Position numbers and translations under genes: made by a program
The notes under the pieces: generated by a model
The model's input: the letters and a program-made list of their open reading frames with translations, nothing else
The model's database searches: none
Told to the model about the DNA's origin: nothing
Assembly: GCA_963707915.1 (NCBI GenBank)
Contig: OY970178.1
Coordinates: 3,328,001-3,392,000, forward strand
DNA from: Candidatus Eiseniibacteriota bacterium
GTDB taxonomy: Bacteria; Eisenbacteria; RBG-16-71-46
DNA length: 64,000 nucleotides
Reading direction: 5' to 3'
Shown here: positions 1-64,000 of the stretch, one piece after another
Numbering within the stretch: position 1 is the first letter of the stretch
Layout of the letters: each line of letters starts with the position of its first letter

Positions 1-2
1 CC

Positions 3-2138
3 GCCGAGTTCCGGATCCCGTTCTCGCAGCTCCGCTTCGCCCGGGCCGAGCGGCAGGAGTGGGGCGTCAACTTCGGGCGCTCGCTGGGGCGCGGGTTCGA
101 GGAGAACTTCCTGGTCTACACCCCGAGCAATGAGAACGGGTTCGTCTCCCGCTTCCCGCTCCTCGCCGGGCTCGAGAACGTGAGCCCCGGCCGCGCCATC
201 GAGATCATGCCCTACGGCACCTCCATGGCCGAGTACCTGCAACACGAGCCGCTCGATCCCTTCAACGACGGCTCGCGCCTCTCGCCGAACGCGGGCGGCG
301 ACCTGCGCATGCCGCTCGGCAGCCGGCTGACGCTGAACGCCACGGTGAATCCCGACTTCGGCCAGGTGGAGGTGGACCCGGCCGTCGTCAACCTGAGCAA
401 CGTCGAGACCTTCTTCCCGGAGAAACGCCCGTTCTTCGTCGAAGGCAACTCGGTCTTCAACGCCGGCCAGCAGGGCGCGAGCAACTACTGGAACTTCGAC
501 CTCCCGCAGCCCACCTTCTTCTACTCCCGCCGCATCGGGCGCGCGCCGGTCGGCAGCCTCCCGGACGACGCCCGCTTCGCCGACGTGCCCAACGGGACGA
601 CGATCCTCGGCGCGGCGAAGGTGAGCGGCAAGCTCGGGTCGGCCGCCAACTTCGGCATGCTCCACGCCGTCACGGCGCGGGAGCGTGCCGACCTGCTGGA
701 TGGCGGCCTTGCGCGGGTGAACGGCTTCGAGGTCGAGCCGCTGACCTACTACGGCGTCGCCCGCGTGCTCCGGGAGTACCCCGAGCGCCGCCACGGGATC
801 GGCGCGATCACCACGCTGGCGGCCCGGAGCTTCGAGTCGCGGCGCCTCGAGGACGAGTTCAACCGCACGTCGCTCACCACGGTCGTGGACGGCTGGCACT
901 TCCTCGACCGCGGGCAGGTGTGGGTGCTCTCCGGCTGGGCCGGCGGCACGCGCGTGACCGGCAGCCCGGACCGCATCGCGGCCATCCAGACCAGCTCGCG
1001 GCACTACTTCCAGCGTCCGGACGCGAAGCGCTACGACGTGGACCCGGCGGCCACCTCGATGTCGGGCCTGGGCGGGCGCGTGTGGCTCAACAAGGAGAAG
1101 GGCAGCTGGGCGAGCAACAGCTCCCTCGGCGTCCTGAGCCCGGGACTCGAGATGAACGACCTCGGCTACCTCAGCCAGGCCGACCTCGTCGGCGGTCACG
1201 TCGCGGGCGGCTACCGCTGGACCAAGCCCACCCGGAACGTCAAGAACCACAGCCTCACGAGCGCGCTGTTCGGGAGCACGAACTTCGACGGCGACCTGGT
1301 CGGTGCCGGCGTCTTCACCGAGGCGTTCTGGTGGTACACGAACAACTGGTGCCTCGACCTGACGGGCGCGTACAACCCGCAGACGGTGAACCCGCGCCGC
1401 AGCTGGGGCGGACCGCTCATGCTGAACCGGCCCGGCTACTCGCTGGGGCTGTTCATGGACACCGACGGGTCGCGGGTCCGCTACTACTACCTCAACCTGT
1501 TCGGCTCGGCGCAGCCCGCGGAGGGCTCGTGGGCCTGGAGCCTCGCGCCGGGCATCGCCTGGAAGCCCGCGGCCAATCTCCAGTTCTCGCTCGGCCCCGA
1601 ATTCAACCGCTCGCGCGACGGCGCGTTCTACTTCGGCTCGCTGGACGACGCCTCGGCCGCGGCGACCTACGGGCGCCGCTACCTGTTCACCGAGCTCGAG
1701 CAGACCTCGCTGGGTGCGACGCTGCGGGCCAGCATCTCGTTCACTCCCACCATGAGCCTGCAGTTCTACGGCCAGCCGCTCATCGCGACCGGCGCGTACC
1801 GGAACGTCAAGGAGCTGGCGCGGCCGCGGAGCCTGGACTTCACCGGGCCCGGCGCGGGCGCGTGGACGTTCGATCCCGCGACCAACCGGTTCGACCCGGA
1901 CGGCGCGGGCCCCGACGCCCCGTACTCGCGGGACTTCAACTTCCGATCGCTGCGCGGCAACGCCGTGTTCCGCTGGGAATACCGCCCCGGATCGACGCTC
2001 TACCTGGTCTGGACCCAGCAGCGCACCGACGCGGAAGGGAAGAGCGAATTCGACCTGGGGCCGTCGTTCCGCCGGCTGATGAGCGCCGACGCGGACAACA
2101 TCTTCCTGGCGAAGGTCACCTACTACCTCAACCTGTAG
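3..2138 (+). CDS. DUF5916 / carbohydrate-binding family 9-like outer membrane protein (5' truncated by window)
   Basis: Frame is open from base 3 (AEFRIPFSQLRF). Motifs NPDFGQVEVD, FFPEKRPFF, FYSRRIGR and a beta-barrel-like C-terminus (KVTYYLNL). Confidence 0.85.
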   Translation, partial: AEFRIPFSQLRFARAERQEWGVNFGRSLGRGFEENFLVYTPSNENGFVSRFPLLAGLENVSPGRAIEIMPYGTSMAEYLQHEPLDPFNDGSRLSPNAGGDLRMPLGSRLTLNATVNPDFGQVEVDPAVVNLSNVETFFPEKRPFFVEGNSVFNAGQQGASNYWNFDLPQPTFFYSRRIGRAPVGSLPDDARFADVPNGTTILGAAKVSGKLGSAANFGMLHAVTARERADLLDGGLARVNGFEVEPLTYYGVARVLREYPERRHGIGAITTLAARSFESRRLEDEFNRTSLTTVVDGWHFLDRGQVWVLSGWAGGTRVTGSPDRIAAIQTSSRHYFQRPDAKRYDVDPAATSMSGLGGRVWLNKEKGSWASNSSLGVLSPGLEMNDLGYLSQADLVGGHVAGGYRWTKPTRNVKNHSLTSALFGSTNFDGDLVGAGVFTEAFWWYTNNWCLDLTGAYNPQTVNPRRSWGGPLMLNRPGYSLGLFMDTDGSRVRYYYLNLFGSAQPAEGSWAWSLAPGIAWKPAANLQFSLGPEFNRSRDGAFYFGSLDDASAAATYGRRYLFTELEQTSLGATLRASISFTPTMSLQFYGQPLIATGAYRNVKELARPRSLDFTGPGAGAWTFDPATNRFDPDGAGPDAPYSRDFNFRSLRGNAVFRWEYRPGSTLYLVWTQQRTDAEGKSEFDLGPSFRRLMSADADNIFLAKVTYYLNL

Positions 2139-2162
2139 CGGCGCTCGACCCGCCGACGACAA

Positions 2163-2193
2163 AGCGACCACCCCGGTCACGGGGGTGGTCGCT
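2163..2193. terminator. Stem-loop between convergent genes
   Basis: Perfect 12-bp inverted repeat AGCGACCACCCC...GGGGTGGTCGCT between two convergent stop codons. Confidence 0.7.
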
Positions 2194-2210
2194 CTGACGT
2201 TGGGGTGGCG

Positions 2211-3311
2211 TTATTCCAAGATCACGAGTCGCTGCACGAGCACGCGGCCGAGGGCCTTCAATCGCGCGAAGTAGACCCCGGAGCCCACGCCGGCCGCACC
2301 GCGGTCCCAGGTCAGCGTGCGCGGGCCGGCGGGGGAGTCGCCGTCGGCCAGCAGGGCCACCCGCCGGCCCATGGCGTCGTAGATGGCAAGTTCCGCCCGC
2401 GCCGCGACGGGCAGGGTGAACCGCAGGCGCGCCGGCCCGACGACCGGGTTGGGCCCGGCGAGCGCGAGAGAGAGCTCGTCGAGGGGATCCGCCACGCCGG
2501 CCGTGTCGATCGAATCGGCCACGCTCAGGATCACGTCCACCACGCGCTGGGCGAACGACGGCGCCACCTCCGCGGCGAACGTGCTGTTCGGGTGGTCGTC
2601 GCTGGCGGAGGCCGCGTGGGCGGGGTCGAGGTAGATGTCGCCGCCGGTCTCCAGGTTGAAGAAGTCCCACGTGTAGATGTTGTCGCCCGGCTCGTCCCAG
2701 ACGTCCCGCACCCAGTCGAAGAACTCCTTGGTGCGCGTGGCCATCTCGGGCGTCGTGTTGACGGCCAGCTTCGCGGCCCCGGTCCAGACGATGAAGCGCT
2801 TCGCCGGGAACGACCTCATCTTGGCCTTGAGCACGTCGTACTGGAGCTTGTAGTTCTCGACGGTCTGGACCGAGGAGGTGACGTCGGGGCTCCCGGTGTC
2901 CGGCCCGATGTTGCTGACCGGGAAGCAGTGCTTGAACACGATGATGTCGTACTGCGCGGTGAGCATCTCGAGCGTGGACTCACCCAGGTAGGGCGCCGCG
3001 CCCGCGTGGTTCACCCAGATGTTCCAGTAGTCGTAGGGGTAGTTGGCGTACGGATAGCCCGCGTCGGCCAGCGGGAACATCTGCTCGGTGACGGCATAGC
3101 TGGTGCCGTGGGCGGCGTTGTACGCAGTGAACCACGCCGGCACGCCACCCTTCCAGATGACATCGCCGGTGCTGTGGTGCAGGAAGACGACCTTCGCGTT
3201 CGGCGCGAGTGGCGTGCGTTCGCCGGCGACGCAGGCCACGGTGAGCGCGCCAGCAAGGACGACCGCCAGGCAGAGGCCGAGCGCGCGTCGGATCGGGGTT
3301 GCCATCGACAT
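2211..3311 (-). CDS. Secreted protein with SGNH-like domain and C-terminal FlgD-Ig/sorting domain
   Basis: Signal peptide. FLHHSTG, FKHCFP and DDHPN motifs. C-terminal PNP...IYDAMGRRV...SGVYFARL. Confidence 0.75.
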   Translation of the reverse strand: MSMATPIRRALGLCLAVVLAGALTVACVAGERTPLAPNAKVVFLHHSTGDVIWKGGVPAWFTAYNAAHGTSYAVTEQMFPLADAGYPYANYPYDYWNIWVNHAGAAPYLGESTLEMLTAQYDIIVFKHCFPVSNIGPDTGSPDVTSSVQTVENYKLQYDVLKAKMRSFPAKRFIVWTGAAKLAVNTTPEMATRTKEFFDWVRDVWDEPGDNIYTWDFFNLETGGDIYLDPAHAASASDDHPNSTFAAEVAPSFAQRVVDVILSVADSIDTAGVADPLDELSLALAGPNPVVGPARLRFTLPVAARAELAIYDAMGRRVALLADGDSPAGPRTLTWDRGAAGVGSGVYFARLKALGRVLVQRLVILE

Positions 3312-3665
3312 GGTGCGGGTACTCCCGTGCGGCGGGGTGGGCCGGATCCTTCAGTCGCGGCAGCCTAACGATACTGCCCTCGTACCCCGGGCGCCAGACC
3401 GCGGTCGGGACCCGCCCGCCCGTGCCGAACGGTCCGGGCGCAAGACCTTGGGGCTGGACCACTTGCGGGCCCGGCGCGGGTGGAGCCGCTGCTGCGACGC
3501 GGCCCCCGACGGGGCGCCCGGCCGGTCGCGTGCGACCCTTCCTGCTGCGCCCGCGGCCCACGAGATCGCTGTGGAGCGGCGCATCCGGTCGCGCGTAGAC
3601 TCCCCGCCACGAGTCCCGGTCCCCGCGATCGCGGGCGACGAAGTCCTCGGCTGGAGGAGAAGGCC

Positions 3666-4130
3666 ATGATGCAGGCAATCGCGTTCCAGTTGAACGGCAA
3701 GCCCACCCGCCTCGAGGTCGACGGCGAGCGCAAGCTGCTGTGGGTCCTGCGCGGCGACCTGGGGCTCACCGGCACGAAGTTCGGCTGCGGGGAGAGCCTG
3801 TGCGGCGCCTGCACCGTGGTGGTGGACCGGGAGCCGGTGCGCTCCTGCCAGCTCTCGATGGCCGACGTGCGCGGCAAGGAGGTCACCACGATCGAAGGCC
3901 TGGCGCGGGACGGGAAGCTCCACCCGCTCCAGGAGATGTTCGTCGAGCACGGCGGGATGCAGTGCGGCTTCTGCACTTCCGGCATGATCATGAACGCCTA
4001 CGGCATGCTGCTGCAGAACCCGAAGCTCACGCGCGAGCAGATCGTGGCGGGCATGGACGACAACCTGTGCCGCTGCGCCGCCCACCAGCGCATCCTCCAC
4101 TCGATCGAAGCAGTGGCCGGAAGGAAGTGA
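3666..4130 (+). CDS. (2Fe-2S)-binding small subunit, aldehyde/isoquinoline oxidoreductase family
   Basis: GTKFGCGESLCGACT, QCGFCTSG and NLCRC motifs. GGAGG RBS upstream. Confidence 0.92.
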   Translation: MMQAIAFQLNGKPTRLEVDGERKLLWVLRGDLGLTGTKFGCGESLCGACTVVVDREPVRSCQLSMADVRGKEVTTIEGLARDGKLHPLQEMFVEHGGMQCGFCTSGMIMNAYGMLLQNPKLTREQIVAGMDDNLCRCAAHQRILHSIEAVAGRK

Positions 4131-4138
4131 GGCGGACC

Positions 4139-6289
4139 ATGAGAGACACCGGATACGGGCTCGAGGCGCCGGATCGTCGGAACCCGCGGCCATCGCTCGA
4201 CCGCCGGGAGTTCATGAAGCTGGTCGGCGCCGGGATCGTCGTCTGCTTCACCATCGCGGACTGGTCGGTGCTCGAGGCCCAGGGGCAGCGGCGCGAGTAC
4301 CCCGCGGACTTCAACGCCTACCTGCGCATCGGCGAAGACGGCCGCGTGACCGTCTTCTCCGGGAAGATCGAGATGGGACAGGGCGTGATCACCTCGCTGG
4401 CCCAGATGGCCGCCGAGGAGCTGGGCGTCGCCGTGGAGTCCATCGACATGGTCATGGGCGACACGCAGAGCTGCCCGTGGGACATGGGCACGTTCGGTTC
4501 GATGAGCACGCGCTTCTTCGGTCCCGCGCTGCGCGGGGCGGCGGCCGAGGCGCGGGCGGTGCTGCTCGAGCTGGCGGCGGAACGGCTCCAGGTCGCGGCG
4601 AAGGAGCTGGCGGTGGCGAACGGCGTCGTCTTCCTCGCCCGGGACCGGAGCCGGCGGGTGACCTTCGGCCAGCTGGCCCGGGGGAAGTCGATCGCGCGTC
4701 ACCTGACCGGCAAGCCGGCCCTGCGCCCGCTCGCCGAGTTCACGGTGAGCGGCCGGTCGGTGCGGCGCACGGACGCGCTCGCCAAGGTGACCGGCCAGGC
4801 GAAGTACGCCGGCGACATCCGCGTGCCGGGCATGCTCTACGCCCGGATCCTGCGCCCGCCGGCGCACGGCGCGACCCTGAAGCGCGTGGACACCTCCGCG
4901 GCCGCGGCGCTCCCCGGGGTCACCGTCGTGAACCAGGACGGCATGGTCGCGGTGCTGCACGCGGACCCCGAACAGGCCGCGAAGGCGCTCGCCGTAGTCA
5001 GGGCCGATTTCGACCTGCCTGCGGCCACGGTGGACACCGAGACGATCTTCGACCACCTCCTGCAGGTGGCGCCGCCGCCCCAGGAACGGGACCGCAAGGG
5101 CGACCTGGCCGCGGGGGAGAAGGCCTCGGTCGCGCGGTTCGAGCACCGCTACGAGAACGGCTACGGCGCGCACGCGCCGATGGAGCCCCACGCCGCGCTG
5201 GCCAGCTTCGAAGGCGGCAGGGTGACCGTCTGGGCCGCGACGCAGACCCCGTTCCCCAACCAGCAGCAGATCGCGGACGCCCTCGGTCTGGCGCTCGAGG
5301 ACGTGCGCGTCATCACGCCGTTCGTCGGCGGCGGGTTCGGCGGCAAGAGCAGCACGGGGCTCCAGTCGATCGAGGCGGCGCGCCTGTCGCGCATCGCCGG
5401 CAAGCCCGTGCAGGTCGCGTGGACCCGTGCCGAGGAGTTCTTCTACGACGCGTTCCGGCCGGCGGCCGTCGTCAAGATCAAGTCGGGCATGGACGGCGCG
5501 GGGCGGATCGTGCTGTGGGACTACGAGGTGTACTTCGCCGGCGCGCGCAGCGCCGAGCCGTTCTACGACGTGCCCAACCACCTGGTGCGCGCCTACGGCC
5601 AGTGGGGGCGGGACACGACCGGGGCGCACCTCTTCGCCACCGGGCCGTGGCGGGCGCCGGGCGCCAACATCAACGTGTTCGCGCGCGAGTCGCAGATCGA
5701 CATCATGGCCGCCCGGGCGAAGCGCGATCCGCTCGAGTTCCGCCTGGCCAACACCTCCGACCCGCGCATGCGCAGCGTGCTGCAGGAGGCCGCCGCGAAG
5801 TTCGGCTGGAAGCCGGCGCCGGGCCCGAGCGGCCGCGGCTACGGCATCGCCTGCGGGATCGACGCGGGCACCTACGTGGCGCTGATCGCCGAGGTGGCGG
5901 TGGACAAGGCCACCGGCGGCGTCCAGGTGAAGCGCGTCGTCTGCGCGCAGGACATGGGCCAGGTCATCAATCCCGACGGCGCGAAGATGCAGATGGAAGG
6001 CTGCATCACCATGGGCCTCGGCTACGCGCTCTCCGAGGAGCTCCGCTTCAAGGGTGGCGAGATCCTCGACCGGAACTTCGACACCTACGAACTGCCGCGC
6101 TTCTCCTGGCTGCCCGAGATCGAAACGGTGCTGGTGAAGAACGACGGACTCGCGCCGCAGGGCGGCGGCGAGCCCGCACTGGTCCCGGTGGGCGCGGTCA
6201 TCGCCAACGCCGTCTGCGATGCGACCGGTGCGCGCCTGTTCCGGATGCCGCTGACGGCGGCGAGCGTGAAGCGGGCGCTGACGGGCTAG
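4139..6289 (+). CDS. Molybdopterin-binding large subunit (IorB / xanthine dehydrogenase family)
   Basis: Tat-like RREFMK, EMGQG, GGGFGGK, WRAPG and GGGEP motifs. Adjacent to the 2Fe-2S subunit. Confidence 0.9.
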   Translation: MRDTGYGLEAPDRRNPRPSLDRREFMKLVGAGIVVCFTIADWSVLEAQGQRREYPADFNAYLRIGEDGRVTVFSGKIEMGQGVITSLAQMAAEELGVAVESIDMVMGDTQSCPWDMGTFGSMSTRFFGPALRGAAAEARAVLLELAAERLQVAAKELAVANGVVFLARDRSRRVTFGQLARGKSIARHLTGKPALRPLAEFTVSGRSVRRTDALAKVTGQAKYAGDIRVPGMLYARILRPPAHGATLKRVDTSAAAALPGVTVVNQDGMVAVLHADPEQAAKALAVVRADFDLPAATVDTETIFDHLLQVAPPPQERDRKGDLAAGEKASVARFEHRYENGYGAHAPMEPHAALASFEGGRVTVWAATQTPFPNQQQIADALGLALEDVRVITPFVGGGFGGKSSTGLQSIEAARLSRIAGKPVQVAWTRAEEFFYDAFRPAAVVKIKSGMDGAGRIVLWDYEVYFAGARSAEPFYDVPNHLVRAYGQWGRDTTGAHLFATGPWRAPGANINVFARESQIDIMAARAKRDPLEFRLANTSDPRMRSVLQEAAAKFGWKPAPGPSGRGYGIACGIDAGTYVALIAEVAVDKATGGVQVKRVVCAQDMGQVINPDGAKMQMEGCITMGLGYALSEELRFKGGEILDRNFDTYELPRFSWLPEIETVLVKNDGLAPQGGGEPALVPVGAVIANAVCDATGARLFRMPLTAASVKRALTG

Positions 6290-6393
6290 CGGAGCGGGAG
6301 ACGGACGCGGGGGGCTCGTGTAGTCTGGGCCGATCCCGCATCCCCGCGCGTGGCCGCCGACGGATCACGATCCCTCAATCAGGAGCCACCCCC

Positions 6394-9345
6394 ATGAGCC
6401 TCCCGAAGCTGCTTGCGCTGGTCGGCCTGCTCGCGACCCTCGGCGCGGCGGGCGCACCGCCCGCCGGCGCCGACGCCTTCCGCCCGGACGGTCGCTACGA
6501 TGCGCGCGTCCCCGCGCCGGCAGCGGTGCTGGGCTTCGAGCCCGGCGACCAGCCCGCGCGCTACGAGGCGGTGCTGCGCTACGCCGAGGCGCTGGCCGCC
6601 GCGAGCCCCAACGTGCGGCTCCAGCGCTACGCGCGCTCCCACGAGGGCCGCGACCTGTTCGTCATCGTGGTCTCGAGCGCGGCCAACCTCGCGCGCCTCG
6701 ACGGCATCCGCGCCGACCTCGCCCGGCTCGCCGACCCGCGGCCGCCGCTGGCGCCCGAGGCGCTGCAGGCGCTGATCGAGCGCACGCCGGCGGTCGCCTA
6801 CCTGGCGTACGCCATCCACGGCGACGAGCTGTCGAGCACCGACGCCGCCCTGCGCGTGGCCTACGAGCTGGCGGCGGGCGAGAACGACGACACGCAGGCG
6901 CTGCGCGAGAACCTGGTGGTGCTCGTCGACCCGATGGAGAACCCCGACGGGCGCGAGCGCATGCTCGGGATGATCACCGCCTACGAGGGTCGGGTGCCCA
7001 ACCCGGATCCCGACGCGCTGTCGCACAGCGGCTTCTGGCCGTTCGGCCGCGGCAACCACTACCTGTTCGACCTCAACCGCGACTGGTTCGCGCTCGTCCA
7101 CCCCGAGAGCCGCGGGCGGGCCGGCATCCTGCGCGCCTGGCGGCCGCAGCTGGCGGTGGACAGCCACGAGATGGGCCTCGAGAGCACCTACCTGTTCAGC
7201 CCGCCGCGCGATCCGTTCAACCCCAACCTGCCGGGCAAGGCGCGGGAGTGGTCGGAGCGCTTCGCCGCCGACCAGGCGCGGGCCTTCGACCGTCACGGCT
7301 GGAGCTACTTCACCCGCGAGTGGAACGAGGAGATCTATCCCGGCTACGGCTCGTCCATCGCCGCCTACCAGGGCGCGGTCGGCATCCTCTACGAGCAGAG
7401 CGGCACCGACGGGCAGCCGATCCGCAAGCCCTCGGGCCGGGTGGTGAGCTACGAGGAGACCGTGGCCCACCAGTACACCAGCTCGATGGCCAACCTGGCC
7501 ACCGCCGCCACGCACCGCCGGGAGCTGCTGCGCTCGTGGCGCGACGCCCGCGCCGAGGCCGTGACCCGCGGCGCCCGCGGCAACGCGCGCGCCTTCTACA
7601 TCGTCCCGCGCCCCGACCCGGCGCGCGCCGAGCGGCTCGCCACCCGGCTGGCATCGCTCGGGGTGGAGGTGGAGCGGCTCGACGCGCCGGGGTCGCTGCA
7701 GGGCGCGCGGTCGCTGTGGGACGACGCCGTGCACGGGGCGGCCCTTCCCGCCGGCACGTTCCGCGTGCGGCTCGACCAGCCCGACGGGTTGCTGGCGCGG
7801 GCGGTGCTCGAGCCGCACACCCCGATGCCCGACTCGTCGCTGGCCGAGGAGCGCGAGCACCTCGAGCGCCAGAAGGAGACGCGCGTCTACGACGTGACCG
7901 CGTGGTCGCCGCTGCTGGCCTCGGGGCTCGAGGCGTGGTGGACGCCGGCGCTCGACGGCCTGCGCTGGACGCGCGTCGTGCCCGACCAGGCCGCCGCGCC
8001 GCCGGCCGGCGGGATCGCGGCCGGGCCCGCGACCTACGGCTGGCTGTTCGACGGCGGCACCGACGCCGCGCTGGTGCTGGCCGCGCGGCTCTCCGCGGCC
8101 GGCTTCGCGGTGCGCGCCGGCGAGAAGCCGCTGACCGTCAGCGCGCGCGTGCTCCCGCGCGGCAGCTTCCTGCTGCGCGCCGAGGAGAACCCGCCCGCGG
8201 CCGCCGAGTCGCTGCAGGCCATGGCCGCGCGGACCGAGGTGGCCGTGACGCCGGTGGCGAGCGCGCGGATCCCCGACGGCCCGGACCTAGGCGGCGACAC
8301 CTGGCAACTGCTGCAGCCGGCGCGGATCGCCCTCCTCGCGGGCGCCTCGCTCGACGGCAGCAGCCTCGGCTGGGCCTGGAACCTGATCGACCGCGAGTCG
8401 GCCCTGCGGGTGAGCCTGCTCGACGTCGGCCGCGTCGCGAGCACCGACCTCGCGCGCTACAACGTGGTGGTGATGCCGAACTCGCGCGGCGGGGGCGAGG
8501 CCTACCGGCGCGCGCTCGGCGCGGCCGGCCTGCGCGCGCTGCGGAAGTGGGTCGACGACGGCGGCACGCTCGTCGCCCTCAACGGCGGGGCGGAGTTCGT
8601 GGCCGAGGATTCGACCCGGCTCGGCTCGGTGCGCCTGCGCTCGCAGGCGCTCAAGGACTTTCCGCCCGCCCTGCTCGGGCTCCCGGAGGCCGCGGTGCGC
8701 GGCCTCGAGCGCATGCAGGGCATGGGCCTCGGGCCGGCCGGCCGGGCGGTCAACTCGTGGGGGCTCTACGAGGGCATGGACCGGGCCCGCGCGCTCGGCA
8801 TCCCGGGGCCCGGCGCCCCGCTGCTCGGTCCCGGCGCGCGGGCCTGGCTCGGGATCGCGAAGGCGGCGCCGCTTTCACCCGCCGCGCAGGACACCGCCGC
8901 TCGCAAGGATGCGAAGGGGCCGAGCGACGAGGAGCGGCAGAAGGCGCTGGCCAGGGCCGACGCGCGCCTGCGGCGCTTCATGCCGAGCGGTGCGATCCTG
9001 CGCGTGGACCTCGACCCCGAGCACTGGCTGTCCTACGGCTGCGGCGACCGCGCGGCCGCGCTGATGAGCGGCGACGACGCGCTGCTCGCACGCGACCCGG
9101 CGATGACCGCGGGACGCTTCGCCGCGCCCGAGGTGCTGCAGCTCGGCGGGCTGCTGTGGCCCGAGGCCGCCGGGCGCATCGCGCAGACGGCCTACCTCAC
9201 GCGCGAGGCTTCCGGCCGGGGTCAGGTCATCCTGTTCGCGAACGACCCCAATTTCCGCGGCTACTTCTGGGGGACGGAACGGCTGTTCCTGAACGCCGTG
9301 CTGCTCGGCCCGGGCCTGGGGGCGGCGCACACGATCCCGTGGTGA
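6394..9345 (+). CDS. M14 family zinc carboxypeptidase with C-terminal glutamine-amidotransferase-like domain
   Basis: IHGDE, NPDG, GRGNHYLFDLNRDW and DSHEM motifs. Signal peptide and AGGAG RBS. Confidence 0.88.
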   Translation: MSLPKLLALVGLLATLGAAGAPPAGADAFRPDGRYDARVPAPAAVLGFEPGDQPARYEAVLRYAEALAAASPNVRLQRYARSHEGRDLFVIVVSSAANLARLDGIRADLARLADPRPPLAPEALQALIERTPAVAYLAYAIHGDELSSTDAALRVAYELAAGENDDTQALRENLVVLVDPMENPDGRERMLGMITAYEGRVPNPDPDALSHSGFWPFGRGNHYLFDLNRDWFALVHPESRGRAGILRAWRPQLAVDSHEMGLESTYLFSPPRDPFNPNLPGKAREWSERFAADQARAFDRHGWSYFTREWNEEIYPGYGSSIAAYQGAVGILYEQSGTDGQPIRKPSGRVVSYEETVAHQYTSSMANLATAATHRRELLRSWRDARAEAVTRGARGNARAFYIVPRPDPARAERLATRLASLGVEVERLDAPGSLQGARSLWDDAVHGAALPAGTFRVRLDQPDGLLARAVLEPHTPMPDSSLAEEREHLERQKETRVYDVTAWSPLLASGLEAWWTPALDGLRWTRVVPDQAAAPPAGGIAAGPATYGWLFDGGTDAALVLAARLSAAGFAVRAGEKPLTVSARVLPRGSFLLRAEENPPAAAESLQAMAARTEVAVTPVASARIPDGPDLGGDTWQLLQPARIALLAGASLDGSSLGWAWNLIDRESALRVSLLDVGRVASTDLARYNVVVMPNSRGGGEAYRRALGAAGLRALRKWVDDGGTLVALNGGAEFVAEDSTRLGSVRLRSQALKDFPPALLGLPEAAVRGLERMQGMGLGPAGRAVNSWGLYEGMDRARALGIPGPGAPLLGPGARAWLGIAKAAPLSPAAQDTAARKDAKGPSDEERQKALARADARLRRFMPSGAILRVDLDPEHWLSYGCGDRAAALMSGDDALLARDPAMTAGRFAAPEVLQLGGLLWPEAAGRIAQTAYLTREASGRGQVILFANDPNFRGYFWGTERLFLNAVLLGPGLGAAHTIPW

Positions 9346-9689
9346 GGGGGGCGTCATCGTGCGCGGACGAGGCTGAAGCCCCCGCCGGCCCTGGCAGGGG
9401 CTCCGCGCAACGCTCGATGCGGCGCCGACGGAAGACGCCAGCTTGGGGGATGCCCGCGACCGAGCCCCATGATTATGCGGACTCGATCGTCCTGGCGCAA
9501 TACCCGCGTTTCGCTGGCCTGGACGGCCCATGGACCGCGTCGCGAAGATGCGAGATGGTCGTGGGATGCAGGGTCCTGTGCCTGGCCGCGACGCAGCCGG
9601 GGTCAAGCACCCCGCCGAGGAGTGGCCAGGTACAGGACCCTGCAGACCGCGGTCAGGTCGCTTTCGCAGCAGCGGGTCATGAATCGTCC

Positions 9690-9885
9690 AGGTTAGCTCT
9701 CGGTTCCTGTAGATCTGCTTCTTGACTTGTTCCTTCTTCAAGCTGCCGAAGAAGGACTCCGCCACCGCGTCGTCCCGGCAGTTCCCCTTCCGGCTCATAC
9801 TCGGCTCAATGCGATGGGAGCGACAGAATCGCCGCCCTGCATCGCTCCCGAACCGGTTGCCCTGATCGGAATGAATCAACGAATT
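9690..9885 (-). pseudogene. IS3-family transposase fragment (DDE core remnant)
   Basis: Minus strand reads LIHSDQG...SMSRKGNCRDDAVAESFFGSLKKE, the IS3 OrfB signature. No start or full ORF. Confidence 0.85.
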
Positions 9886-9933
9886 GGTCAAAGCGGGTTG
9901 ACGAAACCTCTCCAAGTCGTGCATCTACGCGGG

Positions 9934-9973
9934 CGGAGAGGTGCTGGAGCGGTTGAACAGGACGGTCTCGAAA
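9934..9973 (+). repeat. att core copy 1: 5' half of tRNA-Ser(CGA), 40 bp
   Basis: CGGAGAGGTGCTGGAGCGGTTGAACAGGACGGTCTCGAAA, identical to 13210-13249 and 58449-58488. Confidence 0.95.
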
Positions 9974-10041
9974 TCTGGAGACCGACATTCTGAGGCAATC
10001 AAAGAGCGAGCGAGCTAGTAGGCATCGCCTGATGTAGTTAG

Positions 10042-10079
10042 CAGGGGCCCCAGGGAGTTAGAGATCCTTGGGGCCCTTG
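10042..10079 (+). terminator. Hairpin downstream of att copy 1
   Basis: CAGGGGCCCCAGGGA...TCCTTGGGGCCCTTG, a 15-bp stem with G-U pairs. Confidence 0.5.
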
Positions 10080-10260
10080 TCGTCTGTGGACGCCAGAGGA
10101 CGGTGGAGGACGCGTTAGGACGCTGAGACCGTAGCCAAACCGTAGCCACGGCTGAAGCCGTGCTTGTGGGCGGCTGGAGCCGTGGACACGACAGCAACGC
10201 GTCCGCTAGGGTGTGTCGGGAAGTGATCGGTGCAGGCCATGACCAAGTGCAGGGGTGCCC

Positions 10261-11571
10261 ATGATCATCGAACCGGGTTCGGCAGTCTCGCGGCTGTCAA
10301 TCACCAGAATTCAGGTCAAGAGCCTTTTTGGCCTCTATGACTACGACCTCAGCTCTGAGCCGAGCTTCTTCGAGGACGCGTCGCGTCTGGTGATTCTGTA
10401 CGGTGACAACGGATCCGGCAAGACAACATTGCTCAAACTGATCTTCCACCTGCTTTCGGCAGCAGAGAACCGAGGCCACAGGTCGGCGCTAGCGAGAACT
10501 CCATTCAGACTGTTCAGTCTTACATTGGGCGGCGATCTGACGATAAGCGTGGAGAAGACCGAAGAAAGCCTGACTGGTTCATATGTACTGACGGTCCGTC
10601 GAGGCCCTGAGGCGGAGCTAGAGGTGCCTGTGGCCGTCGACCCTGAGGGAGTGGTTAGGCAGGGCACAGAGCTATACAGCAAGTACATCGAACGCCTCGG
10701 GATTGCACTACAGTACTTGTCGGATGACAGGAAGCCGATATCGGGCGACACAGAGGACCAAGACTCAGAATACATGGAGTACCGGCGCAGGTTGGTTCTC
10801 CACTCTCAGCCTGCGATCCGTGACGTCGGGGATGTGTTGACGGCCGCCATTAAGAAGCTTGAGTCGTGGTTCAGGGGCCAGGCGCTTCGTGGGTCGAGTC
10901 GGGGCGAGTTAGACTCGAATGCAATTTACGCGGAGGTTGCCCGGCGAATCGCTCGGGCAGACGACCCGAATCGCCCTGCCGACACGGACGCCATGACGTT
11001 GATTGAGCGATTGGAGAGCCTCGAAGTCAGGAGCGAGGCTTTCGCTGCGTTCGGGCTGCTAAGCAGACTCGACGCTGCTCCAATCATAGAGAGCTTGCGG
11101 GGGAGTGGGGCGCATAGTGGGCTCATCGCGAGAGTGGTTGGACCCTACCTAGACGGCGTCGAAGCACGCATGACAGCACTGCAAGAAGTTCAAGTGTTGG
11201 CGAACAGATTCGTGACGCATCTGTCACAGTACTTATCAGACAAGACGGTCTCATTCACCTTGCGTGATGGCCTGGTGATTCGGTCCACGACGGGGAGAGT
11301 GCTGGAGCCGGAACATCTGTCCTCCGGTGAACGACAATTGCTTCTGCTCTGCTGCGACACAATAGTTGTCCGAGACGAGCCGACACTTGTGATCATTGAT
11401 GAGCCAGAACTGTCGCTGAACATCAAGTGGCAACAGCAGTTGCTTGAGACGTTGCTTGACCTTACAAGAAGCGCTCCAGTGCAATTTGTAATTGCTACGC
11501 ATTCTGCAGAGGTCATGGGCGAGCATAGGGAGAGTGTGCGTCATCTCGTCGCCACGCACAAAGAGGTGTGA
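10261..11571 (+). CDS. ariA: ABC/AAA_21 ATPase, PARIS AriA-like
   Basis: Walker A GDNGSGKT, signature LSSGERQ, Walker B IIDEPELSL, H-loop ATHS. Followed by a TOPRIM/DUF4435-like gene. Confidence 0.75.
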   Translation: MIIEPGSAVSRLSITRIQVKSLFGLYDYDLSSEPSFFEDASRLVILYGDNGSGKTTLLKLIFHLLSAAENRGHRSALARTPFRLFSLTLGGDLTISVEKTEESLTGSYVLTVRRGPEAELEVPVAVDPEGVVRQGTELYSKYIERLGIALQYLSDDRKPISGDTEDQDSEYMEYRRRLVLHSQPAIRDVGDVLTAAIKKLESWFRGQALRGSSRGELDSNAIYAEVARRIARADDPNRPADTDAMTLIERLESLEVRSEAFAAFGLLSRLDAAPIIESLRGSGAHSGLIARVVGPYLDGVEARMTALQEVQVLANRFVTHLSQYLSDKTVSFTLRDGLVIRSTTGRVLEPEHLSSGERQLLLLCCDTIVVRDEPTLVIIDEPELSLNIKWQQQLLETLLDLTRSAPVQFVIATHSAEVMGEHRESVRHLVATHKEV

Positions 11572-11577
11572 TAGAAG

Positions 11578-12456
11578 ATGAATGGCGCTGCTCGGCAGAG
11601 CCTGGCCGGAATCGTAGCGAAGTACGAGCTGGAACCAACGCTACGCGAGGTCTACGTCGAGGGCTGTTGCGACAGGCGCGTGTTGCGATGGGTCTTGAAT
11701 GAAGTAGGACTGTCGCGCGTGCGCGTGTACGAGGTTGACCAAGTGGAGGTGCCGGCAGGGACGGTTCTGGCGCTGGGGTTGGCGGACAACATGCGTGGGC
11801 GGGTGATTGCGCTGGCGGGCGAGCTTGACCGACTGTCGGATGTTGACCTTCGTGGACGTGTTGTGTGCTGGGCGGACCGCGATCTCGATTCGATCTTGAA
11901 TGTTGAGCACTCGTGCGGCCTGGTGCTGTTGACGGATTATCCAGCGATGGAGTCGTACTGCCTTACTGAGCGAACGCTAGGGAAGGTGGTGGCGGTCACG
12001 TTTGCGATTGCTGGCCTCGGGGGAGCGGACGTTGCCGAGGGTATTGGGGACGTGATGAAGGAGATGTTCCTAATACGGGCGGCGAGCGCAAGTTTGAGCA
12101 CGGCGTGGCGGATAGTCAGTTGTGTGGGTCAATGCGGACTGGTCGGGACGCGCATCGCATTCCGCCGGGGAGAGTATGTCCGTGTGTTGCTCGACGCGAA
12201 TCAGGCGAGGCAGGACGAGGAGTTGCTTGAAGATGAAGTGGAGCGGCTGAGGGATAGATTGGGTGAGGACCGGAGGGAGTGGGCGCACGGGCATGACCTT
12301 GTGCGGCTGCTCAGATGGTATCTAAGGCACTGGAACGCTGAACTCGGGAGAGTCTCGGAGAGCGTCTTTGGTGGCGCTTTGTTGGGCGCTGTGGAACGCG
12401 CAGATCTCCTTGATGAGCAGGCGTTTCGGGAGCTGGTTAGACGGTTGACGCAGTAA
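11578..12456 (+). CDS. ariB: DUF4435/TOPRIM-like protein, PARIS AriB-like
   Basis: VYVEGxxD, DRDLD, YPAMESY and HGHDL motifs. Starts 6 bp after the ATPase. Confidence 0.72.
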   Translation: MNGAARQSLAGIVAKYELEPTLREVYVEGCCDRRVLRWVLNEVGLSRVRVYEVDQVEVPAGTVLALGLADNMRGRVIALAGELDRLSDVDLRGRVVCWADRDLDSILNVEHSCGLVLLTDYPAMESYCLTERTLGKVVAVTFAIAGLGGADVAEGIGDVMKEMFLIRAASASLSTAWRIVSCVGQCGLVGTRIAFRRGEYVRVLLDANQARQDEELLEDEVERLRDRLGEDRREWAHGHDLVRLLRWYLRHWNAELGRVSESVFGGALLGAVERADLLDEQAFRELVRRLTQ

Positions 12457-12926
12457 GGTGTGAGCTTGACAGGATCTAGGTCAAGTGATTGGATGTCGCT
12501 GCCGCAATCCGCGCAATCTCGTTTCACTAGGAATGAGCCGAGTCCAGGGCTCCACCAGACGCGCTGCGGCGCGTAGTCCCGCGTGGGCGGGCGGTGTGTC
12601 GTAAAGAGGGGCGGAGCGGCACGGAGGGCGCCAATGCGTGCCCTGGGAGGCGGTAGGGGGAGGGTGGCGGGCCGATAGGCGGGGTGATTCCCCGCCGGTT
12701 CATCCACTAGCGCAGATCGAAGGGCAGGACTCTGCCTCGTTGGCCAGTTGCCAGCGGGGCTATCGGCGTTGGTGTCGGCGGGCTGCCCGCTGGCCGCTGG
12801 GGCCGGGGTGCCCTTCCGGGCGACGGGGTCGGTCGCCCCCTTGGTCTGTTGGTGTCTGGCTGTGCGGTTGGAGCCGGATGGCTGGGCTCTCAGCTGGATG
12901 GTCGGGCGCACGCGCAGACGGCCATC

Positions 12927-13091
12927 ATGGGGCTGATGTTCCTCCTCGTCGTCATTGGGGGCATGGGACTGCTGGCAGCCGCGTACTTGGCAGTGCGAGG
13001 TGCCTTCCGAAACTCGTCGTATGACCCCGAAGCGGTCCGACTCGCGGACGAGGAGAAGCTAGCGGTCCGCGAGGGTTCTGACGGCGGCTAG
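12927..13091 (+). CDS. Small membrane protein, hypothetical
   Basis: Hydrophobic N-terminal helix followed by a charged tail. Weak support. Confidence 0.3.
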   Translation: MGLMFLLVVIGGMGLLAAAYLAVRGAFRNSSYDPEAVRLADEEKLAVREGSDGG

Positions 13092-13209
13092 GGTGGCGAG
13101 GCTGAGAGGTAGGCGCAGGGGAGGACAGTAGCCAAGACCGTAGCCAAAACCGTAGCCACTCGGCTGCGGGCACTTGCACGGCGGCCCGTAAGTCGTGTAG
13201 AAACAGAGG

Positions 13210-13249
13210 CGGAGAGGTGCTGGAGCGGTTGAACAGGACGGTCTCGAAA
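13210..13249 (+). repeat. att core copy 2: 5' half of tRNA-Ser(CGA), 40 bp
   Basis: Exact match to 9934-9973 and 58449-58488. Confidence 0.95.
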
Positions 13250-13453
13250 GCCGCTCGGAGATCAATCGCCTCCCAACCTGGGAAGTCCGCCAGCAGCACC
13301 TATTTGCTTGTGGCCTCAGCGAGTTACGCGCGCTGGGGCCGGTTTGTTTTCATGGCCTGGAGTGGTCACGAAGGGCCACGAGAGGACTTTCACGGGGTCA
13401 CAAAGGGGTCACCTTGCGGCCAGGCTTGGGGGGCGGTCATCGACTCCGGTTGT

Positions 13454-13490
13454 CTGTCATTTGCTGTCATTTGGTGTCGTGTGGTATCAT
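13454..13490 (+). promoter_or_regulatory. Tandem 10-bp direct repeat (CTGTCATTTG x2) plus -10-like TATCAT upstream of the HTH-helicase
   Basis: Repeats at 13454-13463 and 13464-13473. TATCAT at 13485-13490, 6 bp before the ATG. Confidence 0.45.
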
Positions 13491-13496
13491 GGTCCC

Positions 13497-15515
13497 ATGA
13501 GCCACGATTGGATCACAACTGAAGAGGCCGCCAAGTACCTCGGCATCGGCAAGACGACCCTGTACAGCCTCACCCGGGCCGGAAAGATTCCTGCAACGCG
13601 CCTGGGCAAGAAGTGGGTGTACGACAAGCAGGCTCTCGCCCAGTGGATTAGGAAGGGCAGGAAACTGGAGCGCTTCTTCGTCGAGACCGTGGCGGAGATC
13701 GAGAACAACTCCAGCCTCCGCGAGCCCCAACGGGATGCCTACCTCCTCGCACTTGAGTTCTTCCAGGGCGGCGGCAAGAAGGCGATCATCCAGCTCCCGG
13801 TCGGGTGCGGAAAGTCCGGCCTGGCCGCGATCCTACCGTTCGGTATCGCCAATGGGCGCGTGCTCATCATCGCCCCGAACCTGACGATCAAGGACGAACT
13901 CTTCAAGTCGCTGGACATCACGAATCGGCAGAAGTGCTTCTGGCGGCGGATGCGAGTCCTTGAGGACGCGGACATGACGAGCGGTCCATACGTCGCCACT
14001 CTTGAGAGCGGCAACCTGTCAGTCTGTGCCAAGTCGCACATCGTGCTGACGAACATCCAGCAACTGGCGGCGAACGTCGACAAGTGGCTGAACAAGTTCC
14101 CCGAAGCCTTCTTCGACCTGATCATTGTCGACGAGGCTCACCACGGTGCGGCATCCAGCTGGAAGCGGGTGTTCGAGAAGTTCCCGCAGGCCAAGGTAGT
14201 CAACCTGACGGCCACGCCGTTCCGCAGCGACCGCCAGGAACTCGATGGCGACCTGATCTACCGCTACCCCTTCAAGAGCGCCAGCATCAAGGGCTTCATC
14301 AAGAAGCTCAAGGCCAGCTATGTCGCGCCAACCGAACTCACCTTCACGATCGAGGGCGAGACGCGGACGTTTGGGCTGAAGGAAGTCTTGGCGATGAAGG
14401 ATGAGGAGTGGTTCAGCCGAGGCGTGGCACTTTCAGAGCCCTGCAACGTCAGCATCGTCGACAACAGCTTGGAGAAGTTGGAGCTCTTGCGGCAGTCGGG
14501 CACGAAGCATCAGATCATCGCGGTGGCTTGCTCGATCAACCACGCGCAGCGCATTCGCTCGCTGTACCAGGAGCGTGGATATGACGCCGCCATCATCCAC
14601 AGCAAGCTGGATGAGGCGGAGCAGGAAGAAGTCCTTCGTGACCTGTACAACGGTACCCTCGATTGCATCATCCAGGTGCAGATGCTCGGGGAAGGGTTCG
14701 ATCACCCGAAGCTTAGCGTGGCCGCGATCTTCCGGCCGTTCCGGACCCTTGCGCCATACATCCAGTTCGTGGGCCGCATCCTTCGCGTTGTCGTCCAGAA
14801 CGACCCGACTCACCCGGACAACTACGGACACATCGTCACGCATGTCGGGCTCAATCTCGACGAGCTACTGCAGCAGTTCAAGCAGTTCGAGAACGACGAT
14901 CAGAAGTTCTGGGAGATGGTCACGGGCGGGAAGGAGCCCGAGCCGCCGCACGAGGTCATCGACGGCGAGGCTCGGATGAAGCTCCAAGAGGACATGGTCG
15001 TCAGCCGAGAGATCGTCGACCGGCTCTTCGAGGAGGACTTCTCCACGGCCGAGGATACCGACATCGTCCAGGAGCTCGAGAAGAAGCTCGAAAGCCTCGG
15101 CCTGGACTCCACGCTCGCACGGCAGATGCTCGAGCAGAGCCGGTCTCAGCCGAAGGGGCGACGAACCGCGGCCGCGGCCGCGCCTTTCAGCGTGATTCCC
15201 GCAAAGAAGTGGCAGGAGCTGCGCAAGCGTCTAGACGAAGAAGCCAAGCGCACAGCGAAGCTCGTGCTGAACCGAACCGGACTCAAGCCTGAGGGCGTCG
15301 ACCTGCCGTTCAAGTTGAAGCCCGGGATCGGTGGCAAGAACAACTTCATCGCGGCATTCCAGATGGTCAACGAAGGGATCAGCAAGCGAGTCGCCGCCGG
15401 CCGAAAGCGGCCGGAGTGGACAATCGAGGAGTTCGAATCAGCGATGAAACTGCTCCCAGAGGTGCTCGACGGGCTCGTTCGAGAAGTGAAGAAACTCCAA
15501 CATGCCAAAGGGTAA
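13497..15515 (+). CDS. Excisionase-like HTH_17 fused to SF2 DEAD/DEAH (ResIII-like) helicase
   Basis: N-terminal TEEAAKYLGIGKTTLY...IPATRLGKKW. Helicase motifs LPVGCGKS, DEAHH, TATP, MLGEGFD and QFVGRILR. Confidence 0.85.
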   Translation: MSHDWITTEEAAKYLGIGKTTLYSLTRAGKIPATRLGKKWVYDKQALAQWIRKGRKLERFFVETVAEIENNSSLREPQRDAYLLALEFFQGGGKKAIIQLPVGCGKSGLAAILPFGIANGRVLIIAPNLTIKDELFKSLDITNRQKCFWRRMRVLEDADMTSGPYVATLESGNLSVCAKSHIVLTNIQQLAANVDKWLNKFPEAFFDLIIVDEAHHGAASSWKRVFEKFPQAKVVNLTATPFRSDRQELDGDLIYRYPFKSASIKGFIKKLKASYVAPTELTFTIEGETRTFGLKEVLAMKDEEWFSRGVALSEPCNVSIVDNSLEKLELLRQSGTKHQIIAVACSINHAQRIRSLYQERGYDAAIIHSKLDEAEQEEVLRDLYNGTLDCIIQVQMLGEGFDHPKLSVAAIFRPFRTLAPYIQFVGRILRVVVQNDPTHPDNYGHIVTHVGLNLDELLQQFKQFENDDQKFWEMVTGGKEPEPPHEVIDGEARMKLQEDMVVSREIVDRLFEEDFSTAEDTDIVQELEKKLESLGLDSTLARQMLEQSRSQPKGRRTAAAAAPFSVIPAKKWQELRKRLDEEAKRTAKLVLNRTGLKPEGVDLPFKLKPGIGGKNNFIAAFQMVNEGISKRVAAGRKRPEWTIEEFESAMKLLPEVLDGLVREVKKLQHAKG

Positions 15516-15741
15516 GACGCCATCTCTCATCGGGTCATCACTGGGGCGGCCTCGGGCAGCCATGGCGGGGAAGCTCTGTCACTGCAGTCGGTGCAGTGCG
15601 GACATCACGATGGGAGCAAAGTGCTATGACGTCCCGCAACCCTCGAAGTCTTTTCCGAGGCCGCGACGCTTCTGCGCGACGTGCTTCGAGGCGGTCTTGG
15701 TGCAAACTCGGCAGGACCTGGCTGAGCTCAAAGATCTTTGA
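15502..15741 (+). CDS. Small Cys-rich (CxxC...CxxC) putative zinc-finger protein
   Basis: CSRC and CATC pairs. Overlaps the helicase stop, consistent with translational coupling. Confidence 0.7.
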   Translation: MPKGKTPSLIGSSLGRPRAAMAGKLCHCSRCSADITMGAKCYDVPQPSKSFPRPRRFCATCFEAVLVQTRQDLAELKDL

Positions 15742-15756
15742 TGGCCGGAGATTTCG

Positions 15757-17004
15757 ATGGGGCCAATCCTCGTTTTCGACAAGTCGTTCTTGCAGAGCAT
15801 CAATCCTGATGAAGCGGTGTGGCTTGACCACTTCTTCCTGACCAACATCACACCACTGTTCTTCATCGAGACCCTCGCGGATCTTGAGAAGGAGGTGCGC
15901 AAGGGACGTACTCCCGAGCAAGTGGTTGGGAATCTCGCCTACAAGACCCCCGACTTGAACTCGAAACCAAGCGTTCACCACACGCGGTTGTTGAGCGGCG
16001 AACTCAGCGGGCGGGCGCCTGTACCCATGGGCGAGGGACAGATCATCGTGCCGGGTGGGAAGCAGACCGTGCTCGATGGGAAGAGCGGCGTGTTCTTCGA
16101 GCAGTCGCCCGAGGAAGAGGCGCTGAGCCGCTGGCAGAAGGGGCAGTTTCTTGATCTCGAGCGCCAGCAAGCCAAGCAATGGCGCCGCGGCCTCTCGCTT
16201 CTTACTCCCGAGAAACAGCGCGAACTCTTCTCGCCGTGGTTTCAAACAGGGACACCGAATACGCTGGCAGACGTGAAGCTTGCGGCAGACGGGTTCATTG
16301 ACCAATCGGACCAGGAGCGATCCCTCTCGTTTGGCTTGGCACTTGTTGGGGTGAACCCTGCGGGACAAGCCGAAATCCTCGGACGCTGGCGCGCCTCCGG
16401 ACGACCGTCAATCGCTGTCTTCGCCCCGTACTTCCGGCATGTGTACGGCGTGGAGCTGTTCTTCTACCTTGGGCTCGCCGCGCGGCTGATCTCCGAGCGT
16501 CGGACAAATCACGTTGACCTTGCCTACCTCTTCTACCTGCCGTTCTGCATGGTCTTCACGTCCTCCGACGACCTGCACGCTGCGACGGTGCCCCTCTTCC
16601 TGCGCGACAACCAGACATTCGTCCCGGGTGCCGAGTTGAAGGCCGACCTCGGAGCACTGGATCGTCACTACAGTGCCTTCCCGGACGAAGCGAAGGCTCG
16701 CGGGTTGTACGAGCTCGCAGCCTGGCCGCCGGTGGATGATGCGTTTCTCGTGTCGAGACTGTGGGACGCCCACATGCGACCCGACTGGAGGGAGATCGCC
16801 GTCAAACCAGAGCCAGCGCCGGATAAGACGCGGGATGCGAAGCTCGTCGAGAGGCTCCGCGACCAATGGGAGGCGGGACGAGCGGCCCCAGAAGCCTCCT
16901 CGGGCAACTCGGGCGATGTCGACTACATGGTGGTCACGCGCAGAGTGGATATGAAGAAGGGAAAGTGGAATCGTTTTCCGCCAGAGGTGAAGCCCGACCC
17001 CTGA
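15757..17004 (+). CDS. Hypothetical protein, possible PIN-like nuclease fold
   Basis: N-terminal LVFDKSFL...IETLADLEK and C-terminal VDLAYLFYLPFCMVFTSSD resemble the PIN acidic-residue spacing. Confidence 0.6.
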   Translation: MGPILVFDKSFLQSINPDEAVWLDHFFLTNITPLFFIETLADLEKEVRKGRTPEQVVGNLAYKTPDLNSKPSVHHTRLLSGELSGRAPVPMGEGQIIVPGGKQTVLDGKSGVFFEQSPEEEALSRWQKGQFLDLERQQAKQWRRGLSLLTPEKQRELFSPWFQTGTPNTLADVKLAADGFIDQSDQERSLSFGLALVGVNPAGQAEILGRWRASGRPSIAVFAPYFRHVYGVELFFYLGLAARLISERRTNHVDLAYLFYLPFCMVFTSSDDLHAATVPLFLRDNQTFVPGAELKADLGALDRHYSAFPDEAKARGLYELAAWPPVDDAFLVSRLWDAHMRPDWREIAVKPEPAPDKTRDAKLVERLRDQWEAGRAAPEASSGNSGDVDYMVVTRRVDMKKGKWNRFPPEVKPDP

Positions 17005-17118
17005 TGCCCGCCGTCGACAACCTTCTGAGAGTGCCACGCTCTCTAGATGATGCCGTGACCTGTTGGTTTGCGCAGCGTAGGCTTCGTCCGGGTGTCTTGA
17101 CCTCAGCCCCTCATCGAG

Positions 17119-18096
17119 GTGGATCCAATGATCTCTGCACTAGATGCAGTGTATCCCGAAGACGGCCTCTGCCGCATCCTCGCGTTGGACGGTGGTGGGG
17201 CGAAGGGCTTCTATACCCTCGGGGTGCTCAAGGAAGTGGAGGGGTTGCTCGGGTGTCATCTCCACAAACGCTTTGATCTCGTCTTCGGGACGAGCACCGG
17301 TGCCATCATCGCCTCCCTGATCGCGCTTGGACACAGCATTGACGAGATCCACGCGTTGTACAAAGCCCACGTTCCTCGCGTCATGGCCGAGCGCTCCCCC
17401 CGGGGTAGGGCAGCGGCCCTCGAGCGCTTGACCAAGGAGGTCTTTGGAACGAAGTCGTTCGAAGACGTCAGGACGGGTGTCGGGGTCATCGCGACGAAGT
17501 GGTCGATCGAAAGACCGATGATCTTCAAGGGAAGCGTTGCGCAAGCCCACGGCCGTAGAGGGACATTCACGCCAGGGTTTGGGGTGACGATCGCCGACGC
17601 GGTCAAAGCTTCCTGCTCTGCCTATCCGTTCTTCGATCGCACCACCTTGGTGACGTCTTCGGGGGATAGGGTCGAACTCATCGACGGAGGATATTGCGCG
17701 AACAACCCGACGCTCTACGCGATCGCGGATGCGGTTGCCGCGCTGGGGAGAGACACCAAGGACCTGCGGGTTGTGAGCGTGGGGGTGGGAAGTTACCCCG
17801 AGCCAAAGCCGGGATTGAAGATGTGGCTGGCGAAGAAATACCTTGTTAGCGTCCAGCTGCTGCAGAAGACACTCGAGATCAACACGCAATCAATGGATCA
17901 GCTCCGAGCGATTCTGTTCCGCGAGGTCCCCACTATTCGGATCAGTGACGCATTCGAGCACCCGGAGTTGGCCACGGACCTCTTGGAGCATGACCTCGCA
18001 AAGCTCAACCTCTTGCACCAACGTGGGAGGGAGTCATTTGCGTCGAGAGAAGACCAGCTGAAGGCCTTTCTCCTACCTAGCGGGACGACAGCATGA
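17119..18096 (+). CDS. capE: CBASS patatin-like phospholipase effector (CapE/CapV type)
   Basis: DGGGAKG, GTSTG and DGG motifs. Overlaps the CD-NTase start (ATGA). Confidence 0.88.
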   Translation: MDPMISALDAVYPEDGLCRILALDGGGAKGFYTLGVLKEVEGLLGCHLHKRFDLVFGTSTGAIIASLIALGHSIDEIHALYKAHVPRVMAERSPRGRAAALERLTKEVFGTKSFEDVRTGVGVIATKWSIERPMIFKGSVAQAHGRRGTFTPGFGVTIADAVKASCSAYPFFDRTTLVTSSGDRVELIDGGYCANNPTLYAIADAVAALGRDTKDLRVVSVGVGSYPEPKPGLKMWLAKKYLVSVQLLQKTLEINTQSMDQLRAILFREVPTIRISDAFEHPELATDLLEHDLAKLNLLHQRGRESFASREDQLKAFLLPSGTTA

Positions 18097-18986
18097 CAAT
18101 CCCAGAAGCGCAGTTTGAAACCTGGGCGCATCAAGGCTCAATCGCACAGTCACGCGACACCTATGCCTCAGTGGGTCGTGTATTGCGCGCGTCGGACACC
18201 CCGTACTCCGGGAAGGCGTACCGTGTGTTCCTGCAGGGATCTTATGGCAACGACACCAACATCTATGCGGAGAGCGACGTCGACGTCGTGATCTGCCTGG
18301 ACGAGTGCTGGGGCAGCGATCTCTCGGAGTTGTCAGGGCCGGAAAAGGCCGCGTACGAGAGCTCTCACGTGACGGCGACGTATTCTCATGTGGACTTCAA
18401 GCGCGATGTGCTGGATGTCCTCAGGGCGCAGTACGATGACGACGTTGAGGCTGGGGACAAGGCCATTGCGATTGCCGCTAACGGCAACCGCAGAAGATCG
18501 GACGTCATTGTCTCTACGGAGTTCAGGCGCTACAGGCGTTACGTGAACGCCACCGACCAGGACTACGTGACCGGAATCTGCTTCTTCAACAAGTCCGGAG
18601 CGCGCATCGAGAACTACCCCCGGCAGCATTCAGAGAACCTGACACGTAAGCATCAAAGCGCGGGAAATGGGCTGAAGCCAATGATTCGGGCCCTTAAGAA
18701 CCTCAGGGGGAGGCTGGTCGACGACGGCGTGATTGAGTCAGATCGTGCGCCGTCCTACTACCTCGAGGGACTGCTGTACAACGTGCCAGACGAACTGTTT
18801 GTCACAAGCCTCCAGCAGACGTTCGTAAACAGCGTCAACTGGCTACAGTCTGAGGCGGACAAGGCGAAGCTCTTGTGCGCGCATGAGTTGTACTATCTCC
18901 TCTGGGATGACTCTCCGACATCGTGGCCAAGAACTCATTGCGACGAGTTTCTTTCGGCCGCGACTGACCTGTGGAACGAGTGGTGA
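18093..18986 (+). CDS. cdnE: cGAS/DncV-like nucleotidyltransferase, CdnE-like
   Basis: IPEAQFETWAHQG, QGSYGNDTNIYAESDVD, NYPRQH and PSYYLEGLLYNVP motifs. Confidence 0.9.
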   Translation: MTIPEAQFETWAHQGSIAQSRDTYASVGRVLRASDTPYSGKAYRVFLQGSYGNDTNIYAESDVDVVICLDECWGSDLSELSGPEKAAYESSHVTATYSHVDFKRDVLDVLRAQYDDDVEAGDKAIAIAANGNRRRSDVIVSTEFRRYRRYVNATDQDYVTGICFFNKSGARIENYPRQHSENLTRKHQSAGNGLKPMIRALKNLRGRLVDDGVIESDRAPSYYLEGLLYNVPDELFVTSLQQTFVNSVNWLQSEADKAKLLCAHELYYLLWDDSPTSWPRTHCDEFLSAATDLWNEW

Positions 18987-19108
18987 GCAAGTACTCGGGC
19001 CGGTAGTCTCGGACTTCCGTCATTGTCCGTTTCGATCTTCAAGTCCGGCAGGTAGAAGTCCGTGGTCTCGAAGAGCCAAGTTCGAAGACGGACGCAAGTG
19101 GTCCGCCA
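18935..19108 (-). repeat. Divergent copy D of the serine recombinase C-terminal tail / att-like site
   Basis: Minus strand reads WRTTCVRLRTWLFETTDFYLPDL, with the same W-x7-RTWL-x6-LPxL spacing as the recombinase tail. GAGCCAAGTTCGAA is shared with the 23.67 kb copy. Confidence 0.6.
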
Positions 19109-19483
19109 CTCACAGGAGAGTTTGGGCCAAGCGAATACATGTCGCCCCCGTGGGTTACGACCCGCGGGGGCGATCTTGTGTCTTGGCAGATCTGGGCGCC
19201 TTGGGGAGCGTTCGGGCAGCCGAAGGAACCGCAGAATGGGACAAGAACGGTGACAAGAATCAGAGATCACTTGCGCCGCGATCGACGGCCGTGCGCTAGG
19301 CCGGGTGCCCGGCGTTCGTCGAGGACTCGGGGCATGGGATTCCGGCGGGTGGCGTCTTCTGGTGGTCACGGATGGACACGAGAGAACAGCGAAGGACCCG
19401 TTAGGCCGCCAAAGTAGCAACCATTTGGTAGCCAGAATCCGGCTACCAGAGCAGCGGTCTAGGCGACCGCGTGGCCGCAACCC

Positions 19484-19511
19484 TTGACGAGCCCGCTGGG
19501 GGGTGTATGCT
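19484..19511 (+). promoter_or_regulatory. Sigma70-like promoter for the lexA-led operon
   Basis: TTGACG-N16-TATGCT immediately before ATG 19522. Confidence 0.5.
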
Positions 19512-19521
19512 GCTGTATGCG

Positions 19522-20154
19522 ATGACTCTCCGACCTCTCACCCCCAAGGAATTCCAAGCTCTCCGGCACATCCGGAACTGCCTGGCACATGGCCAACCCG
19601 CGCCCACCGTTCGCGAGCTAAAGGACCTGCTGGAGTACCGGTCACCACGCTCCGCGGCGGTAATTCTGGAGCGGCTTGCTGCCCATGGGTTCATCCGCCG
19701 CCGTCCGGATGGCCAGCTCCAGCTGCTCCGCGATCTGCCGGAGGGAGCCGCCCATGCGCGTACCGTGCCCGTGCCGCTCGTGGGCGCGATCGCCTGCGGC
19801 GCGCCGCTTCTGGCCGAACAGAACATCGAGGCGATGATTCCGGTCTCGCTCTCTCTCGCCCGTCCGCCGCACAACTACTTCATGCTTCGCGCGAAAGGCA
19901 ACTCTATGAACCGCGCGGGCATCCAGGATGGTGATCTCGTGCTCGTCCGACAGCAGCCAACTGCCCAGGACGGCGACCGGGTGGTCGCCCTGATCGATGA
20001 CGAGGCTACGGTCAAGGTGCTGCGACGAGCGGGCGATGCGATTGCTCTCGAACCGCGTTCAACGAACAAGCGGCACGAGCCCATCCTCGTGACTACGGAT
20101 TTTCAGGTCCAGGGCGTTGTCGTCGGAACTATTCGTGCCCCGCGTATGAGGTAA
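19522..20154 (+). CDS. lexA: LexA-family repressor (wHTH + S24 peptidase)
   Basis: PTVRELKDLL, IACGAP cleavage-site region, GNSM (catalytic Ser) and ATVK (catalytic Lys). The start could be 19507. Confidence 0.9.
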   Translation: MTLRPLTPKEFQALRHIRNCLAHGQPAPTVRELKDLLEYRSPRSAAVILERLAAHGFIRRRPDGQLQLLRDLPEGAAHARTVPVPLVGAIACGAPLLAEQNIEAMIPVSLSLARPPHNYFMLRAKGNSMNRAGIQDGDLVLVRQQPTAQDGDRVVALIDDEATVKVLRRAGDAIALEPRSTNKRHEPILVTTDFQVQGVVVGTIRAPRMR

Positions 20155-20163
20155 TCTTGCACC

Positions 20164-21036
20164 ATGGCCATTTCCGAACAACAACTCGCGAGCTGGGCCA
20201 AGGGGCCGGGTGCCACCGAGCAGGAGCGTTGCGACACGACTGTGCGCCGCATCACTGAGGCCCTGCGTCCGTTCTACGGTAGCCGAGTGACCATCTTCCC
20301 GCAGGGCTCGTATCGGAACCGGACGAACGTGCGGCAGGACAGTGATGTAGACGTGGCGGTGGTCGAGAGCTCCGCCTACATTGGCGATACGTCGCGGATG
20401 GGACCTGAGGCTTTGGCGCGGTGGAACGCGATGTCTCCAGCCAGCTACACATTCGCGCAGTTGAAGGCGGACGTGCACCAACAACTCACCGCCGCCTTCG
20501 GGCCACGTGTTGAACGCCGTAATAAGTGCATCTTCGTACCTGAGACCGCCAGCGGCGTTGACGGTGACGTTGTCCCCGCCTTCGAGTACCGGCTGTTCGA
20601 CTACAACGGCTACAAGACGGCCAGCGGCATCGCTTTCTACGCTGACCGGGGCGGATTGTTCACCAGCTTTCCGCAGCAGCACTACGATAACGGGGTGGCG
20701 AAGAACGACCGGACGCAGCGGATGTACAAGCGAGCGGTGCGCATCCTCAAGAATGCTCGGAACACCCTCGTAGAGAACGGGCAGCTGGGGGACACGTTCG
20801 CGCCGTCATTCTTCCTTGAATGCCTTACGTACAACGCGGCCGACCGAGTGTTCTTGGCAAGCACCTATACCCAAAGCATCAAGCAGGTGATCGAGGACCT
20901 TTGGGAAGCAACCAAGCCCAGTCGCAGCGGGAGCCTCGTGGAAGTTAGCGAAGTGAAGCCGCTCTTCACGGCCGAGCACACCGCGGACGAGGCACGCACG
21001 TTCCTGCGAACCGCCTACACGTTCATCGGGTTCTGA
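20164..21036 (+). CDS. cdnE: Second CD-NTase, CdnE-like
   Basis: ISEQQLASWAK, QGSYRNRTNVRQDSDVD, SFPQQHYDNGVAKN and PSFFLECLTYN motifs. Confidence 0.9.
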   Translation: MAISEQQLASWAKGPGATEQERCDTTVRRITEALRPFYGSRVTIFPQGSYRNRTNVRQDSDVDVAVVESSAYIGDTSRMGPEALARWNAMSPASYTFAQLKADVHQQLTAAFGPRVERRNKCIFVPETASGVDGDVVPAFEYRLFDYNGYKTASGIAFYADRGGLFTSFPQQHYDNGVAKNDRTQRMYKRAVRILKNARNTLVENGQLGDTFAPSFFLECLTYNAADRVFLASTYTQSIKQVIEDLWEATKPSRSGSLVEVSEVKPLFTAEHTADEARTFLRTAYTFIGF

Positions 21037-21038
21037 GC

Positions 21039-21668
21039 ATGGGCATTCAACTCCATCGCGCAAGCCATTTCGTCCTCTTCATCTTAGTGCTGCCGCTCCT
21101 CAGCTTGGCGTTGGCTTGGGAATGCAGCCGAGTCGTGGCGATGGTGGTTCCCCCTGGCTGGGCATTTGCCGTCGATTCGGTCGGCACGATCGGCGCCTAC
21201 GGTCTTCTGTTCAAGGCCTTTGACCTCTGGCTTTGGCGGTGGCCGGCCTTTCGCTCCCTGGGCATCGTTCAGCCCCCTCTCATGGCAGGCCGGTGGGTCG
21301 GTTCATTGCGTTCCTCCCATGACAATCATGAGACCCGCCACGAGGCCGTGGTGGAAGTACGCCAGAGCTTCACTTCTGTGCGCGTGGCCATGTACTTCGC
21401 GGGCTCGCGATCGGCCAGCCTGATCGCGGGGTTTGCGCAGGAGGCGGATGGTGGCGTGGCGCTCCACTACGAGTACCAGAACGTGCCGTCCGTTGATGCT
21501 TCGCGGACCATGCACATTCACTACGGCACGGCCACGCTCCAGTGCGTCCCGGGACGGCCGCGGATGGAGGGGCACTACTACAACTGGGGACGTGACGAGA
21601 GAGGGCACTACGGAGTGATGGAGTTCTCCTTCGAGAGCGCTAAACTACTGGGCCGGTTCTCCCAGTGA
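21039..21668 (+). CDS. cap15: CBASS Cap15-like effector (2TM + SMODS-associated beta-barrel)
   Basis: Two N-terminal TM helices, then FDLWLWRW, GRWVGSLRSS, YEYQNVP, HYGTA and GHYYN motifs. Starts 2 bp after the CD-NTase. Confidence 0.82.
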   Translation: MGIQLHRASHFVLFILVLPLLSLALAWECSRVVAMVVPPGWAFAVDSVGTIGAYGLLFKAFDLWLWRWPAFRSLGIVQPPLMAGRWVGSLRSSHDNHETRHEAVVEVRQSFTSVRVAMYFAGSRSASLIAGFAQEADGGVALHYEYQNVPSVDASRTMHIHYGTATLQCVPGRPRMEGHYYNWGRDERGHYGVMEFSFESAKLLGRFSQ

Positions 21669-21722
21669 CGCTCACGAACTGAGTCCACAACGCATTAACT
21701 AACTAAGAGAAGGAGATAACGT

Positions 21723-21980
21723 ATGGACACGCAGGACAAAGTAAAGACCGTCACGATCATCGTGGAAGGCACTCCGCACGAGTGGCCCAAGGGTGAGATC
21801 ACCTACGCGGAGGTCGTCACTCTTGAAGTGCCGGACTACGCGCAGCACCCGGAGATCACGTACTCGGTGACCTACAAGCGCGGGCACGGCGAGAAGCCCG
21901 AAGGGATTCTCGTGAAAGGCGGCTCGGTCAAGGTAAAGGACGGGATGATCTTCCGTGTTTCAGAAACTGGTCAGTCATAA
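21723..21980 (+). CDS. Multiubiquitin-domain ubiquitin-like protein
   Basis: Beta-grasp pattern VTIIVEG...ITYAEVV...YSVTY...VKVKDGMIFRV, ending TGQS. Strong AAGGAG RBS. Confidence 0.85.
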   Translation: MDTQDKVKTVTIIVEGTPHEWPKGEITYAEVVTLEVPDYAQHPEITYSVTYKRGHGEKPEGILVKGGSVKVKDGMIFRVSETGQS

Positions 21981-23142
21981 CGACGACTTGGGTCGTTTGG
22001 TCGACAAGGGTTATGCCGTCGGCTTCGACCCGGGGCTTCTGATTGTTCGTGATATCCCGTACCTGGATGACCAGAAACGACTGCAGATTGGTGCGATTGT
22101 CGCGAAGCTGGTTCTCATCGACGACGACCGAGTCAGCCAGGACGATCACCAGATCTACTTCGCTGGCTCTGCCCCTTGCGACGTCAACGGCTCGGCGATC
22201 CCCAATCTCGCTGGCGGCTCCGCCAGCATCCCGATGAGCGACGCAAACAAGGACGTGGTCGTTCAGCGGTCGTTCTCTAACAAGCCTCGTGCCACGGGGA
22301 AGTTCGACAACTTCTTCGACAAGATCGAGAGCTACGTAGCGATCATTTCGGGTCCAGCCATGGAGCTGTACCCCGATGCGACTCCCTTTACGTTCCACGT
22401 CGTGACGACCTATCCCGGGTCGGTATTCAAGTTCCACGACACCCTTACAAGCAGAGCTGAAATCGGAGATCTGTCCGGGAGGTTCAAGGACGACATCATC
22501 GCGGTCATTGGACTTGGTGGCACCGGCGCGTACCTGCTGGATCTTCTGACGAAGACGCAGGTGCGCGAGATCCGCGCGTTCGACCACGACCACTTCTACG
22601 TGCATAACGCCTTCCGGTCTCCAGGGCGACTTCAATCAGGAGAACTCGGAAGGCTGAAAGCGGACGTGTACCGGGACCGCTACGACTCGTTTCGAACCGG
22701 GCTCTCGATCGAGAGGAGACTGATTGACGCCTCCTCGGTGGACGCGTTGGACGGCGTGACCTTCGCGTTCGTGTGCGTCGACAAGGGCTCGTCGCGGGCG
22801 GGCGTATTCGATGCCCTTCTTTCCAAGCGCATCCCGTTCATTGACGTCGGGATGGGCCTGAAACGCAGAGACGGCAGCCTGAACGGAATGCTGCGCGTCA
22901 CCTACTTCTCGTCGGAGGATGGTGGGCAGGTGCGCGCGAAGGGACTCGCTGAACTGGCCGACACGCCGGACGACCTCTATCGAACCAACATCCAGACCAG
23001 CGAGTTGAACGCGCTGAACGCTGCCTTGGCCGTCGTGAAGTTCAAGAAGCTCCGAGGCTTCTACTTCGAGGAAACGCCCTACTACCATCTTCTCCACGAC
23101 GTTGGAGACTCCACGATGGTCGGGGAATCGGAGCTGACATGA
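21955..23142 (+). CDS. E2-like (DUF6791-type) + ThiF/E1 fusion protein
   Basis: N-terminal DIPY...DHQIYFAG...SFSNKP. C-terminal GLGGTG, DHDHFYVHNAFR, FVCVD and NIQTSELNALNA. Confidence 0.85.
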   Translation: MFQKLVSHNDDLGRLVDKGYAVGFDPGLLIVRDIPYLDDQKRLQIGAIVAKLVLIDDDRVSQDDHQIYFAGSAPCDVNGSAIPNLAGGSASIPMSDANKDVVVQRSFSNKPRATGKFDNFFDKIESYVAIISGPAMELYPDATPFTFHVVTTYPGSVFKFHDTLTSRAEIGDLSGRFKDDIIAVIGLGGTGAYLLDLLTKTQVREIRAFDHDHFYVHNAFRSPGRLQSGELGRLKADVYRDRYDSFRTGLSIERRLIDASSVDALDGVTFAFVCVDKGSSRAGVFDALLSKRIPFIDVGMGLKRRDGSLNGMLRVTYFSSEDGGQVRAKGLAELADTPDDLYRTNIQTSELNALNAALAVVKFKKLRGFYFEETPYYHLLHDVGDSTMVGESELT

Positions 23143-23540
23143 GGTTCAGGCTCCAGCGAGTTGAGTACATGCCCAAGACCCTGGAGCCGGGGGTCCTGTA
23201 CGTCTCAGAAGCTTTCGGCACAGCAGCGCACCTCTGCGCCTGCGGTTGCGGCTCCAAGATCAGGACACCACTCGGCCCCACTGAGTGGCACGTCGAGGTT
23301 ACGAAGCGGGGACCAAGCCTGTATCCCTCCGTCGGGAACTGGCAGAAGCCCTGTCAGTCGCACTACTGGATTCGCGAGGGCAACGTGCGGTGGGCAGCGA
23401 AATGGACATCGGAGGAGATTGCCACGGGTCGCAGGCACGAGGAGGAACGCCGACACGCGTACTACGACTCCGGTCGTCCAGCGCCCGGGAATATCCTGGC
23501 GAGATTCTGGTGCTGGCTGAAGCGTCTGCTTGCTCGCTGA
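23139..23540 (+). CDS. DUF6527 family protein (putative Ubl-processing peptidase)
   Basis: HLCACGCG and SLYPSVGNWQKPCQSHYWI motifs. ATGA overlap with the ThiF gene. Confidence 0.82.
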   Translation: MRFRLQRVEYMPKTLEPGVLYVSEAFGTAAHLCACGCGSKIRTPLGPTEWHVEVTKRGPSLYPSVGNWQKPCQSHYWIREGNVRWAAKWTSEEIATGRRHEEERRHAYYDSGRPAPGNILARFWCWLKRLLAR

Positions 23541-23579
23541 CCCAGCTTGTCCACAGAAGGTGCCACTCTAGTGTCGTAC

Positions 23580-23704
23580 CCCCTCTAGGCAGCTTCGCTG
23601 CTTCGTGGCACACTGACTTCACCCTTGAGCCGGTCGAGCTTCGGCAGCGGAATCCACGCGTGTTTCTTGAGCCAAGTTCGAACGTCGTCCCTCATGGCGC
23701 ACCA
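23580..23704 (-). repeat. Copy A of the serine recombinase C-terminal tail / att-like site
   Basis: Minus strand WCAMRDDVRTWLKKHAWIPLPKLDRLKGEVSVPRSSEAA* (23585-23704), homologous to 24582-24701 and 25628-25717. Confidence 0.9.
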
Positions 23705-24007
23705 GCGTCGTTTTGGTGCATCCACCCCCACGAAAAGTGGATAACGAGCAGACCGACCGCCAATCAAGGCGGTTTTGTTGTTTGCGGTAGGGGGGTGGAC
23801 GTGACAACAGAGACGCGAAACGGTGAGTTATACCCAGAAGCGAGGACGTTCGAACTCGCGGCAAGAGTTCGAAGCGACTACTTGACCAGCCCCTGAGGAC
23901 ATGGTTGGGTGACTAAGTGGATTGTTCGTTTCGCACAACATTCAATTCGTTCCTCCCTTGCCTGATGCTCGCACGCATGGTGTGCGCAGCAGTCCAGGGG
24001 AGGAACG

Positions 24008-24274
24008 ATGCGCAGGTTGCGGTTGCTTCCGATAACGTTCGGGCCGTCCTATGAGGTCGCACCGACCCCCGGCACGAAAGCTGCTGCCACCTGTACGGTC
24101 GTCGTCGCGGCGGTCGTGCTGGTAGCGGTTGCAGTTGCCGTGGTGAGATGGCCGTGGGTCGCCATGCTCGCAGGTGCCGTGGCCGCATTCACCTGGGGAC
24201 GGAAACACTACGGTGGTGACGCAATCATCGTGGGTATCGTGCTCCTTGTCGCGGGGTTGTCTCTGCTGAGGTAG
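24008..24274 (+). CDS. Small multi-TM membrane protein, hypothetical
   Basis: GGAGG RBS and 2-3 hydrophobic segments. Confidence 0.6.
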   Translation: MRRLRLLPITFGPSYEVAPTPGTKAAATCTVVVAAVVLVAVAVAVVRWPWVAMLAGAVAAFTWGRKHYGGDAIIVGIVLLVAGLSLLR

Positions 24275-24366
24275 GTGCAATCGCACCTTCCAGAGTTATC
24301 GCTCGCGGGTCGATCTCTTCGGAGTTCGACCCGCTTCTTCTTGTCTCATCAACTCAGATGACGGCC

Positions 24367-24585
24367 ATGGAACATGACCAACGTTTTGCTCTGGGGCTGA
24401 CCCAGGCTGAGGTGGATCGACTGCGCGACATTATCCATCGGACTCGTGGCGTCACGTTATCGGAGCAAGAAGCGTGGGTGTGTGCAATCCGGCTTCTCAG
24501 TCTCGGACTGACGACTCTGAAAGCGACCGCGCCGAAGGAAGACATCCACAAGGATGAGACATGCGTGGTGCGTCCGCCCCTCTAG
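24367..24585 (+). CDS. Small protein, paralog of the 27226-27432 recombinase-associated protein
   Basis: QRFALGLTQAEVDRLRDIIHRTRGVTLSEQEAW aligns with QRFALGLTEAEVDRLRDILRRTRGLELTREEAW. Confidence 0.75.
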   Translation: MEHDQRFALGLTQAEVDRLRDIIHRTRGVTLSEQEAWVCAIRLLSLGLTTLKATAPKEDIHKDETCVVRPPL

Positions 24586-24701
24586 GCAGCAACGCCTTTT
24601 CGTGGCAAACTATCTTCGCTCTTCAAACGATCAAGCTTGGGCAGCGGAAACCATGGAGTTTTCTTGAGCCAGGTTCGAACGTCCTCCACGATGGAGCACC
24701 A
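24577..24701 (-). repeat. Copy B of the serine recombinase C-terminal tail / att-like site
   Basis: Minus strand WCSIVEDVRTWLKKTPWFPLPKLDRLKSEDSLPRKGVAA* (24582-24701). Same 120-nt length as copy A and a shared CCCCTCTAGGCAGC end. Confidence 0.9.
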
Positions 24702-24767
24702 AGAACGAATCTTCGAACAAAAACACAAATCCAGCTTGATTCCATTAATCAGAGCTGAGTTCGAACT

Positions 24768-25631
24768 ATGAGACACAAGTTTCCAGACAACTTTGTAACT
24801 ATTGGCCATTTTGGCTTAGAGCAGCATTACTCAAAACATGCTCCACACGACATTCTTACAAAGTTACGCCATACATTAGGTTCCCTGATTGGATCTGAAG
24901 GAGACGTGGTGTATGTTTTTATCCTCATAAGAAAGCTTCTAGAGTTAGATAAACATAAACGAGTCTTTCCGACGTTGTCGCTGATATGTGATTGGATAGC
25001 ACATGTGCGGCTCGATAGAAATAGCACTGGTTACAAAATCATCGAGAATATAGATCGGGAACTCTATTTCAAATACGCCGTGCTTGATAAACGACCGTAT
25101 GATCGGAATAGGACAAAAGCACAGGAGCGGCATATAGAACGTCAACTTGCGGGCTTATGGACATTGCGTGGCGAGTTGAGATTCTTCTTACGCCATTATC
25201 ATCTCCCGATTACGATTGTAAATAAAACCCCATCATGGAACCGATTACGTCGTTTTCTGTTTAATGCTCTCGCGAATAGTCCCCTCACAGTTCAAACAGC
25301 TGACGATCTATTAGTAATAAAAAGCATCTCATTCACTTCTGTTTGGCACGAAGCTCAACCCCAATCATCCAGGGCAAGAAATCTATTTAACGATCCGCCA
25401 TACCCCAGATGTAGAATTCTAGTTAAGGATGGGATAATGCTGCCAGGAACTGAGCATATGAATCCAGAAGATGAGCAGATTATAGAGGTCTCATTAAAGA
25501 CTGTAGACATTCGCGACTTTATTTCCGAGGAGGAGTTTGTTAAACTTCAAAAGACGATGAAGGATCTTCCAGAACATTTCTTCAAAGACGATCCCAAAAC
25601 TACCGGAACCACCCGAACCAAATCATCTTAG
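24768..25631 (+). CDS. AT-rich hypothetical cargo protein
   Basis: 287-aa ORF, visibly the most AT-rich stretch in the window. Contains VYVFILIRKLLE...LICDWIAH. Its stop overlaps the recombinase stop. Confidence 0.7.
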   Translation: MRHKFPDNFVTIGHFGLEQHYSKHAPHDILTKLRHTLGSLIGSEGDVVYVFILIRKLLELDKHKRVFPTLSLICDWIAHVRLDRNSTGYKIIENIDRELYFKYAVLDKRPYDRNRTKAQERHIERQLAGLWTLRGELRFFLRHYHLPITIVNKTPSWNRLRRFLFNALANSPLTVQTADDLLVIKSISFTSVWHEAQPQSSRARNLFNDPPYPRCRILVKDGIMLPGTEHMNPEDEQIIEVSLKTVDIRDFISEEEFVKLQKTMKDLPEHFFKDDPKTTGTTRTKSS

Positions 25632-27187
25632 CTTTCAACGAGACGATCCAACCGAGGTAGTGGCAACCACTTATCTTTCTTTAACCAAGTTCGAACGTCG
25701 TCCCTTAAGGCGCACCAATTGCTAATGAGCCCTTGTCCTTCGATGAAGGAGAAGGGTTCGTTGGCTTTGTAGAGCGGTTCCTTGCCTTCGACCGCGAAGT
25801 TCGAAGCGACGGCCTGGACAATTTCCCGTCGTTGAACTCCGACCCCGCGCTCGAAGGCCGCCGCGCAGCGGTTCGTGAACTGGAAGAGCTCGGTCGCGCG
25901 CTGGAGGTACTCCTCCGGCTCGGTCGGCGGAACCTCGAGCTGCAGCTTGAGCTTTGCCTGTCGCTCCAAGATCTCAAGCCTTCGCTTCTCGAAGAGGTCC
26001 TCGTCTACCTGCCCGCGCAGCCGAAGCGTGAGCAGCGTTTCGCCCTCACGCAGGGACGCGCCGAGGGCCTCCTGGAGCGAGCGGTGTGAGGCTGTGTCGG
26101 TCACGGTCTCCGCCTCCAAAGTGTGCTTCAGGTTCTCCGTCACCCATCCGACCACTTCCTCCGGCACGGCCACGGCATGCAGGGTCTTCTGGATCGCCGT
26201 CTCGAAGTCCGGCTCCGGAATGCAGGTCGCATGCGGACAGGGCGTGCTTCTCCCAAGGCCATGACAGCGGTAGTACACGTAGGTTCGACCTGACTGCTTG
26301 CGGTGCTGCTCGCCGGTCAGAAGTCCGCCACACTTGCAACGCAGTAGCCCGCCGTAGGGGAACTCGTGACGCGCCGGGCGGGCGCGCCCTGGCCGACCAA
26401 GGATACCGGCCGCACGCTCGAACTCCGCCGGGGTGACCATCGGCTCATGGCCGCCGCGGTAGCTCTCACCGCTGCGCAGCTGGATGAGCCCCATGTAGTA
26501 GGGATTCTGGAACATCCGGTAGAGCATCGTGATGCACATCGGCCGGCCGCCCAGTCGCGCCGTCTTGCGCGTGCGGAAGCCCCACTCCTCGGTTGCCAGC
26601 TTGAGGATCTGCTTGGGGCGGAGGCTATCGGTGAGCACGAGGTCCCACATCTTGCGCACGAGCGTGAACCGCTCGGGGTCTTTCACGACGGTCTTGGTCG
26701 CATGGTCCTCGATGTACCCCAGGGGCGGGCGGAAGTTCGGCCAGCCGCGCTGGAACCGCGCACGGTTGCCGCGCCGCACGTTTTGCCGCAGATCGTCGAT
26801 GAACTTGGTGGCGATGCCGAGCTCGAAGTTGCCCATGAAGCGGTCATTGCCGTCAGCGGTGTACGTCCGATCCGAGGTGATGACGGTGAGCTTGTGGTCG
26901 GCCAGCGCTTGCAGGACCCGGCCGGTGTCGGCGTGGTTGCGCGCCAGCCGGTCGAGCTTCCAGCACAGCACGGTCGCGATCTCGCCCTGGGACACGCGGC
27001 GCATCAGTTGATCGAAGACCACGCGGCCCGGAGCTTTAGCCGAGCGCGACTCGGAGAGGATCTCCGCGACCTGGTGCCCATGGCGCAGCGCCAGGAGTTT
27101 GAGCTCTTGGACTTGGGAGTCGATGGAGAGGACCTGCCGATCCTCGGATTCGCTGGATTTCCTAGCGTAGATGACACATTGCGGCAT
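25628..27187 (-). CDS. Large serine recombinase (resolvase + recombinase + Zn-ribbon/coiled coil)
   Basis: YARKS (catalytic Ser), ESRSAK, KLDRLARN, PLGY, NPYYMG, GLLRCKCG and YYRC motifs. Confidence 0.95.
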   Translation of the reverse strand: MPQCVIYARKSSESEDRQVLSIDSQVQELKLLALRHGHQVAEILSESRSAKAPGRVVFDQLMRRVSQGEIATVLCWKLDRLARNHADTGRVLQALADHKLTVITSDRTYTADGNDRFMGNFELGIATKFIDDLRQNVRRGNRARFQRGWPNFRPPLGYIEDHATKTVVKDPERFTLVRKMWDLVLTDSLRPKQILKLATEEWGFRTRKTARLGGRPMCITMLYRMFQNPYYMGLIQLRSGESYRGGHEPMVTPAEFERAAGILGRPGRARPARHEFPYGGLLRCKCGGLLTGEQHRKQSGRTYVYYRCHGLGRSTPCPHATCIPEPDFETAIQKTLHAVAVPEEVVGWVTENLKHTLEAETVTDTASHRSLQEALGASLREGETLLTLRLRGQVDEDLFEKRRLEILERQAKLKLQLEVPPTEPEEYLQRATELFQFTNRCAAAFERGVGVQRREIVQAVASNFAVEGKEPLYKANEPFSFIEGQGLISNWCALRDDVRTWLKKDKWLPLPRLDRLVES

Positions 27188-27225
27188 AGAGGTCTAGGTA
27201 GTGATGCCTCAAGTTCGAAACGCAG

Positions 27226-27432
27226 TCAAGAGGGAGGACCTTCGAACTCGCGGGGTTTCCTTGAAGAGGTGGCCTGGAGGATGGTCCAGCCGAGGGAGAG
27301 AAGTTGAATCGCCTTGGCCCACGCCTCCTCGCGCGTGAGCTCCAGCCCGCGCGTGCGCCGCAAGATGTCGCGGAGGCGGTCCACCTCCGCTTCGGTCAGG
27401 CCAAGCGCGAAGCGTTGCGTTCGAGCATCCAT
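27226..27432 (-). CDS. Small protein directly upstream of the recombinase (candidate directionality factor or regulator)
   Basis: 68-aa ORF co-oriented with the recombinase, with a paralog at 24367-24585. Confidence 0.7.
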   Translation of the reverse strand: MDARTQRFALGLTEAEVDRLRDILRRTRGLELTREEAWAKAIQLLSLGWTILQATSSRKPREFEGPPS

Positions 27433-27596
27433 GCAACCATGATCGCGCAGGAGTAGCGACCGGCGTAGGGGGGAGGACGTCCACAGGGCGAGCTTCGCTG
27501 TGCATAGCGACAATCGAATCCCTCTTCCACAGACATGCACAGTTTGCGCACCTCCACCCCCCTACAACGATTCCCTGGCAGGACTATCGTGGAAGC

Positions 27597-27878
27597 ATGT
27601 TGGTGCAATACACCAAGCGAACGTGGCGAAACCGGCCGCGCTTCCCCAACAAGATCCGCGAGTACCGCCTCAAGGCCGGCATCTCGCAGAGCAAGCTCGC
27701 CGCCCTGCTCGGCCGCGGCCGCAACGCGGTCTCGTCCTGGGAGCGTGGACTGTCGCTGCCAAACGTGCCGCGTCTCCTACGCATGGCGAAGATCCTCGGC
27801 ACACTCTCCGAGGCGCTCTACTTCCAGTTCTACTCCACCCAGGGAGCAGATGGTGAGCTCAGCGGCACTGCGGCATGA
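27597..27878 (+). CDS. Cro/CI-type HTH transcriptional regulator
   Basis: IREYRLKAGISQSKLAALLG...VSSWERG..LP. Confidence 0.88.
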   Translation: MLVQYTKRTWRNRPRFPNKIREYRLKAGISQSKLAALLGRGRNAVSSWERGLSLPNVPRLLRMAKILGTLSEALYFQFYSTQGADGELSGTAA

Positions 27879-28360
27879 GGGAGCGTCTCTTGCGCTGGTT
27901 CATGGCCCACGCCAACGGTCGCGGCGTGGTGCTGGGCCGAAGCGAGGTCATGGAGGCGGAGCTGGACGCAGCGTCTGACGTGCTTCAACAGGAGCTCACA
28001 GCATTGGAGCGGGAGGGAGTCGTCGAGATCATCGCCCCGCTACCGTTCCTTGTCCTTCGACTCAAGAAATGGTCTGGCAGGGGCCAACAAAGCACCTTTG
28101 CCTATAGCTCTCTGCTATCAAACAATCAATTGATTGAAAGCAACAGCCATAGGCACGATCCACTCCTCCACGAGATCCTCGAGACACTCGGGGAGACGGA
28201 CGTGAAGGCGTTCGCCCCGGTGCTCGAGCACTACTCCCCGCAGATCATTCGCACCGCTCTGAGAAGGGTCCGCCGCGCCCGCGGCATCCGGAAGAGCCGC
28301 ACCGCGCTCTTTCGCCACCTGCTCCCGCGACTCGCGCAAGCCGAACCCGAGCGCAACTAG
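27875..28360 (+). CDS. Hypothetical wHTH protein, replication-initiator-like
   Basis: wHTH-like N-terminus. The C-terminal IRKSRTALFRHLL motif recurs in the next gene. Confidence 0.6.
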   Translation: MRERLLRWFMAHANGRGVVLGRSEVMEAELDAASDVLQQELTALEREGVVEIIAPLPFLVLRLKKWSGRGQQSTFAYSSLLSNNQLIESNSHRHDPLLHEILETLGETDVKAFAPVLEHYSPQIIRTALRRVRRARGIRKSRTALFRHLLPRLAQAEPERN

Positions 28361-28368
28361 CCCTCCCC

Positions 28369-28899
28369 ATGTCCTCGCTCCAACCCATCACCCTTACCCT
28401 CGATCGCCGCATCCTCGAGCATCCGCGGGCCTACCACCTGCGACGCATGCGCGCGGGACTCTGGCTCTACCTCGACCTCTTGGCCCGGCTCCCGGCCGAC
28501 GCTGAGACGTTCGAGGTGGAGCCCGCGGCGGTCGGGCGGGACATGGGGCTCCCGGAGGGCACGGTCCGCTCCTGGCTCGGGCACCTGCGAAAGGCCGGCT
28601 ACCTCGACGCCGTGCGCCTCAACGGCAAGGTCCGGGTGACGATCAAACGGGCCGCAGCGCCGGAGACCCCGGCAGAACCCCCGACGCCGACACGCTTCTT
28701 CACGGTCGCCAAGCTCCAGCGAGCGCTCGGCGAGCCGGGCAACGCCGAGGCCTTCGAGGCCGCGCTCAGCCTCTACCCGGACGACGGTCGTGAAGCGCGC
28801 CCTCGCCGGCACGCTGGCGGTGCCCGAGACCCAGATCCGTCGCTCACGCACCGCGCTCTTTCTTTACCTCCTACAACACGCCATGCCCAAGAAGACTGA
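28369..28899 (+). pseudogene. Paralogous wHTH protein, frameshifted near 28788
   Basis: GLWLYLDLL...TVRSWLGHLRKAGYL. The C-terminal IRRSRTALFLYLL continues in another frame. Confidence 0.6.
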
Positions 28900-29400
28900 C
28901 ACCATCCTCGCCCTCGATCCCGGTCTCCGCGACCTCGGCTACGCCGTGCTCCACGGCCGCCGCCTCGTGGCCAGCGGCGTGCTCGCGCTGCGGCGCGTCC
29001 CGAAGGCAGAACGTCTCGCGCACAGCGCGCAAGCACGTGCGCACGTGGCTGCGAACGCACCGTCCGCAGCGTCTGGTCGTCGAGAAGACCTACCGCCATC
29101 CGGTGCCGTGGCTCGATCGAGCTCCACCGGCTCACGCGCAGGCCCGGAACCTCGCCACCCGCCAGCACACCGCCTTCGCCATGTACTCGCCGCAGACGCG
29201 TCCGCGCGACCGTCGCCGGCAACGGCAAGGCCAAGAAGCCCGAGGTCGCCATCGCCGTCGCGCATCCGCTTCCCGCAGCTCCGGGTCTACCTCACGCAGG
29301 ACCGGCGCTGGAAGGAAGCGTACTGGCAGAACATGTTCGACGCGTCGCGCTGGCGCTCCATCACCAAGCAGCGACGCAACCGCCCTCCCGCAGCCGGTGA
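28883..29400 (+). pseudogene. RuvC-like Holliday junction resolvase, multiple frameshifts
   Basis: ILALDPGLRDLGYAV, then LVVEK, then YWQNMFDA in shifting frames. The end is approximate. Confidence 0.7.
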
Positions 29401-29515
29401 TCCGGCCGACCCTGGCGCCTCCGCCTTGCCGAGCGCCACTGTCTCGGAAGGGGTCCGCAAGGGACCTCCGACGAGCAGCCCTCGGGAGGGCATTTGATTC
29501 ACTACACACTCACCC

Positions 29516-30025
29516 ATGAACACACCAAGACCATCCTCGGCATCGACCCCGGCACGAAGGAGATGGGCATCGCCGTGCTTCGCGGCCGAAAGCTGCTCGC
29601 GTACGGCGTGCACACGCTCCGCAACGGCGAGCGGCCCTACGACGTGATCGGCCAGGCCCGGCGGGTCGTCTTGGAGTACCTCGAGCGCTATGCCCCGGAG
29701 GTGGTGGCGATCGAGGCGCCGCTGCATGTTGCCGACCAAGCGCGCGGCGATCCTCTCGGTCATCGCGCAGGAGCTGCGACAGAGGGCGAATGAACTCGGC
29801 CTCGAGGTCCTTGAGCTCACGCCGCAGGAGGTGCGGCAGCGGGTAGTCGGGAACCCGCGCGCGACCAAGATTGACGTCGCGGAGGCGCTGGTGGCACGGG
29901 GGTTCGAGGAGCTCAAGGATCTTGTGCCAAAGCGACCGACCCGGGCAGCCTTGGGACTCAGGCCGGGCCAGAAGTACTGGCTCCACATGTTCGATGCGCT
30001 GGGGCTCGCTTGGGCCATCACCTGA
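29516..30025 (+). pseudogene. Second RuvC-like resolvase, frameshifted
   Basis: ILGIDPGTKEMGIAV, VAIEAP, GNPRATK and YWLHMFDALGLA across frames. Confidence 0.72.
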
Positions 30026-30281
30026 GTGCCCCCACGTGCAGCGCGCGAATGACCTATTGCGGCAGAGCACGATTGCGACTAGTGTACAGTCGTATACGGT
30101 TTGCTCTCAGCCCACTTTGTCGGGATCCGCTGCGCCCCCTATGCCTAAGGGCAACCCTAGTGATCTCACGAGCAACGAGGGCCGCCATGCCTGGTTGCGT
30201 CAGTCCCTTCATGGTTGCGCTCACGCCCTCTAGCCGGGCGGTGGACCGAGTTACGGCGAGCGGCCCGGAGGTTCCCCACCC

Positions 30282-31721
30282 ATGAGCACCGTGATGCTCG
30301 TCGACCTGCCTTACGCGCGCGGCGAGTACAACGAGCCGCTGGCGGTTGAGTTTTTGGCTGCGCAGTTAGTCGAGCGCACGGGGGCAACTACCGCAATCCT
30401 CGCCTTAGATCGGGGCTTCTCGGCCTCCGTCCTGACCGAGGCCATTCTGACTCTGAGGCCGGATCTTGTCGCGCTGTCCACGAAGCTCGATAGTATCACG
30501 CTGCTCCCCGAAGTTGGCGACGCGGTGCGGCGCAGCGGAATCAGATGCAGTGTGGTCATCGGTGGCATCGCTGCGACAATTGCACCAACCGAAACATTGG
30601 CGGCGCTAGGAATGCCTGAGGCAATCTGTGTTGTTGGAGAAGGCGAGGATGTCCTGTGTCAGGTCGTCCTCGGACTCGGTGCGGAAGGCCCAACGGATGG
30701 CGGGGAGAGTACCCCCTTGGGGCCCAACAGAGTCATCGGATCACCGCCCTCTTCCAGGTACCCACTCAGCATGCCCGCCGACCGGAGTTTGCTTGGCCGT
30801 ACCATCGCCTCGCGCGGCATCGCGCGTTGCGAAGCAAGCAGAGGTTGTCCGTGGGGCAAGTGCACTTTTTGCGTCATCGGGCGGAAGTACGGTGCGACCA
30901 CTTGGCGACCCCGTCCCCCAATCAGAGTAGTAGAAGAACTTGACCGAATTGCCGCGATGGGGGTGGAGATGGTGTACTTCACCGACGAGGACTTCATCGG
31001 CGGTGATGCCGAACGCGCGCTGTGGATTGCTGAACATGTACTAGAGCGCAAGGCCGAGGGACGCATCCCCGAGACCTTCCGACTTTGGTGTTCGACTAGC
31101 GTGCTGAACATCCTCGGTCGCTATGACGACCCTGCACGCGTTCGCGCGGCACTCGTCAGGCTCAAGACCGCCGGACTCGCGGGTGTGTTCCTCGGCGTCG
31201 AATCGGGTAGCCCCACCCAACTCAAGCGCTATGCAAAGGGTGCAACCGTCGCCCAGAACGAAATGGCCCTCTGCATACTTGAGGAGATGGGGTTGGAAGC
31301 GGACGTCGGCTTCATCATGTTCGACCCCTTTGTTACCATCGAGGAGCTTGCGGAGAACACGGCCTTTATTCGCCGAACCAGTCTCAAGGATGGGTTCTCT
31401 CGCTTGGGGAAGCCGGTTCGGCTCACGCCGTATACGAGCCTTACGTCCCGTGCGATACGGCATGGGCTTTGTCGAAGTCAACTCTCCATTGATACGCTAT
31501 CGTACCCGTACCACTTCGCTGACGCACGCACCGCGGCGGTCTTCGAAGAGTTCTCGACTTGGGAGCAACGCACGGCACCTCGGGCCTATGACCTCCAATC
31601 GGTTCTTCGCGCAAACGGCTACACCACCGAGGGCGCATATAAAGCCAGGAGCGACCTCGTGGCAATGCGTAGGGAGCAGCTCGACAAACTCGCTGAGCTT
31701 ATCGAGCTGGCCAAGCGCTAG
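30282..31721 (+). CDS. B12-binding radical SAM protein
   Basis: EPLAVEFLAA, IGGIAAT, VGEGE, SRGCPWGKCTFC, FTDEDF, GVESG and GFIMFDP motifs. Confidence 0.9.
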   Translation: MSTVMLVDLPYARGEYNEPLAVEFLAAQLVERTGATTAILALDRGFSASVLTEAILTLRPDLVALSTKLDSITLLPEVGDAVRRSGIRCSVVIGGIAATIAPTETLAALGMPEAICVVGEGEDVLCQVVLGLGAEGPTDGGESTPLGPNRVIGSPPSSRYPLSMPADRSLLGRTIASRGIARCEASRGCPWGKCTFCVIGRKYGATTWRPRPPIRVVEELDRIAAMGVEMVYFTDEDFIGGDAERALWIAEHVLERKAEGRIPETFRLWCSTSVLNILGRYDDPARVRAALVRLKTAGLAGVFLGVESGSPTQLKRYAKGATVAQNEMALCILEEMGLEADVGFIMFDPFVTIEELAENTAFIRRTSLKDGFSRLGKPVRLTPYTSLTSRAIRHGLCRSQLSIDTLSYPYHFADARTAAVFEEFSTWEQRTAPRAYDLQSVLRANGYTTEGAYKARSDLVAMRREQLDKLAELIELAKR

Positions 31722-31924
31722 CGATGCCACCTCGGCCGCAACAAGCCAACCCCGTAGGCCTCGGGGGCAGCAACCTCGATCACCTTGTTCGACGCATGCG
31801 GTGTGCGGTACGGTATGCAGTTGCCGTTGAGGGAAATGACTGGGGCGCGGCGACTTCGCTGCAAGACGCCAGGTTCGTCCGAGCAATCGGACCCCCAGCC
31901 TAGACTGCGGAACGCAAGCAAGAC

Positions 31925-32317
31925 TCACTCTAAGTACGTGATCTCTCCCTCTTTGTAGCCAGGGGCGAGCACGGTGAAGAAGCACAAATCCGAATCGCCT
32001 AGATTTCGGATGCTCAGCGCGTCACCAGATTTCACATAGATAAAGACTGGATGCTCTGGATCAGCAGTGAATGGGCCGCTCACTGAAGTCGCGGTCCTTA
32101 CCTCGAACTGGCCACCGAAAAGGAAGAGGACTTCGTCGCCGCTATTGGGTCTATTCTGAAAGTGGTGACTTTGTTGCTCTCTCGGTCGAACCCGAGCAAA
32201 GACAGCTGTCGCATTAGGCGTATCACTCAGAATTCTACCGTGGAGGTTCTCCTCCTGAAAGAACTCCTCGGGTCGCTCGGTGACTCTGATGATTTGTGTT
32301 TCGATCATTTCGCTCAT
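31925..32317 (-). CDS. Cupin-domain protein
   Basis: HHFQ...GDEVLFLFGG...SIRNLGDSDLCFFTV cupin pattern. Confidence 0.75.
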   Translation of the reverse strand: MSEMIETQIIRVTERPEEFFQEENLHGRILSDTPNATAVFARVRPREQQSHHFQNRPNSGDEVLFLFGGQFEVRTATSVSGPFTADPEHPVFIYVKSGDALSIRNLGDSDLCFFTVLAPGYKEGEITYLE

Positions 32318-32424
32318 ATAGCGCCCACCGGGTTATTGGCTAAAGTGGCCTGTACAGGAGAAGGCTAGCACAAACGCTCTCGCGCCGCCACTCGGCAATC
32401 ACGGTCAGAGGAGGATGACAGCTT

Positions 32425-33252
32425 ATGCGCCCAGCCGATATCGAACAAGTCCTCGCACTGAACCGCGCCCATTGGGAGGCAGCCAGCAAGGTCCACGCAT
32501 CATCTCCATATTATCAAGTGGATGCCGTTCGTGCTGGAGGCTGTAGCCTAAGTGAGGTCGAACTCGCCGAACTCGGCAGCGTTGCTGGCCAGAGAGGTCT
32601 CCACGTCCAATGCGGCATTGGCTTGGAGACAATCTCGCTTGTTCGGCTCGGAGCTGCGATGACGGGGGTCGACTTCGCACCGTCGGCCGTCGAGCAAGCT
32701 CAGATGCTAGCTAACGAATGCGGTGTGTCGGCTGAGTTCCGTGTGGCCGACGTACTTGATCTTAAGAACATATCACCTGAACCGTTTGACTTCATCTACA
32801 CGTCCCACGGAGTGCTTAGATGGCTACCAGCACTTGGCACGTGGGCGGCGGGACTCTATCGCCACTTACGGCCGGGAGGGCTACTGTATGTGTTCGAGAT
32901 ACACCCGTTGGTGTACCGAATTCGCAAGCTCGATGCGACGAGTGTCGTGTTAGGAGGCAACTACTTTCTTGAGAGCCCCCGGGTCGTCAGACTTGCCTCT
33001 ACGCATGCGGGTAATATAGCCCTTGGCGATGCCATGCGTGTGGTTCACACGGATTGGTCCATAGGTACGCTTCTGACGCACCTCCTCGACGCGGGGCTCT
33101 GCCTTCAGAGCTACCATGAGCATGGGGGATGCAGCTATAATAGGAACGGGTGGTTTCCAAGGCGGGTTGGAGGACTGTGGCACCCCGTAGCCGAGACACT
33201 GCCAATGCCGTTGTCGTTCTCCCTGAGACTCCGCAGACCAACGGCCGTCTAG
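32425..33252 (+). CDS. Class I SAM-dependent methyltransferase
   Basis: LHVQCGIGLE, GVDF, FDFIYTSHGVLRW and LRPGGLLYVFEIHP motifs. Confidence 0.88.
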   Translation: MRPADIEQVLALNRAHWEAASKVHASSPYYQVDAVRAGGCSLSEVELAELGSVAGQRGLHVQCGIGLETISLVRLGAAMTGVDFAPSAVEQAQMLANECGVSAEFRVADVLDLKNISPEPFDFIYTSHGVLRWLPALGTWAAGLYRHLRPGGLLYVFEIHPLVYRIRKLDATSVVLGGNYFLESPRVVRLASTHAGNIALGDAMRVVHTDWSIGTLLTHLLDAGLCLQSYHEHGGCSYNRNGWFPRRVGGLWHPVAETLPMPLSFSLRLRRPTAV

Positions 33253-33316
33253 GCTGCGGACGCCCGCGTGACGGAGTCTCAGATGTTGCCGGGCATGGTC
33301 GAGCGTTACATAGGAG

Positions 33317-34057
33317 GTGCGCTACGTGACCTCAGCACGAGATGAATTGTTCGTGGTGACGGGAGGGACTCAAGGGATTGGCCTTGCCATAGCGCAGGCG
33401 GCAGCTGCCAGTGGCCGGTCCGAGAGCGTTATCGTGGTCTCAAGGCATCCGGGGGTCGAGGGAGATGGTTCCTGGGAACATGTGGCTGCGGACCTGTCGA
33501 CGCGTCCCGGTATTGATGCGGCGATAGCAGGCATACGCTCCTATCAGCGCCCGGTGCGCGTCCTCGTGAACAACGCCGGGGCCATATTGGAGAACAACGC
33601 GTTTAGCGCGCTCACCTGGGAGACGATGTTGGCGAGTATTGTCCTGCATTCGATCGCGCCCGTCCTCTTGACGCGAGGTCTCGAGAAGGAGCTCAGGGCT
33701 GCTCAGGATGCGAGCGTGATCAATATCGGGTCAATTTATGGCGGAATACCAGATCCGGAGGTGTTCGCCTATGTGTGCGGGAAGGCGAGCCTTCCTATTG
33801 TGACGGAAATGATGGCGAGAGCACTTGCTCCAGACGTCCGCGTCAACTGCGTCCAGCCTGGGCATATTGAGACCGCCATGACACGGGCGGCCACCGCTGA
33901 ATTCCGGCAACACGTGATTGCGCATACTGATGTGCAGAGGCTTGGGGAGCCATCTGAAGTCGCGGCCGTCGTGATGTTTCTAGCGTCGGCAGCGTCAGGG
34001 TTTATTAACGGGACGAGTATACGCCTGGATGGCGGGTATTGGGGCGGGGTGTCGTGA
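33317..34057 (+). CDS. SDR family oxidoreductase
   Basis: TGGTQGIG, NNAG, NIGS, YxxxK (YVCGK) and VNCVQPG motifs. The start may be 33326. Confidence 0.9.
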   Translation: MRYVTSARDELFVVTGGTQGIGLAIAQAAAASGRSESVIVVSRHPGVEGDGSWEHVAADLSTRPGIDAAIAGIRSYQRPVRVLVNNAGAILENNAFSALTWETMLASIVLHSIAPVLLTRGLEKELRAAQDASVINIGSIYGGIPDPEVFAYVCGKASLPIVTEMMARALAPDVRVNCVQPGHIETAMTRAATAEFRQHVIAHTDVQRLGEPSEVAAVVMFLASAASGFINGTSIRLDGGYWGGVS

Positions 34058-36396
34058 GCGCCGACACGCTTGGCGCTACGCTGTCGAAGGTAGTGGACAC
34101 CTTGCGTGTCGCGGCCACAACCGACTCCTCTGGGGGGGCGGCATGGTGGGGGCTCGCCGAGAGAGCGGCAGCTGTGATTGGCGTGACCGCAATGGGTGTG
34201 CTCGCCGGGGCATGGCTGGGTGTGAAGTGGGTGATAAGGAAGTTGGCGGAGAGGTCGGATAGGAAGGTGTTCGGCGGCGACTACTTGATACTGCGTCGGG
34301 ACGCTCAGCGAGATGGGAGCTTCGATACCAAGGGGCTTACGAGTCTTCGGACCGCCATCCGGGTTCGATCTGACGAACTCTCACAGATGGTTCGGAGGAG
34401 CGTGCAGGAAGAGATGCGGCAGGAGACCAGTCGCTTGGCAGCTGGTTCCGCGTCCGTGTCATATGGGGAGATCTTGGCCGGGGCGCCTCTCTTGATGCCA
34501 TGCGGAACCGTGACACTAGATGGCACGCCGCGTCTCGAGGTGGCGGGCCTCGTTAAGGAGTCAGCGGAAGCCAGGATTCCAATCGACCGATCCGCCCCAG
34601 GATATCAGCGAACGCTTCTCCTCGGAAAAGCTGGGGAAGGTAAGAGCCTATTGTGCCTTCAGGCCAAATACAAGCTTATGAACTCCCAGTCAGGGCAAGC
34701 ACCATGGTGCCTAGTGATCTCTGCTCGCGACTTTGAGGGTGATCGCCCACACGACTCGGATATTGGGTCAAGAGAGTGGTGTGGGCGTCGGATAGCCGAC
34801 CGATACGTGGGGGGGGAGCCATCGCCCCTTGAGGTGCGGTTGCTAAGCGAATTGGCGGATAGCAGTGCCGTGCTGATTGTCGATGGATTGGACGAGATCG
34901 GCCAGCTTCTCACCTATGCAGAGTTGCAGTCGCTATTGTCGTCGTGGCTGTTTGCGCGAGTGGCGATTGCCACCGCGCGGTTGTCGTTCTACTATTCCCA
35001 CCTGCTTTCGGCGCGACCTCTTGACGGCATGAGACTCCTGCTTCTCGGCACTCCCACCGAGGCCTCGCGAAAGGCGTTTGTTAGAGCACTCTGTGGGCGG
35101 CAAAGGAACGCGGACCCGGGCAAGGTTTGCGCGCTGGTGTTGGACATGCTAGGCCGGCTGCCGAGTATGGCGGAGTTGACGAAGACGCCTCTGCTCCTGC
35201 TGATGGCTGCAGAGGTAGCCGCGCAGGCACCGGAAGGGCCACCGTTCCTTGACGCGATAGGTGTCTACGAGCGGTTTGTTCAGGAATTCGTGACGAAGGA
35301 AGTTGAGAGGAGCCACAAACGAATCTCCCCTACCCTAATGAACCATCTCGTGGAGGATGTCGCGTGGCTTGCCTTTAGCAGTCGGAATACTCAGGCAGGG
35401 CTGCCGCGGGTTGGTCAGGCGGGTCTCAGGGCGTGTATTGCCCAGACGTTCGGCTCAGGCGATCAAGACGCGCTCGATCACATCGCCAATGCCCTGTCCA
35501 CGTCTGCATTGCTCTCTGTGCCTCCCAGCGATCGCCGTGGTGGAGGTGTTGTCTTCAACCATGAGACGTTCGCTGAATTCCTTATTGCGCGGCGCCTCTA
35601 CGCGTGGCTATTGGGAGACCGCAGTACGGGATCGGACTTCTTTGAACACATCGAAACGCCTGAGATTTCGTTCTACGTCAAAGAATATCTCGCGAGACTC
35701 CGTGCAGAGAGCGAGGCCCTTCGGGCTGGGCGCGTCCGTCTGTCGCAGCTAGTGGAAGACTTGTCGCGCGCTCGACAGAGTGCGACAGATGAGACGAAGG
35801 CGCGCTTGGCTGCGTTTGCACTTGGGCAAGCCGCGTACTATCTGGGCATGGTAGCCGGCCCAGAGGAGCGGAAGACGCTGAGGGAGTTCGCTCACGGGGA
35901 AACAGACTTCTGGGTGAGGAGGGCGGCGGCGATAGGTCTGGCCATGGGAGGCGACGCATCTGACTACCATGCTTTGATTGATGAGATGCGCGGCGGGATT
36001 GAAGCGGGCGACTACACCTTGTCTCGAAAGAGCATAGCAATGGACCTTGGGTTCTACGGTGACCAGCCATTTGATCGCCTTGACCCGAGCCGCGATTGTG
36101 GTGGGGAGGCCTGTAGGCGGCTGGTGACTCGAGTTGCGCACCAGGCGCGATTCGCCGTGGAATTCGCGAACTGGCGGAGCGATCTCTTTGACCTCGTCTA
36201 TCTAGGCAAATACCGATCTGAGTCAAAGAGAGAGTTTGAATCCGTTCTCCGAGAAGTACGCGGAAGTCTGGAAGAGTCGCTTGCTGTTATTGAGGCGACT
36301 TCTGAGAACTCCAAGTATCCTGAGATCAGGGAAGTGCGCGAGATGCTCGCTTGCTTCGATGTAGTGCCGGGGGCAGCTGGCGGAGACTTACCTTAG
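34054..36396 (+). CDS. NACHT/STAND NTPase with N-terminal TM helix and C-terminal HEAT-like helical region
   Basis: Walker A GKAGEGKS, Walker B LIVDGLDE, TPLLL and FNHETFAEF. GTGA overlap with the SDR stop. Confidence 0.85.
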   Translation: MSADTLGATLSKVVDTLRVAATTDSSGGAAWWGLAERAAAVIGVTAMGVLAGAWLGVKWVIRKLAERSDRKVFGGDYLILRRDAQRDGSFDTKGLTSLRTAIRVRSDELSQMVRRSVQEEMRQETSRLAAGSASVSYGEILAGAPLLMPCGTVTLDGTPRLEVAGLVKESAEARIPIDRSAPGYQRTLLLGKAGEGKSLLCLQAKYKLMNSQSGQAPWCLVISARDFEGDRPHDSDIGSREWCGRRIADRYVGGEPSPLEVRLLSELADSSAVLIVDGLDEIGQLLTYAELQSLLSSWLFARVAIATARLSFYYSHLLSARPLDGMRLLLLGTPTEASRKAFVRALCGRQRNADPGKVCALVLDMLGRLPSMAELTKTPLLLLMAAEVAAQAPEGPPFLDAIGVYERFVQEFVTKEVERSHKRISPTLMNHLVEDVAWLAFSSRNTQAGLPRVGQAGLRACIAQTFGSGDQDALDHIANALSTSALLSVPPSDRRGGGVVFNHETFAEFLIARRLYAWLLGDRSTGSDFFEHIETPEISFYVKEYLARLRAESEALRAGRVRLSQLVEDLSRARQSATDETKARLAAFALGQAAYYLGMVAGPEERKTLREFAHGETDFWVRRAAAIGLAMGGDASDYHALIDEMRGGIEAGDYTLSRKSIAMDLGFYGDQPFDRLDPSRDCGGEACRRLVTRVAHQARFAVEFANWRSDLFDLVYLGKYRSESKREFESVLREVRGSLEESLAVIEATSENSKYPEIREVREMLACFDVVPGAAGGDLP

Positions 36397-37223
36397 TCGC
36401 GGCGCGTTCTGCGTGAGAGAGCCGGAAGCCACTGATTGAACTCGTCGACTTGCTCTTGAGTGGCCCCCATATCCGCGAGCCGACTCACAAAGCTCGCGAA
36501 CATGGAGAGGACGGTGTCTATGGAAGGCGGCGTGCTCAAATAGTCGGCACCAGGCAATACGATGTCCGCCTTGAGGAGGACCTTGGTGAGCTTCGTCTCG
36601 ACAAGATGCGGATCAAAAGGGGCGATGTTGACGCAGTGAAGGTCAAGAGCGATCATGATAGTGCGGAATCTGCTGAGATAGGTGTGAAAGCCCGTGGCTT
36701 CGTGGCGGTGAATGCATTTCACCATATTGCGGAGGATGGGGAACGTCTCGTAGAAGATGAGGTTGATAAGGTCCCGACGCCAGGATGAGTTGGTGGCTAC
36801 AAAGTCTGGGAAGTGCTGGGCGAAGTATGCCGCACCGGCCTCGTTTAGAAAGACCATCTTGCGAGCCATTGGCAGGGGCGCAAAGGTAAAGGGACTGTTG
36901 AAGAACACTTCAGCCGACGAGCTGCTGCGTTGAAGAACGGTAATGCGGAGGCCGAACCCACGCGAGAGATACGGAGCAGGGACGACAGCATCCGGCATGG
37001 CGATGCTAACATGTTGACAGAACGCCTTCATGACGAGGATGAGGTCGGCATCGTCTGAGAATGCAAATAGATCGAGGTCCGACAGGGGGTCAGTTTCAGC
37101 CCGAGCGGAGGAGCCGCCCACTGCGACTGCCTGCACCTGAGGAATGGTGGTTAGGCAGTGAAGAAGTGAATCGAAAAACGGTGTGTGCATGGTATCCGTG
37201 CCCTCAGTGGAAGAGTGCCTCAA
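36393..37223 (-). CDS. Pol-beta-like nucleotidyltransferase (aminoglycoside/lincosamide NTase-like)
   Basis: GGSSARAETDPLSDLDL followed by a helical C-terminal domain. The start may be 37190. Confidence 0.78.
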   Translation of the reverse strand: MRHSSTEGTDTMHTPFFDSLLHCLTTIPQVQAVAVGGSSARAETDPLSDLDLFAFSDDADLILVMKAFCQHVSIAMPDAVVPAPYLSRGFGLRITVLQRSSSSAEVFFNSPFTFAPLPMARKMVFLNEAGAAYFAQHFPDFVATNSSWRRDLINLIFYETFPILRNMVKCIHRHEATGFHTYLSRFRTIMIALDLHCVNIAPFDPHLVETKLTKVLLKADIVLPGADYLSTPPSIDTVLSMFASFVSRLADMGATQEQVDEFNQWLPALSRRTRRD

Positions 37224-37261
37224 GAGTATATGCCACGCTGGGCCTCGTGGGTGGGTAGCCT

Positions 37262-37465
37262 AGACGCGGGCCTGTTCAAGTAGGCCCGCAAGGAGATGTT
37301 CGCCCGAGGCCACAGCGTGATCCTCCAGCCCCCACGGGGAGGACGGTCGCCTAGGCAGGGTCAAACGCGAGATAGACACGTCGAAAGGCGTCGTCGATGG
37401 CATCGGCGACGAGGTGCTCGAGTGTTCGAGACCCGGGCGAAGGCCCGCGCCCTCCGTGACTTAGC
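37262..37465 (+). pseudogene. Degenerate remnant of the 38965 recombination gene
   Basis: GAGACCCGGGCGAAGGCCCGCGCCCTCCGTGAC matches the sequence near 39251-39283. Upstream segments align loosely with 39045-39200. Confidence 0.7.
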
Positions 37466-37480
37466 CAAAGTCGGCCCCAT

Positions 37481-38938
37481 CTACCGAACCAACTGAGATA
37501 GAAGGACGGCCTGTGGTTCACCTCGCTGCCAACATTCCTGCAAAGCGAGCAACTGCTCCCGACCGATGATATGGATTCTGTGCTCGCGGGCGAACCGCAG
37601 GGTTGCGCTCGGGACATGGCTCTGAGGCTTCGGATGAAAGAACGCGAGGTAAGTCCCGAGGAACCCGGGCGTGACAACTGAACTCGCAATCGACCGCGCC
37701 CGCGCCGTTAAGACCTCGAGCATCTCGGTAGTGGGGGCGATGACCTTGCACTCCGCGACGAGGATGGCGTCCTCGCTCAACTCCGCGACAATGTCGGGGG
37801 CGTGGTCGGGGCTCCTGAAACCATAGCGAACTGCGGGAATGCCGCAGAGTTGCAGGAGTGTCACCACGTAGTGCTCAAACCCATCAGCGCCCCGATGCTG
37901 CTTGGCGCCATCTAGCAGCCCGGTTAGCCACTTCCCATCGGGGTCAATGAGTGCGTAAGCTTGGCTGCTAAGCTTCGGAATCCCAACGCGGGTCTCGTCC
38001 ACGGTGTCTTCGCCCACCATCAGCCTGAGCTCCCAGACACCCTCAAGCCGTTCTAGGGTCGTGTCGAGACGCCAGCAATCACCATGGTTTGTGAAGTCGC
38101 CTCGGCTAAATCCGAGCGGCCGGTCCGAGGAGTCATGGATTGCGTAGAGTTGAATCGGCAAACTGGAGTCGGTTGTACTCAGCTCGACCTGTAGCCGGGC
38201 ATCCAGAAGGCCCAGGCTGGCCGACTGGATACGGCAGTAGGTCGGGATGAGGACCTCGAGGAGAGCAGGGTCATTGCCAGGCAAGGCGAATGGAGCGTCG
38301 GGATTGCCCAGGAACCTACACAACTGCCGGTAACTACCCAGCTTTCCATCAGACCATGCCAATAGCCGTCGGTCGAGGGCCGCACGTACGTCCTCGCCAG
38401 CAACCGTGATTATGTTCTCACCTGAGCCCAGTAGGCTGTGAGTCGGCCAACCGGTCGTTTCCCGGCCGGGCCGGAAGTACTCGAAGAAGCTCCAATGGTA
38501 CGGCGTACCGTCGGGGCGGACGAGGCGTAGATCGGAGCCGCGGAGCGGCATCCTCCCGTCGGCGAGCCCAAGAAGAGCTTCATCAAGTTCTCGTAGCGAG
38601 AACCACCTCCGACAGGCGAAGTACTGCCCAACATCGAGGTTGGCGCTCCAGCTTGCATCCGGGGCGGCGGGAGAGAGCACGATGCGGCAGTGGAGGTTTC
38701 GAAGCTCCAAGCCATTCCGAGCGGCGAGGCAGGACACCCGGGCTCCTTCGTAGGAGCGCTTCGCCATCTCGGTCGATAGTTGGTCAAACACCGATGGACT
38801 CACCCCAAGCACCCCCTGCTCATGTGGCGGTCTCACTTTCCACAGCACGTCAGCCGTACGCGCCTCCACCCATCTTCCTGTGCCCGCACAGAGTTCTATG
38901 CTGACACAGGCTGGATCAACTGTCACCGATAGCCCCAC
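37481..38938 (-). CDS. Hypothetical protein with C-terminal PD-(D/E)xK restriction-endonuclease-like domain
   Basis: FEHYVVTLL...APDIVA...VAECK near the C-terminus. The start is uncertain. Confidence 0.65.
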   Translation of the reverse strand: MGLSVTVDPACVSIELCAGTGRWVEARTADVLWKVRPPHEQGVLGVSPSVFDQLSTEMAKRSYEGARVSCLAARNGLELRNLHCRIVLSPAAPDASWSANLDVGQYFACRRWFSLRELDEALLGLADGRMPLRGSDLRLVRPDGTPYHWSFFEYFRPGRETTGWPTHSLLGSGENIITVAGEDVRAALDRRLLAWSDGKLGSYRQLCRFLGNPDAPFALPGNDPALLEVLIPTYCRIQSASLGLLDARLQVELSTTDSSLPIQLYAIHDSSDRPLGFSRGDFTNHGDCWRLDTTLERLEGVWELRLMVGEDTVDETRVGIPKLSSQAYALIDPDGKWLTGLLDGAKQHRGADGFEHYVVTLLQLCGIPAVRYGFRSPDHAPDIVAELSEDAILVAECKVIAPTTEMLEVLTARARSIASSVVTPGFLGTYLAFFHPKPQSHVPSATLRFAREHRIHIIGREQLLALQECWQRGEPQAVLLSQLVR

Positions 38939-38964
38939 CCGCCCCCTGACAAAGGAGCCTTCCC

Positions 38965-39690
38965 ATGAAGGCTCAAGAACACACCCGCACGGTCGAAGTC
39001 CACGACCGCGCGGGCAACGTCGTCGGCTCCAAGGAGGTCGTGCTCTACGCTGGCCTGCTCAACCAGGCCCACGAGGAGGGACTCTCCAAGGTCCGCACCT
39101 CGATCCTCCAGATCCCCACGGAGGAGAACGGCCGCCTCGCCATCGTCAAGGCCGAGGTCGAGACCGCCGAAGGGCCTCTTCGAAGCGCTCGGCGATGCCT
39201 GTCCCGAGAACGTCGATGAGTTCCTCGCCCCGCACCTGATCCGCGTGGCCGAGACCCGGGCCAAGGCCCGCGCCCTCCGTGACGCCGTCAACGTCGGCGT
39301 CGTCTCCTTCGAGGAGTTGGACGGCGTCAGCCTGGACCGGGACTCAAGCCCCGGATCGGGTGCCCGACCGCCGCCGCGCTCCCCGCGCCACGCCGAGCAA
39401 CGGCTCCGGCTCCCGCGCGCCCGCGCAGCAACGGCCACGAGCCGACCGCCCCGGTCGGCAACGGCACCGAGCCCATGACCGAGGCCCAGCGCCGCTACCT
39501 GTTCCGCCTCATGGCGGGGCAGGGCTACCAGAAGGAAGCCGCCGAGGACCGCCTGAAGGACCTCTTCGAGGTCTCGGCACTCACCGAGATCACGAAGGTG
39601 GCCGCGACGAAGATGATCGACGAACTCCTGAACTCCGCCCCCGGCAACGGGGATGGCGGGAATGGAGCCGACGCGCGTCCTCTCCGTTAG
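38965..39690 (+). pseudogene. Putative single-strand annealing (Rad52/ERF-like) protein, frameshifted
   Basis: YAGLLNQAHEEGL, AETRAKARALRDAVNVG and MTEAQRRYLFRL lie in three separate ORFs. AAGGAG RBS. Confidence 0.6.
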
Positions 39691-40506
39691 CCAGGTCAAC
39701 GCCTACCTCGGCTGTCCCGCTCAAGTACCGCTTCCAGTACGTGGACAAGATCCCGAGACCCTGGCGGGTCGCCGCCATGGCCTTCGGCACGTCGGTCCAT
39801 GCCGCCGTCGAGTGGTTCCACCGGGAACGGCTCGCCGGCCGGCACGCCCGGAGCTGACCGAGGTCCTCCAGGTCTTCGACGCCGACTGGTACGCGCAGAA
39901 CGTGGAGCCGCTCGTCTTCTCGGAACGGGAGTCCGAAGGACTCTCTCGCCGAGAAGGGCCGCGCGATGCTCCAGCTCTACGTCGAGTCCGCGAACGGGAC
40001 GAAGCCGGTCGCGGTCGAGCAGCCATTCGAGCTGGACCTCGCCGATCCCGAGACCGGCGAACTGCTCGACGTGCGGCTCCGCGGCATCATCGACCTCGTG
40101 GAGGAGGGGGAGACGCTGGTCGATCTCAAGACCGCCGGCCGGACCCTCGAGCAAGGGGGCCTCGAACGGCACCTGCAGCTCTCCACGTACGCGCTCGCGT
40201 TCCTCCTCCTCCACGGCTCGCATCCCCAAGCTCCGGCTCGACATGTTGCTCAAGACCGCGAAGCCGCGGCTCGAGCGGCACGCCACCACCCGCACCGTCG
40301 AGGATCTCGGCTGGACCGCCCGGCTCATCCACGAGGTCGCGCCCGCGATCGAGACCGAGCACTTCTTCCCCAACCCGAGCTGGCGCTGCACCGAGTGCGA
40401 GTACTTCGCCCACTGCCAACAGTGGCGAGGGACCTGGCCTCGGCCTAGCGAGCAGCTCGTGACCGTCAGTGACGGGGAAGGTGTCGGCGAGTCCGCAGGC
40501 GCGTAG
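39662..40506 (+). pseudogene. PD-(D/E)xK RecB/Cas4-like exonuclease, frameshifted
   Basis: LSVSQVNAYLGCP, FGTSVH, RGIIDL...VDLKT, QLSTYA and CTECEYFAHC across frames. Confidence 0.8.
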
Positions 40507-40625
40507 GCCCTCAGGGGTCGTTGCGTGCTATCGGGGGCCACGGACGGCTTCTGAACCCGAGCGTCTGCGGCTCGTCGCACCTTCTCCTGTCTATCTCTCC
40601 AGTTCCTTCCATCCATCGGGGCTCC

Positions 40626-41103
40626 ATGCGTTCGCGCCTGGAGCCCTTCTTCTTTCCCGCCCCTGCATGGAGTCGTCCCGTGTACGTCTGCGAACTGACG
40701 AAGCGCCAGTATCGCGGCAAGAAACCGAGGGAGATCCGCGGGCCCGACGACGTCGTCGCGTTCGTCGGCCCGAAGCTCCGCCGCGAGCAGCGCGAGCACT
40801 TCCTCGTGCTGCTGTTGAACGCCCGGCATGAGGTCGTGGCCCGCGAGACCGTCTCGGTCGGGAGTCTCAACGCCTCGATCGTCCACCCGCGGGAGGTGTT
40901 CCGGCCGGCGGTCCTCGCTTCGGCCGCCGCGCTCGGTGCTCGTTCACAACCACCCCTCGGGTGACCCCGAACCCAGCGAGGAGGACCTCTCGATCACCAA
41001 GCGGCTCGTCGAGGCCGGGGAACTGCTCGGCATCGGCGTGCTCGATCACGTCATCGTCGCCAGCCGGGGTGTCGTCTCGCTCCGCTCGCGGCAACTGCTC
41101 TGA
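40626..41103 (+). pseudogene. radC: RadC-like JAB domain protein, frameshift near 40930
   Basis: [39 protein letters not shown] and VLDHVIV motifs. Confidence 0.85.
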
Positions 41104-41130
41104 ACCCGTCCACGAAGAAGGAAGTCCGTC

Positions 41131-41865
41131 ATGTCTGCAACGCTCGTCGTCCACCGCGGCGGATGGGAGGCCTCCAAGGCCGACCTGGCCGCCGTCCCCG
41201 TGCCTGAGCCCACCGAGAGCTACCACCCGGTGCCGTACGGCCGCTTCGTCGAGGAGGTCGAGCTGCACGTTCCGCGCTTCGGCCTCACGGTCCAGTCGTC
41301 AGCGTTCGCGCTCGCGCGGGAGGGAGGCCAGATGTTCGGCGTCCTGACCTGCGCGAACGGGCAAGCCGCCGCCGACTACGCTCTCGCGATCGGCGTTCGC
41401 AACAGCTACGACCGGAGCCTGGCGGTCGGACTCACGCTGGGCAGTCGCGTGTTCTGCTGCGATAACCTCGCCTTCTCGGGCGAGGTGACCATGCACCGCA
41501 AGCACACGGTCAACGTCTTCCGCGACCTGCCCGACCTGATCTACCGGATGCTCTTCGCAGGTCTCGTCGATGCGGGAGCGGACTGACGGCGAGATCGCGG
41601 CGATGAAGGTTCGCGAATTGCCGCCGGCGCAGGCGCACCACCTGATGGTCGAGGCGATCCGGGCGAACGTCCTGCCCGCGTCGCGACTGCCGAAGGTGAT
41701 CGAGGCGTGGGAGGAGCCGAGGCACGAGGAGTTCGTGCCTCGCACGGCCTGGTCGCTCTTCAACGCCTTCACCGAGGTGCAGAAGGCGCACACGCCCGCG
41801 GGCGCAGATGGAAGGGAGCCTCCGGCTCTCATCGCTCTTTCGGAGGGAGTTGTCCCTCAACTGAC
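41131..41865 (+). pseudogene. DUF932 family protein, frameshifted
   Basis: RNSYDRS, RVFCCDNL, HRKHT and TAWSLFNAFTE across frames. The end is approximate. Confidence 0.78.
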
Positions 41866-42119
41866 CCAAGTGGGCCGTCCAAGCGCGGACGGCCCATGAT
41901 TCTTGCTCCGAGATTCGCCTCAAGAGAGAGACCGCTAAGGAGCTCCTGCTGGCCATCTTGCCCTCGTTGAACTCCGGCAGCATGTCGGCCCCGGCTCGGT
42001 TGAGCGGGCTGGTCGCAAACTGTTACTGTAACCAGTAAGGCGTACCTCGCCGGGCCGCTCGTCGTAGGAGGCAAGCTGCAGCAGCGGCCCGTCGGCTTCT
42101 TGCGACGGGAGGGAACCCC

Positions 42120-43010
42120 GTGCCGGGCAGCACCGTTCACACCGTTGGAGAGCCGCAGCGGCTTGGCGCAAAGCCGGTACTCCGCTGGGCAGGTAGCAAG
42201 CGCAAGCAGCTGGCCCGATTGAGGACCTTCTGGTCGGCGGACCACGTCCGATACGTCGAGCCATTCGTTGGCTCTGCTTGCCTGTTCTTTGAACTGGCCC
42301 CCACCAGCGCGATCTTGGGTGACACAAATGCCCAGCTAGTGGAGTTCTACACCGTCCTCCGCACCGACCCGCGCCGATTGCACCGACGCTTGGCGCACAT
42401 CCCCAGAGATGTCGCGTCCTACTACAAGTGGCGCGAGATGGTCCCCGCGAGGTTGGACAAGGAAACGCGGGCCCTGAGGTTCCTCTATCTCAACCGCAAC
42501 TGCTTCAACGGGATCTACCGAACCAACGTCAAGGGCGAGTTCAATGTTCCGTTTGGCAAGAAAGTGGGAGCATACCCAACCGCAATTGACTTCGCGCGCT
42601 GCGCCGATCTGCTGAAGCACGTCAAGCTGGTTGCTCAGGACTTCGAGAAGACTCTGGAAGGAGTTGGCTCGGGTGACTTCGTTTACCTGGATCCCCCCTA
42701 CGCGCTGGACTCGCGAAGGGTGTTTCGTCAGTACGGACCAGGATCATTCAAGACGACGGACGTAGCTCGGCTCGGCAAGTCCCTCAAGCGGGCGCATGCA
42801 CGAGGTGCGCATTTCCTCGTTTCCTACGCAGACTGTACGGCCTCTCGCGTCCTGGCGAGGGAGTGGGTCTCGGTTCGCCTGCCGATCCAACGCCATGTCG
42901 CGGGTTTCGCGGACGAACGCAGGCGGGCCTATGAGTGGCTCATCTCCAACCAGCCGATACCTTCGGGAGTTGGAAGTAAGACTCCAAAGCGAACGGAGCC
43001 CAGGGCATGA
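42120..43010 (+). CDS. Dam-family (D12) DNA adenine methyltransferase
   Basis: LRWAGSK, EPFVGS, LNRNCFNGIYR and YLDPPY motifs. Confidence 0.9.
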   Translation: MPGSTVHTVGEPQRLGAKPVLRWAGSKRKQLARLRTFWSADHVRYVEPFVGSACLFFELAPTSAILGDTNAQLVEFYTVLRTDPRRLHRRLAHIPRDVASYYKWREMVPARLDKETRALRFLYLNRNCFNGIYRTNVKGEFNVPFGKKVGAYPTAIDFARCADLLKHVKLVAQDFEKTLEGVGSGDFVYLDPPYALDSRRVFRQYGPGSFKTTDVARLGKSLKRAHARGAHFLVSYADCTASRVLAREWVSVRLPIQRHVAGFADERRRAYEWLISNQPIPSGVGSKTPKRTEPRA

Positions 43011-43972
43011 GCAAGAAACCACATGACTATGGGGTACGGGTGATCGGCGTGAAGGAGATCGCGACGGCGAGCCTGTATGCGAATCCTCACAACCCCCGTC
43101 GTCTCTTCGACAGGCAGGACATGGACGCCCTGCGCGACTCCATTGACAAGCTTGGCATCCTCGTGCCCCTTACGGTCTATAGGGAAGCCCGGTCTGGTCA
43201 CTACGTAATCCTCGATGGACAACGTCGATGGATGTGCGCGACCGAGCTGAAATTGAAGGTCGTTCCTGTCAACGAAGTTGCCGAGCCTGATCTTGTCCAG
43301 AATATTGTGACGATGTTCCAGATTCATCGGCTTCGAAGAGACTGGGAGCTAATGCCGACGGCGCTCAAACTCCAACTGCTCATGAATGAGCTGGATGAGA
43401 AGAACCCCCGGCGCTTGGCCGAACTCACAGCCCTCGATGAAGCAGTGGTCGTGCGCTGCAAGAAGCTCTTGTCCTACCCCAAGCGCTACCAGGACATGAT
43501 GCTAACCGCGGAGCCGAGCAGCCGGATCAAGGCGGATTTCTTCATCGAACTATATGTGGTTCGAAATGATCGTTTCGTGAACGGGCTTGAGTGGTACGAC
43601 CGGAACAACTTCACGGACGCCATGCTAGAGAAGATCGAGGTCGGCGGCCTGAAGTCTGTGACCGACTTCCGCAAGGTAAAACAGCACATAAACAACGCAG
43701 TCAAGGCAAACAAGAATGTGGTCATCGCACGTCGACTTCGGGAATTCGCGCAGGATCCAGTTCTTACCACAGACCATCTTGACATCGACTCGGCCAGAAT
43801 CGCGACGGGCGCGCGAAAGATGATTGCCGCGGTCGAGAAACTCCACGCGCAGATTGATTCTATTGAGCTCGAGGAGTATGTCGGCGAGAACGAGATGTGG
43901 GAGGGCCTGAAGAAACTATCTGAGCTGATCCGCAAGCGCCTTCGTGCTCTGGGCTGGAGGCTTGATCAATGA
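43007..43972 (+). CDS. ParB/Srx N-terminal domain protein
   Basis: NPHNPRR, GILVPLTV and ILDGQRRW motifs. ATGA overlaps on both sides. Confidence 0.85.
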   Translation: MSKKPHDYGVRVIGVKEIATASLYANPHNPRRLFDRQDMDALRDSIDKLGILVPLTVYREARSGHYVILDGQRRWMCATELKLKVVPVNEVAEPDLVQNIVTMFQIHRLRRDWELMPTALKLQLLMNELDEKNPRRLAELTALDEAVVVRCKKLLSYPKRYQDMMLTAEPSSRIKADFFIELYVVRNDRFVNGLEWYDRNNFTDAMLEKIEVGGLKSVTDFRKVKQHINNAVKANKNVVIARRLREFAQDPVLTTDHLDIDSARIATGARKMIAAVEKLHAQIDSIELEEYVGENEMWEGLKKLSELIRKRLRALGWRLDQ

Positions 43973-44796
43973 GGGTGCCTCGGCCGCCCGGCGCCTCTAT
44001 CGACAAGAAACGCATGGCCAGGTGGAAGAACGAATTCACCGCCTACAGGAGCTCGGTGACCGAATTCTCCATCTCCAGCTGGCTTGACCAGTTCAAGGCG
44101 CATGAACGGGACACTGCCGCAAGAGTGCTCGACGCGGTCGAGTTCTATGGTGACGAGCGCATTGCCACGGCATTTCGGAAGGGGCTCGAAGCGATCCCGG
44201 GGTGGAGCAGCACGCAGAGCGAACGCTCAGGCCGTTGGAGGTTCGCACCCTTTTCCCGCACCCCAGGCGAGAGTGGCGATGCAATGATGCACCGCTTCCG
44301 GATGGCCAACAGGCTGACCGGCAAGGCGCACGATGGCATGTTCAAGTACGCAAGCGAACTGATGGACGAGAAGCTCGGACCGGAAGACACGGTAATTCTG
44401 GTCGACGACTTCGTGGCAACTGGGGACTCGGTGTGCTCGAAGTGGGCCGACGGGTTCGAGGAATTGGTCGGAGAGGCTGGGTCGGTGTTTCTGGTGCTCG
44501 TGGCGGCCGTAACTTCTGCTCAGAAGCGGATCATGAAAGAGACTGGGCTGACCGTGCTCGCCGCCCATGATCTTGGCAAGGCTGACAACGTATTTGAGGA
44601 TGGCTGTCGGCACTTCAAGCCGGCCGAGAAGGCGTGCCTGCTGCGCTACGGAGCAATCGCAGATAAGAAGCGGCCAAAGGGCTACGGGGACTGCGGGCTG
44701 GTCGTTGTATTTCAGCACCGGTGCCCTAACAACTCATTGCCGATCCTGCACGCGGAACACAAGAAATGGACGGCGCTGTTCCCTCGGAACAGCTAG
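43969..44796 (+). CDS. Phosphoribosyltransferase-like (PRTase-CE type) protein
   Basis: WLDQF, ESG, ILVDDFVATG, GYG and PNNSLPIL...WTALFPR motifs. Confidence 0.8.
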   Translation: MRVPRPPGASIDKKRMARWKNEFTAYRSSVTEFSISSWLDQFKAHERDTAARVLDAVEFYGDERIATAFRKGLEAIPGWSSTQSERSGRWRFAPFSRTPGESGDAMMHRFRMANRLTGKAHDGMFKYASELMDEKLGPEDTVILVDDFVATGDSVCSKWADGFEELVGEAGSVFLVLVAAVTSAQKRIMKETGLTVLAAHDLGKADNVFEDGCRHFKPAEKACLLRYGAIADKKRPKGYGDCGLVVVFQHRCPNNSLPILHAEHKKWTALFPRNS

Positions 44797-45148
44797 CTGG
44801 GCTAGTTATGTCCAGCCACTGCCATTCGAATGGGGCTGTCCCTCGACTGAATCACCCACAGGGCTGTCGGATTCTCGATGGCCCCGTCTTCACTTTCGAC
44901 GCCCAAGGCCGCTCGGATGCAGTTGACGAATGCCTCAAGACGTGGCTAAATAACTGTATCATCTAGGCTTACTGCATCTCTGGATTGCCGTTCATCTGCC
45001 TTCAGTTGTTTCGGTCGCTCGCGCGCACGGTCCTCTCCGGAAGCCGCGCGCCGGGCAGAACCACGGCTTGATCCATGACGCGACGCCTCCGACGTCGACT
45101 TCGCGCAGGGGTGCAGGTCTGCCACCTGAGACCTGCCCACTACCTTCT

Positions 45149-47521
45149 ATGACCTTGAGCGAATCCGATACCCGCGCCAAACTGATCGATCCCGCCCTCC
45201 ACGCCCGTGGCTGGACGGAGGATTTGATTCGCCGTGAGGAAACAGCCGGCGCAATCGAAATCATCGACGGTCGCCCACGCCGGCAGGCCAAAGGCCGCGT
45301 GGACTACACCCTGCGGATCAAGGTGAACCCGGACACACAGCCTGTCGCAGTAGCCCTCATCGAGGCGAAGGCCGAGCACCTGCACCCTGGCCATGGCCTC
45401 GAGCAGGGTAAGGGCTACACCGCCGGGAAGCGGCTCAACGTGCCCTTCGTGTTTTCGTCCAATGGGCACCTGTTCGTGGAGTTCGACAACTTCACGGGCC
45501 TGACGAGTGATCCCCGCCAGCTGAGCGCGTTCCCAACGGTTGAGGATCTCCGTGCCCGTTACGAGCAGGGCATGGGCTTCAGCCTTGGCTCACCCGCGGC
45601 GCGTCCGCTCATCACGCGCTACGTCGGCGGCGAAGCTACCCGCCGCTACTACCAGGACGCGGCAATCCGCGCTGTCTTCGAGAAGATCGCCCGCGGCGAG
45701 AAGAAGGCGCTGCTGTCGCTGGCGACTGGCGCGGGCAAGACCTTCATTGCCGTGAATCTGCTCAAGCGTATCGCCGACGCCGGCATGCTCCGTCGGGCGC
45801 TCTTCGTCTGCGATCGCGACGAGCTCCGCAGCCAGGGGCTCGGAGCGTTCCAGAATGTCTTTGGCTCCGACGCCGCCCCGGTATCGGCCGGCAAGCCGCA
45901 GAAGAACGCCCGCATCCTCGTCGCCACCTATCAGACCCTCAACGTCGACTCGGTGGATGCGGACGCGAACTTCCTGACCAAGAACTACCCCGAGAACTAC
46001 TTCAGCCACATCATCATCGACGAGTGCCACCGCTCCGCGTGGGGCAAGTGGTCCCTGGTGCTGACCCGCAACCCAGACGCCGTCCAAGTCGGACTCACCG
46101 CGACGCCGCGGACGATCCAGTTCACTGAGAAGAGCAAGGAAGCTGAAGCCGACGCACAAGTTTCGGCTGACAACCTCCGCTATTTCGGTGAGCCGGTCTA
46201 CGAGTACGACATGAGTCAGGGTATCGAGGATGGCTACCTCGCGGCGTGCGAGATCGTGCGCCGGGACATCTTCTTCGACACGAAACAGACGAGCGAGCGC
46301 GAGGCTGGCCTCACTCAGGAGGATCTTGCCGGCAAGGCAATCGTTGACGCCAAGACGGGAGAGACCCTGTCCATCGGCGAGGCCCGTGCCCGCTACGACG
46401 CCACGAGCTTCGAGGATAGGCTCCTCCTGCCAGAGCGCGTGAAGGCGATGGCCGAGGACTTCTTCGCACACCTACTCGCCACCGGCGGCCCAGAGCAGAA
46501 GACAATCATCTTTTGCGCCCGCGACCGGCACGCCGACGACATCGCGACTGCCCTGAACAACCTCTACGCGACCTGGTGTAGCCGGGAGGGGCGCGAGCGA
46601 CTGGACTCGTACGCCTTCAAGTGCACCGCTACGAGCAACGGCGGTGACTACCTACCAGACCTGCGTGGCGGATCACGCCATCACTTCATCGCGACCACGG
46701 TGGACCTGTTGACCACAGGCGTCGACGTGCCGAACGTGCGAAACATCGTCTTCTTCAAGTACGTCCGTTCACCGATCGCGTTCTACCAGATGGTCGGTCG
46801 CGGCACCCGCCTGGACCCCGCCACCGGCAAGCTCATGTTCCGCGTCTACGACTACACCGACGCGACGCGGCTGTTTGGCGAGGAGTTCATCACGAAGCTC
46901 CCGACCCCGCGTGGCCCGATCGGACCGGGCCCGGAACCACCAGAGCCCCCTGAGCGCACGCTGCTCGTCGAGGGATTCGACGTTCGGGTCACTGACGCCG
47001 GCCGCTACATCCTGACCATGGTTGACGGGAAGGCAGTGCCCGTGACGGTTGAGGAGTACAAGGAACGCGTCGCTGCCCGCCTCGTGGAGGAGGCGAAGAC
47101 GCTCGACGAGTTCCGCAAGCGCTGGATCGCACCGGAGGAGCGCAGGGAGATGCTGGGGCGTCTGCCTGATGCTGGTCGTTCGGCCATGTTGGTGCGCGCT
47201 CTTGAGGACATGGCGGACTACGACCTCTACGACGTACTCGCGGATCTTGGATACGGGATGGCGCCACGCACGCGCCTCGAGCGCGCAGACTCGTTTGCCT
47301 ACAAGCATCAGGAGTGGCTTGCGCAGCTTCCGGACAAGGCGTCCGCGACTCTCAAGGCGATCGCTGGGCAATTCGCCGACGGCGGAACGGATGGGCTCGA
47401 GAATCCGCAGGTATTCCAGACTCCTGCCGTCGTGCGTGCCGGCGGCCTGCCGGCACTCCGGGTGATTGGTCGCCCCGCTGAGGTTCTGCGCGAGACTAAG
47501 CAGAGGATGTTCGCCGCATGA
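45149..47521 (+). CDS. hsdR: Type I restriction enzyme R subunit (EcoEI-like)
   Basis: SESDTRAKLIDP, IEAK, LATGAGKT, DECHRS, TATP, LLTTGVD and QMVGRGTR motifs. Confidence 0.92.
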   Translation: MTLSESDTRAKLIDPALHARGWTEDLIRREETAGAIEIIDGRPRRQAKGRVDYTLRIKVNPDTQPVAVALIEAKAEHLHPGHGLEQGKGYTAGKRLNVPFVFSSNGHLFVEFDNFTGLTSDPRQLSAFPTVEDLRARYEQGMGFSLGSPAARPLITRYVGGEATRRYYQDAAIRAVFEKIARGEKKALLSLATGAGKTFIAVNLLKRIADAGMLRRALFVCDRDELRSQGLGAFQNVFGSDAAPVSAGKPQKNARILVATYQTLNVDSVDADANFLTKNYPENYFSHIIIDECHRSAWGKWSLVLTRNPDAVQVGLTATPRTIQFTEKSKEAEADAQVSADNLRYFGEPVYEYDMSQGIEDGYLAACEIVRRDIFFDTKQTSEREAGLTQEDLAGKAIVDAKTGETLSIGEARARYDATSFEDRLLLPERVKAMAEDFFAHLLATGGPEQKTIIFCARDRHADDIATALNNLYATWCSREGRERLDSYAFKCTATSNGGDYLPDLRGGSRHHFIATTVDLLTTGVDVPNVRNIVFFKYVRSPIAFYQMVGRGTRLDPATGKLMFRVYDYTDATRLFGEEFITKLPTPRGPIGPGPEPPEPPERTLLVEGFDVRVTDAGRYILTMVDGKAVPVTVEEYKERVAARLVEEAKTLDEFRKRWIAPEERREMLGRLPDAGRSAMLVRALEDMADYDLYDVLADLGYGMAPRTRLERADSFAYKHQEWLAQLPDKASATLKAIAGQFADGGTDGLENPQVFQTPAVVRAGGLPALRVIGRPAEVLRETKQRMFAA

Positions 47522-48156
47522 CCAGGCACAAGCCACTCTTGCCAAAGGCGCTCCCTACTGCTCATGATCTCCCAAAGGGCTGGTGGTGGGCTGATCTCGG
47601 AAAGGCCCTGGAGCAGCGCAAGCAGTTCATCCTCGTCGAGGACGAAGAGCGCTATCAGCGCGTCACGGTGCAGTTGCACGGCCGCGGCATCTTGCCCCGA
47701 GATCATGTGCTTGGAAAGGCCATCAAGACAAAGAAGCAACAGGTCGTTGCGGCTCATGACTTCCTTGTCGCAGAGATCGACGCGAAGATGGGCGGCTTTG
47801 GAATTGTCCCGGCTTCTCTCGCGGGAGGAATCGTCAGCAGCCACTACTTCACCTTCGCGATCAACACTGACCTCCTTTTGCCGGCCTTCTTGGAGGTCTT
47901 CATTCGAACGGGGTTCTTGACGCGTGCCATTCTCGTCCATGTTCGTGGCTCGTTGAACTACGCCGCGATCCGGCCTCGCCACGTCCTTGGCATACAGTTT
48001 CCTTTTGCAGAGCCAACGACTCAAGAAACGCTTATCGCCCAGATCAAGCAGGTGGATCTAGCGCGCGCCGCCCTCAACGAACAACTAGGCATCCTGGATG
48101 CGATGCCTGCCGCCTTCATTAGAGCCGCCCTCGGTGGCGCTGTTCCGAACCCATGA
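47518..48156 (+). CDS. hsdS: Type I RM specificity subunit, half-size (single TRD)
   Basis: LPKGWWWADLG start, one TRD and a C-terminal coiled coil (LDAMPAAFIRAAL). Overlaps both hsdR and hsdM. Confidence 0.8.
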   Translation: MTRHKPLLPKALPTAHDLPKGWWWADLGKALEQRKQFILVEDEERYQRVTVQLHGRGILPRDHVLGKAIKTKKQQVVAAHDFLVAEIDAKMGGFGIVPASLAGGIVSSHYFTFAINTDLLLPAFLEVFIRTGFLTRAILVHVRGSLNYAAIRPRHVLGIQFPFAEPTTQETLIAQIKQVDLARAALNEQLGILDAMPAAFIRAALGGAVPNP

Positions 48157-49682
48157 CGACCTACCCCATCAACGGCAAGACGCCAGTGGACCAGGCGGCA
48201 GTCAATGCCGCCATCAAGGCGATTTGCGACATCATGCGCAGATCCAACTGTGCAGGTGCCCTGCAATACGTCCCTGAGCTTACCTGGATTCTCTTCCTGC
48301 GAATCCTCGATGAGCGTGAGCTTCGCGAGACAGAAGAAGCAGAAGCCCTCGACGTTCCTTTTGAGCCGTCACTAGAGGCTCCATACCGCTGGCAGGATTG
48401 GGCGGCGCCTAACGGAAGGAAGCGCCAAGAACTTCAGAATGGCGCTCTCGGTGAGTTCTTTGGATTTGTGAACGGCAAGCTCCTGCCACATCTTCGGGGG
48501 CTGAAGGACCGAGCCGGAGCGACGCCTCGTCAGAAGGTCATCAGTGAAGTCATGTCCGGCGTCGAGCGGACGCGGATTGACACCGAGCGCAACTTCCTCG
48601 ATGTGCTGGACAAGGTAAACGAGATCAGTTCCGAAACCGCTGATCCGACCCACATGTTCACTCTGTCGCAAGTGTATGAGGGGTTGCTTCTGAAGATGGG
48701 GGAGAAGGGTAACGACGGCGGTCAGTTCTTCACCCCACGGGAAGTCATTCGCGCAATGATCCAGGTTGTTGACCCCAAGGTTGGCGAGACGATCTACGAC
48801 CCAGGCTGCGGCACTGGCGGCTTTCTTGCGCAGTCGTATGAGTACATGCGCGCACATCTGGGATCAAAGGCAACGGCCGCGCAGCTTACAGCGCTCAAGC
48901 GGAGGACGTTCTTCGGGCGGGAGAAGGACGACGCCATCTTCCCGATTGCCCTGGCGAACTTGGTGCTTCACAACATCGATGAGCCGCACATCTGGCACGG
49001 CAACACATTGACCGGCGCTGAGACATACGGTGGCCTGTACGCTGACGCGCCCTCAACGTATGACGTGATCTTGATGAATCCACCGTTCGGCGGGAAGGAG
49101 GGCCAAGAGGCTCAGACGCGCTTTGCCTATAAGACCGGCGCAACGCAGGTGCTCTTCCTTCAACACGTCATCGACAGCCTGAAGCCTGGCGGTCGGTGTG
49201 GCATCGTGCTGGATGATGGCGTCTTGTTTCGTGTCGATCAGATGGCATTCATTCAGACAAAGCGCAAACTGCTCGACGAGTGCGAGGTACGCTGTGTAGT
49301 CAGTCTGCCCGCTGGCGTGTTCACTGCGGCAGGGGCGGGCGTCAAGACTGATCTGGTCTTCTTCACGAAAGGCCAGCAAACCAAGAAGATCTGGTACTTC
49401 GACCTCTCGGAAATGAAGGTCAACAAGACTGCGCCACTAACGCTCGACATGTTTGATGACTTCTTCAAGCTCCTGCCCAGCCAAGCGGACAGCGATCACA
49501 GTTGGACTATCTCGCGCAAGCAAGTAGAGGCTAACAACTTTGACCTGAAGGCGATCAATCCACGGATCAAGGCGCAAGTGGACATTCGGACGCCCGGGGA
49601 GCTACTTGGACTGTTCGATGAAGAGGGGCAGGAGGTGGCGGAGGCCATCGCGGAGCTGCGGCGCCTGAAACGTGGGAAGTAG
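48153..49682 (+). CDS. hsdM: Type I RM methyltransferase M subunit
   Basis: GQFFTPR, YDPGCGTGGFL and MNPPFGG motifs. Confidence 0.93.
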   Translation: MTTYPINGKTPVDQAAVNAAIKAICDIMRRSNCAGALQYVPELTWILFLRILDERELRETEEAEALDVPFEPSLEAPYRWQDWAAPNGRKRQELQNGALGEFFGFVNGKLLPHLRGLKDRAGATPRQKVISEVMSGVERTRIDTERNFLDVLDKVNEISSETADPTHMFTLSQVYEGLLLKMGEKGNDGGQFFTPREVIRAMIQVVDPKVGETIYDPGCGTGGFLAQSYEYMRAHLGSKATAAQLTALKRRTFFGREKDDAIFPIALANLVLHNIDEPHIWHGNTLTGAETYGGLYADAPSTYDVILMNPPFGGKEGQEAQTRFAYKTGATQVLFLQHVIDSLKPGGRCGIVLDDGVLFRVDQMAFIQTKRKLLDECEVRCVVSLPAGVFTAAGAGVKTDLVFFTKGQQTKKIWYFDLSEMKVNKTAPLTLDMFDDFFKLLPSQADSDHSWTISRKQVEANNFDLKAINPRIKAQVDIRTPGELLGLFDEEGQEVAEAIAELRRLKRGK

Positions 49683-49695
49683 GCGCACAGGGACA

Positions 49696-51216
49696 CTAAC
49701 GGAGGCGTGGCAACGGGGTCCGCACCCGGTAGTACCGTTGATTCCCGCGGCGCACTTCGATGAGGTCTTCTCTGATGGCGCCCCGCAGTCGACCAATCCG
49801 TTTTCGTGCCGCCTCCAGACTGCGGATCCCCTTCAGGTCGTGCTTGACATCGTAGCTGCGAGCTTCGTGTTGGCCGTCGGCCTGACGATCGAGTAGATAC
49901 CGAAGCAGCTCGACCTCTGAGCGACGGATCTTGCTTACGGCCTCTCCCGTGCTCAGGTCGCAGACGGTCCCGCTCTGTGGACGGACCAAGTGGCTCGCCA
50001 GCTGTATCTCCGGCTCCTGCAAGTTGCGGAGTTGAAGCACTAAGTCCGTCACGGCCCGCTGGAAGTCCTTGAGCCGGAATGCCTGCTGGTATGGATGCGG
50101 GCCCGTGAGCTCCACAACACGGTGGAGTGCTTTCTCCAACTTCTCGCGCGTTGAGTAGAGCATGCGCCTGCTGAGGTAGCGGGGCTCCCTGAGCAGGTCC
50201 TCAGCCAGTTGCCGGTAGAGGATCGCTTGGGGCGGGTCGAGGGACACGATCAGCGCCATGGCGCGGCCGAAGAACTCCCGTGCTTTCTCGAGGTCCCCCT
50301 CGTGACCGCGCTCAAGGTGCAGCCGGGCCAAATCCTTCAGCGGGTAGACCATCATCCTCTTCATGGACATCTGCTCGGCGATGGCGAGCGCAGCCCGGAA
50401 GTCCTCCTCGGCGCCGCGCAAGTCGCCGCGAGCGAATCGAAGGTCAGCGCGGCCCATGTAGGCAGCGTGCAACGTTCCCGGCATCGGTTCCTCGAGACAG
50501 CCTGCAATCACGGCCTCGTAGATTGCGGCGGCTTCATCGAGCTTACCGAGCGTCTTGAGCACACCGGCGCGACGCTCATCGATCGTGCGCACCAAGCGGG
50601 GAGCGTTCAGCGGTAGCGCCAGTTCGCGGGCGCGCCGCTGCCACTCCAGGGCCTCGTCCGGGCGCTCAAGGACTGCCGACAGCCGCCCGACGTCCGACGC
50701 CGTCGTCGCGGCGCGGCGCCACTGTTCGGTTTCGATGGCGCGACGGTGTGCCTCCACCATCCTCGCACGGGCGCGTTCAAAGTCGCCCTCAAGCTCGTAG
50801 CGGTGGGCGAAGAGCGCCTCCACGTCAGCCCCGCGACTGGCAAGCTTGGGACTCTTCTGAATCAGGCGTTGCAGTTCCTCCAGCGCCTGGCCGCCTTCAG
50901 CGAAACGAGCCTGCTGGTGAAGCATGAAGGCGCGGTGGTGGTAGGACGTGTAGATCTGCCAGGCCGGCGCGCGCTTCGCGGCGCTGTGACGCTCAAACGC
51001 CCCGAACAAGCGCAGAGCATCTGTGTATTCCCCGCGCTGGTATGCCCCTTCCGCTCGCACCCACAGCTCGTCGGCGGACGGTCCCGGCGGTTCCCCGGCC
51101 GACAGCGTGGACGCCAAGCGCATCACGGCGTCCGAGTCGCCGCGGTGGGCGGCGGCCAGAGCCTTCGTGATGGTGGCCTTGGGGCTGGTGGGCATGGTCA
51201 GTATCTCCACATCCAT
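49696..51216 (-). CDS. TPR-repeat protein with C-terminal winged-HTH (putative transcriptional regulator)
   Basis: Many TPR-like helical hairpins. OmpR-like tail (EVELLRYLL...ARKRIGRLRGAI...RYYRV). Start at 51216 or 51195. Confidence 0.75.
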   Translation of the reverse strand: MDVEILTMPTSPKATITKALAAAHRGDSDAVMRLASTLSAGEPPGPSADELWVRAEGAYQRGEYTDALRLFGAFERHSAAKRAPAWQIYTSYHHRAFMLHQQARFAEGGQALEELQRLIQKSPKLASRGADVEALFAHRYELEGDFERARARMVEAHRRAIETEQWRRAATTASDVGRLSAVLERPDEALEWQRRARELALPLNAPRLVRTIDERRAGVLKTLGKLDEAAAIYEAVIAGCLEEPMPGTLHAAYMGRADLRFARGDLRGAEEDFRAALAIAEQMSMKRMMVYPLKDLARLHLERGHEGDLEKAREFFGRAMALIVSLDPPQAILYRQLAEDLLREPRYLSRRMLYSTREKLEKALHRVVELTGPHPYQQAFRLKDFQRAVTDLVLQLRNLQEPEIQLASHLVRPQSGTVCDLSTGEAVSKIRRSEVELLRYLLDRQADGQHEARSYDVKHDLKGIRSLEAARKRIGRLRGAIREDLIEVRRGNQRYYRVRTPLPRLR

Positions 51217-51430
51217 TCTACCTCTCCTGCCGTTCGGCTCCATGTGGACAAGACATGCGTGTAGGTCCGTTGTCCAGTCGAGCCGCCGTACACCCCGACA
51301 CTGGATCTCGGAGGGCAAGACACCGAGGTCCAGCTCAAGCCGGGGTGAGCTCCCGCGACGGCGTGACGCACACGACCGTCCGCAGCACCGCGAAGACGCG
51401 CTTCAGAAGTCCCACACGAGGGTCACGACC

Positions 51431-51496
51431 ATGAACGCGAACAGGGTGCTGGTGGGCGACGACCGGGATCTGATTCCGGCTGGCGGCTTCCACTAG
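51431..51496 (+). CDS. 21-aa peptide MNANRVLVGDDRDLIPAGGFH (candidate precursor or modifier tag)
   Basis: ATG preceded by GAGG at RBS spacing. First ORF of the divergent operon, with a GG motif two residues from the end. Followed by a stem-loop. Confidence 0.55.
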   Translation: MNANRVLVGDDRDLIPAGGFH

Positions 51497-51504
51497 CAGT
51501 AGCT

Positions 51505-51548
51505 CCCGGGCCGGGTGGCGGCACTCCGCCGTCGCCCGGCGGCCCGGG
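51505..51548 (+). promoter_or_regulatory. Stem-loop after the peptide gene
   Basis: GCCGGGTGGCGG (51510-51521) pairs with CCGTCGCCCGGC (51529-51540). An alternative pairing is CCCGGGCC/GGCCCGGG. Confidence 0.55.
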
Positions 51549-51583
51549 AACCTGGGCGCGGTTCTAATCGGGAGGGCATTGAG

Positions 51584-51946
51584 TTGTGGTGGCTGATCGG
51601 TCTGCTAGCGGCGCTGGCGGCATCCACCCAAGACAGCACCCGGAACACGGGGGTCAGCGCAGCGAGAAGCCCAGTGTCTGATAACTCGCGCCTGTTGACC
51701 TACCGCTCCCGCGACGGCCGCTCCTTCTTCCGGTTCCGCTTCTCGCCATTTGGCGCCGGCGTGCGGATCTTCATCCTCGAGTTCCCAAATCCACAGATCG
51801 GCTCCTGCCACGTGCTGCACGACGACCGCGGCGCGGCCTACATCTGCTGGTCACGGGCCATCAACTCCCTGTCTGACGCGAAGGCGGTCGCAGCGCTCTG
51901 GGCCGAGGCAACGCTCGTCTACCAGCGCACCGGCCACGTCTTCTAA
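51584..51946 (+). CDS. Small protein with N-terminal hydrophobic anchor and possible E2/UBC-like core
   Basis: TTG start with GGAGG RBS. Beta-meander, then H-x9-YICW, then helix SLSDAKAVAALW. TAATG overlap with the next gene. Confidence 0.6.
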   Translation: MWWLIGLLAALAASTQDSTRNTGVSAARSPVSDNSRLLTYRSRDGRSFFRFRFSPFGAGVRIFILEFPNPQIGSCHVLHDDRGAAYICWSRAINSLSDAKAVAALWAEATLVYQRTGHVF

Positions 51947-53478
51947 TGGAGGCTACCAACTTGATCAAGTTGAGCATCGTTTCGCACGGCCTCGTCTTGA
52001 AGGAGGGGGGATTCGGCCCTGCTGTGGCAGAGCCCGCCCAGGTGATGCGGTTCACCGCATCCGCGCACCGTCAGATCATGGGCGCGATCGGCACGAAGGA
52101 GCCCGAGAACGGGATGCCGCTCGGTGGCGACCCGGGCGACGGCATCGTCCGCCACGTCATCTTCGACGACAGCGGCGAGCGGTCCAGCGGCACCTACTCG
52201 CCCGACCATGTCCGCCTGACCGCACTGCTGGACGATTGGTGGAGGCCTTCGGGGATCCGCCTGCTGGGGTTTGTCCACTCGCATCCGGGCCGATTCGCGC
52301 GCCCTTCCGACGGGGATCTGAAGTACGCCGGCGAGATCCTCGAGGCCAACCCGCACCTCAACCGGTTCCTGATGCCCATCGTGACCGTTGAGCCAAAGCC
52401 GGTCGTGCACCCGTTCGTCGTGGTCCGGACTGCCAGGGGCGTCGTGGTGAAGCCGGCTGTGCTGGAGGTCCTCGACGAGGTGCTGGTCGCGCCGGGGGAG
52501 AAGGCCACGCCGCCGGTGAAGACCGTGACCAAGACGGAGTCGCCCCGTGCCATCCGTGAGGCGACCTTCCAGCGGGTGGTTAGGGCTTACGACCTCCCGC
52601 ACCTGCGCTACTGCCGCGTGGTCGTTCCTGGTGATGGGGGTGCTGCTGGCTACGTCGAGGATCTCGTGCGGGCGGGCATCCACGACCTAGTGCTCATTGA
52701 TCCCGATGTTGTCACTGCCACGAACCTCGCCACCCAGCAGGTCTACCGCCGAGACCTGGGCCGGCCAAAGGTCGAGGCGCTCGCCGACCGACTGCGTGAC
52801 ATCAACCCTGCCGTCGAAGTGCTGGCCATCCAGCGGGACTTTAATGAGTTCACCGACGCCGAGATCGAATCGTTGCTCGGGCTCGACTGCGCCCGACCCC
52901 CGATCCGCACGCTCGTGTGCGGCTGCACCGACAACTTCTACGCCCAGGCGCGCGTCAACCGCGTCGGCCTGCAGTTCGGCGTGCCCACGCTCTGTGCGCA
53001 GGTCTACGCCGAGGGCCGGGGCGTCGAGATCACCTTCACCTACCCGGGCATCACCCCGGCATGCCATCGCTGCGTCCTGCGGTCGCGCTACGACGCCTAC
53101 CTGAAGGAGGGCTACACCAACACCGTGACGTCCGACGGCACGCCGGTCGGCTGCACGACACGGCTGAACGCGACCAAGTTCTTCGTGGCCATGGCCTTGC
53201 TGCACCACGGCACGGCGCATCCGCGCTGGGGCCGGACGCTGGAGCGCATCGGGAACCGCAACCTGGTGCAGCTGCGGCTTGACCCCGACTTGGAACTCCC
53301 GGTGTTCGACCGCGTGCTGGCCGGAGACAGGGCTCGCATCTTCACGGACGAGGCCGTGTGGCTCCCGCAGTTGCCCGAAGGCCGGGCTACCGGGCGCGCC
53401 CCTTGTCCCGACTGTGGCGGTACGGGCGACCTGCGTGCGGCCATCGGCTCAATCCCGGACACCCGGCTGCCCCGATGA
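51946..53478 (+). CDS. JAB (MPN+) peptidase - ThiF/E1 fusion protein
   Basis: E...FVHSHP...PSDGD JAB motif, then GDGGAAG, IDPDVV..TNLATQ, GCTDN, PACHRC and a terminal CPDC. Confidence 0.88.
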   Translation: MEATNLIKLSIVSHGLVLKEGGFGPAVAEPAQVMRFTASAHRQIMGAIGTKEPENGMPLGGDPGDGIVRHVIFDDSGERSSGTYSPDHVRLTALLDDWWRPSGIRLLGFVHSHPGRFARPSDGDLKYAGEILEANPHLNRFLMPIVTVEPKPVVHPFVVVRTARGVVVKPAVLEVLDEVLVAPGEKATPPVKTVTKTESPRAIREATFQRVVRAYDLPHLRYCRVVVPGDGGAAGYVEDLVRAGIHDLVLIDPDVVTATNLATQQVYRRDLGRPKVEALADRLRDINPAVEVLAIQRDFNEFTDAEIESLLGLDCARPPIRTLVCGCTDNFYAQARVNRVGLQFGVPTLCAQVYAEGRGVEITFTYPGITPACHRCVLRSRYDAYLKEGYTNTVTSDGTPVGCTTRLNATKFFVAMALLHHGTAHPRWGRTLERIGNRNLVQLRLDPDLELPVFDRVLAGDRARIFTDEAVWLPQLPEGRATGRAPCPDCGGTGDLRAAIGSIPDTRLPR

Positions 53479-53561
53479 AGCTGTCCACCTCGACCCTGGA
53501 CTCGTGCGCCGTCGCGACGGCGGTCTCCCTGTCGGTCGCGCCCGGGAGGACCTCGAGCTAG

Positions 53562-54167
53562 ATGCGCCGCCAGTACGCCCTCATCTATGCCGACCCGCCG
53601 TGGCGCTACAACAGCAAGCGCCACGGCTACGGTGGCGCCGAGGACCATTACCCGACGATGGCCTTGGAGGACATCAAGGCCATCCGGGTACCGGCGGCTG
53701 ATGACTGCGCGCTGTTCCTTTGGGCCACCATGCCCTTGCTCCGACAGGCGTTCGAGGTCATCGACGCCTGGGGCTTCAAGTACAAGACCACGGCGTTCTG
53801 CTGGATGAAACAGACGAAGTCCGGCGTCGGCCTGGTCACGGGCCTTGGCTTCTGGACCAGGTCGAACGCCGAGGTCTGTCTGTTGGCGACACGGGGACGG
53901 CCGCGCCCCGTGTCCCACCGAGTCCACTCGGTCGTGATTGGTCCACGTCGACGTCACAGCCAGAAGCCAGACGAGGTCCGGGAGCGGATCGTGGAGCTGA
54001 TGGGCAACGTGCCGCGGCTGGAGATGTTCGCCCGGTCGCGGACGCCCGGCTGGGACGCCTGGGGCAATGAGGTCAAGAGCTCAGTCCAGATCCAGGTGCC
54101 CGGGCTGGACAGCGCCGGGCGCACGGAGTCTGAACGGAGGTGGCGCCGGTGCTCGATCGCCTCCTGA
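53562..54167 (+). CDS. MT-A70 family adenine methyltransferase
   Basis: IYADPPW, HYPTM, LFLWAT, WGFKYKT, HSQKP and WDAWGNE motifs. Confidence 0.92.
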   Translation: MRRQYALIYADPPWRYNSKRHGYGGAEDHYPTMALEDIKAIRVPAADDCALFLWATMPLLRQAFEVIDAWGFKYKTTAFCWMKQTKSGVGLVTGLGFWTRSNAEVCLLATRGRPRPVSHRVHSVVIGPRRRHSQKPDEVRERIVELMGNVPRLEMFARSRTPGWDAWGNEVKSSVQIQVPGLDSAGRTESERRWRRCSIAS

Positions 54168-54520
54168 AGCTGATCGTCACCCTGACCCTGCTGTTCTTCC
54201 TGCTGCAGGCGGTCATCGGAGTCCTGGTCCGCGTCCTTGACGCGGCCCTCCATGGGGCCGCCTCCGCCCTCGGGCACGCTGGGAACTTCCTCGGCAACGT
54301 TCTGGTGATCGTAGTGGAGGTCATCTTCTTGGTCGGGCTCATCGTCCGAGGGGCGCAGTTCGTTGCCAACCGGGATCCTCGTGCAGCTCGGGAACGAGCG
54401 ACACGAGATCGAGCCGTTCGCCAGCGTGTCCGCCGTCCGACCGAAGGCGTGCCGCCGGTCGAGAGTCACGCCGAGGTGCTGGACGACCCCGACCCGGCTA
54501 TCGGGGAGGAGCGCGAATGA
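54149..54520 (+). CDS. Two-TM membrane protein in the mobilization operon
   Basis: GGAGG RBS, two hydrophobic helices and an ATGA overlap with the ATPase. Confidence 0.65.
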   Translation: MLDRLLKLIVTLTLLFFLLQAVIGVLVRVLDAALHGAASALGHAGNFLGNVLVIVVEVIFLVGLIVRGAQFVANRDPRAARERATRDRAVRQRVRRPTEGVPPVESHAEVLDDPDPAIGEERE

Positions 54521-56070
54521 TGGTCGAGCATCTCGCCGCCCAGCTGCGCCGGCTCCTCAAGGGCTCCGAAGCGGACACCGCGAGGCGTTGGCACGCCACC
54601 ACCGAGCGCGCGCGGAACGCCGACGCTCACGCCCGCCGCGACGCGTTTCTTCGCCAGATGCGCGCCACGCCCGGGGACGGGAAGGTGCTGCTCGGCCGCG
54701 CGCAAGCGCGCGAGGGCGAGTTCCAGTGGTGCGGCATGCCGCTGCCGACACTCTGCTCCATGCACCTCGGCATCTCTGGCGCGACTGGCACGGGCAAGAG
54801 CTTCATGGTCGCATCGCAGCTCTTTCAGCTCGTCACGCTCGGCGTGCCGGTCATCCTCACGGACATGAAGTCTGAACTCGCCGACCTGATGTTGAACGTG
54901 GTCGTCCCCGCGGTCGTTGCCCGCGGTATGGAAGATCTGATCGACCGGGTGCGCGTCGTTCGTCCATTCGATGCAGGGCGCGTGCCCTTGCTCCGTCTGA
55001 CTGAGCCTGAGCCTCGAGTCTCTCGGCAGATCCAGAGCATGAACATCGCCCAGGGCCTGAGCGAATCCGTCGGCGAGGGGCTGGGTGTGCGCATGTTGCG
55101 GGCGATGTTGCCCATGGCGGGCTTGGCCGTGGAGCGCAACTTGCCGCTCCCGGTGTTGACGGACTGGCTGCGCTCGCCTGAGGTATTCGCGCGGGCGGCA
55201 GCCTCGTCTTCCGATCCGATCGTCCGCTCGTATGCTCTTCACGAACTGCCGCGAGAGAACCGTAGCTCGCTGGACGCGCTTCGGGCCCGGCTCGACCTGC
55301 TCTTCCACCTGCCCGAAGTGCGCGATGCGTTGTCCGCTCCGCGCTGCCTGTCGTTCGATGACGCTCTCGACTCGGGCGTGACCATCCTGGACTTCGGCTC
55401 GCCTCCGGGCGGCGCCGAGGACGCCATGAAGTTCATCGCCGGTCCGGTCGCGGGCCGGTTAGGGCGCGCTATCCTCTCGCGGCAGGTGTCGGATAACACG
55501 CCCCCCGCGGTCGTCGCGTTCGAAGAATTCCAGCAACTCCTCAGCTCGTATCAGGTCGAGATGTACAAGCGTCTACTGGCGCTTTGCCGTTTCAAACGCG
55601 TCTGTCTGTGGTTCTCGAACCAGCAGCCGGCCCAGATCGCTGAGGCAGACCGGACGCTGCTGCGCATCCTGCGCACCAACCTCGGAGCCGAGTGCATCTT
55701 CCGCTCGTCGGTCGAGGACGCCCGCACTCTGTCCGAGGGGCTCTCGACGCGTTCCGCCGACGAGACGTTGACGCAGGCGCGCAGCCGAGTCGTCGAAGAG
55801 ATCGCAACGCTCCCGAAGCGTTCGTTCTTCTTCTGGTTGCGAGATTCCGCGTTCGGGCCACAGCGGCTACAGAGCCCGCGCGTCAACATCGGTGCGCTCA
55901 AGGCGTCTGCGGCGTCGCTCACGCCCGAGCAACGCGAGCGCATTCGCCTCGGCACCGTCTCGATCGAGCGGCCGGTGGACAACCCGTCGCCTACGCCCGC
56001 GCCCGAACCGGATCCCCGGGTTGCGCCACTTCCCCCACAGAAGCGCCGCCGGGCGCCGCGGCTGGGGTAG
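54517..56070 (+). CDS. VirD4/TraD/HerA-like coupling ATPase
   Basis: Walker A GATGTGKS, DMKSE, Walker B-like FEEFQ and SNQQPAQI motifs. Confidence 0.82.
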   Translation: MMVEHLAAQLRRLLKGSEADTARRWHATTERARNADAHARRDAFLRQMRATPGDGKVLLGRAQAREGEFQWCGMPLPTLCSMHLGISGATGTGKSFMVASQLFQLVTLGVPVILTDMKSELADLMLNVVVPAVVARGMEDLIDRVRVVRPFDAGRVPLLRLTEPEPRVSRQIQSMNIAQGLSESVGEGLGVRMLRAMLPMAGLAVERNLPLPVLTDWLRSPEVFARAAASSSDPIVRSYALHELPRENRSSLDALRARLDLLFHLPEVRDALSAPRCLSFDDALDSGVTILDFGSPPGGAEDAMKFIAGPVAGRLGRAILSRQVSDNTPPAVVAFEEFQQLLSSYQVEMYKRLLALCRFKRVCLWFSNQQPAQIAEADRTLLRILRTNLGAECIFRSSVEDARTLSEGLSTRSADETLTQARSRVVEEIATLPKRSFFFWLRDSAFGPQRLQSPRVNIGALKASAASLTPEQRERIRLGTVSIERPVDNPSPTPAPEPDPRVAPLPPQKRRRAPRLG

Positions 56071-56083
56071 GGAGGACTCTTGC

Positions 56084-56401
56084 GTGCGAGAACTCCAAAC
56101 TGTGCTCCGGCTTCTGCGAGCCGTCTTGGGGATTGCCCTGTGGTGCGCGGGCACGGCGTGGCTCGGTGTCACGACGCTCTGGCGTGCGGGCATGTTGCTT
56201 TCGCGATTCAAGGCCATCTCCGCCCAGGTACGGCTCTGCCCCCGTGGGCACGAGGTGCCGGTCTACAGGCTGTGGGACTGCCACTGCGGCAGCCGAGTCG
56301 AGGGCTGGGCATTCGCGCCCTGCTCGATCTGCCGCGAGACGGCCGGCTACGTCCCATGCCCGACCTGTGGCCTGCCCGTGAGGAATCCACTCCTGCCATG
56401 A
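56084..56401 (+). CDS. Small membrane-anchored Zn-ribbon protein
   Basis: GGAGGA RBS. TM segment, then CPRGH, CHCG, CSIC and CPTC. Confidence 0.65.
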   Translation: MRELQTVLRLLRAVLGIALWCAGTAWLGVTTLWRAGMLLSRFKAISAQVRLCPRGHEVPVYRLWDCHCGSRVEGWAFAPCSICRETAGYVPCPTCGLPVRNPLLP

Positions 56402-57186
56402 CCCCGCTCGTCCGTCGTCAGCCCCGCCATCACCGTCGCCGCGGCGTCGCCGTTCAGCTCACTGAGCGAGACGGAGCGGTGCTCCACGCCCTTGGTCGCT
56501 TCAGGCTTGCCCGGACGTCAGACCTCGTGGCCTACGCCTTCGCCGGAGTCCGGAAAGACACGGCCGCAGTCCGGCTCCGGCGGCTGTTCGACGGCCGCTT
56601 CCTGGCCGTGCTGCCGCCCGAGCAGGGCAAAGAGAACGTCTACCGCTTGGGGCCGGCCGGGAAGGTCCACCTCGCCGAGGAGGGAGTCGGTGTCGGTCGT
56701 GTTCCCCGTGGAGGACTCGAGCACCACCTCGCCATCGTCGAAACCTGGGTCGCCGTCGCCGGGCTCGACCGCCTCGAACTCGAGCGCGCTCTGCCCGACT
56801 GGGAGCTTCGCGAGCAGTTCAATACCGCCGAGCTGCACGTCGTGCCTGACCTCTTCCTTCTCGTCCGCGTTGGCGAACGGCAACACGCCGTCGCCGTCGA
56901 GGTCGACCGTGGCACCGAGTCGCTGGCCGTCCTCAACCGAAAGCTGGAGGCATATCGCTCGCTCTGGGGGCAGGCGCCTGGGCTGTTCGGCTACCGGCAG
57001 TTCGGCATCGCGCTCGTCTGCCACACCCCGGCCCGTCGTGCCCAGCTCGCCTCCGCACTCAAGAGAGCATGGGTTGTTCCGCATGTGTTGTGGACGTGTT
57101 CTGAAGGGCCGAATACCGCTGTGCATCAGCTCATTCAGGGATTGCTGGCTCCCCTTGAGGCCTCCCCTTACCCCAAGGGGACCTGA
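56398..57186 (+). CDS. Replication-relaxation (Replic_Relax) family protein
   Basis: LTERDGAVLHAL, RLRRL, YRLG, HHLAI, VPD and AVEVDRGTE motifs. Confidence 0.85.
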   Translation: MTPLVRRQPRHHRRRGVAVQLTERDGAVLHALGRFRLARTSDLVAYAFAGVRKDTAAVRLRRLFDGRFLAVLPPEQGKENVYRLGPAGKVHLAEEGVGVGRVPRGGLEHHLAIVETWVAVAGLDRLELERALPDWELREQFNTAELHVVPDLFLLVRVGERQHAVAVEVDRGTESLAVLNRKLEAYRSLWGQAPGLFGYRQFGIALVCHTPARRAQLASALKRAWVVPHVLWTCSEGPNTAVHQLIQGLLAPLEASPYPKGT

Positions 57187-57192
57187 CCAGTC

Positions 57193-57432
57193 ATGCGATC
57201 CGAGCGAGCAGAGCCTAACGACGAAGGTCGTGCTCTTGATCCGGCTGAAGCCGAGCGCGAACGAACTCTGCCGCACCTCCTCACGCTACCCGAGGTGGCG
57301 GTGTTCCTGAGCGTCAGCCCAAAGACCGTCCGGCGGTTGGTCAGTCGCGGTCTGCCGTGCGTACGTCTGGGCCGGGTGGTACGTTTCCGGCAGGCGGACC
57401 TTCTCCGGTTCGTGGAGGCACGGAAGGAATAG
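57193..57432 (+). CDS. xis: Excisionase (HTH_17)
   Basis: LLTLPEVAVFLSVSPKTVRRLV...VRLGRVVRF. Directly upstream of the integrase. Confidence 0.85.
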   Translation: MRSERAEPNDEGRALDPAEAERERTLPHLLTLPEVAVFLSVSPKTVRRLVSRGLPCVRLGRVVRFRQADLLRFVEARKE

Positions 57433-57435
57433 CCG

Positions 57436-58416
57436 ATGCCAAAACGAATTCGGAACTTGGTCAAGCGCGGGAAGACGTACGTCTACCGCTACAAGGTGAA
57501 CGGCAGGACGGTCAGGCGAGTCCTCGGGGATGACTACGAGGAAGCTTGCCGACTGCTGCGCTCATTGAAAACCGATGTGACCCAGCCCGGTCCGGACGTC
57601 ACCGTCGAGGATGCCGCTCGGAGGTGGCTTTCGGGCTACGTTCCCACCGTGAGGCGCGAGCAGGACCAGCGTCTCGCGGCGCAGCGGGTCAAGGACTACC
57701 TCGTCCGCTGTCTGGGGTGCCTTCTGCTGCGGAAGCTCACCGGGGATCACGTCCGCGCCTATCGGCTGTGGCTTGAGAAGCACAAGCTGTCTGCGCAGTC
57801 GGTCAAGCATATCCTGTCTGATCTCCGGTGTCTGTTGAACTGGTGCGAGGACGTGGGGCTCACCGATCGGAGCGTCTTTCCCCGGCGCGTCCTTCCGAAG
57901 ATCCAGGAGCGGCCACCGGACCGCCTGACGGATGAGCAGGTAGAGCAGGTCTGCTCCCTGGAGGAACCGTACGGCTTCATTGCGCGGCTGCTCGTCTCCA
58001 CCGGAATTCGCTGGGGGGAGGCGGTGAGCGCGCAGGCGACCGATGTGCAGAACGGCTGGCTCGTCGTGCACCAGACCAAGAGCGGGAAGGTGCGACGCGT
58101 GCCCCTGACAGACGCGCTCGCGGCCCAACTGCGCTTGCGGGTGGGACGGCTGCTGCCGCTCCGCAACGCCGACGGCTTCGCGGTGCAGGTCCGGAAGCGG
58201 ACCGGCATCGAGGGGTTCCACGCGCACCAACTCCGGCACTCGTTCGCGTGCCGGTGGCTGGAGGCGGGGGGCAGCCTTGCGGCCCTGCAAGAGATTCTCG
58301 GGCACGCATCCATCGTGACGACCCAGCGATACGGTCGTCTCGGTGAGGCACATGTGTTGGCGGAAGCGCGGCGAATCCAGGGGCAAGGGGTCACATCGGG
58401 GGTCACACGAGGTTGA
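57436..58416 (+). CDS. int: Tyrosine recombinase / integrase
   Basis: TGIRWGE, TKSGK, HQLRHSF and LGHASIVTTQRY catalytic motifs. Ends 33 bp before the tRNA. Confidence 0.95.
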   Translation: MPKRIRNLVKRGKTYVYRYKVNGRTVRRVLGDDYEEACRLLRSLKTDVTQPGPDVTVEDAARRWLSGYVPTVRREQDQRLAAQRVKDYLVRCLGCLLLRKLTGDHVRAYRLWLEKHKLSAQSVKHILSDLRCLLNWCEDVGLTDRSVFPRRVLPKIQERPPDRLTDEQVEQVCSLEEPYGFIARLLVSTGIRWGEAVSAQATDVQNGWLVVHQTKSGKVRRVPLTDALAAQLRLRVGRLLPLRNADGFAVQVRKRTGIEGFHAHQLRHSFACRWLEAGGSLAALQEILGHASIVTTQRYGRLGEAHVLAEARRIQGQGVTSGVTRG

Positions 58417-58449
58417 CGAAACCTCTCTAAGTCGTGTAAACACGGCCCC

Positions 58450-58540
<91 letters not shown>

Positions 58541-58546
58541 TCCTGC

Positions 58547-58581
58547 AAGGGGTTGCGTCGCCAGCGCGATGCAGCCCCTTT
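58547..58581 (+). terminator. Hairpin downstream of tRNA-Ser(CGA)
   Basis: 15-bp stem AAGGGGTTGCGTCGC/GCGATGCAGCCCCTT. Confidence 0.65.
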
Positions 58582-59082
58582 GCCGTTGAAGAGGCGTCTT
58601 GCTAACGGATTGCTAACAGACGGATCCGCGAGTTGCGCGAAATCGAGGCTGCGGAGCGACGGCTTGCCGTGCGCGGTCGAGGTAGTTCCCGCGGCGGGTG
58701 AGCGTGTCGATGGGGCGGGCAACGCCTGGCTGAGACCTTGTTGAGGTGTTCCGGCAGGCAGTTCAACGGCCGGCCTGGAACCTGCCCACTTGGATCTGCG
58801 GCCTGTGGAAGAGCGATCCGGGGCGGCGATGCGGTCGGCGAGGAAGGCAGCGCCTGCAGGCGTTCCAGCGGGCCGTGCAAGCGGTGCGCCGGGTGTCGGC
58901 GGTCAAGAGCGTTCTACTCCATCCCCGGGGCGCTCCTGTGCCTCCAGTGACAGGCAGTGGAATCTGGTTCGTGGGCTCTTCTTCAGGAGCCTGCATTGGG
59001 AAGGGAGTGTTACTCTAGGTTCACCGAACAGGCGAGGGTCGCCTGTCCGGCAAGCAACCTGTCCAATGGCCTAGAGGCCGTC

Positions 59083-59970
59083 ATGCGTTCTGATTCGCCG
59101 TCTTGCACCGAGCACACCCCTTGCACTCGGCGGCGCGCGCTTCAGACATCCCTGCTGGTCCGGACGTTCCTCTGTTGGGTTGGAGTCCTCGTCATCTGTT
59201 CGACCGCCGCGGCATCCGAGGAGGGACCACGACGCCCGCTTTCTGAGGACGAGCAACTCGCCTTGTCAGTGAGCGAGGCAGATGCGATCGTCATTGGGTA
59301 TGTCGGGCAGCTCAGGGACACCACGTTCGATTCTTGGCCGCACAAGGACCTGACGCTGCGGCCGTTGCGCTGGCTCAAAGGGCCTGGAGGGTCCGCCGAC
59401 CTGCACTTCGGTCTGTTCGAGAATGAAGCGCTATGGCGGGACATCGGGCCCATGGAGAGGGATGGACAGCCGATTGCCGGGGTCTTCTTCCTTCGACGTT
59501 CTCTGGACAGTTGGATGTCTGCTCACTACGGTGCTGGATACAAGAGAGGACGACTCGTCCGCCTCGACCGGCCCACGGACGAGACGCCGGAGACGCGCGC
59601 CATCGAAGCAATGGTGAAGCGACAGAGTCTGGATTCCCTGCTCATCCGGGCGGACTTGGTCATTCTCGGCCACAGTGTGCCTCCCTATAGTGGCAGTCGC
59701 GTGCGGGTGGATAGCGTGCTTGTGGGCTCAGCCCCCGGAGACACCGTCGTGGTCAGCAGCCCCTGCGGCTCCTCGTACACCGACGGTCCCGGGGTGTTCT
59801 TTCTTCGCCGCGTCTCGTTGAACCACTTCGAGACTGTCGATTTCCGCGCAGGCTCCGTCGCGGTGAACGCCGACACCCTTGTGCGCATGGGGATCCCGCT
59901 TGGCAGGGTTCTCCGGCGCACGACCGAACTTCGCTCGCAGCGCAGCGGTGACCGAGGGGGCCGGCCATGA
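59083..59970 (+). CDS. Hypothetical exported protein with two repeated OB-like domains
   Basis: Signal-like segment and an internal repeat (ADAIVIG...GVFFLRR / ADLVILG...GVFFLRR). The start is uncertain. Confidence 0.55.
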   Translation: MRSDSPSCTEHTPCTRRRALQTSLLVRTFLCWVGVLVICSTAAASEEGPRRPLSEDEQLALSVSEADAIVIGYVGQLRDTTFDSWPHKDLTLRPLRWLKGPGGSADLHFGLFENEALWRDIGPMERDGQPIAGVFFLRRSLDSWMSAHYGAGYKRGRLVRLDRPTDETPETRAIEAMVKRQSLDSLLIRADLVILGHSVPPYSGSRVRVDSVLVGSAPGDTVVVSSPCGSSYTDGPGVFFLRRVSLNHFETVDFRAGSVAVNADTLVRMGIPLGRVLRRTTELRSQRSGDRGGRP

Positions 59971-60203
59971 TCAAGCGGGCGATGTGCGTGCTGTTGCTCG
60001 CGGCATCTGTAGCTGCACTGCCAAGAGTTGCTGTGGCCGGAACATGGGAGGGCCTCGGCCGTCTCGCTCGGCGGATGCACCTCGGTCAGTAGCCCGGCCC
60101 GGAACAACTCGGCCAGCTTGCGGGTGCCCCGCCCCCCGCGACCGCCCAGCCCGGCAATCCCGCTTCACCCATCGCAACACCCCATCTCGGAGGTCAAGAA
60201 GCC

Positions 60204-60743
60204 ATGGCTGCGACCACCCTCGACAACCTGCAGGCAGCCTTCGACGGCGAGAGCAACGCGCACGCGAAGTATCTCGAGTTCGCCAGGCAGGCCGACGCCG
60301 AGGGCTACGGCCGGGTGGCGGTGCTGTTCCGCGCGGCGGCGCGTGCCGAGGAGGTCCACGCGAGCAACCACGCCCGGGTGATCTTCCAGAAGGGCGCCGA
60401 GCCGCTGGCCGAGGTCCATGCGGCGGAGGTCCGCAGCACGCGCGAGAACCTGCAGGTGGCGATCGCCGGCGAGACCTACGAGTTCGAGACCATGTACGCG
60501 GGCTTCCTGGCGCAGGCCCGGGCGGAGGGGGACGCGGCGGCCGAGCGCACGTTCCGCTTCGCGAGCGAGGCCGAGAAGGAGCATGCGCGGCTCTACTCGG
60601 AGGCGCTCGCCCATCTCGACGACTGGCGGGCCGCCGCTCCCTTCTTCGTCTGCCCGGTGTGCGGCTGGACGGTGTCGGCGGTGGACTTCGCGCGCTGCCC
60701 GGTCTGCTCCACCAAGGACGAGCGCTTCGAGCAGGTGGCCTGA
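60204..60743 (+). CDS. rbr: Rubrerythrin
   Basis: NLQAAFDGES, AEEVHA, GETYE, AEKEH and CPVC...CPVC motifs. Confidence 0.93.
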   Translation: MAATTLDNLQAAFDGESNAHAKYLEFARQADAEGYGRVAVLFRAAARAEEVHASNHARVIFQKGAEPLAEVHAAEVRSTRENLQVAIAGETYEFETMYAGFLAQARAEGDAAAERTFRFASEAEKEHARLYSEALAHLDDWRAAAPFFVCPVCGWTVSAVDFARCPVCSTKDERFEQVA

Positions 60744-60895
60744 CGCCGGGCGGCCGCCCCGCCGCCGTCCCGCCGCCCCTCGACCCCCGCTCACGACCGC
60801 CCGATCCGCGTCAAGCCCCCGTCTCCGCCTCGGTTTGCCGAGGCCTGCGGCCCGTGGTAACGGTTCCGCCGCCGGTTGGCTCCACGACACGGCAC

Positions 60896-60986
60896 GGAGA
60901 GATGTCCGAGCGGCTGAAGGAGCACGATTGGAAATCGTGTAGGCGCTAATACCGCCTCGAGGGTTCGAATCCCTCTCTCTCCGCCA
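60896..60986 (+). tRNA. tRNA-Ser(GGA)
   Basis: Acceptor GGAGAGA/TCTCTCC, anticodon arm CACGA-TTGGAAA-TCGTG, long variable arm and CCA. Confidence 0.97.
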
Positions 60987-61019
60987 TCCAGTTTCACGAC
61001 CACCCCTGAGGAGCCCTCG

Positions 61020-61547
61020 ATGCGCGCGTTCGTCCCCGAGCTGACGAAACTCCCGAAGCGCAGGGTGCTGACGGTCACCACGGTCGGCAGCCCGAACAAG
61101 GTCGCCCAGCGCTGCGTCAACGCCCTCTTCGGCACGGCCTACCAGACCAAGTTCAAGGTGTTCGCGCCGCTGGGCCGGAAGATGGCGGTCGGTCGGCTGG
61201 CGTGCCGCTGGATGAACGCCCTCAAGGCCCCGCCCTCGAAGTGGGAGGCGCGCTGGGGTCTCGAGGTCCCGGGCTTCGTCACGGGCCGCGACCTGATGCA
61301 GGAGGATCCCAAGACGCGCGTCAAGGTGGCGGACTGGGACTACGGCCTGGTGGCGCAGATCCTCCACAAGGGCCCGTACGCCGAGGAGTGGCCGAGCATC
61401 GAGAAGCTGCAGGCGTTCGTGCAGGAGAAGGGCTACCGCATCGTCGGGCCGCACGAGGAGGAGTACCTGACGCGCCCGGACGTGAAGGTGCCGCGGACCA
61501 TCATCCGCTACCGGGTCAAGAAGCGGGCGGTGCGCAAGCGCGCCTGA
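61020..61547 (+). CDS. GyrI-like small-molecule-binding protein
   Basis: AQILHKGPYAEE, HEEEYL and RTIIRY motifs. Confidence 0.85.
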   Translation: MRAFVPELTKLPKRRVLTVTTVGSPNKVAQRCVNALFGTAYQTKFKVFAPLGRKMAVGRLACRWMNALKAPPSKWEARWGLEVPGFVTGRDLMQEDPKTRVKVADWDYGLVAQILHKGPYAEEWPSIEKLQAFVQEKGYRIVGPHEEEYLTRPDVKVPRTIIRYRVKKRAVRKRA

Positions 61548-61595
61548 GCGGGCGCGGCGTCCGGGCGGCCGGGGGCGTGCCCCGGCGCGTCCCGC

Positions 61596-61623
61596 TTGAC
61601 CTGTCCGGCACCCCTGTTAGAAT
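61596..61623 (+). promoter_or_regulatory. Sigma70 promoter for tRNA-Ala/ffs/dnaX
   Basis: TTGACC-N16-TAGAAT with an extended -10 TG. Confidence 0.7.
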
Positions 61624-61689
61624 GCGCGTCACTCGGTCGCTCGCGCGGTCCTCCAGCATCGGGCGCGCGGGCCGAACCCTCTGTCTTGT

Positions 61690-61765
61690 GGGGATGTAGC
61701 TCAGCTGGGAGAGCACCTCGTTCGCAACGAGGGGGTCGGCGGTTCGAATCCGCTCATCTCCACCA
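61690..61765 (+). tRNA. tRNA-Ala(CGC)
   Basis: GGGGATG acceptor with G3-U70, anticodon arm CCTCG-TTCGCAA-CGAGG and ACCA end. Confidence 0.97.
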
Positions 61766-61772
61766 TCTTCTT

Positions 61773-61871
61773 GGGCCAGGCCCAGCGCAACCCGAACTTG
61801 TGAACCCCGCGAGGACCGGAAGGTAGCAGCGGTAAGCATGAAACTCGGGAGTGCCGCTGTACCCCTGGCCC
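61773..61871 (+). ncRNA. ffs: SRP RNA (4.5S)
   Basis: Conserved AGGACCGGAAGGTAGCAGC domain IV, terminal stem GGGCCAGG/CCTGGCCC and typical position before dnaX. Confidence 0.92.
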
Positions 61872-61984
61872 TTATCCAAAGCCGTCGAGAGACCGCCTGA
61901 GCAGGGACCCGCTCGCGGTGAGGATCCGTGCGGAGCGCGGGTCGGGCGACCTCCCGGCGGCTTGTGGGTAGAATGGGGACTGCC

Positions 61985-63910
61985 ATGGCCCATCGCGCCC
62001 TTGCCCTGAAGTACCGGCCGCAGACCTTCGCCGACATGATCGGGCAGGAGCACGTCACCGCCGTGCTCACTCGGGCGCTCGAGGGCAGCCGCGTCGCCCA
62101 CGCCTACCTCTTCACCGGCGCCCGCGGGGTCGGCAAGACCACCTGCGCGCGGCTGATCGCCAAGGCGCTCAACTGCCAGCAGCGCGGCCTCGGCGGCCAC
62201 AGCGCGGGCGAGCCCTGCAACCAGTGCGACTCGTGCCGCGAGATCACCACCGGCGTCGCCCTCGACGTGTCCGAGATCGACGGCGCCTCGAACCGCGGCA
62301 TCGCCGACGTGCAGGCGCTGCGCGAGAAGGTGCGCTTCACGCCGACCGGCGGCAAGCACCGCGTGGTGATCATCGACGAGGTCCACCAGCTCTCGGGGGA
62401 CGCCTTCGCCGCGCTGCTCAAGACGCTCGAGGAGCCGCCGCCGCACCTGGTGTTCGTCTTCGCCACCACCGACCCGCAGAAGCTGCCCGAGACCATCCGC
62501 TCGCGCACCCAGCGCTTCGATTTCGCGCGCGTGCCGCTGCGCAAGGTCGCCGACCGGCTGCTCGAGCTGCAGCGGCGCGAGGCGGCGGATCCGGAGGGCA
62601 CGCGCTTCGAGCTGACCGAGGGCGCGGCCCTGCTGCTGGCGCACAAGAGCGAGGGCTCGATGCGCGACGCGGTGAGCGCGCTCGACCAGGTGGTCTCGGC
62701 GGGCGAGCCGCAGGTCGACGACGAGTTGGTGCGCCGCGTGCTGGGGATCGCCGACCGCGAGGCGTTCTTCACCATCGCGGGCGCGGTGCTCGAGCGCGAC
62801 CCGAAGGCGGCGCTGCGCGCGCTGCACCAGGCGTTCGAGAAGGGCCTCGAGGCGCGCGACCTGGCCGAGGGGCTGAGCGAGCACATCCGCCACATCCTGG
62901 TGCTCAAGGTGGACCCGGCGGCGGGCGACCTGGTGGCGCTGTCGCGCGAGGACCTCGAGCGGCTGAAGCAGCAGGGTGCGGCGTGGAGCGAGAACGACCT
63001 GCTGCGCCTGCTCAAGCTGGCCTCGGAGGCGCCGTGGCCGATGCGCGACAGCCCGCAACCGCTCATCCACCTCGAAGCGGCGCTGCTGCAGATGGCGACG
63101 CTCGAGCCGGGCGAGACGCTGGCGGAGATCCTGGCCAAGCTGGAAGCGCTCGAGCAGCGGCTGGGCGGCGCGCCGGTCGCGCCGGCGCCCGCGCGCTCCG
63201 CGCCGCCGCTGCCGGGCGGCGGGGGCCAGCGCTCGAGCCTGGCCGCGGCGCCCGCGCGCGTCGCACCGCCCGCGGCCGCCGCGTTCCGCCCGGCGCCGCG
63301 CGCCTCCGTGCCGGCACCCGGGCCGCAGGCCGCCGCGCCCGCCCCGCCGGTCGCCCGCGCGCCGTCGCCGCAGGCCGCCGCGCCCGCCCCGCCGGTCGCC
63401 CGCGCTCCGGCGCCGCCGGCGCCGCTGGCGCCGCCGGCGGTGGCGCTGCAGGCCGCCGCGCCGAAGCCCGCCGAGCCGCTGTGGCCGAGCGTGACGGCGG
63501 GCGCGGACGCCCCGGTCGCCACGCTCGACGCCGAGGTCGAGTGCGACGAGGCGGCCGAGCGCAGCTGGCGCGAGACGCTCGCCGGGCTCAACGTGCGCAA
63601 GCGCATGCTGGGGGCGTTCCTCGAGGAGAGCCACTTCGTGGGGCTCGCCGGCGACGCGTTGGTGGTGGCGATGGACCACGTGCACTGCATGGTCGTGAAG
63701 GAGAAGGAGAATCTCGCGCTGGTCACGGAAGCGGCGCAGCGCGCCTTCGGGCGCGCGCTCGAGCTGCGGTGCGTCCCGCTGGACGCCTCGCAGCAGAAGC
63801 GCCGGCCGGGGCTCGAGGACGTCGCGCCGATGGTCGAGCGCGCGATCGAGTTCTTCCAGGGCGAGGTGATCGAGCCCAAGGTCCGCCGCAGCGAAAGGAC
63901 GGAGGAATGA
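61985..63910 (+). CDS. dnaX: DNA polymerase III subunit gamma/tau
   Basis: KYRPQTF, GARGVGKTT, EIDGASN, IIDEVH, LLKTLEEPP and GSMRDA motifs. Confidence 0.97.
   Translation: MAHRALALKYRPQTFADMIGQEHVTAVLTRALEGSRVAHAYLFTGARGVGKTTCARLIAKALNCQQRGLGGHSAGEPCNQCDSCREITTGVALDVSEIDGASNRGIADVQALREKVRFTPTGGKHRVVIIDEVHQLSGDAFAALLKTLEEPPPHLVFVFATTDPQKLPETIRSRTQRFDFARVPLRKVADRLLELQRREAADPEGTRFELTEGAALLLAHKSEGSMRDAVSALDQVVSAGEPQVDDELVRRVLGIADREAFFTIAGAVLERDPKAALRALHQAFEKGLEARDLAEGLSEHIRHILVLKVDPAAGDLVALSREDLERLKQQGAAWSENDLLRLLKLASEAPWPMRDSPQPLIHLEAALLQMATLEPGETLAEILAKLEALEQRLGGAPVAPAPARSAPPLPGGGGQRSSLAAAPARVAPPAAAAFRPAPRASVPAPGPQAAAPAPPVARAPSPQAAAPAPPVARAPAPPAPLAPPAVALQAAAPKPAEPLWPSVTAGADAPVATLDAEVECDEAAERSWRETLAGLNVRKRMLGAFLEESHFVGLAGDALVVAMDHVHCMVVKEKENLALVTEAAQRAFGRALELRCVPLDASQQKRRPGLEDVAPMVERAIEFFQGEVIEPKVRRSERTEE
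63322..63405 (+). repeat. 45-bp-period tandem repeat in the DnaX Pro/Ala linker
   Basis: PQAAAPAPPVARA encoded twice, at 63322 and 63367. Confidence 0.8.
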
Positions 63911-64000
63911 AGAGTTTCGGTGACATGGTGAAGCAGGCCCAGAAGCTCCAGAAGCAGATGACCGAGGCCCAGGAGAAGCTGGCCGAGATGCGCTTCGAGG
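63907..64000 (+). CDS. ybaB: YbaB/EbfC nucleoid-associated protein (3' truncated)
   Basis: MKSFGDMVKQAQKLQKQMTEAQEKL. ATGA overlap with dnaX and canonical synteny. Confidence 0.9.
   Translation, partial: MKSFGDMVKQAQKLQKQMTEAQEKLAEMRFE

Follow-up and report, generated by a model that had tools for sequence, protein, structure and literature searches.

The PRTRC (ParB-related, ThiF-related) cassette of plasmids and ICEs brings an E1/E2/JAB-type set into the backbone of mobile elements and includes a Ubl-like protein. None of the NCBIfam PRTRC models matched among the six proteins scanned at the locus described here. Type I Bub (formerly 6E.1) is presented in the available text of Ye et al. 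(bioRxiv 10.1101/2024.11.21.623953) as a group of ubiquitination-like operons, BubAB, BubCD and BubE, in which the JAB peptidase exposes the C-terminal glycine of the tag.

The present locus lies in a 64,000-nucleotide stretch of a Candidatus Eiseniibacteriota genome (the window), where a conserved short ORF precedes genes for an E2-like protein and a JAB-E1 fusion. This enzyme set, with a conserved peptide in the usual place of the ubiquitin-like protein, may point to a kind of peptide tagging. The explanation that we prefer, and to which we give about an even chance, is Bub-like conjugation by a cassette of three genes whose ribosomal peptide, 21-25 residues long, replaces the ubiquitin-like protein. 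No beta-grasp gene was found in the cassette, in agreement with the initial annotation of this DNA. A separate Multi_ubiq gene is located at 21723-21980, 30 kb from the cassette.

The conserved peptide ORF

The peptide ORF (51431..51496, plus strand) has 21 codons and encodes MNANRVLVGDDRDLIPAGGFH*. In the window its ATG follows a GAGGG by 8 nt, and an SD-like GAGG stands 7-10 nt before the ORF in loci that differ in their upstream sequence. The ORF recurs in related loci: its motif was found upstream of the E2-like gene in 25 of the 28 examined, window included (24 by regular expression and one, L035, by eye), in a set that contains near-duplicates (19 distinct core DNA sequences among 20 loci). 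The three loci lacking the motif (L029, L030 and L039) form a divergent clade whose E2-like protein is also devoid of the anchor described below; in the main clade the peptide is present in 25/25 loci.

The family, 21-25 residues in length, shares the core GDDRD[LF][IV]P[AP]G[T/S/G][FW][HR], followed by 0-2 variable residues, and 7/22 full-length peptides terminate exactly at the histidine. D, P, G and F are the residues reported as invariant, the core motif writing the F column as [FW]. First, second and third codon positions vary in 6, 2 and 11 of 13 columns, the third varying most, and pairwise codon differences comprise 536 synonymous versus 257 non-synonymous changes. This substitution pattern is that of coding-type selection and not that of a chance ORF. 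The conservation which the initial annotation had proposed looking for is therefore found, but its description as a "GG peptide" holds for the window only; the family has P-x-G-[T/S/G]-[F/W]-[H/R] at this position.

The E2-like protein and the JAB-E1 fusion

The second gene (51584..51946, plus strand) begins with a TTG located 8 nt downstream of a GGAGG and encodes a protein of 120 aa with 114 homologues. A GTG at 51515 was considered as an alternative start and rejected: homologues are 117-119 aa long, and their alignments span the 120-aa form completely (100%). The N-terminal hydrophobic anchor noticed earlier is present (residues 1-14) and is followed by a disordered linker and a domain of ~85 aa carrying His76 and Cys88. 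The family comprises 627 cluster representatives at E<=1e-3; among 150 of them His76 is kept in 149, Cys88 in 147 and both in 146. In 67 anchored members, 196 K/R residues follow the hydrophobic segment versus 21 before it, an arrangement which obeys the positive-inside rule and predicts a cytoplasmic E2-like domain.

Neither the protein nor any of 50/50 relatives matched Pfam, and PADLOC and NCBIfam gave no match for it. A profile search against PDB sequences recovered no E2, and hhalign against the DUF6791 E2 domain of the island's own Bub operon (Type II Bub, BubBD) returned a probability of 0.1%. The protein is a member of an unclassified family, tied by sequence profile to no known E2 family. 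Its predicted structure (core pLDDT above 90) has as best VIA match the CBASS E2 8hsb_B (Z 6.4, rmsd 2.9, 88 aligned) and as second match Cap2 (Z 5.1), Z-scores of 6.4 and less falling in a range that, according to the tool, unrelated folds can reach. At least 25 of the 50 VIA rows listed are E2, UEV or RWD entries judging by their titles, Foldseek gave no match at E<=0.001, and in one ESM Atlas neighbour cluster 17% of members carry PF26395 (E2-CBASS). The earlier designation of this protein as E2-like is consistent with the predicted UBC/RWD-like fold and with the conserved histidine and cysteine.

The third gene (51946..53478, plus strand) overlaps the stop codon of the second (TAATG). Its product is identified by Pfam as a fusion of a JAB/JAMM peptidase (~aa 30-176; Prok-JAB, 2.4e-5) and an E1/ThiF adenylation domain (~aa 200-510; ThiF, 1.6e-21), the latter with two CxxC pairs. 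Residues H111, H113, S121, D124, G229/G231/G232, K275 and C373/C376/C487/C490 are invariant in 41 sequences, and the JAMM and adenylation motifs are intact, which upholds the JAB-ThiF assignment first made. The best Foldseek match is Citrobacter BubCD (E 4e-15), with which the fusion shares 14-15% identity, followed by Cap2, UBA5 and ThiF, MccB ranking 39th; PADLOC matches cover only the E1 part of E1-E2 models. Besides the window, 25 related loci have more than 100 nt of sequence downstream of the E2-like gene, and in 24 of these a JAB-E1 gene comes next.

Co-folding of the peptide with the JAB-E1 protein, a check proposed in the initial annotation, suggests that the conserved C-terminus of the peptide sits in the JAB active site. 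Native peptide residues 11-21 contact JAB residues including Y84, H111, S121, D124 and Y127 in the model. The score was 0.64, compared with 0.02 for the best of three controls; this mark is reached by 116/157 solved complexes and 2/215 mismatched pairs, a calibration set which, unlike our co-fold, carried no ligands. Three runs scored 0.64, 0.22 and 0.71, with contacts agreeing in at least 0%, a partner pLDDT of 43-50 and 9 non-native N-terminal residues on the peptide chain. In the best run the peptide is placed on the JAB domain and not at the E1 site, so that the model lends no direct support to adenylation.

If the locus is a conjugation cassette, the peptide would be made with an SD and an ATG of its own, and the hairpin behind its ORF probably sets the share of the transcript that reaches the enzyme genes. 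The JAB domain would bind the conserved C-terminal ...[LF][IV]P[AP]G[T/G]FH and trim it near Gly/Thr-Phe-His, the E1 domain would adenylate the newly exposed carboxylate, and the acyl group would then move to Cys88 of the E2-like protein. The latter, its catalytic domain facing the cytoplasm and tethered to the inner membrane, could hand the peptide to a membrane-near acceptor, either a protein of the DNA-transfer apparatus whose genes follow the cassette or another amine. We infer the cleavage, adenylation and thioester steps, as well as the acceptor and the biological role. Further observations weigh against this explanation. The T/G-F-H segment, with which 7/22 full-length peptides end, is more conserved than would be expected of a disposable tail. 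Moreover, the divergent clade has the E2-like gene without the motif, and two of its members (L029 and L039) retain the JAB-E1 gene, so that the enzymes can exist without the peptide.

Element context and alternative roles of the peptide

Several genes follow the cassette on the plus strand. An MT-A70 DNA methyltransferase gene (53562..54167) is a variable insert, present in L023 and absent from L005, L027, L028, L033, L034 and L035. It is followed by genes for a small membrane protein of 126 aa without a Pfam family (54140..54520), a conserved neighbour in L005, L023, L027, L028 and L035 whose ORF is overlapped by that of JAB-E1 in L005, and for a HerA/FtsK/TrwB-type P-loop ATPase, a putative DNA translocase (54517..56070), kept in L005, L023, L033, L034 and L035. 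Next come a replication-relaxation protein (56080..57186; PF13814, 1.4e-20; phrog "replication initiation by nicking"; synteny) and, by domain match and synteny, an excisionase-type HTH_17 protein (57193..57432) and a tyrosine integrase (57436..58416). The ATPase, Replic_Relax, Xis and Int genes lie downstream in unchanged order in L005, L033, L034 and L035. A tRNA-Ser(CGA) gene (58450-58539, entry 58449..58539, plus strand) contains an attachment repeat (58449-58488) made of its first 39 nt and the preceding base, and this repeat occurs again at 9934-9973 and 13210-13249; in L034 and L035, too, this tRNA gene stands behind that of the integrase. In each of the four main-clade loci whose sequence extends far enough, the cassette is located directly 5' of the TM-protein/ATPase/Replic_Relax/Xis/Int genes, as expected from the early remark that it heads the mobilization, xis and int gene run. 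The cassette is part of the conserved backbone of an integrative element at tRNA-Ser(CGA), which makes a role in element transfer, establishment or competition probable.

On the opposite side, a divergently transcribed gene (49696..51318, minus strand) encodes a protein of 540 aa that had been taken for a TPR-HTH regulator able to sense the peptide. The TPR repeats are real (TPR_12, 9.4e-12); no HTH was found, even at E<=5 over the C-terminal 144 aa. The protein is matched in L008 and L012 only, over its first 40 residues only, and by BLASTP the upstream proteins of other loci are unrelated to it. On this comparison the gene does not accompany the cassette in a conserved manner, and the sensor proposal is not supported.

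A short conserved precursor-like ORF next to a ThiF-like enzyme, the two separated by a hairpin, could also point to a RiPP-type pathway, which we consider unlikely though credible. Like MccB, PaaA or GrcB, the ThiF domain would modify its precursor, here one trimmed by JAB, through C-terminal or side-chain adenylation, cyclisation or nucleotidylation and yield a small signal or antibiotic rather than a macromolecule tag, the Cys/His protein being an accessory or membrane export partner. According to the accessible parts of PMC12596934 and PMC12250964, ThiF-like enzymes modify short ribosomal peptides in several classes, and the tandem double motif of L035 resembles multi-core precursors. However, the N-terminal domain of the fusion is a JAB, an RRE or peptide-clamp domain being absent, the cassette has no conserved transporter or immunity gene, and the nearest structures are those of the conjugation E1s BubCD, Cap2 and UBA5. 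The conserved Cys/His protein, with its UBC-like fold, suits a carrier enzyme, and those same parts of the review PMC12596934 mention neither JAB, JAMM nor E2-like proteins.

The hairpin bears on a second alternative, in our opinion quite unlikely, namely a regulatory leader in which ORF and hairpin act in cis on expression of the enzyme and transfer genes and the peptide is not a substrate. This GC-rich structure (51505..51548, plus strand), found where a stem-loop had been reported, is without a U-tract, and a search for a canonical terminator found none. In its conserved core of 10 bp, 51513-51522 is base-paired with 51528-51537 (10 pairs in 18 loci, compensatory changes in 3 of them), and the window fold of the region reaches -52.4 kcal/mol (z = -2.0). 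A leader would explain why the hairpin lies in a near-constant gap between peptide stop and E2-like start (77-90 nt in 20/21 full-ORF loci, 119 nt in L034), why a terminator-like hairpin stands immediately 5' of the ORF in 11 loci, why, in the window fold, the bases right after the peptide stop codon pair with the E2-like gene's SD, and why the cassette heads excision and transfer genes. This SD-sequestering pairing is nevertheless missing from the consensus structure, and the distance from motif to stop is not fixed, because 0-2 residues follow the histidine. The peptide is, moreover, universal in the main clade and missing from the anchor-less divergent one, and its predicted JAB contacts involve exactly the conserved residues.

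Least probable is tagging with a host ThiS/MoaD-type protein or, in the manner of type II CBASS, with the C-terminal tail of a protein of the element; the peptide would then be a JAB-site pseudo-substrate or regulator. Endogenous ThiS/MoaD use was proposed for E1/E2/JAB operons without their own Ubl (Iyer et al. 2006, PMC1779556, in its available text) and would fit the JAB-only docking and the motif-less divergent clade, but no other ORF of the whole genome carries the motif, C-terminal or internal, linkage of the peptide gene to the cassette is tight and without exception in the main clade, and the conserved backbone has no candidate beta-grasp gene.

Comparison with known systems

Like the proposed conjugation cassette, the systems of ThiF-like RiPP enzymes (MccB/MccA, PaaA/PaaP, GrcB) place the gene for a ribosomal peptide, from a few up to some tens of residues long, beside and upstream of the gene for a carboxylate-adenylating enzyme of the E1 superfamily. 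As described in the accessible literature, these enzymes have an N-terminal RRE or peptide clamp instead of a JAB and no E2-like partner, and genes for export or immunity form part of their clusters; MccB is also a weaker structural match to the fusion than the conjugation E1s.

In type II CBASS (Cap2/Cap3) and E2-only CBASS (CdnG-E2, 8hsb), E1/E2 enzymes act on a flexible C-terminal tail, not on a beta-grasp protein, and in type II CBASS a JAB peptidase handles that same tail; a CBASS E2 and Cap2 are, besides, the best fold matches of the small protein. The cassette differs in having no CD-NTase, in combining JAB-E1 with a separate E2 where CBASS has an E2-E1 fusion and a separate JAB, and in its proposed substrate, which is a free peptide.

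Type I Bub possesses a beta-grasp Ubl and DUF6527/BubE, whereas the cassette has neither and instead encodes its 21-25-aa peptide on a separate ORF. The E2-like protein of the cassette stands alone, has a membrane anchor and retains Cys88, while the Bub E2, as the preprint describes it, uses a serine with His or Asp; the context is an element backbone rather than a defence locus. As far as the accessible text of the preprint goes, both systems combine an N-terminal JAB/JAMM with a ThiF/UBA5-like E1 whose crossover region has no conserved cysteine, and both have a minimal E2 without C-terminal helices. The exposure of the tag's glycine by the Bub JAB matches the role proposed here for the JAB domain, and both systems reside in mobile elements at tRNA genes.

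The peptide ORF and the signals around it

The cassette is arranged on the + strand as the initial annotation had laid it out: a 21-codon ORF at 51431-51496 (MNANRVLVGDDRDLIPAGGFH*), with GAGGG 8 nt 5' of its ATG, a GC-rich hairpin, a small gene (51584-51946) and an overlapping JAB-E1 gene (51946-53478) are all present. Related loci, labelled here with the prefix L, were gathered with an alignment of the small protein and comprise 26 metagenome loci, one genome locus and three places in two related genomes; L006 (a spurious 25-residue match in Collinsella), L031 and L032 were left out. Translation of the upstream DNA reveals this short ORF ahead of the small gene in 25 of 28 loci, the window counted (24 by pattern search, and a variant in L035 spotted by eye). 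The ORF is missing from L029, L030 and L039. These loci make up a divergent clade, at 33-38% identity, and their small protein is without the N-terminal anchor as well.

The ORFs are 21-25 codons long, apart from two outliers of 27 (L034) and 33 codons (L035). Their consensus is M.AT...LVRGDDRD[LF][IV]P[AP]GTFH followed by 0-2 variable residues, with the residues D, P, G and F invariant in 21 sequences, and 7 of 22 full-length peptides end exactly at the His. The L035 peptide carries a tandem pair of motifs (…DDIPAGSFHGNDELPVGTWH*). The earlier expectation of a short GG-ORF conserved upstream of the homologues holds for the ORF itself; the Gly-Gly is exceptional to the window peptide, the family having Gly-Thr (Gly-Ser in L035), so that "GG peptide" is the wrong description. 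The motif occurs in no other ORF of the 3.6-Mb genome.

Across 13 core codons and 19 distinct DNA sequences, the columns that vary at codon positions 1, 2 and 3 number 6, 2 and 11, respectively, and pairwise codon differences are synonymous in 536 cases versus 257 non-synonymous. This pattern is a signature of selection on the translated product. Moreover, an SD-like GAGG lies 7-10 nt 5' of the peptide start codon, also where the upstream DNA is otherwise unrelated between loci. A near-identical copy of 51205-51626, peptide ORF included, is found in a sediment DNA run (X1). In a wetland metatranscriptome run (X20) one 224-nt contig matches 51596-51819, inside the small gene, with 3 differences, DNA carry-over being possible and strand and level not being readable from contigs; no contig of this run covers the peptide ORF.

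Two other readings of the upstream region were rejected. The string LLIPGGDRA* upstream of the small gene of L029 belongs to no peptide gene; it ends a long methyltransferase-like ORF with an NPPF motif. Read-through that would fuse the peptide to the small protein is ruled out by two in-frame stops in the window and by a frame that is not conserved between loci, the gaps between the two genes (77-119 nt) being mostly not multiples of three.

Of 21 loci with a full ORF, 20 have 77-90 nt between the peptide stop and the following start codon, and L034 has 119 nt. Aligning 18 loci yields a hairpin whose consensus stem is 10 bp long, with compensatory changes in three pairs. The hairpin has no U-tract and was not called as a terminator; a promoter and terminator scan of 51100-51700 detected neither a sigma-70 promoter nor a U-tract terminator. 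The hairpin may serve to adjust how much peptide is made relative to the enzymes, as a partial terminator or a stability element. In the fold of the window alone, the SD of the small gene pairs with bases after the peptide stop, a pairing outside the consensus structure. Rfam gave no match for the cassette, its surroundings or eight related loci beyond the tRNA and rows below threshold.

Directly 5' of the peptide SD, 11 loci carry a conserved element of about 70 nt, with a terminator-like hairpin and a T-run at its end and no Rfam match. It is present twice, with a second copy about 550-620 nt further upstream, in L005 (3239/3780), L010 (655/1202), L020 (441/1065) and L033 (9482/10024), and as single copies in L007, L009, L011, L016, L022, L023 and L025. 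The window lacks this element and has instead a GGGGTGAGCTCCC-type motif, shared with L008, L013 and L015.

The JAB-E1 fusion and the small E2-like protein

The JAB-E1 gene (51946-53478, + strand) encodes 510 residues, and its ATG overlaps the stop of the small gene (TAATG). Pfam recognises both a ThiF domain (1.6e-21) and Prok-JAB (2.4e-5), and NCBIfam and PADLOC recognise the E1 part only; at least 656 homologues are found at E<=1e-10. The JAMM motif VHSHPGRFARPSDGD is directly readable in the window protein and satisfies the pattern E ... HxH x7 S xx D. In an alignment of 41 sequences E54 is nearly invariant and H111, H113, S121 and D124 are invariant; so are the E1 residues G229, G231, G232, D252, D254 and K275, with D329 nearly so. 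The JAB-ThiF fusion of the initial annotation is borne out by Pfam and by these residues, its JAMM and adenylation motifs being intact. Two CxxC pairs (C373/C376 and C487/C490) are also invariant in the 41 sequences. The interval between C376 and C487 contains no invariant or nearly invariant Cys; its conserved residues are Y382, Y385, T395, S396, T399 and T404. An AF2 model (pLDDT 80) has two domains, and its best Foldseek matches are chains of Citrobacter BubCD (E 4e-15 to 1e-13, 14-15% identity), followed by Cap2, UBA5, ThiF and MoeB, with MccB at rank 39.

Contact between peptide and enzyme was modelled by co-folding, with a fusion alignment of 41 rows, a peptide alignment of 21 rows, and ATP and two Zn. 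The peptide chain was 30 residues long, including 9 non-native residues from the in-frame codons 5' of the ATG. The score was 0.64 versus 0.02 for the best control. In a calibration made with other alignments and no ligands, 116 of 157 solved complexes scored at least this high, as did 2 of 215 mismatched pairs. Three runs gave 0.64, 0.22 and 0.71, with contact agreement of at least 0% and a partner pLDDT of 43-50. In the best run the native residues 11-21 (DRDLIPAGGFH) are placed on the JAB domain, with Gly19 and Phe20 beside the invariant H111, S121, D124, Y84 and Y127. These modelled contacts support the conserved peptide end as a probable ligand or substrate of the JAB domain. The proposed pairing of peptide with JAB and E1 is therefore upheld in part: the conserved end is modelled at the JAB site, the runs differ in score, and the co-fold says nothing on the E1 site.

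The small gene starts at a TTG at position 51584, with GGAGG 8 nt upstream, rather than at an upstream GTG; 114 homologues, mostly of 117-119 residues, align over all 120 residues of the product. The family has 627 members at E<=1e-3, and 184 at E<=1e-10, in a profile search against 1.84 billion cluster representatives. Of 150 representatives, 149 keep His76 and 147 keep Cys88, with 146 keeping the two together. An AlphaFold model built with 28 sequences has a pLDDT above 90 from residue 35 and consists of three long strands, a short strand bearing the His, a short strand preceding the Cys, and one long helix. His76 and Cys88 sit between the last strands and the long helix, as in E2s, a position read from the model rather than from a residue-level superposition.

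The model was also compared with known structures. A Foldseek search against PDB returned nothing at E<=0.001. Over 48,161 chains, VIA puts the Serratia CBASS E2 8hsb_B at the top (Z 6.4, rmsd 2.9, 88 aligned residues) and the E2 domain of Cap2 next (Z 5.1); these are modest scores, in a range that, as the tool warns, common arrangements can give. At least 25 of the 50 rows listed are E2, UEV or RWD entries by title, BubB included. It is because of this enrichment, and not because of the Z-scores, that the protein is predicted to have a UBC/RWD-type fold. A sortase-like reading of the His, Cys and Arg residues was dropped in view of the domain of about 85 residues, its UBC-like topology and the lack of any sortase among the VIA rows listed.

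Sequence profiles gave no link to a known E2. The small protein has no match to an E2 in Pfam, NCBIfam, PADLOC or PHROGs, 50 sampled members of its family include no E2 Pfam family, and a PDB sequence profile search with the family returned no E2. Aligned by hhalign with the DUF6791 E2 domain from the Bub operon of the same island, the family reached a probability of 0.1%. In a neighbour cluster of the ESM Atlas, PF26395 (E2-CBASS) occurs in 17% of members, which is only a lead. The original proposal of a UBC-like protein is sustained by the modelled fold, the VIA enrichment and the retention of His76 and Cys88, and finds no profile match to a described E2 family.

An N-terminal hydrophobic segment is present in 65 of the 150 representatives by a crude criterion. 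In 67 anchored members, window included, the segment has a median length of 20 residues, and K and R residues number 196 after it versus 21 before it. By the positive-inside rule, this distribution places the catalytic domain in the cytoplasm, within reach of the E1.

Genomic context and distribution

The cassette is part of a genomic island marked off by a 40-nt direct repeat in three copies (9934-9973, 13210-13249 and 58449-58488), made up of one base and the 5'-most 39 nt of tRNA-Ser(CGA). Elements that target tRNA genes mostly duplicate the 3' part of the tRNA, and copies of the 5' half are unusual. The copies delimit, in tandem, a 3.2-kb segment (a gene for an AbiEii-type ATPase and one more) and the 45-kb island. 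GC3 is lower inside the island, and its cargo is mostly of defence type.

The int-proximal backbone has the order peptide, E2-like gene, JAB-E1, (MT-A70), small TM protein, HerA/FtsK/TrwB-type ATPase, Replic_Relax, Xis and Int. By tblastn this order is found in all four loci of the main clade with at least 6 kb downstream (L005, L033, L034 and L035), in agreement with the first reading that the cassette heads a run of transfer, xis and int genes, and it is kept to the contig end in L023, L027 and L028. In the divergent L039, also with at least 6 kb downstream, tblastn detected none of the downstream backbone genes. Of 25 related loci that extend more than 100 nt past the E2-like gene, 24 have JAB-E1 next, L030 being the exception. 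tRNA-Ser(CGA) follows the integrase also in L034 and L035. In L035 the JAB-E1 match (1081-2506, G037:C24) is split between two frames (1081-1539 and 1607-2506), which suggests a frameshift or an assembly error. L030 has two divergent E2-like copies in opposite orientation (291-533 and 936-718) and no JAB-E1; the duplicate is probably an inverted-duplication assembly artefact.

The divergent gene upstream of the peptide ORF (49696-51318, - strand) was initially described as a TPR-HTH regulator. TPR repeats are present; no HTH was found in the protein, its last 144 residues being scanned at E<=5. Matches to it are confined to L008 and L012 and to its first 40 residues; what lies upstream in the other loci encodes unrelated proteins. 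With no HTH detected and no conserved adjacency, it was rejected as a conserved partner of the cassette and does not fit an RRNPP-type peptide sensor, and the gene falls outside the conserved set.

The element is found in two phyla, in a relative of a 'Candidatus Eisenbacteria' MAG and in a Phycisphaeraceae MAG. The family is rare: it occurs in 3 of 61 relatives, 3 of 206 genomes of the source phylum and 2 of 401 sampled genomes of the phylum of L005. A search of genome contigs with a single JAB-E1 protein returned no relative, and one with the E2-like alignment returned one true locus, L005. No relative of either protein was found in PLSDB plasmids, nor any relative in IMG/VR, and phage records gave a single weak partial match, with 25% identity over the E1 part.

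Several other gene groups of the island were recorded. A complete Type II Bub-like operon (21723-23540) comprises Multi_ubiq (21723-21980), a DUF6791-ThiF E2-E1 fusion (21955-23142) and DUF6527 (23139-23540). Directly upstream is a protein with a Cap15 cyclic-dinucleotide receptor domain (21039-21668), preceded by a 290-residue protein with no Pfam family. At 42120-44796 a D12-class adenine methyltransferase, a ParB_N protein and a PRTase-CE protein stand in a row and resemble a conflict-system trio. At 30282-34057 lies a gene cluster for a B12-binding radical SAM enzyme, a class I methyltransferase and a short-chain dehydrogenase, adjoined by several proteins with no Pfam family.

Proposed pathway and comparison with known systems

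The reading that we hold to be evenly balanced between true and false is a Bub-like conjugation pathway with the peptide in place of a Ubl. The JAB domain would trim the C-terminus of the peptide and the E1 would adenylate the trimmed end; Cys88 of the membrane-tethered E2-like protein would then accept the peptide as a thioester and hand it to an acceptor near the membrane. A fuller version can be offered only tentatively, as somewhat less likely than not. It supposes a ubiquitin-like modifier devoid of a fold, a ribosomal peptide of 21-25 residues, which would be trimmed by JAB, activated by a fused E1 that lacks the cysteine, carried by a Cys-E2 that is anchored in the membrane and belongs to an undescribed family (627 cluster representatives), and ligated to a membrane-proximal protein or lipid amine, thereby controlling transfer, establishment or exclusion of the tRNA-Ser integrative element.

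Some observations do not fit easily with conjugation. Judged from the alignment, the terminal T/G-F-H seems too conserved for a throw-away tail, and 7 of 22 peptides end at the His. Moreover, the enzymes also occur without the peptide: the divergent clade has the E2-like gene, together with JAB-E1 in L029 and L039. Of the alternatives, a RiPP-type product made by the ThiF domain is unlikely, given that the N-terminal domain of the enzyme is a JAB and not an RRE or peptide clamp, and that the neighbours include no transporter family. It is quite improbable that the peptide is a cis-acting leader working with the hairpin. That the peptide is a pseudo-substrate or regulator, the enzymes tagging with something else, is very doubtful.

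To our knowledge, all characterised bacterial E1/E2 conjugation systems conjugate a folded protein. In Bil and Bub this is a beta-grasp Ubl, and in type II CBASS a whole enzyme. If the conjugation reading is correct, a free peptide of about 20 residues would set the lower limit for a tag accepted by an E1-E2 pair, and the body of ubiquitin would be dispensable for tagging. Mobile elements would have a tagging system of their own rather than one of host defence, tying ubiquitin-type chemistry to the life cycle of an integrative element and not to phage defence, and the known E2-like proteins would gain a large family, as yet unclassified, of Cys/His members that are often membrane-anchored. The cassette is compact (three genes, about 2 kb) and could be useful as an ATP-driven tool for peptide ligation.

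Full-text literature searches returned no description of a peptide-based JAB-E1/E2 system. The accessible part of Iyer et al. 2006 and the available text of the ThiF review PMC12596934 (2025) describe no JAB-E1/E2 system with a short peptide. Nor is such a system described in the abstract and outline of the review PMC12250964, or in sections of the Bub preprint (10.1101/2024.11.21.623953), whose supplementary tables could list related operons. Among six proteins scanned, no NCBIfam PRTRC model matched at E<=0.01.

In Type I Bub, according to the preprint, BubCD is a JAB-E1 fusion whose E1 has no catalytic cysteine and whose JAB cuts a Ubl-E2 pre-protein after a conserved Gly (10.1101/2024.11.21.623953). 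The window protein is like BubCD in that a JAB/JAMM peptidase is N-terminal to the E1 adenylation domain. The E1 crossover loop of Type I Bub is marked by a conserved tyrosine and no cysteine; in the window fusion Y382 and Y385 are two of six conserved residues between C376 and C487, and a catalytic tyrosine among them is only possible. Unlike in Type I Bub, where a beta-grasp Ubl is fused to the E2 (BubAB), the E2-like protein has no Ubl part, and upstream of it is an ORF of 21-25 codons. The cassette and backbone genes include no DUF6527 (BubE), the only one of the window (23139-23540) belonging to the separate Type II Bub operon. Whereas the Type I Bub E2 has a catalytic serine and oxyester chemistry, a Cys (Cys88) is conserved here in 147 of 150 representatives. 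With no Ubl-E2 fusion, no BubE and Cys instead of Ser, the cassette is therefore not filed under Type I Bub. It shares the use of a flexible C-terminal tail with type II CBASS, and a short ribosomal substrate with MccB and PaaA, but lacks the defining parts of each; unlike MccB/PaaA clusters, it has no RRE or peptide clamp and no export or immunity genes. Among these systems, the one that the cassette works most like is Type I Bub.
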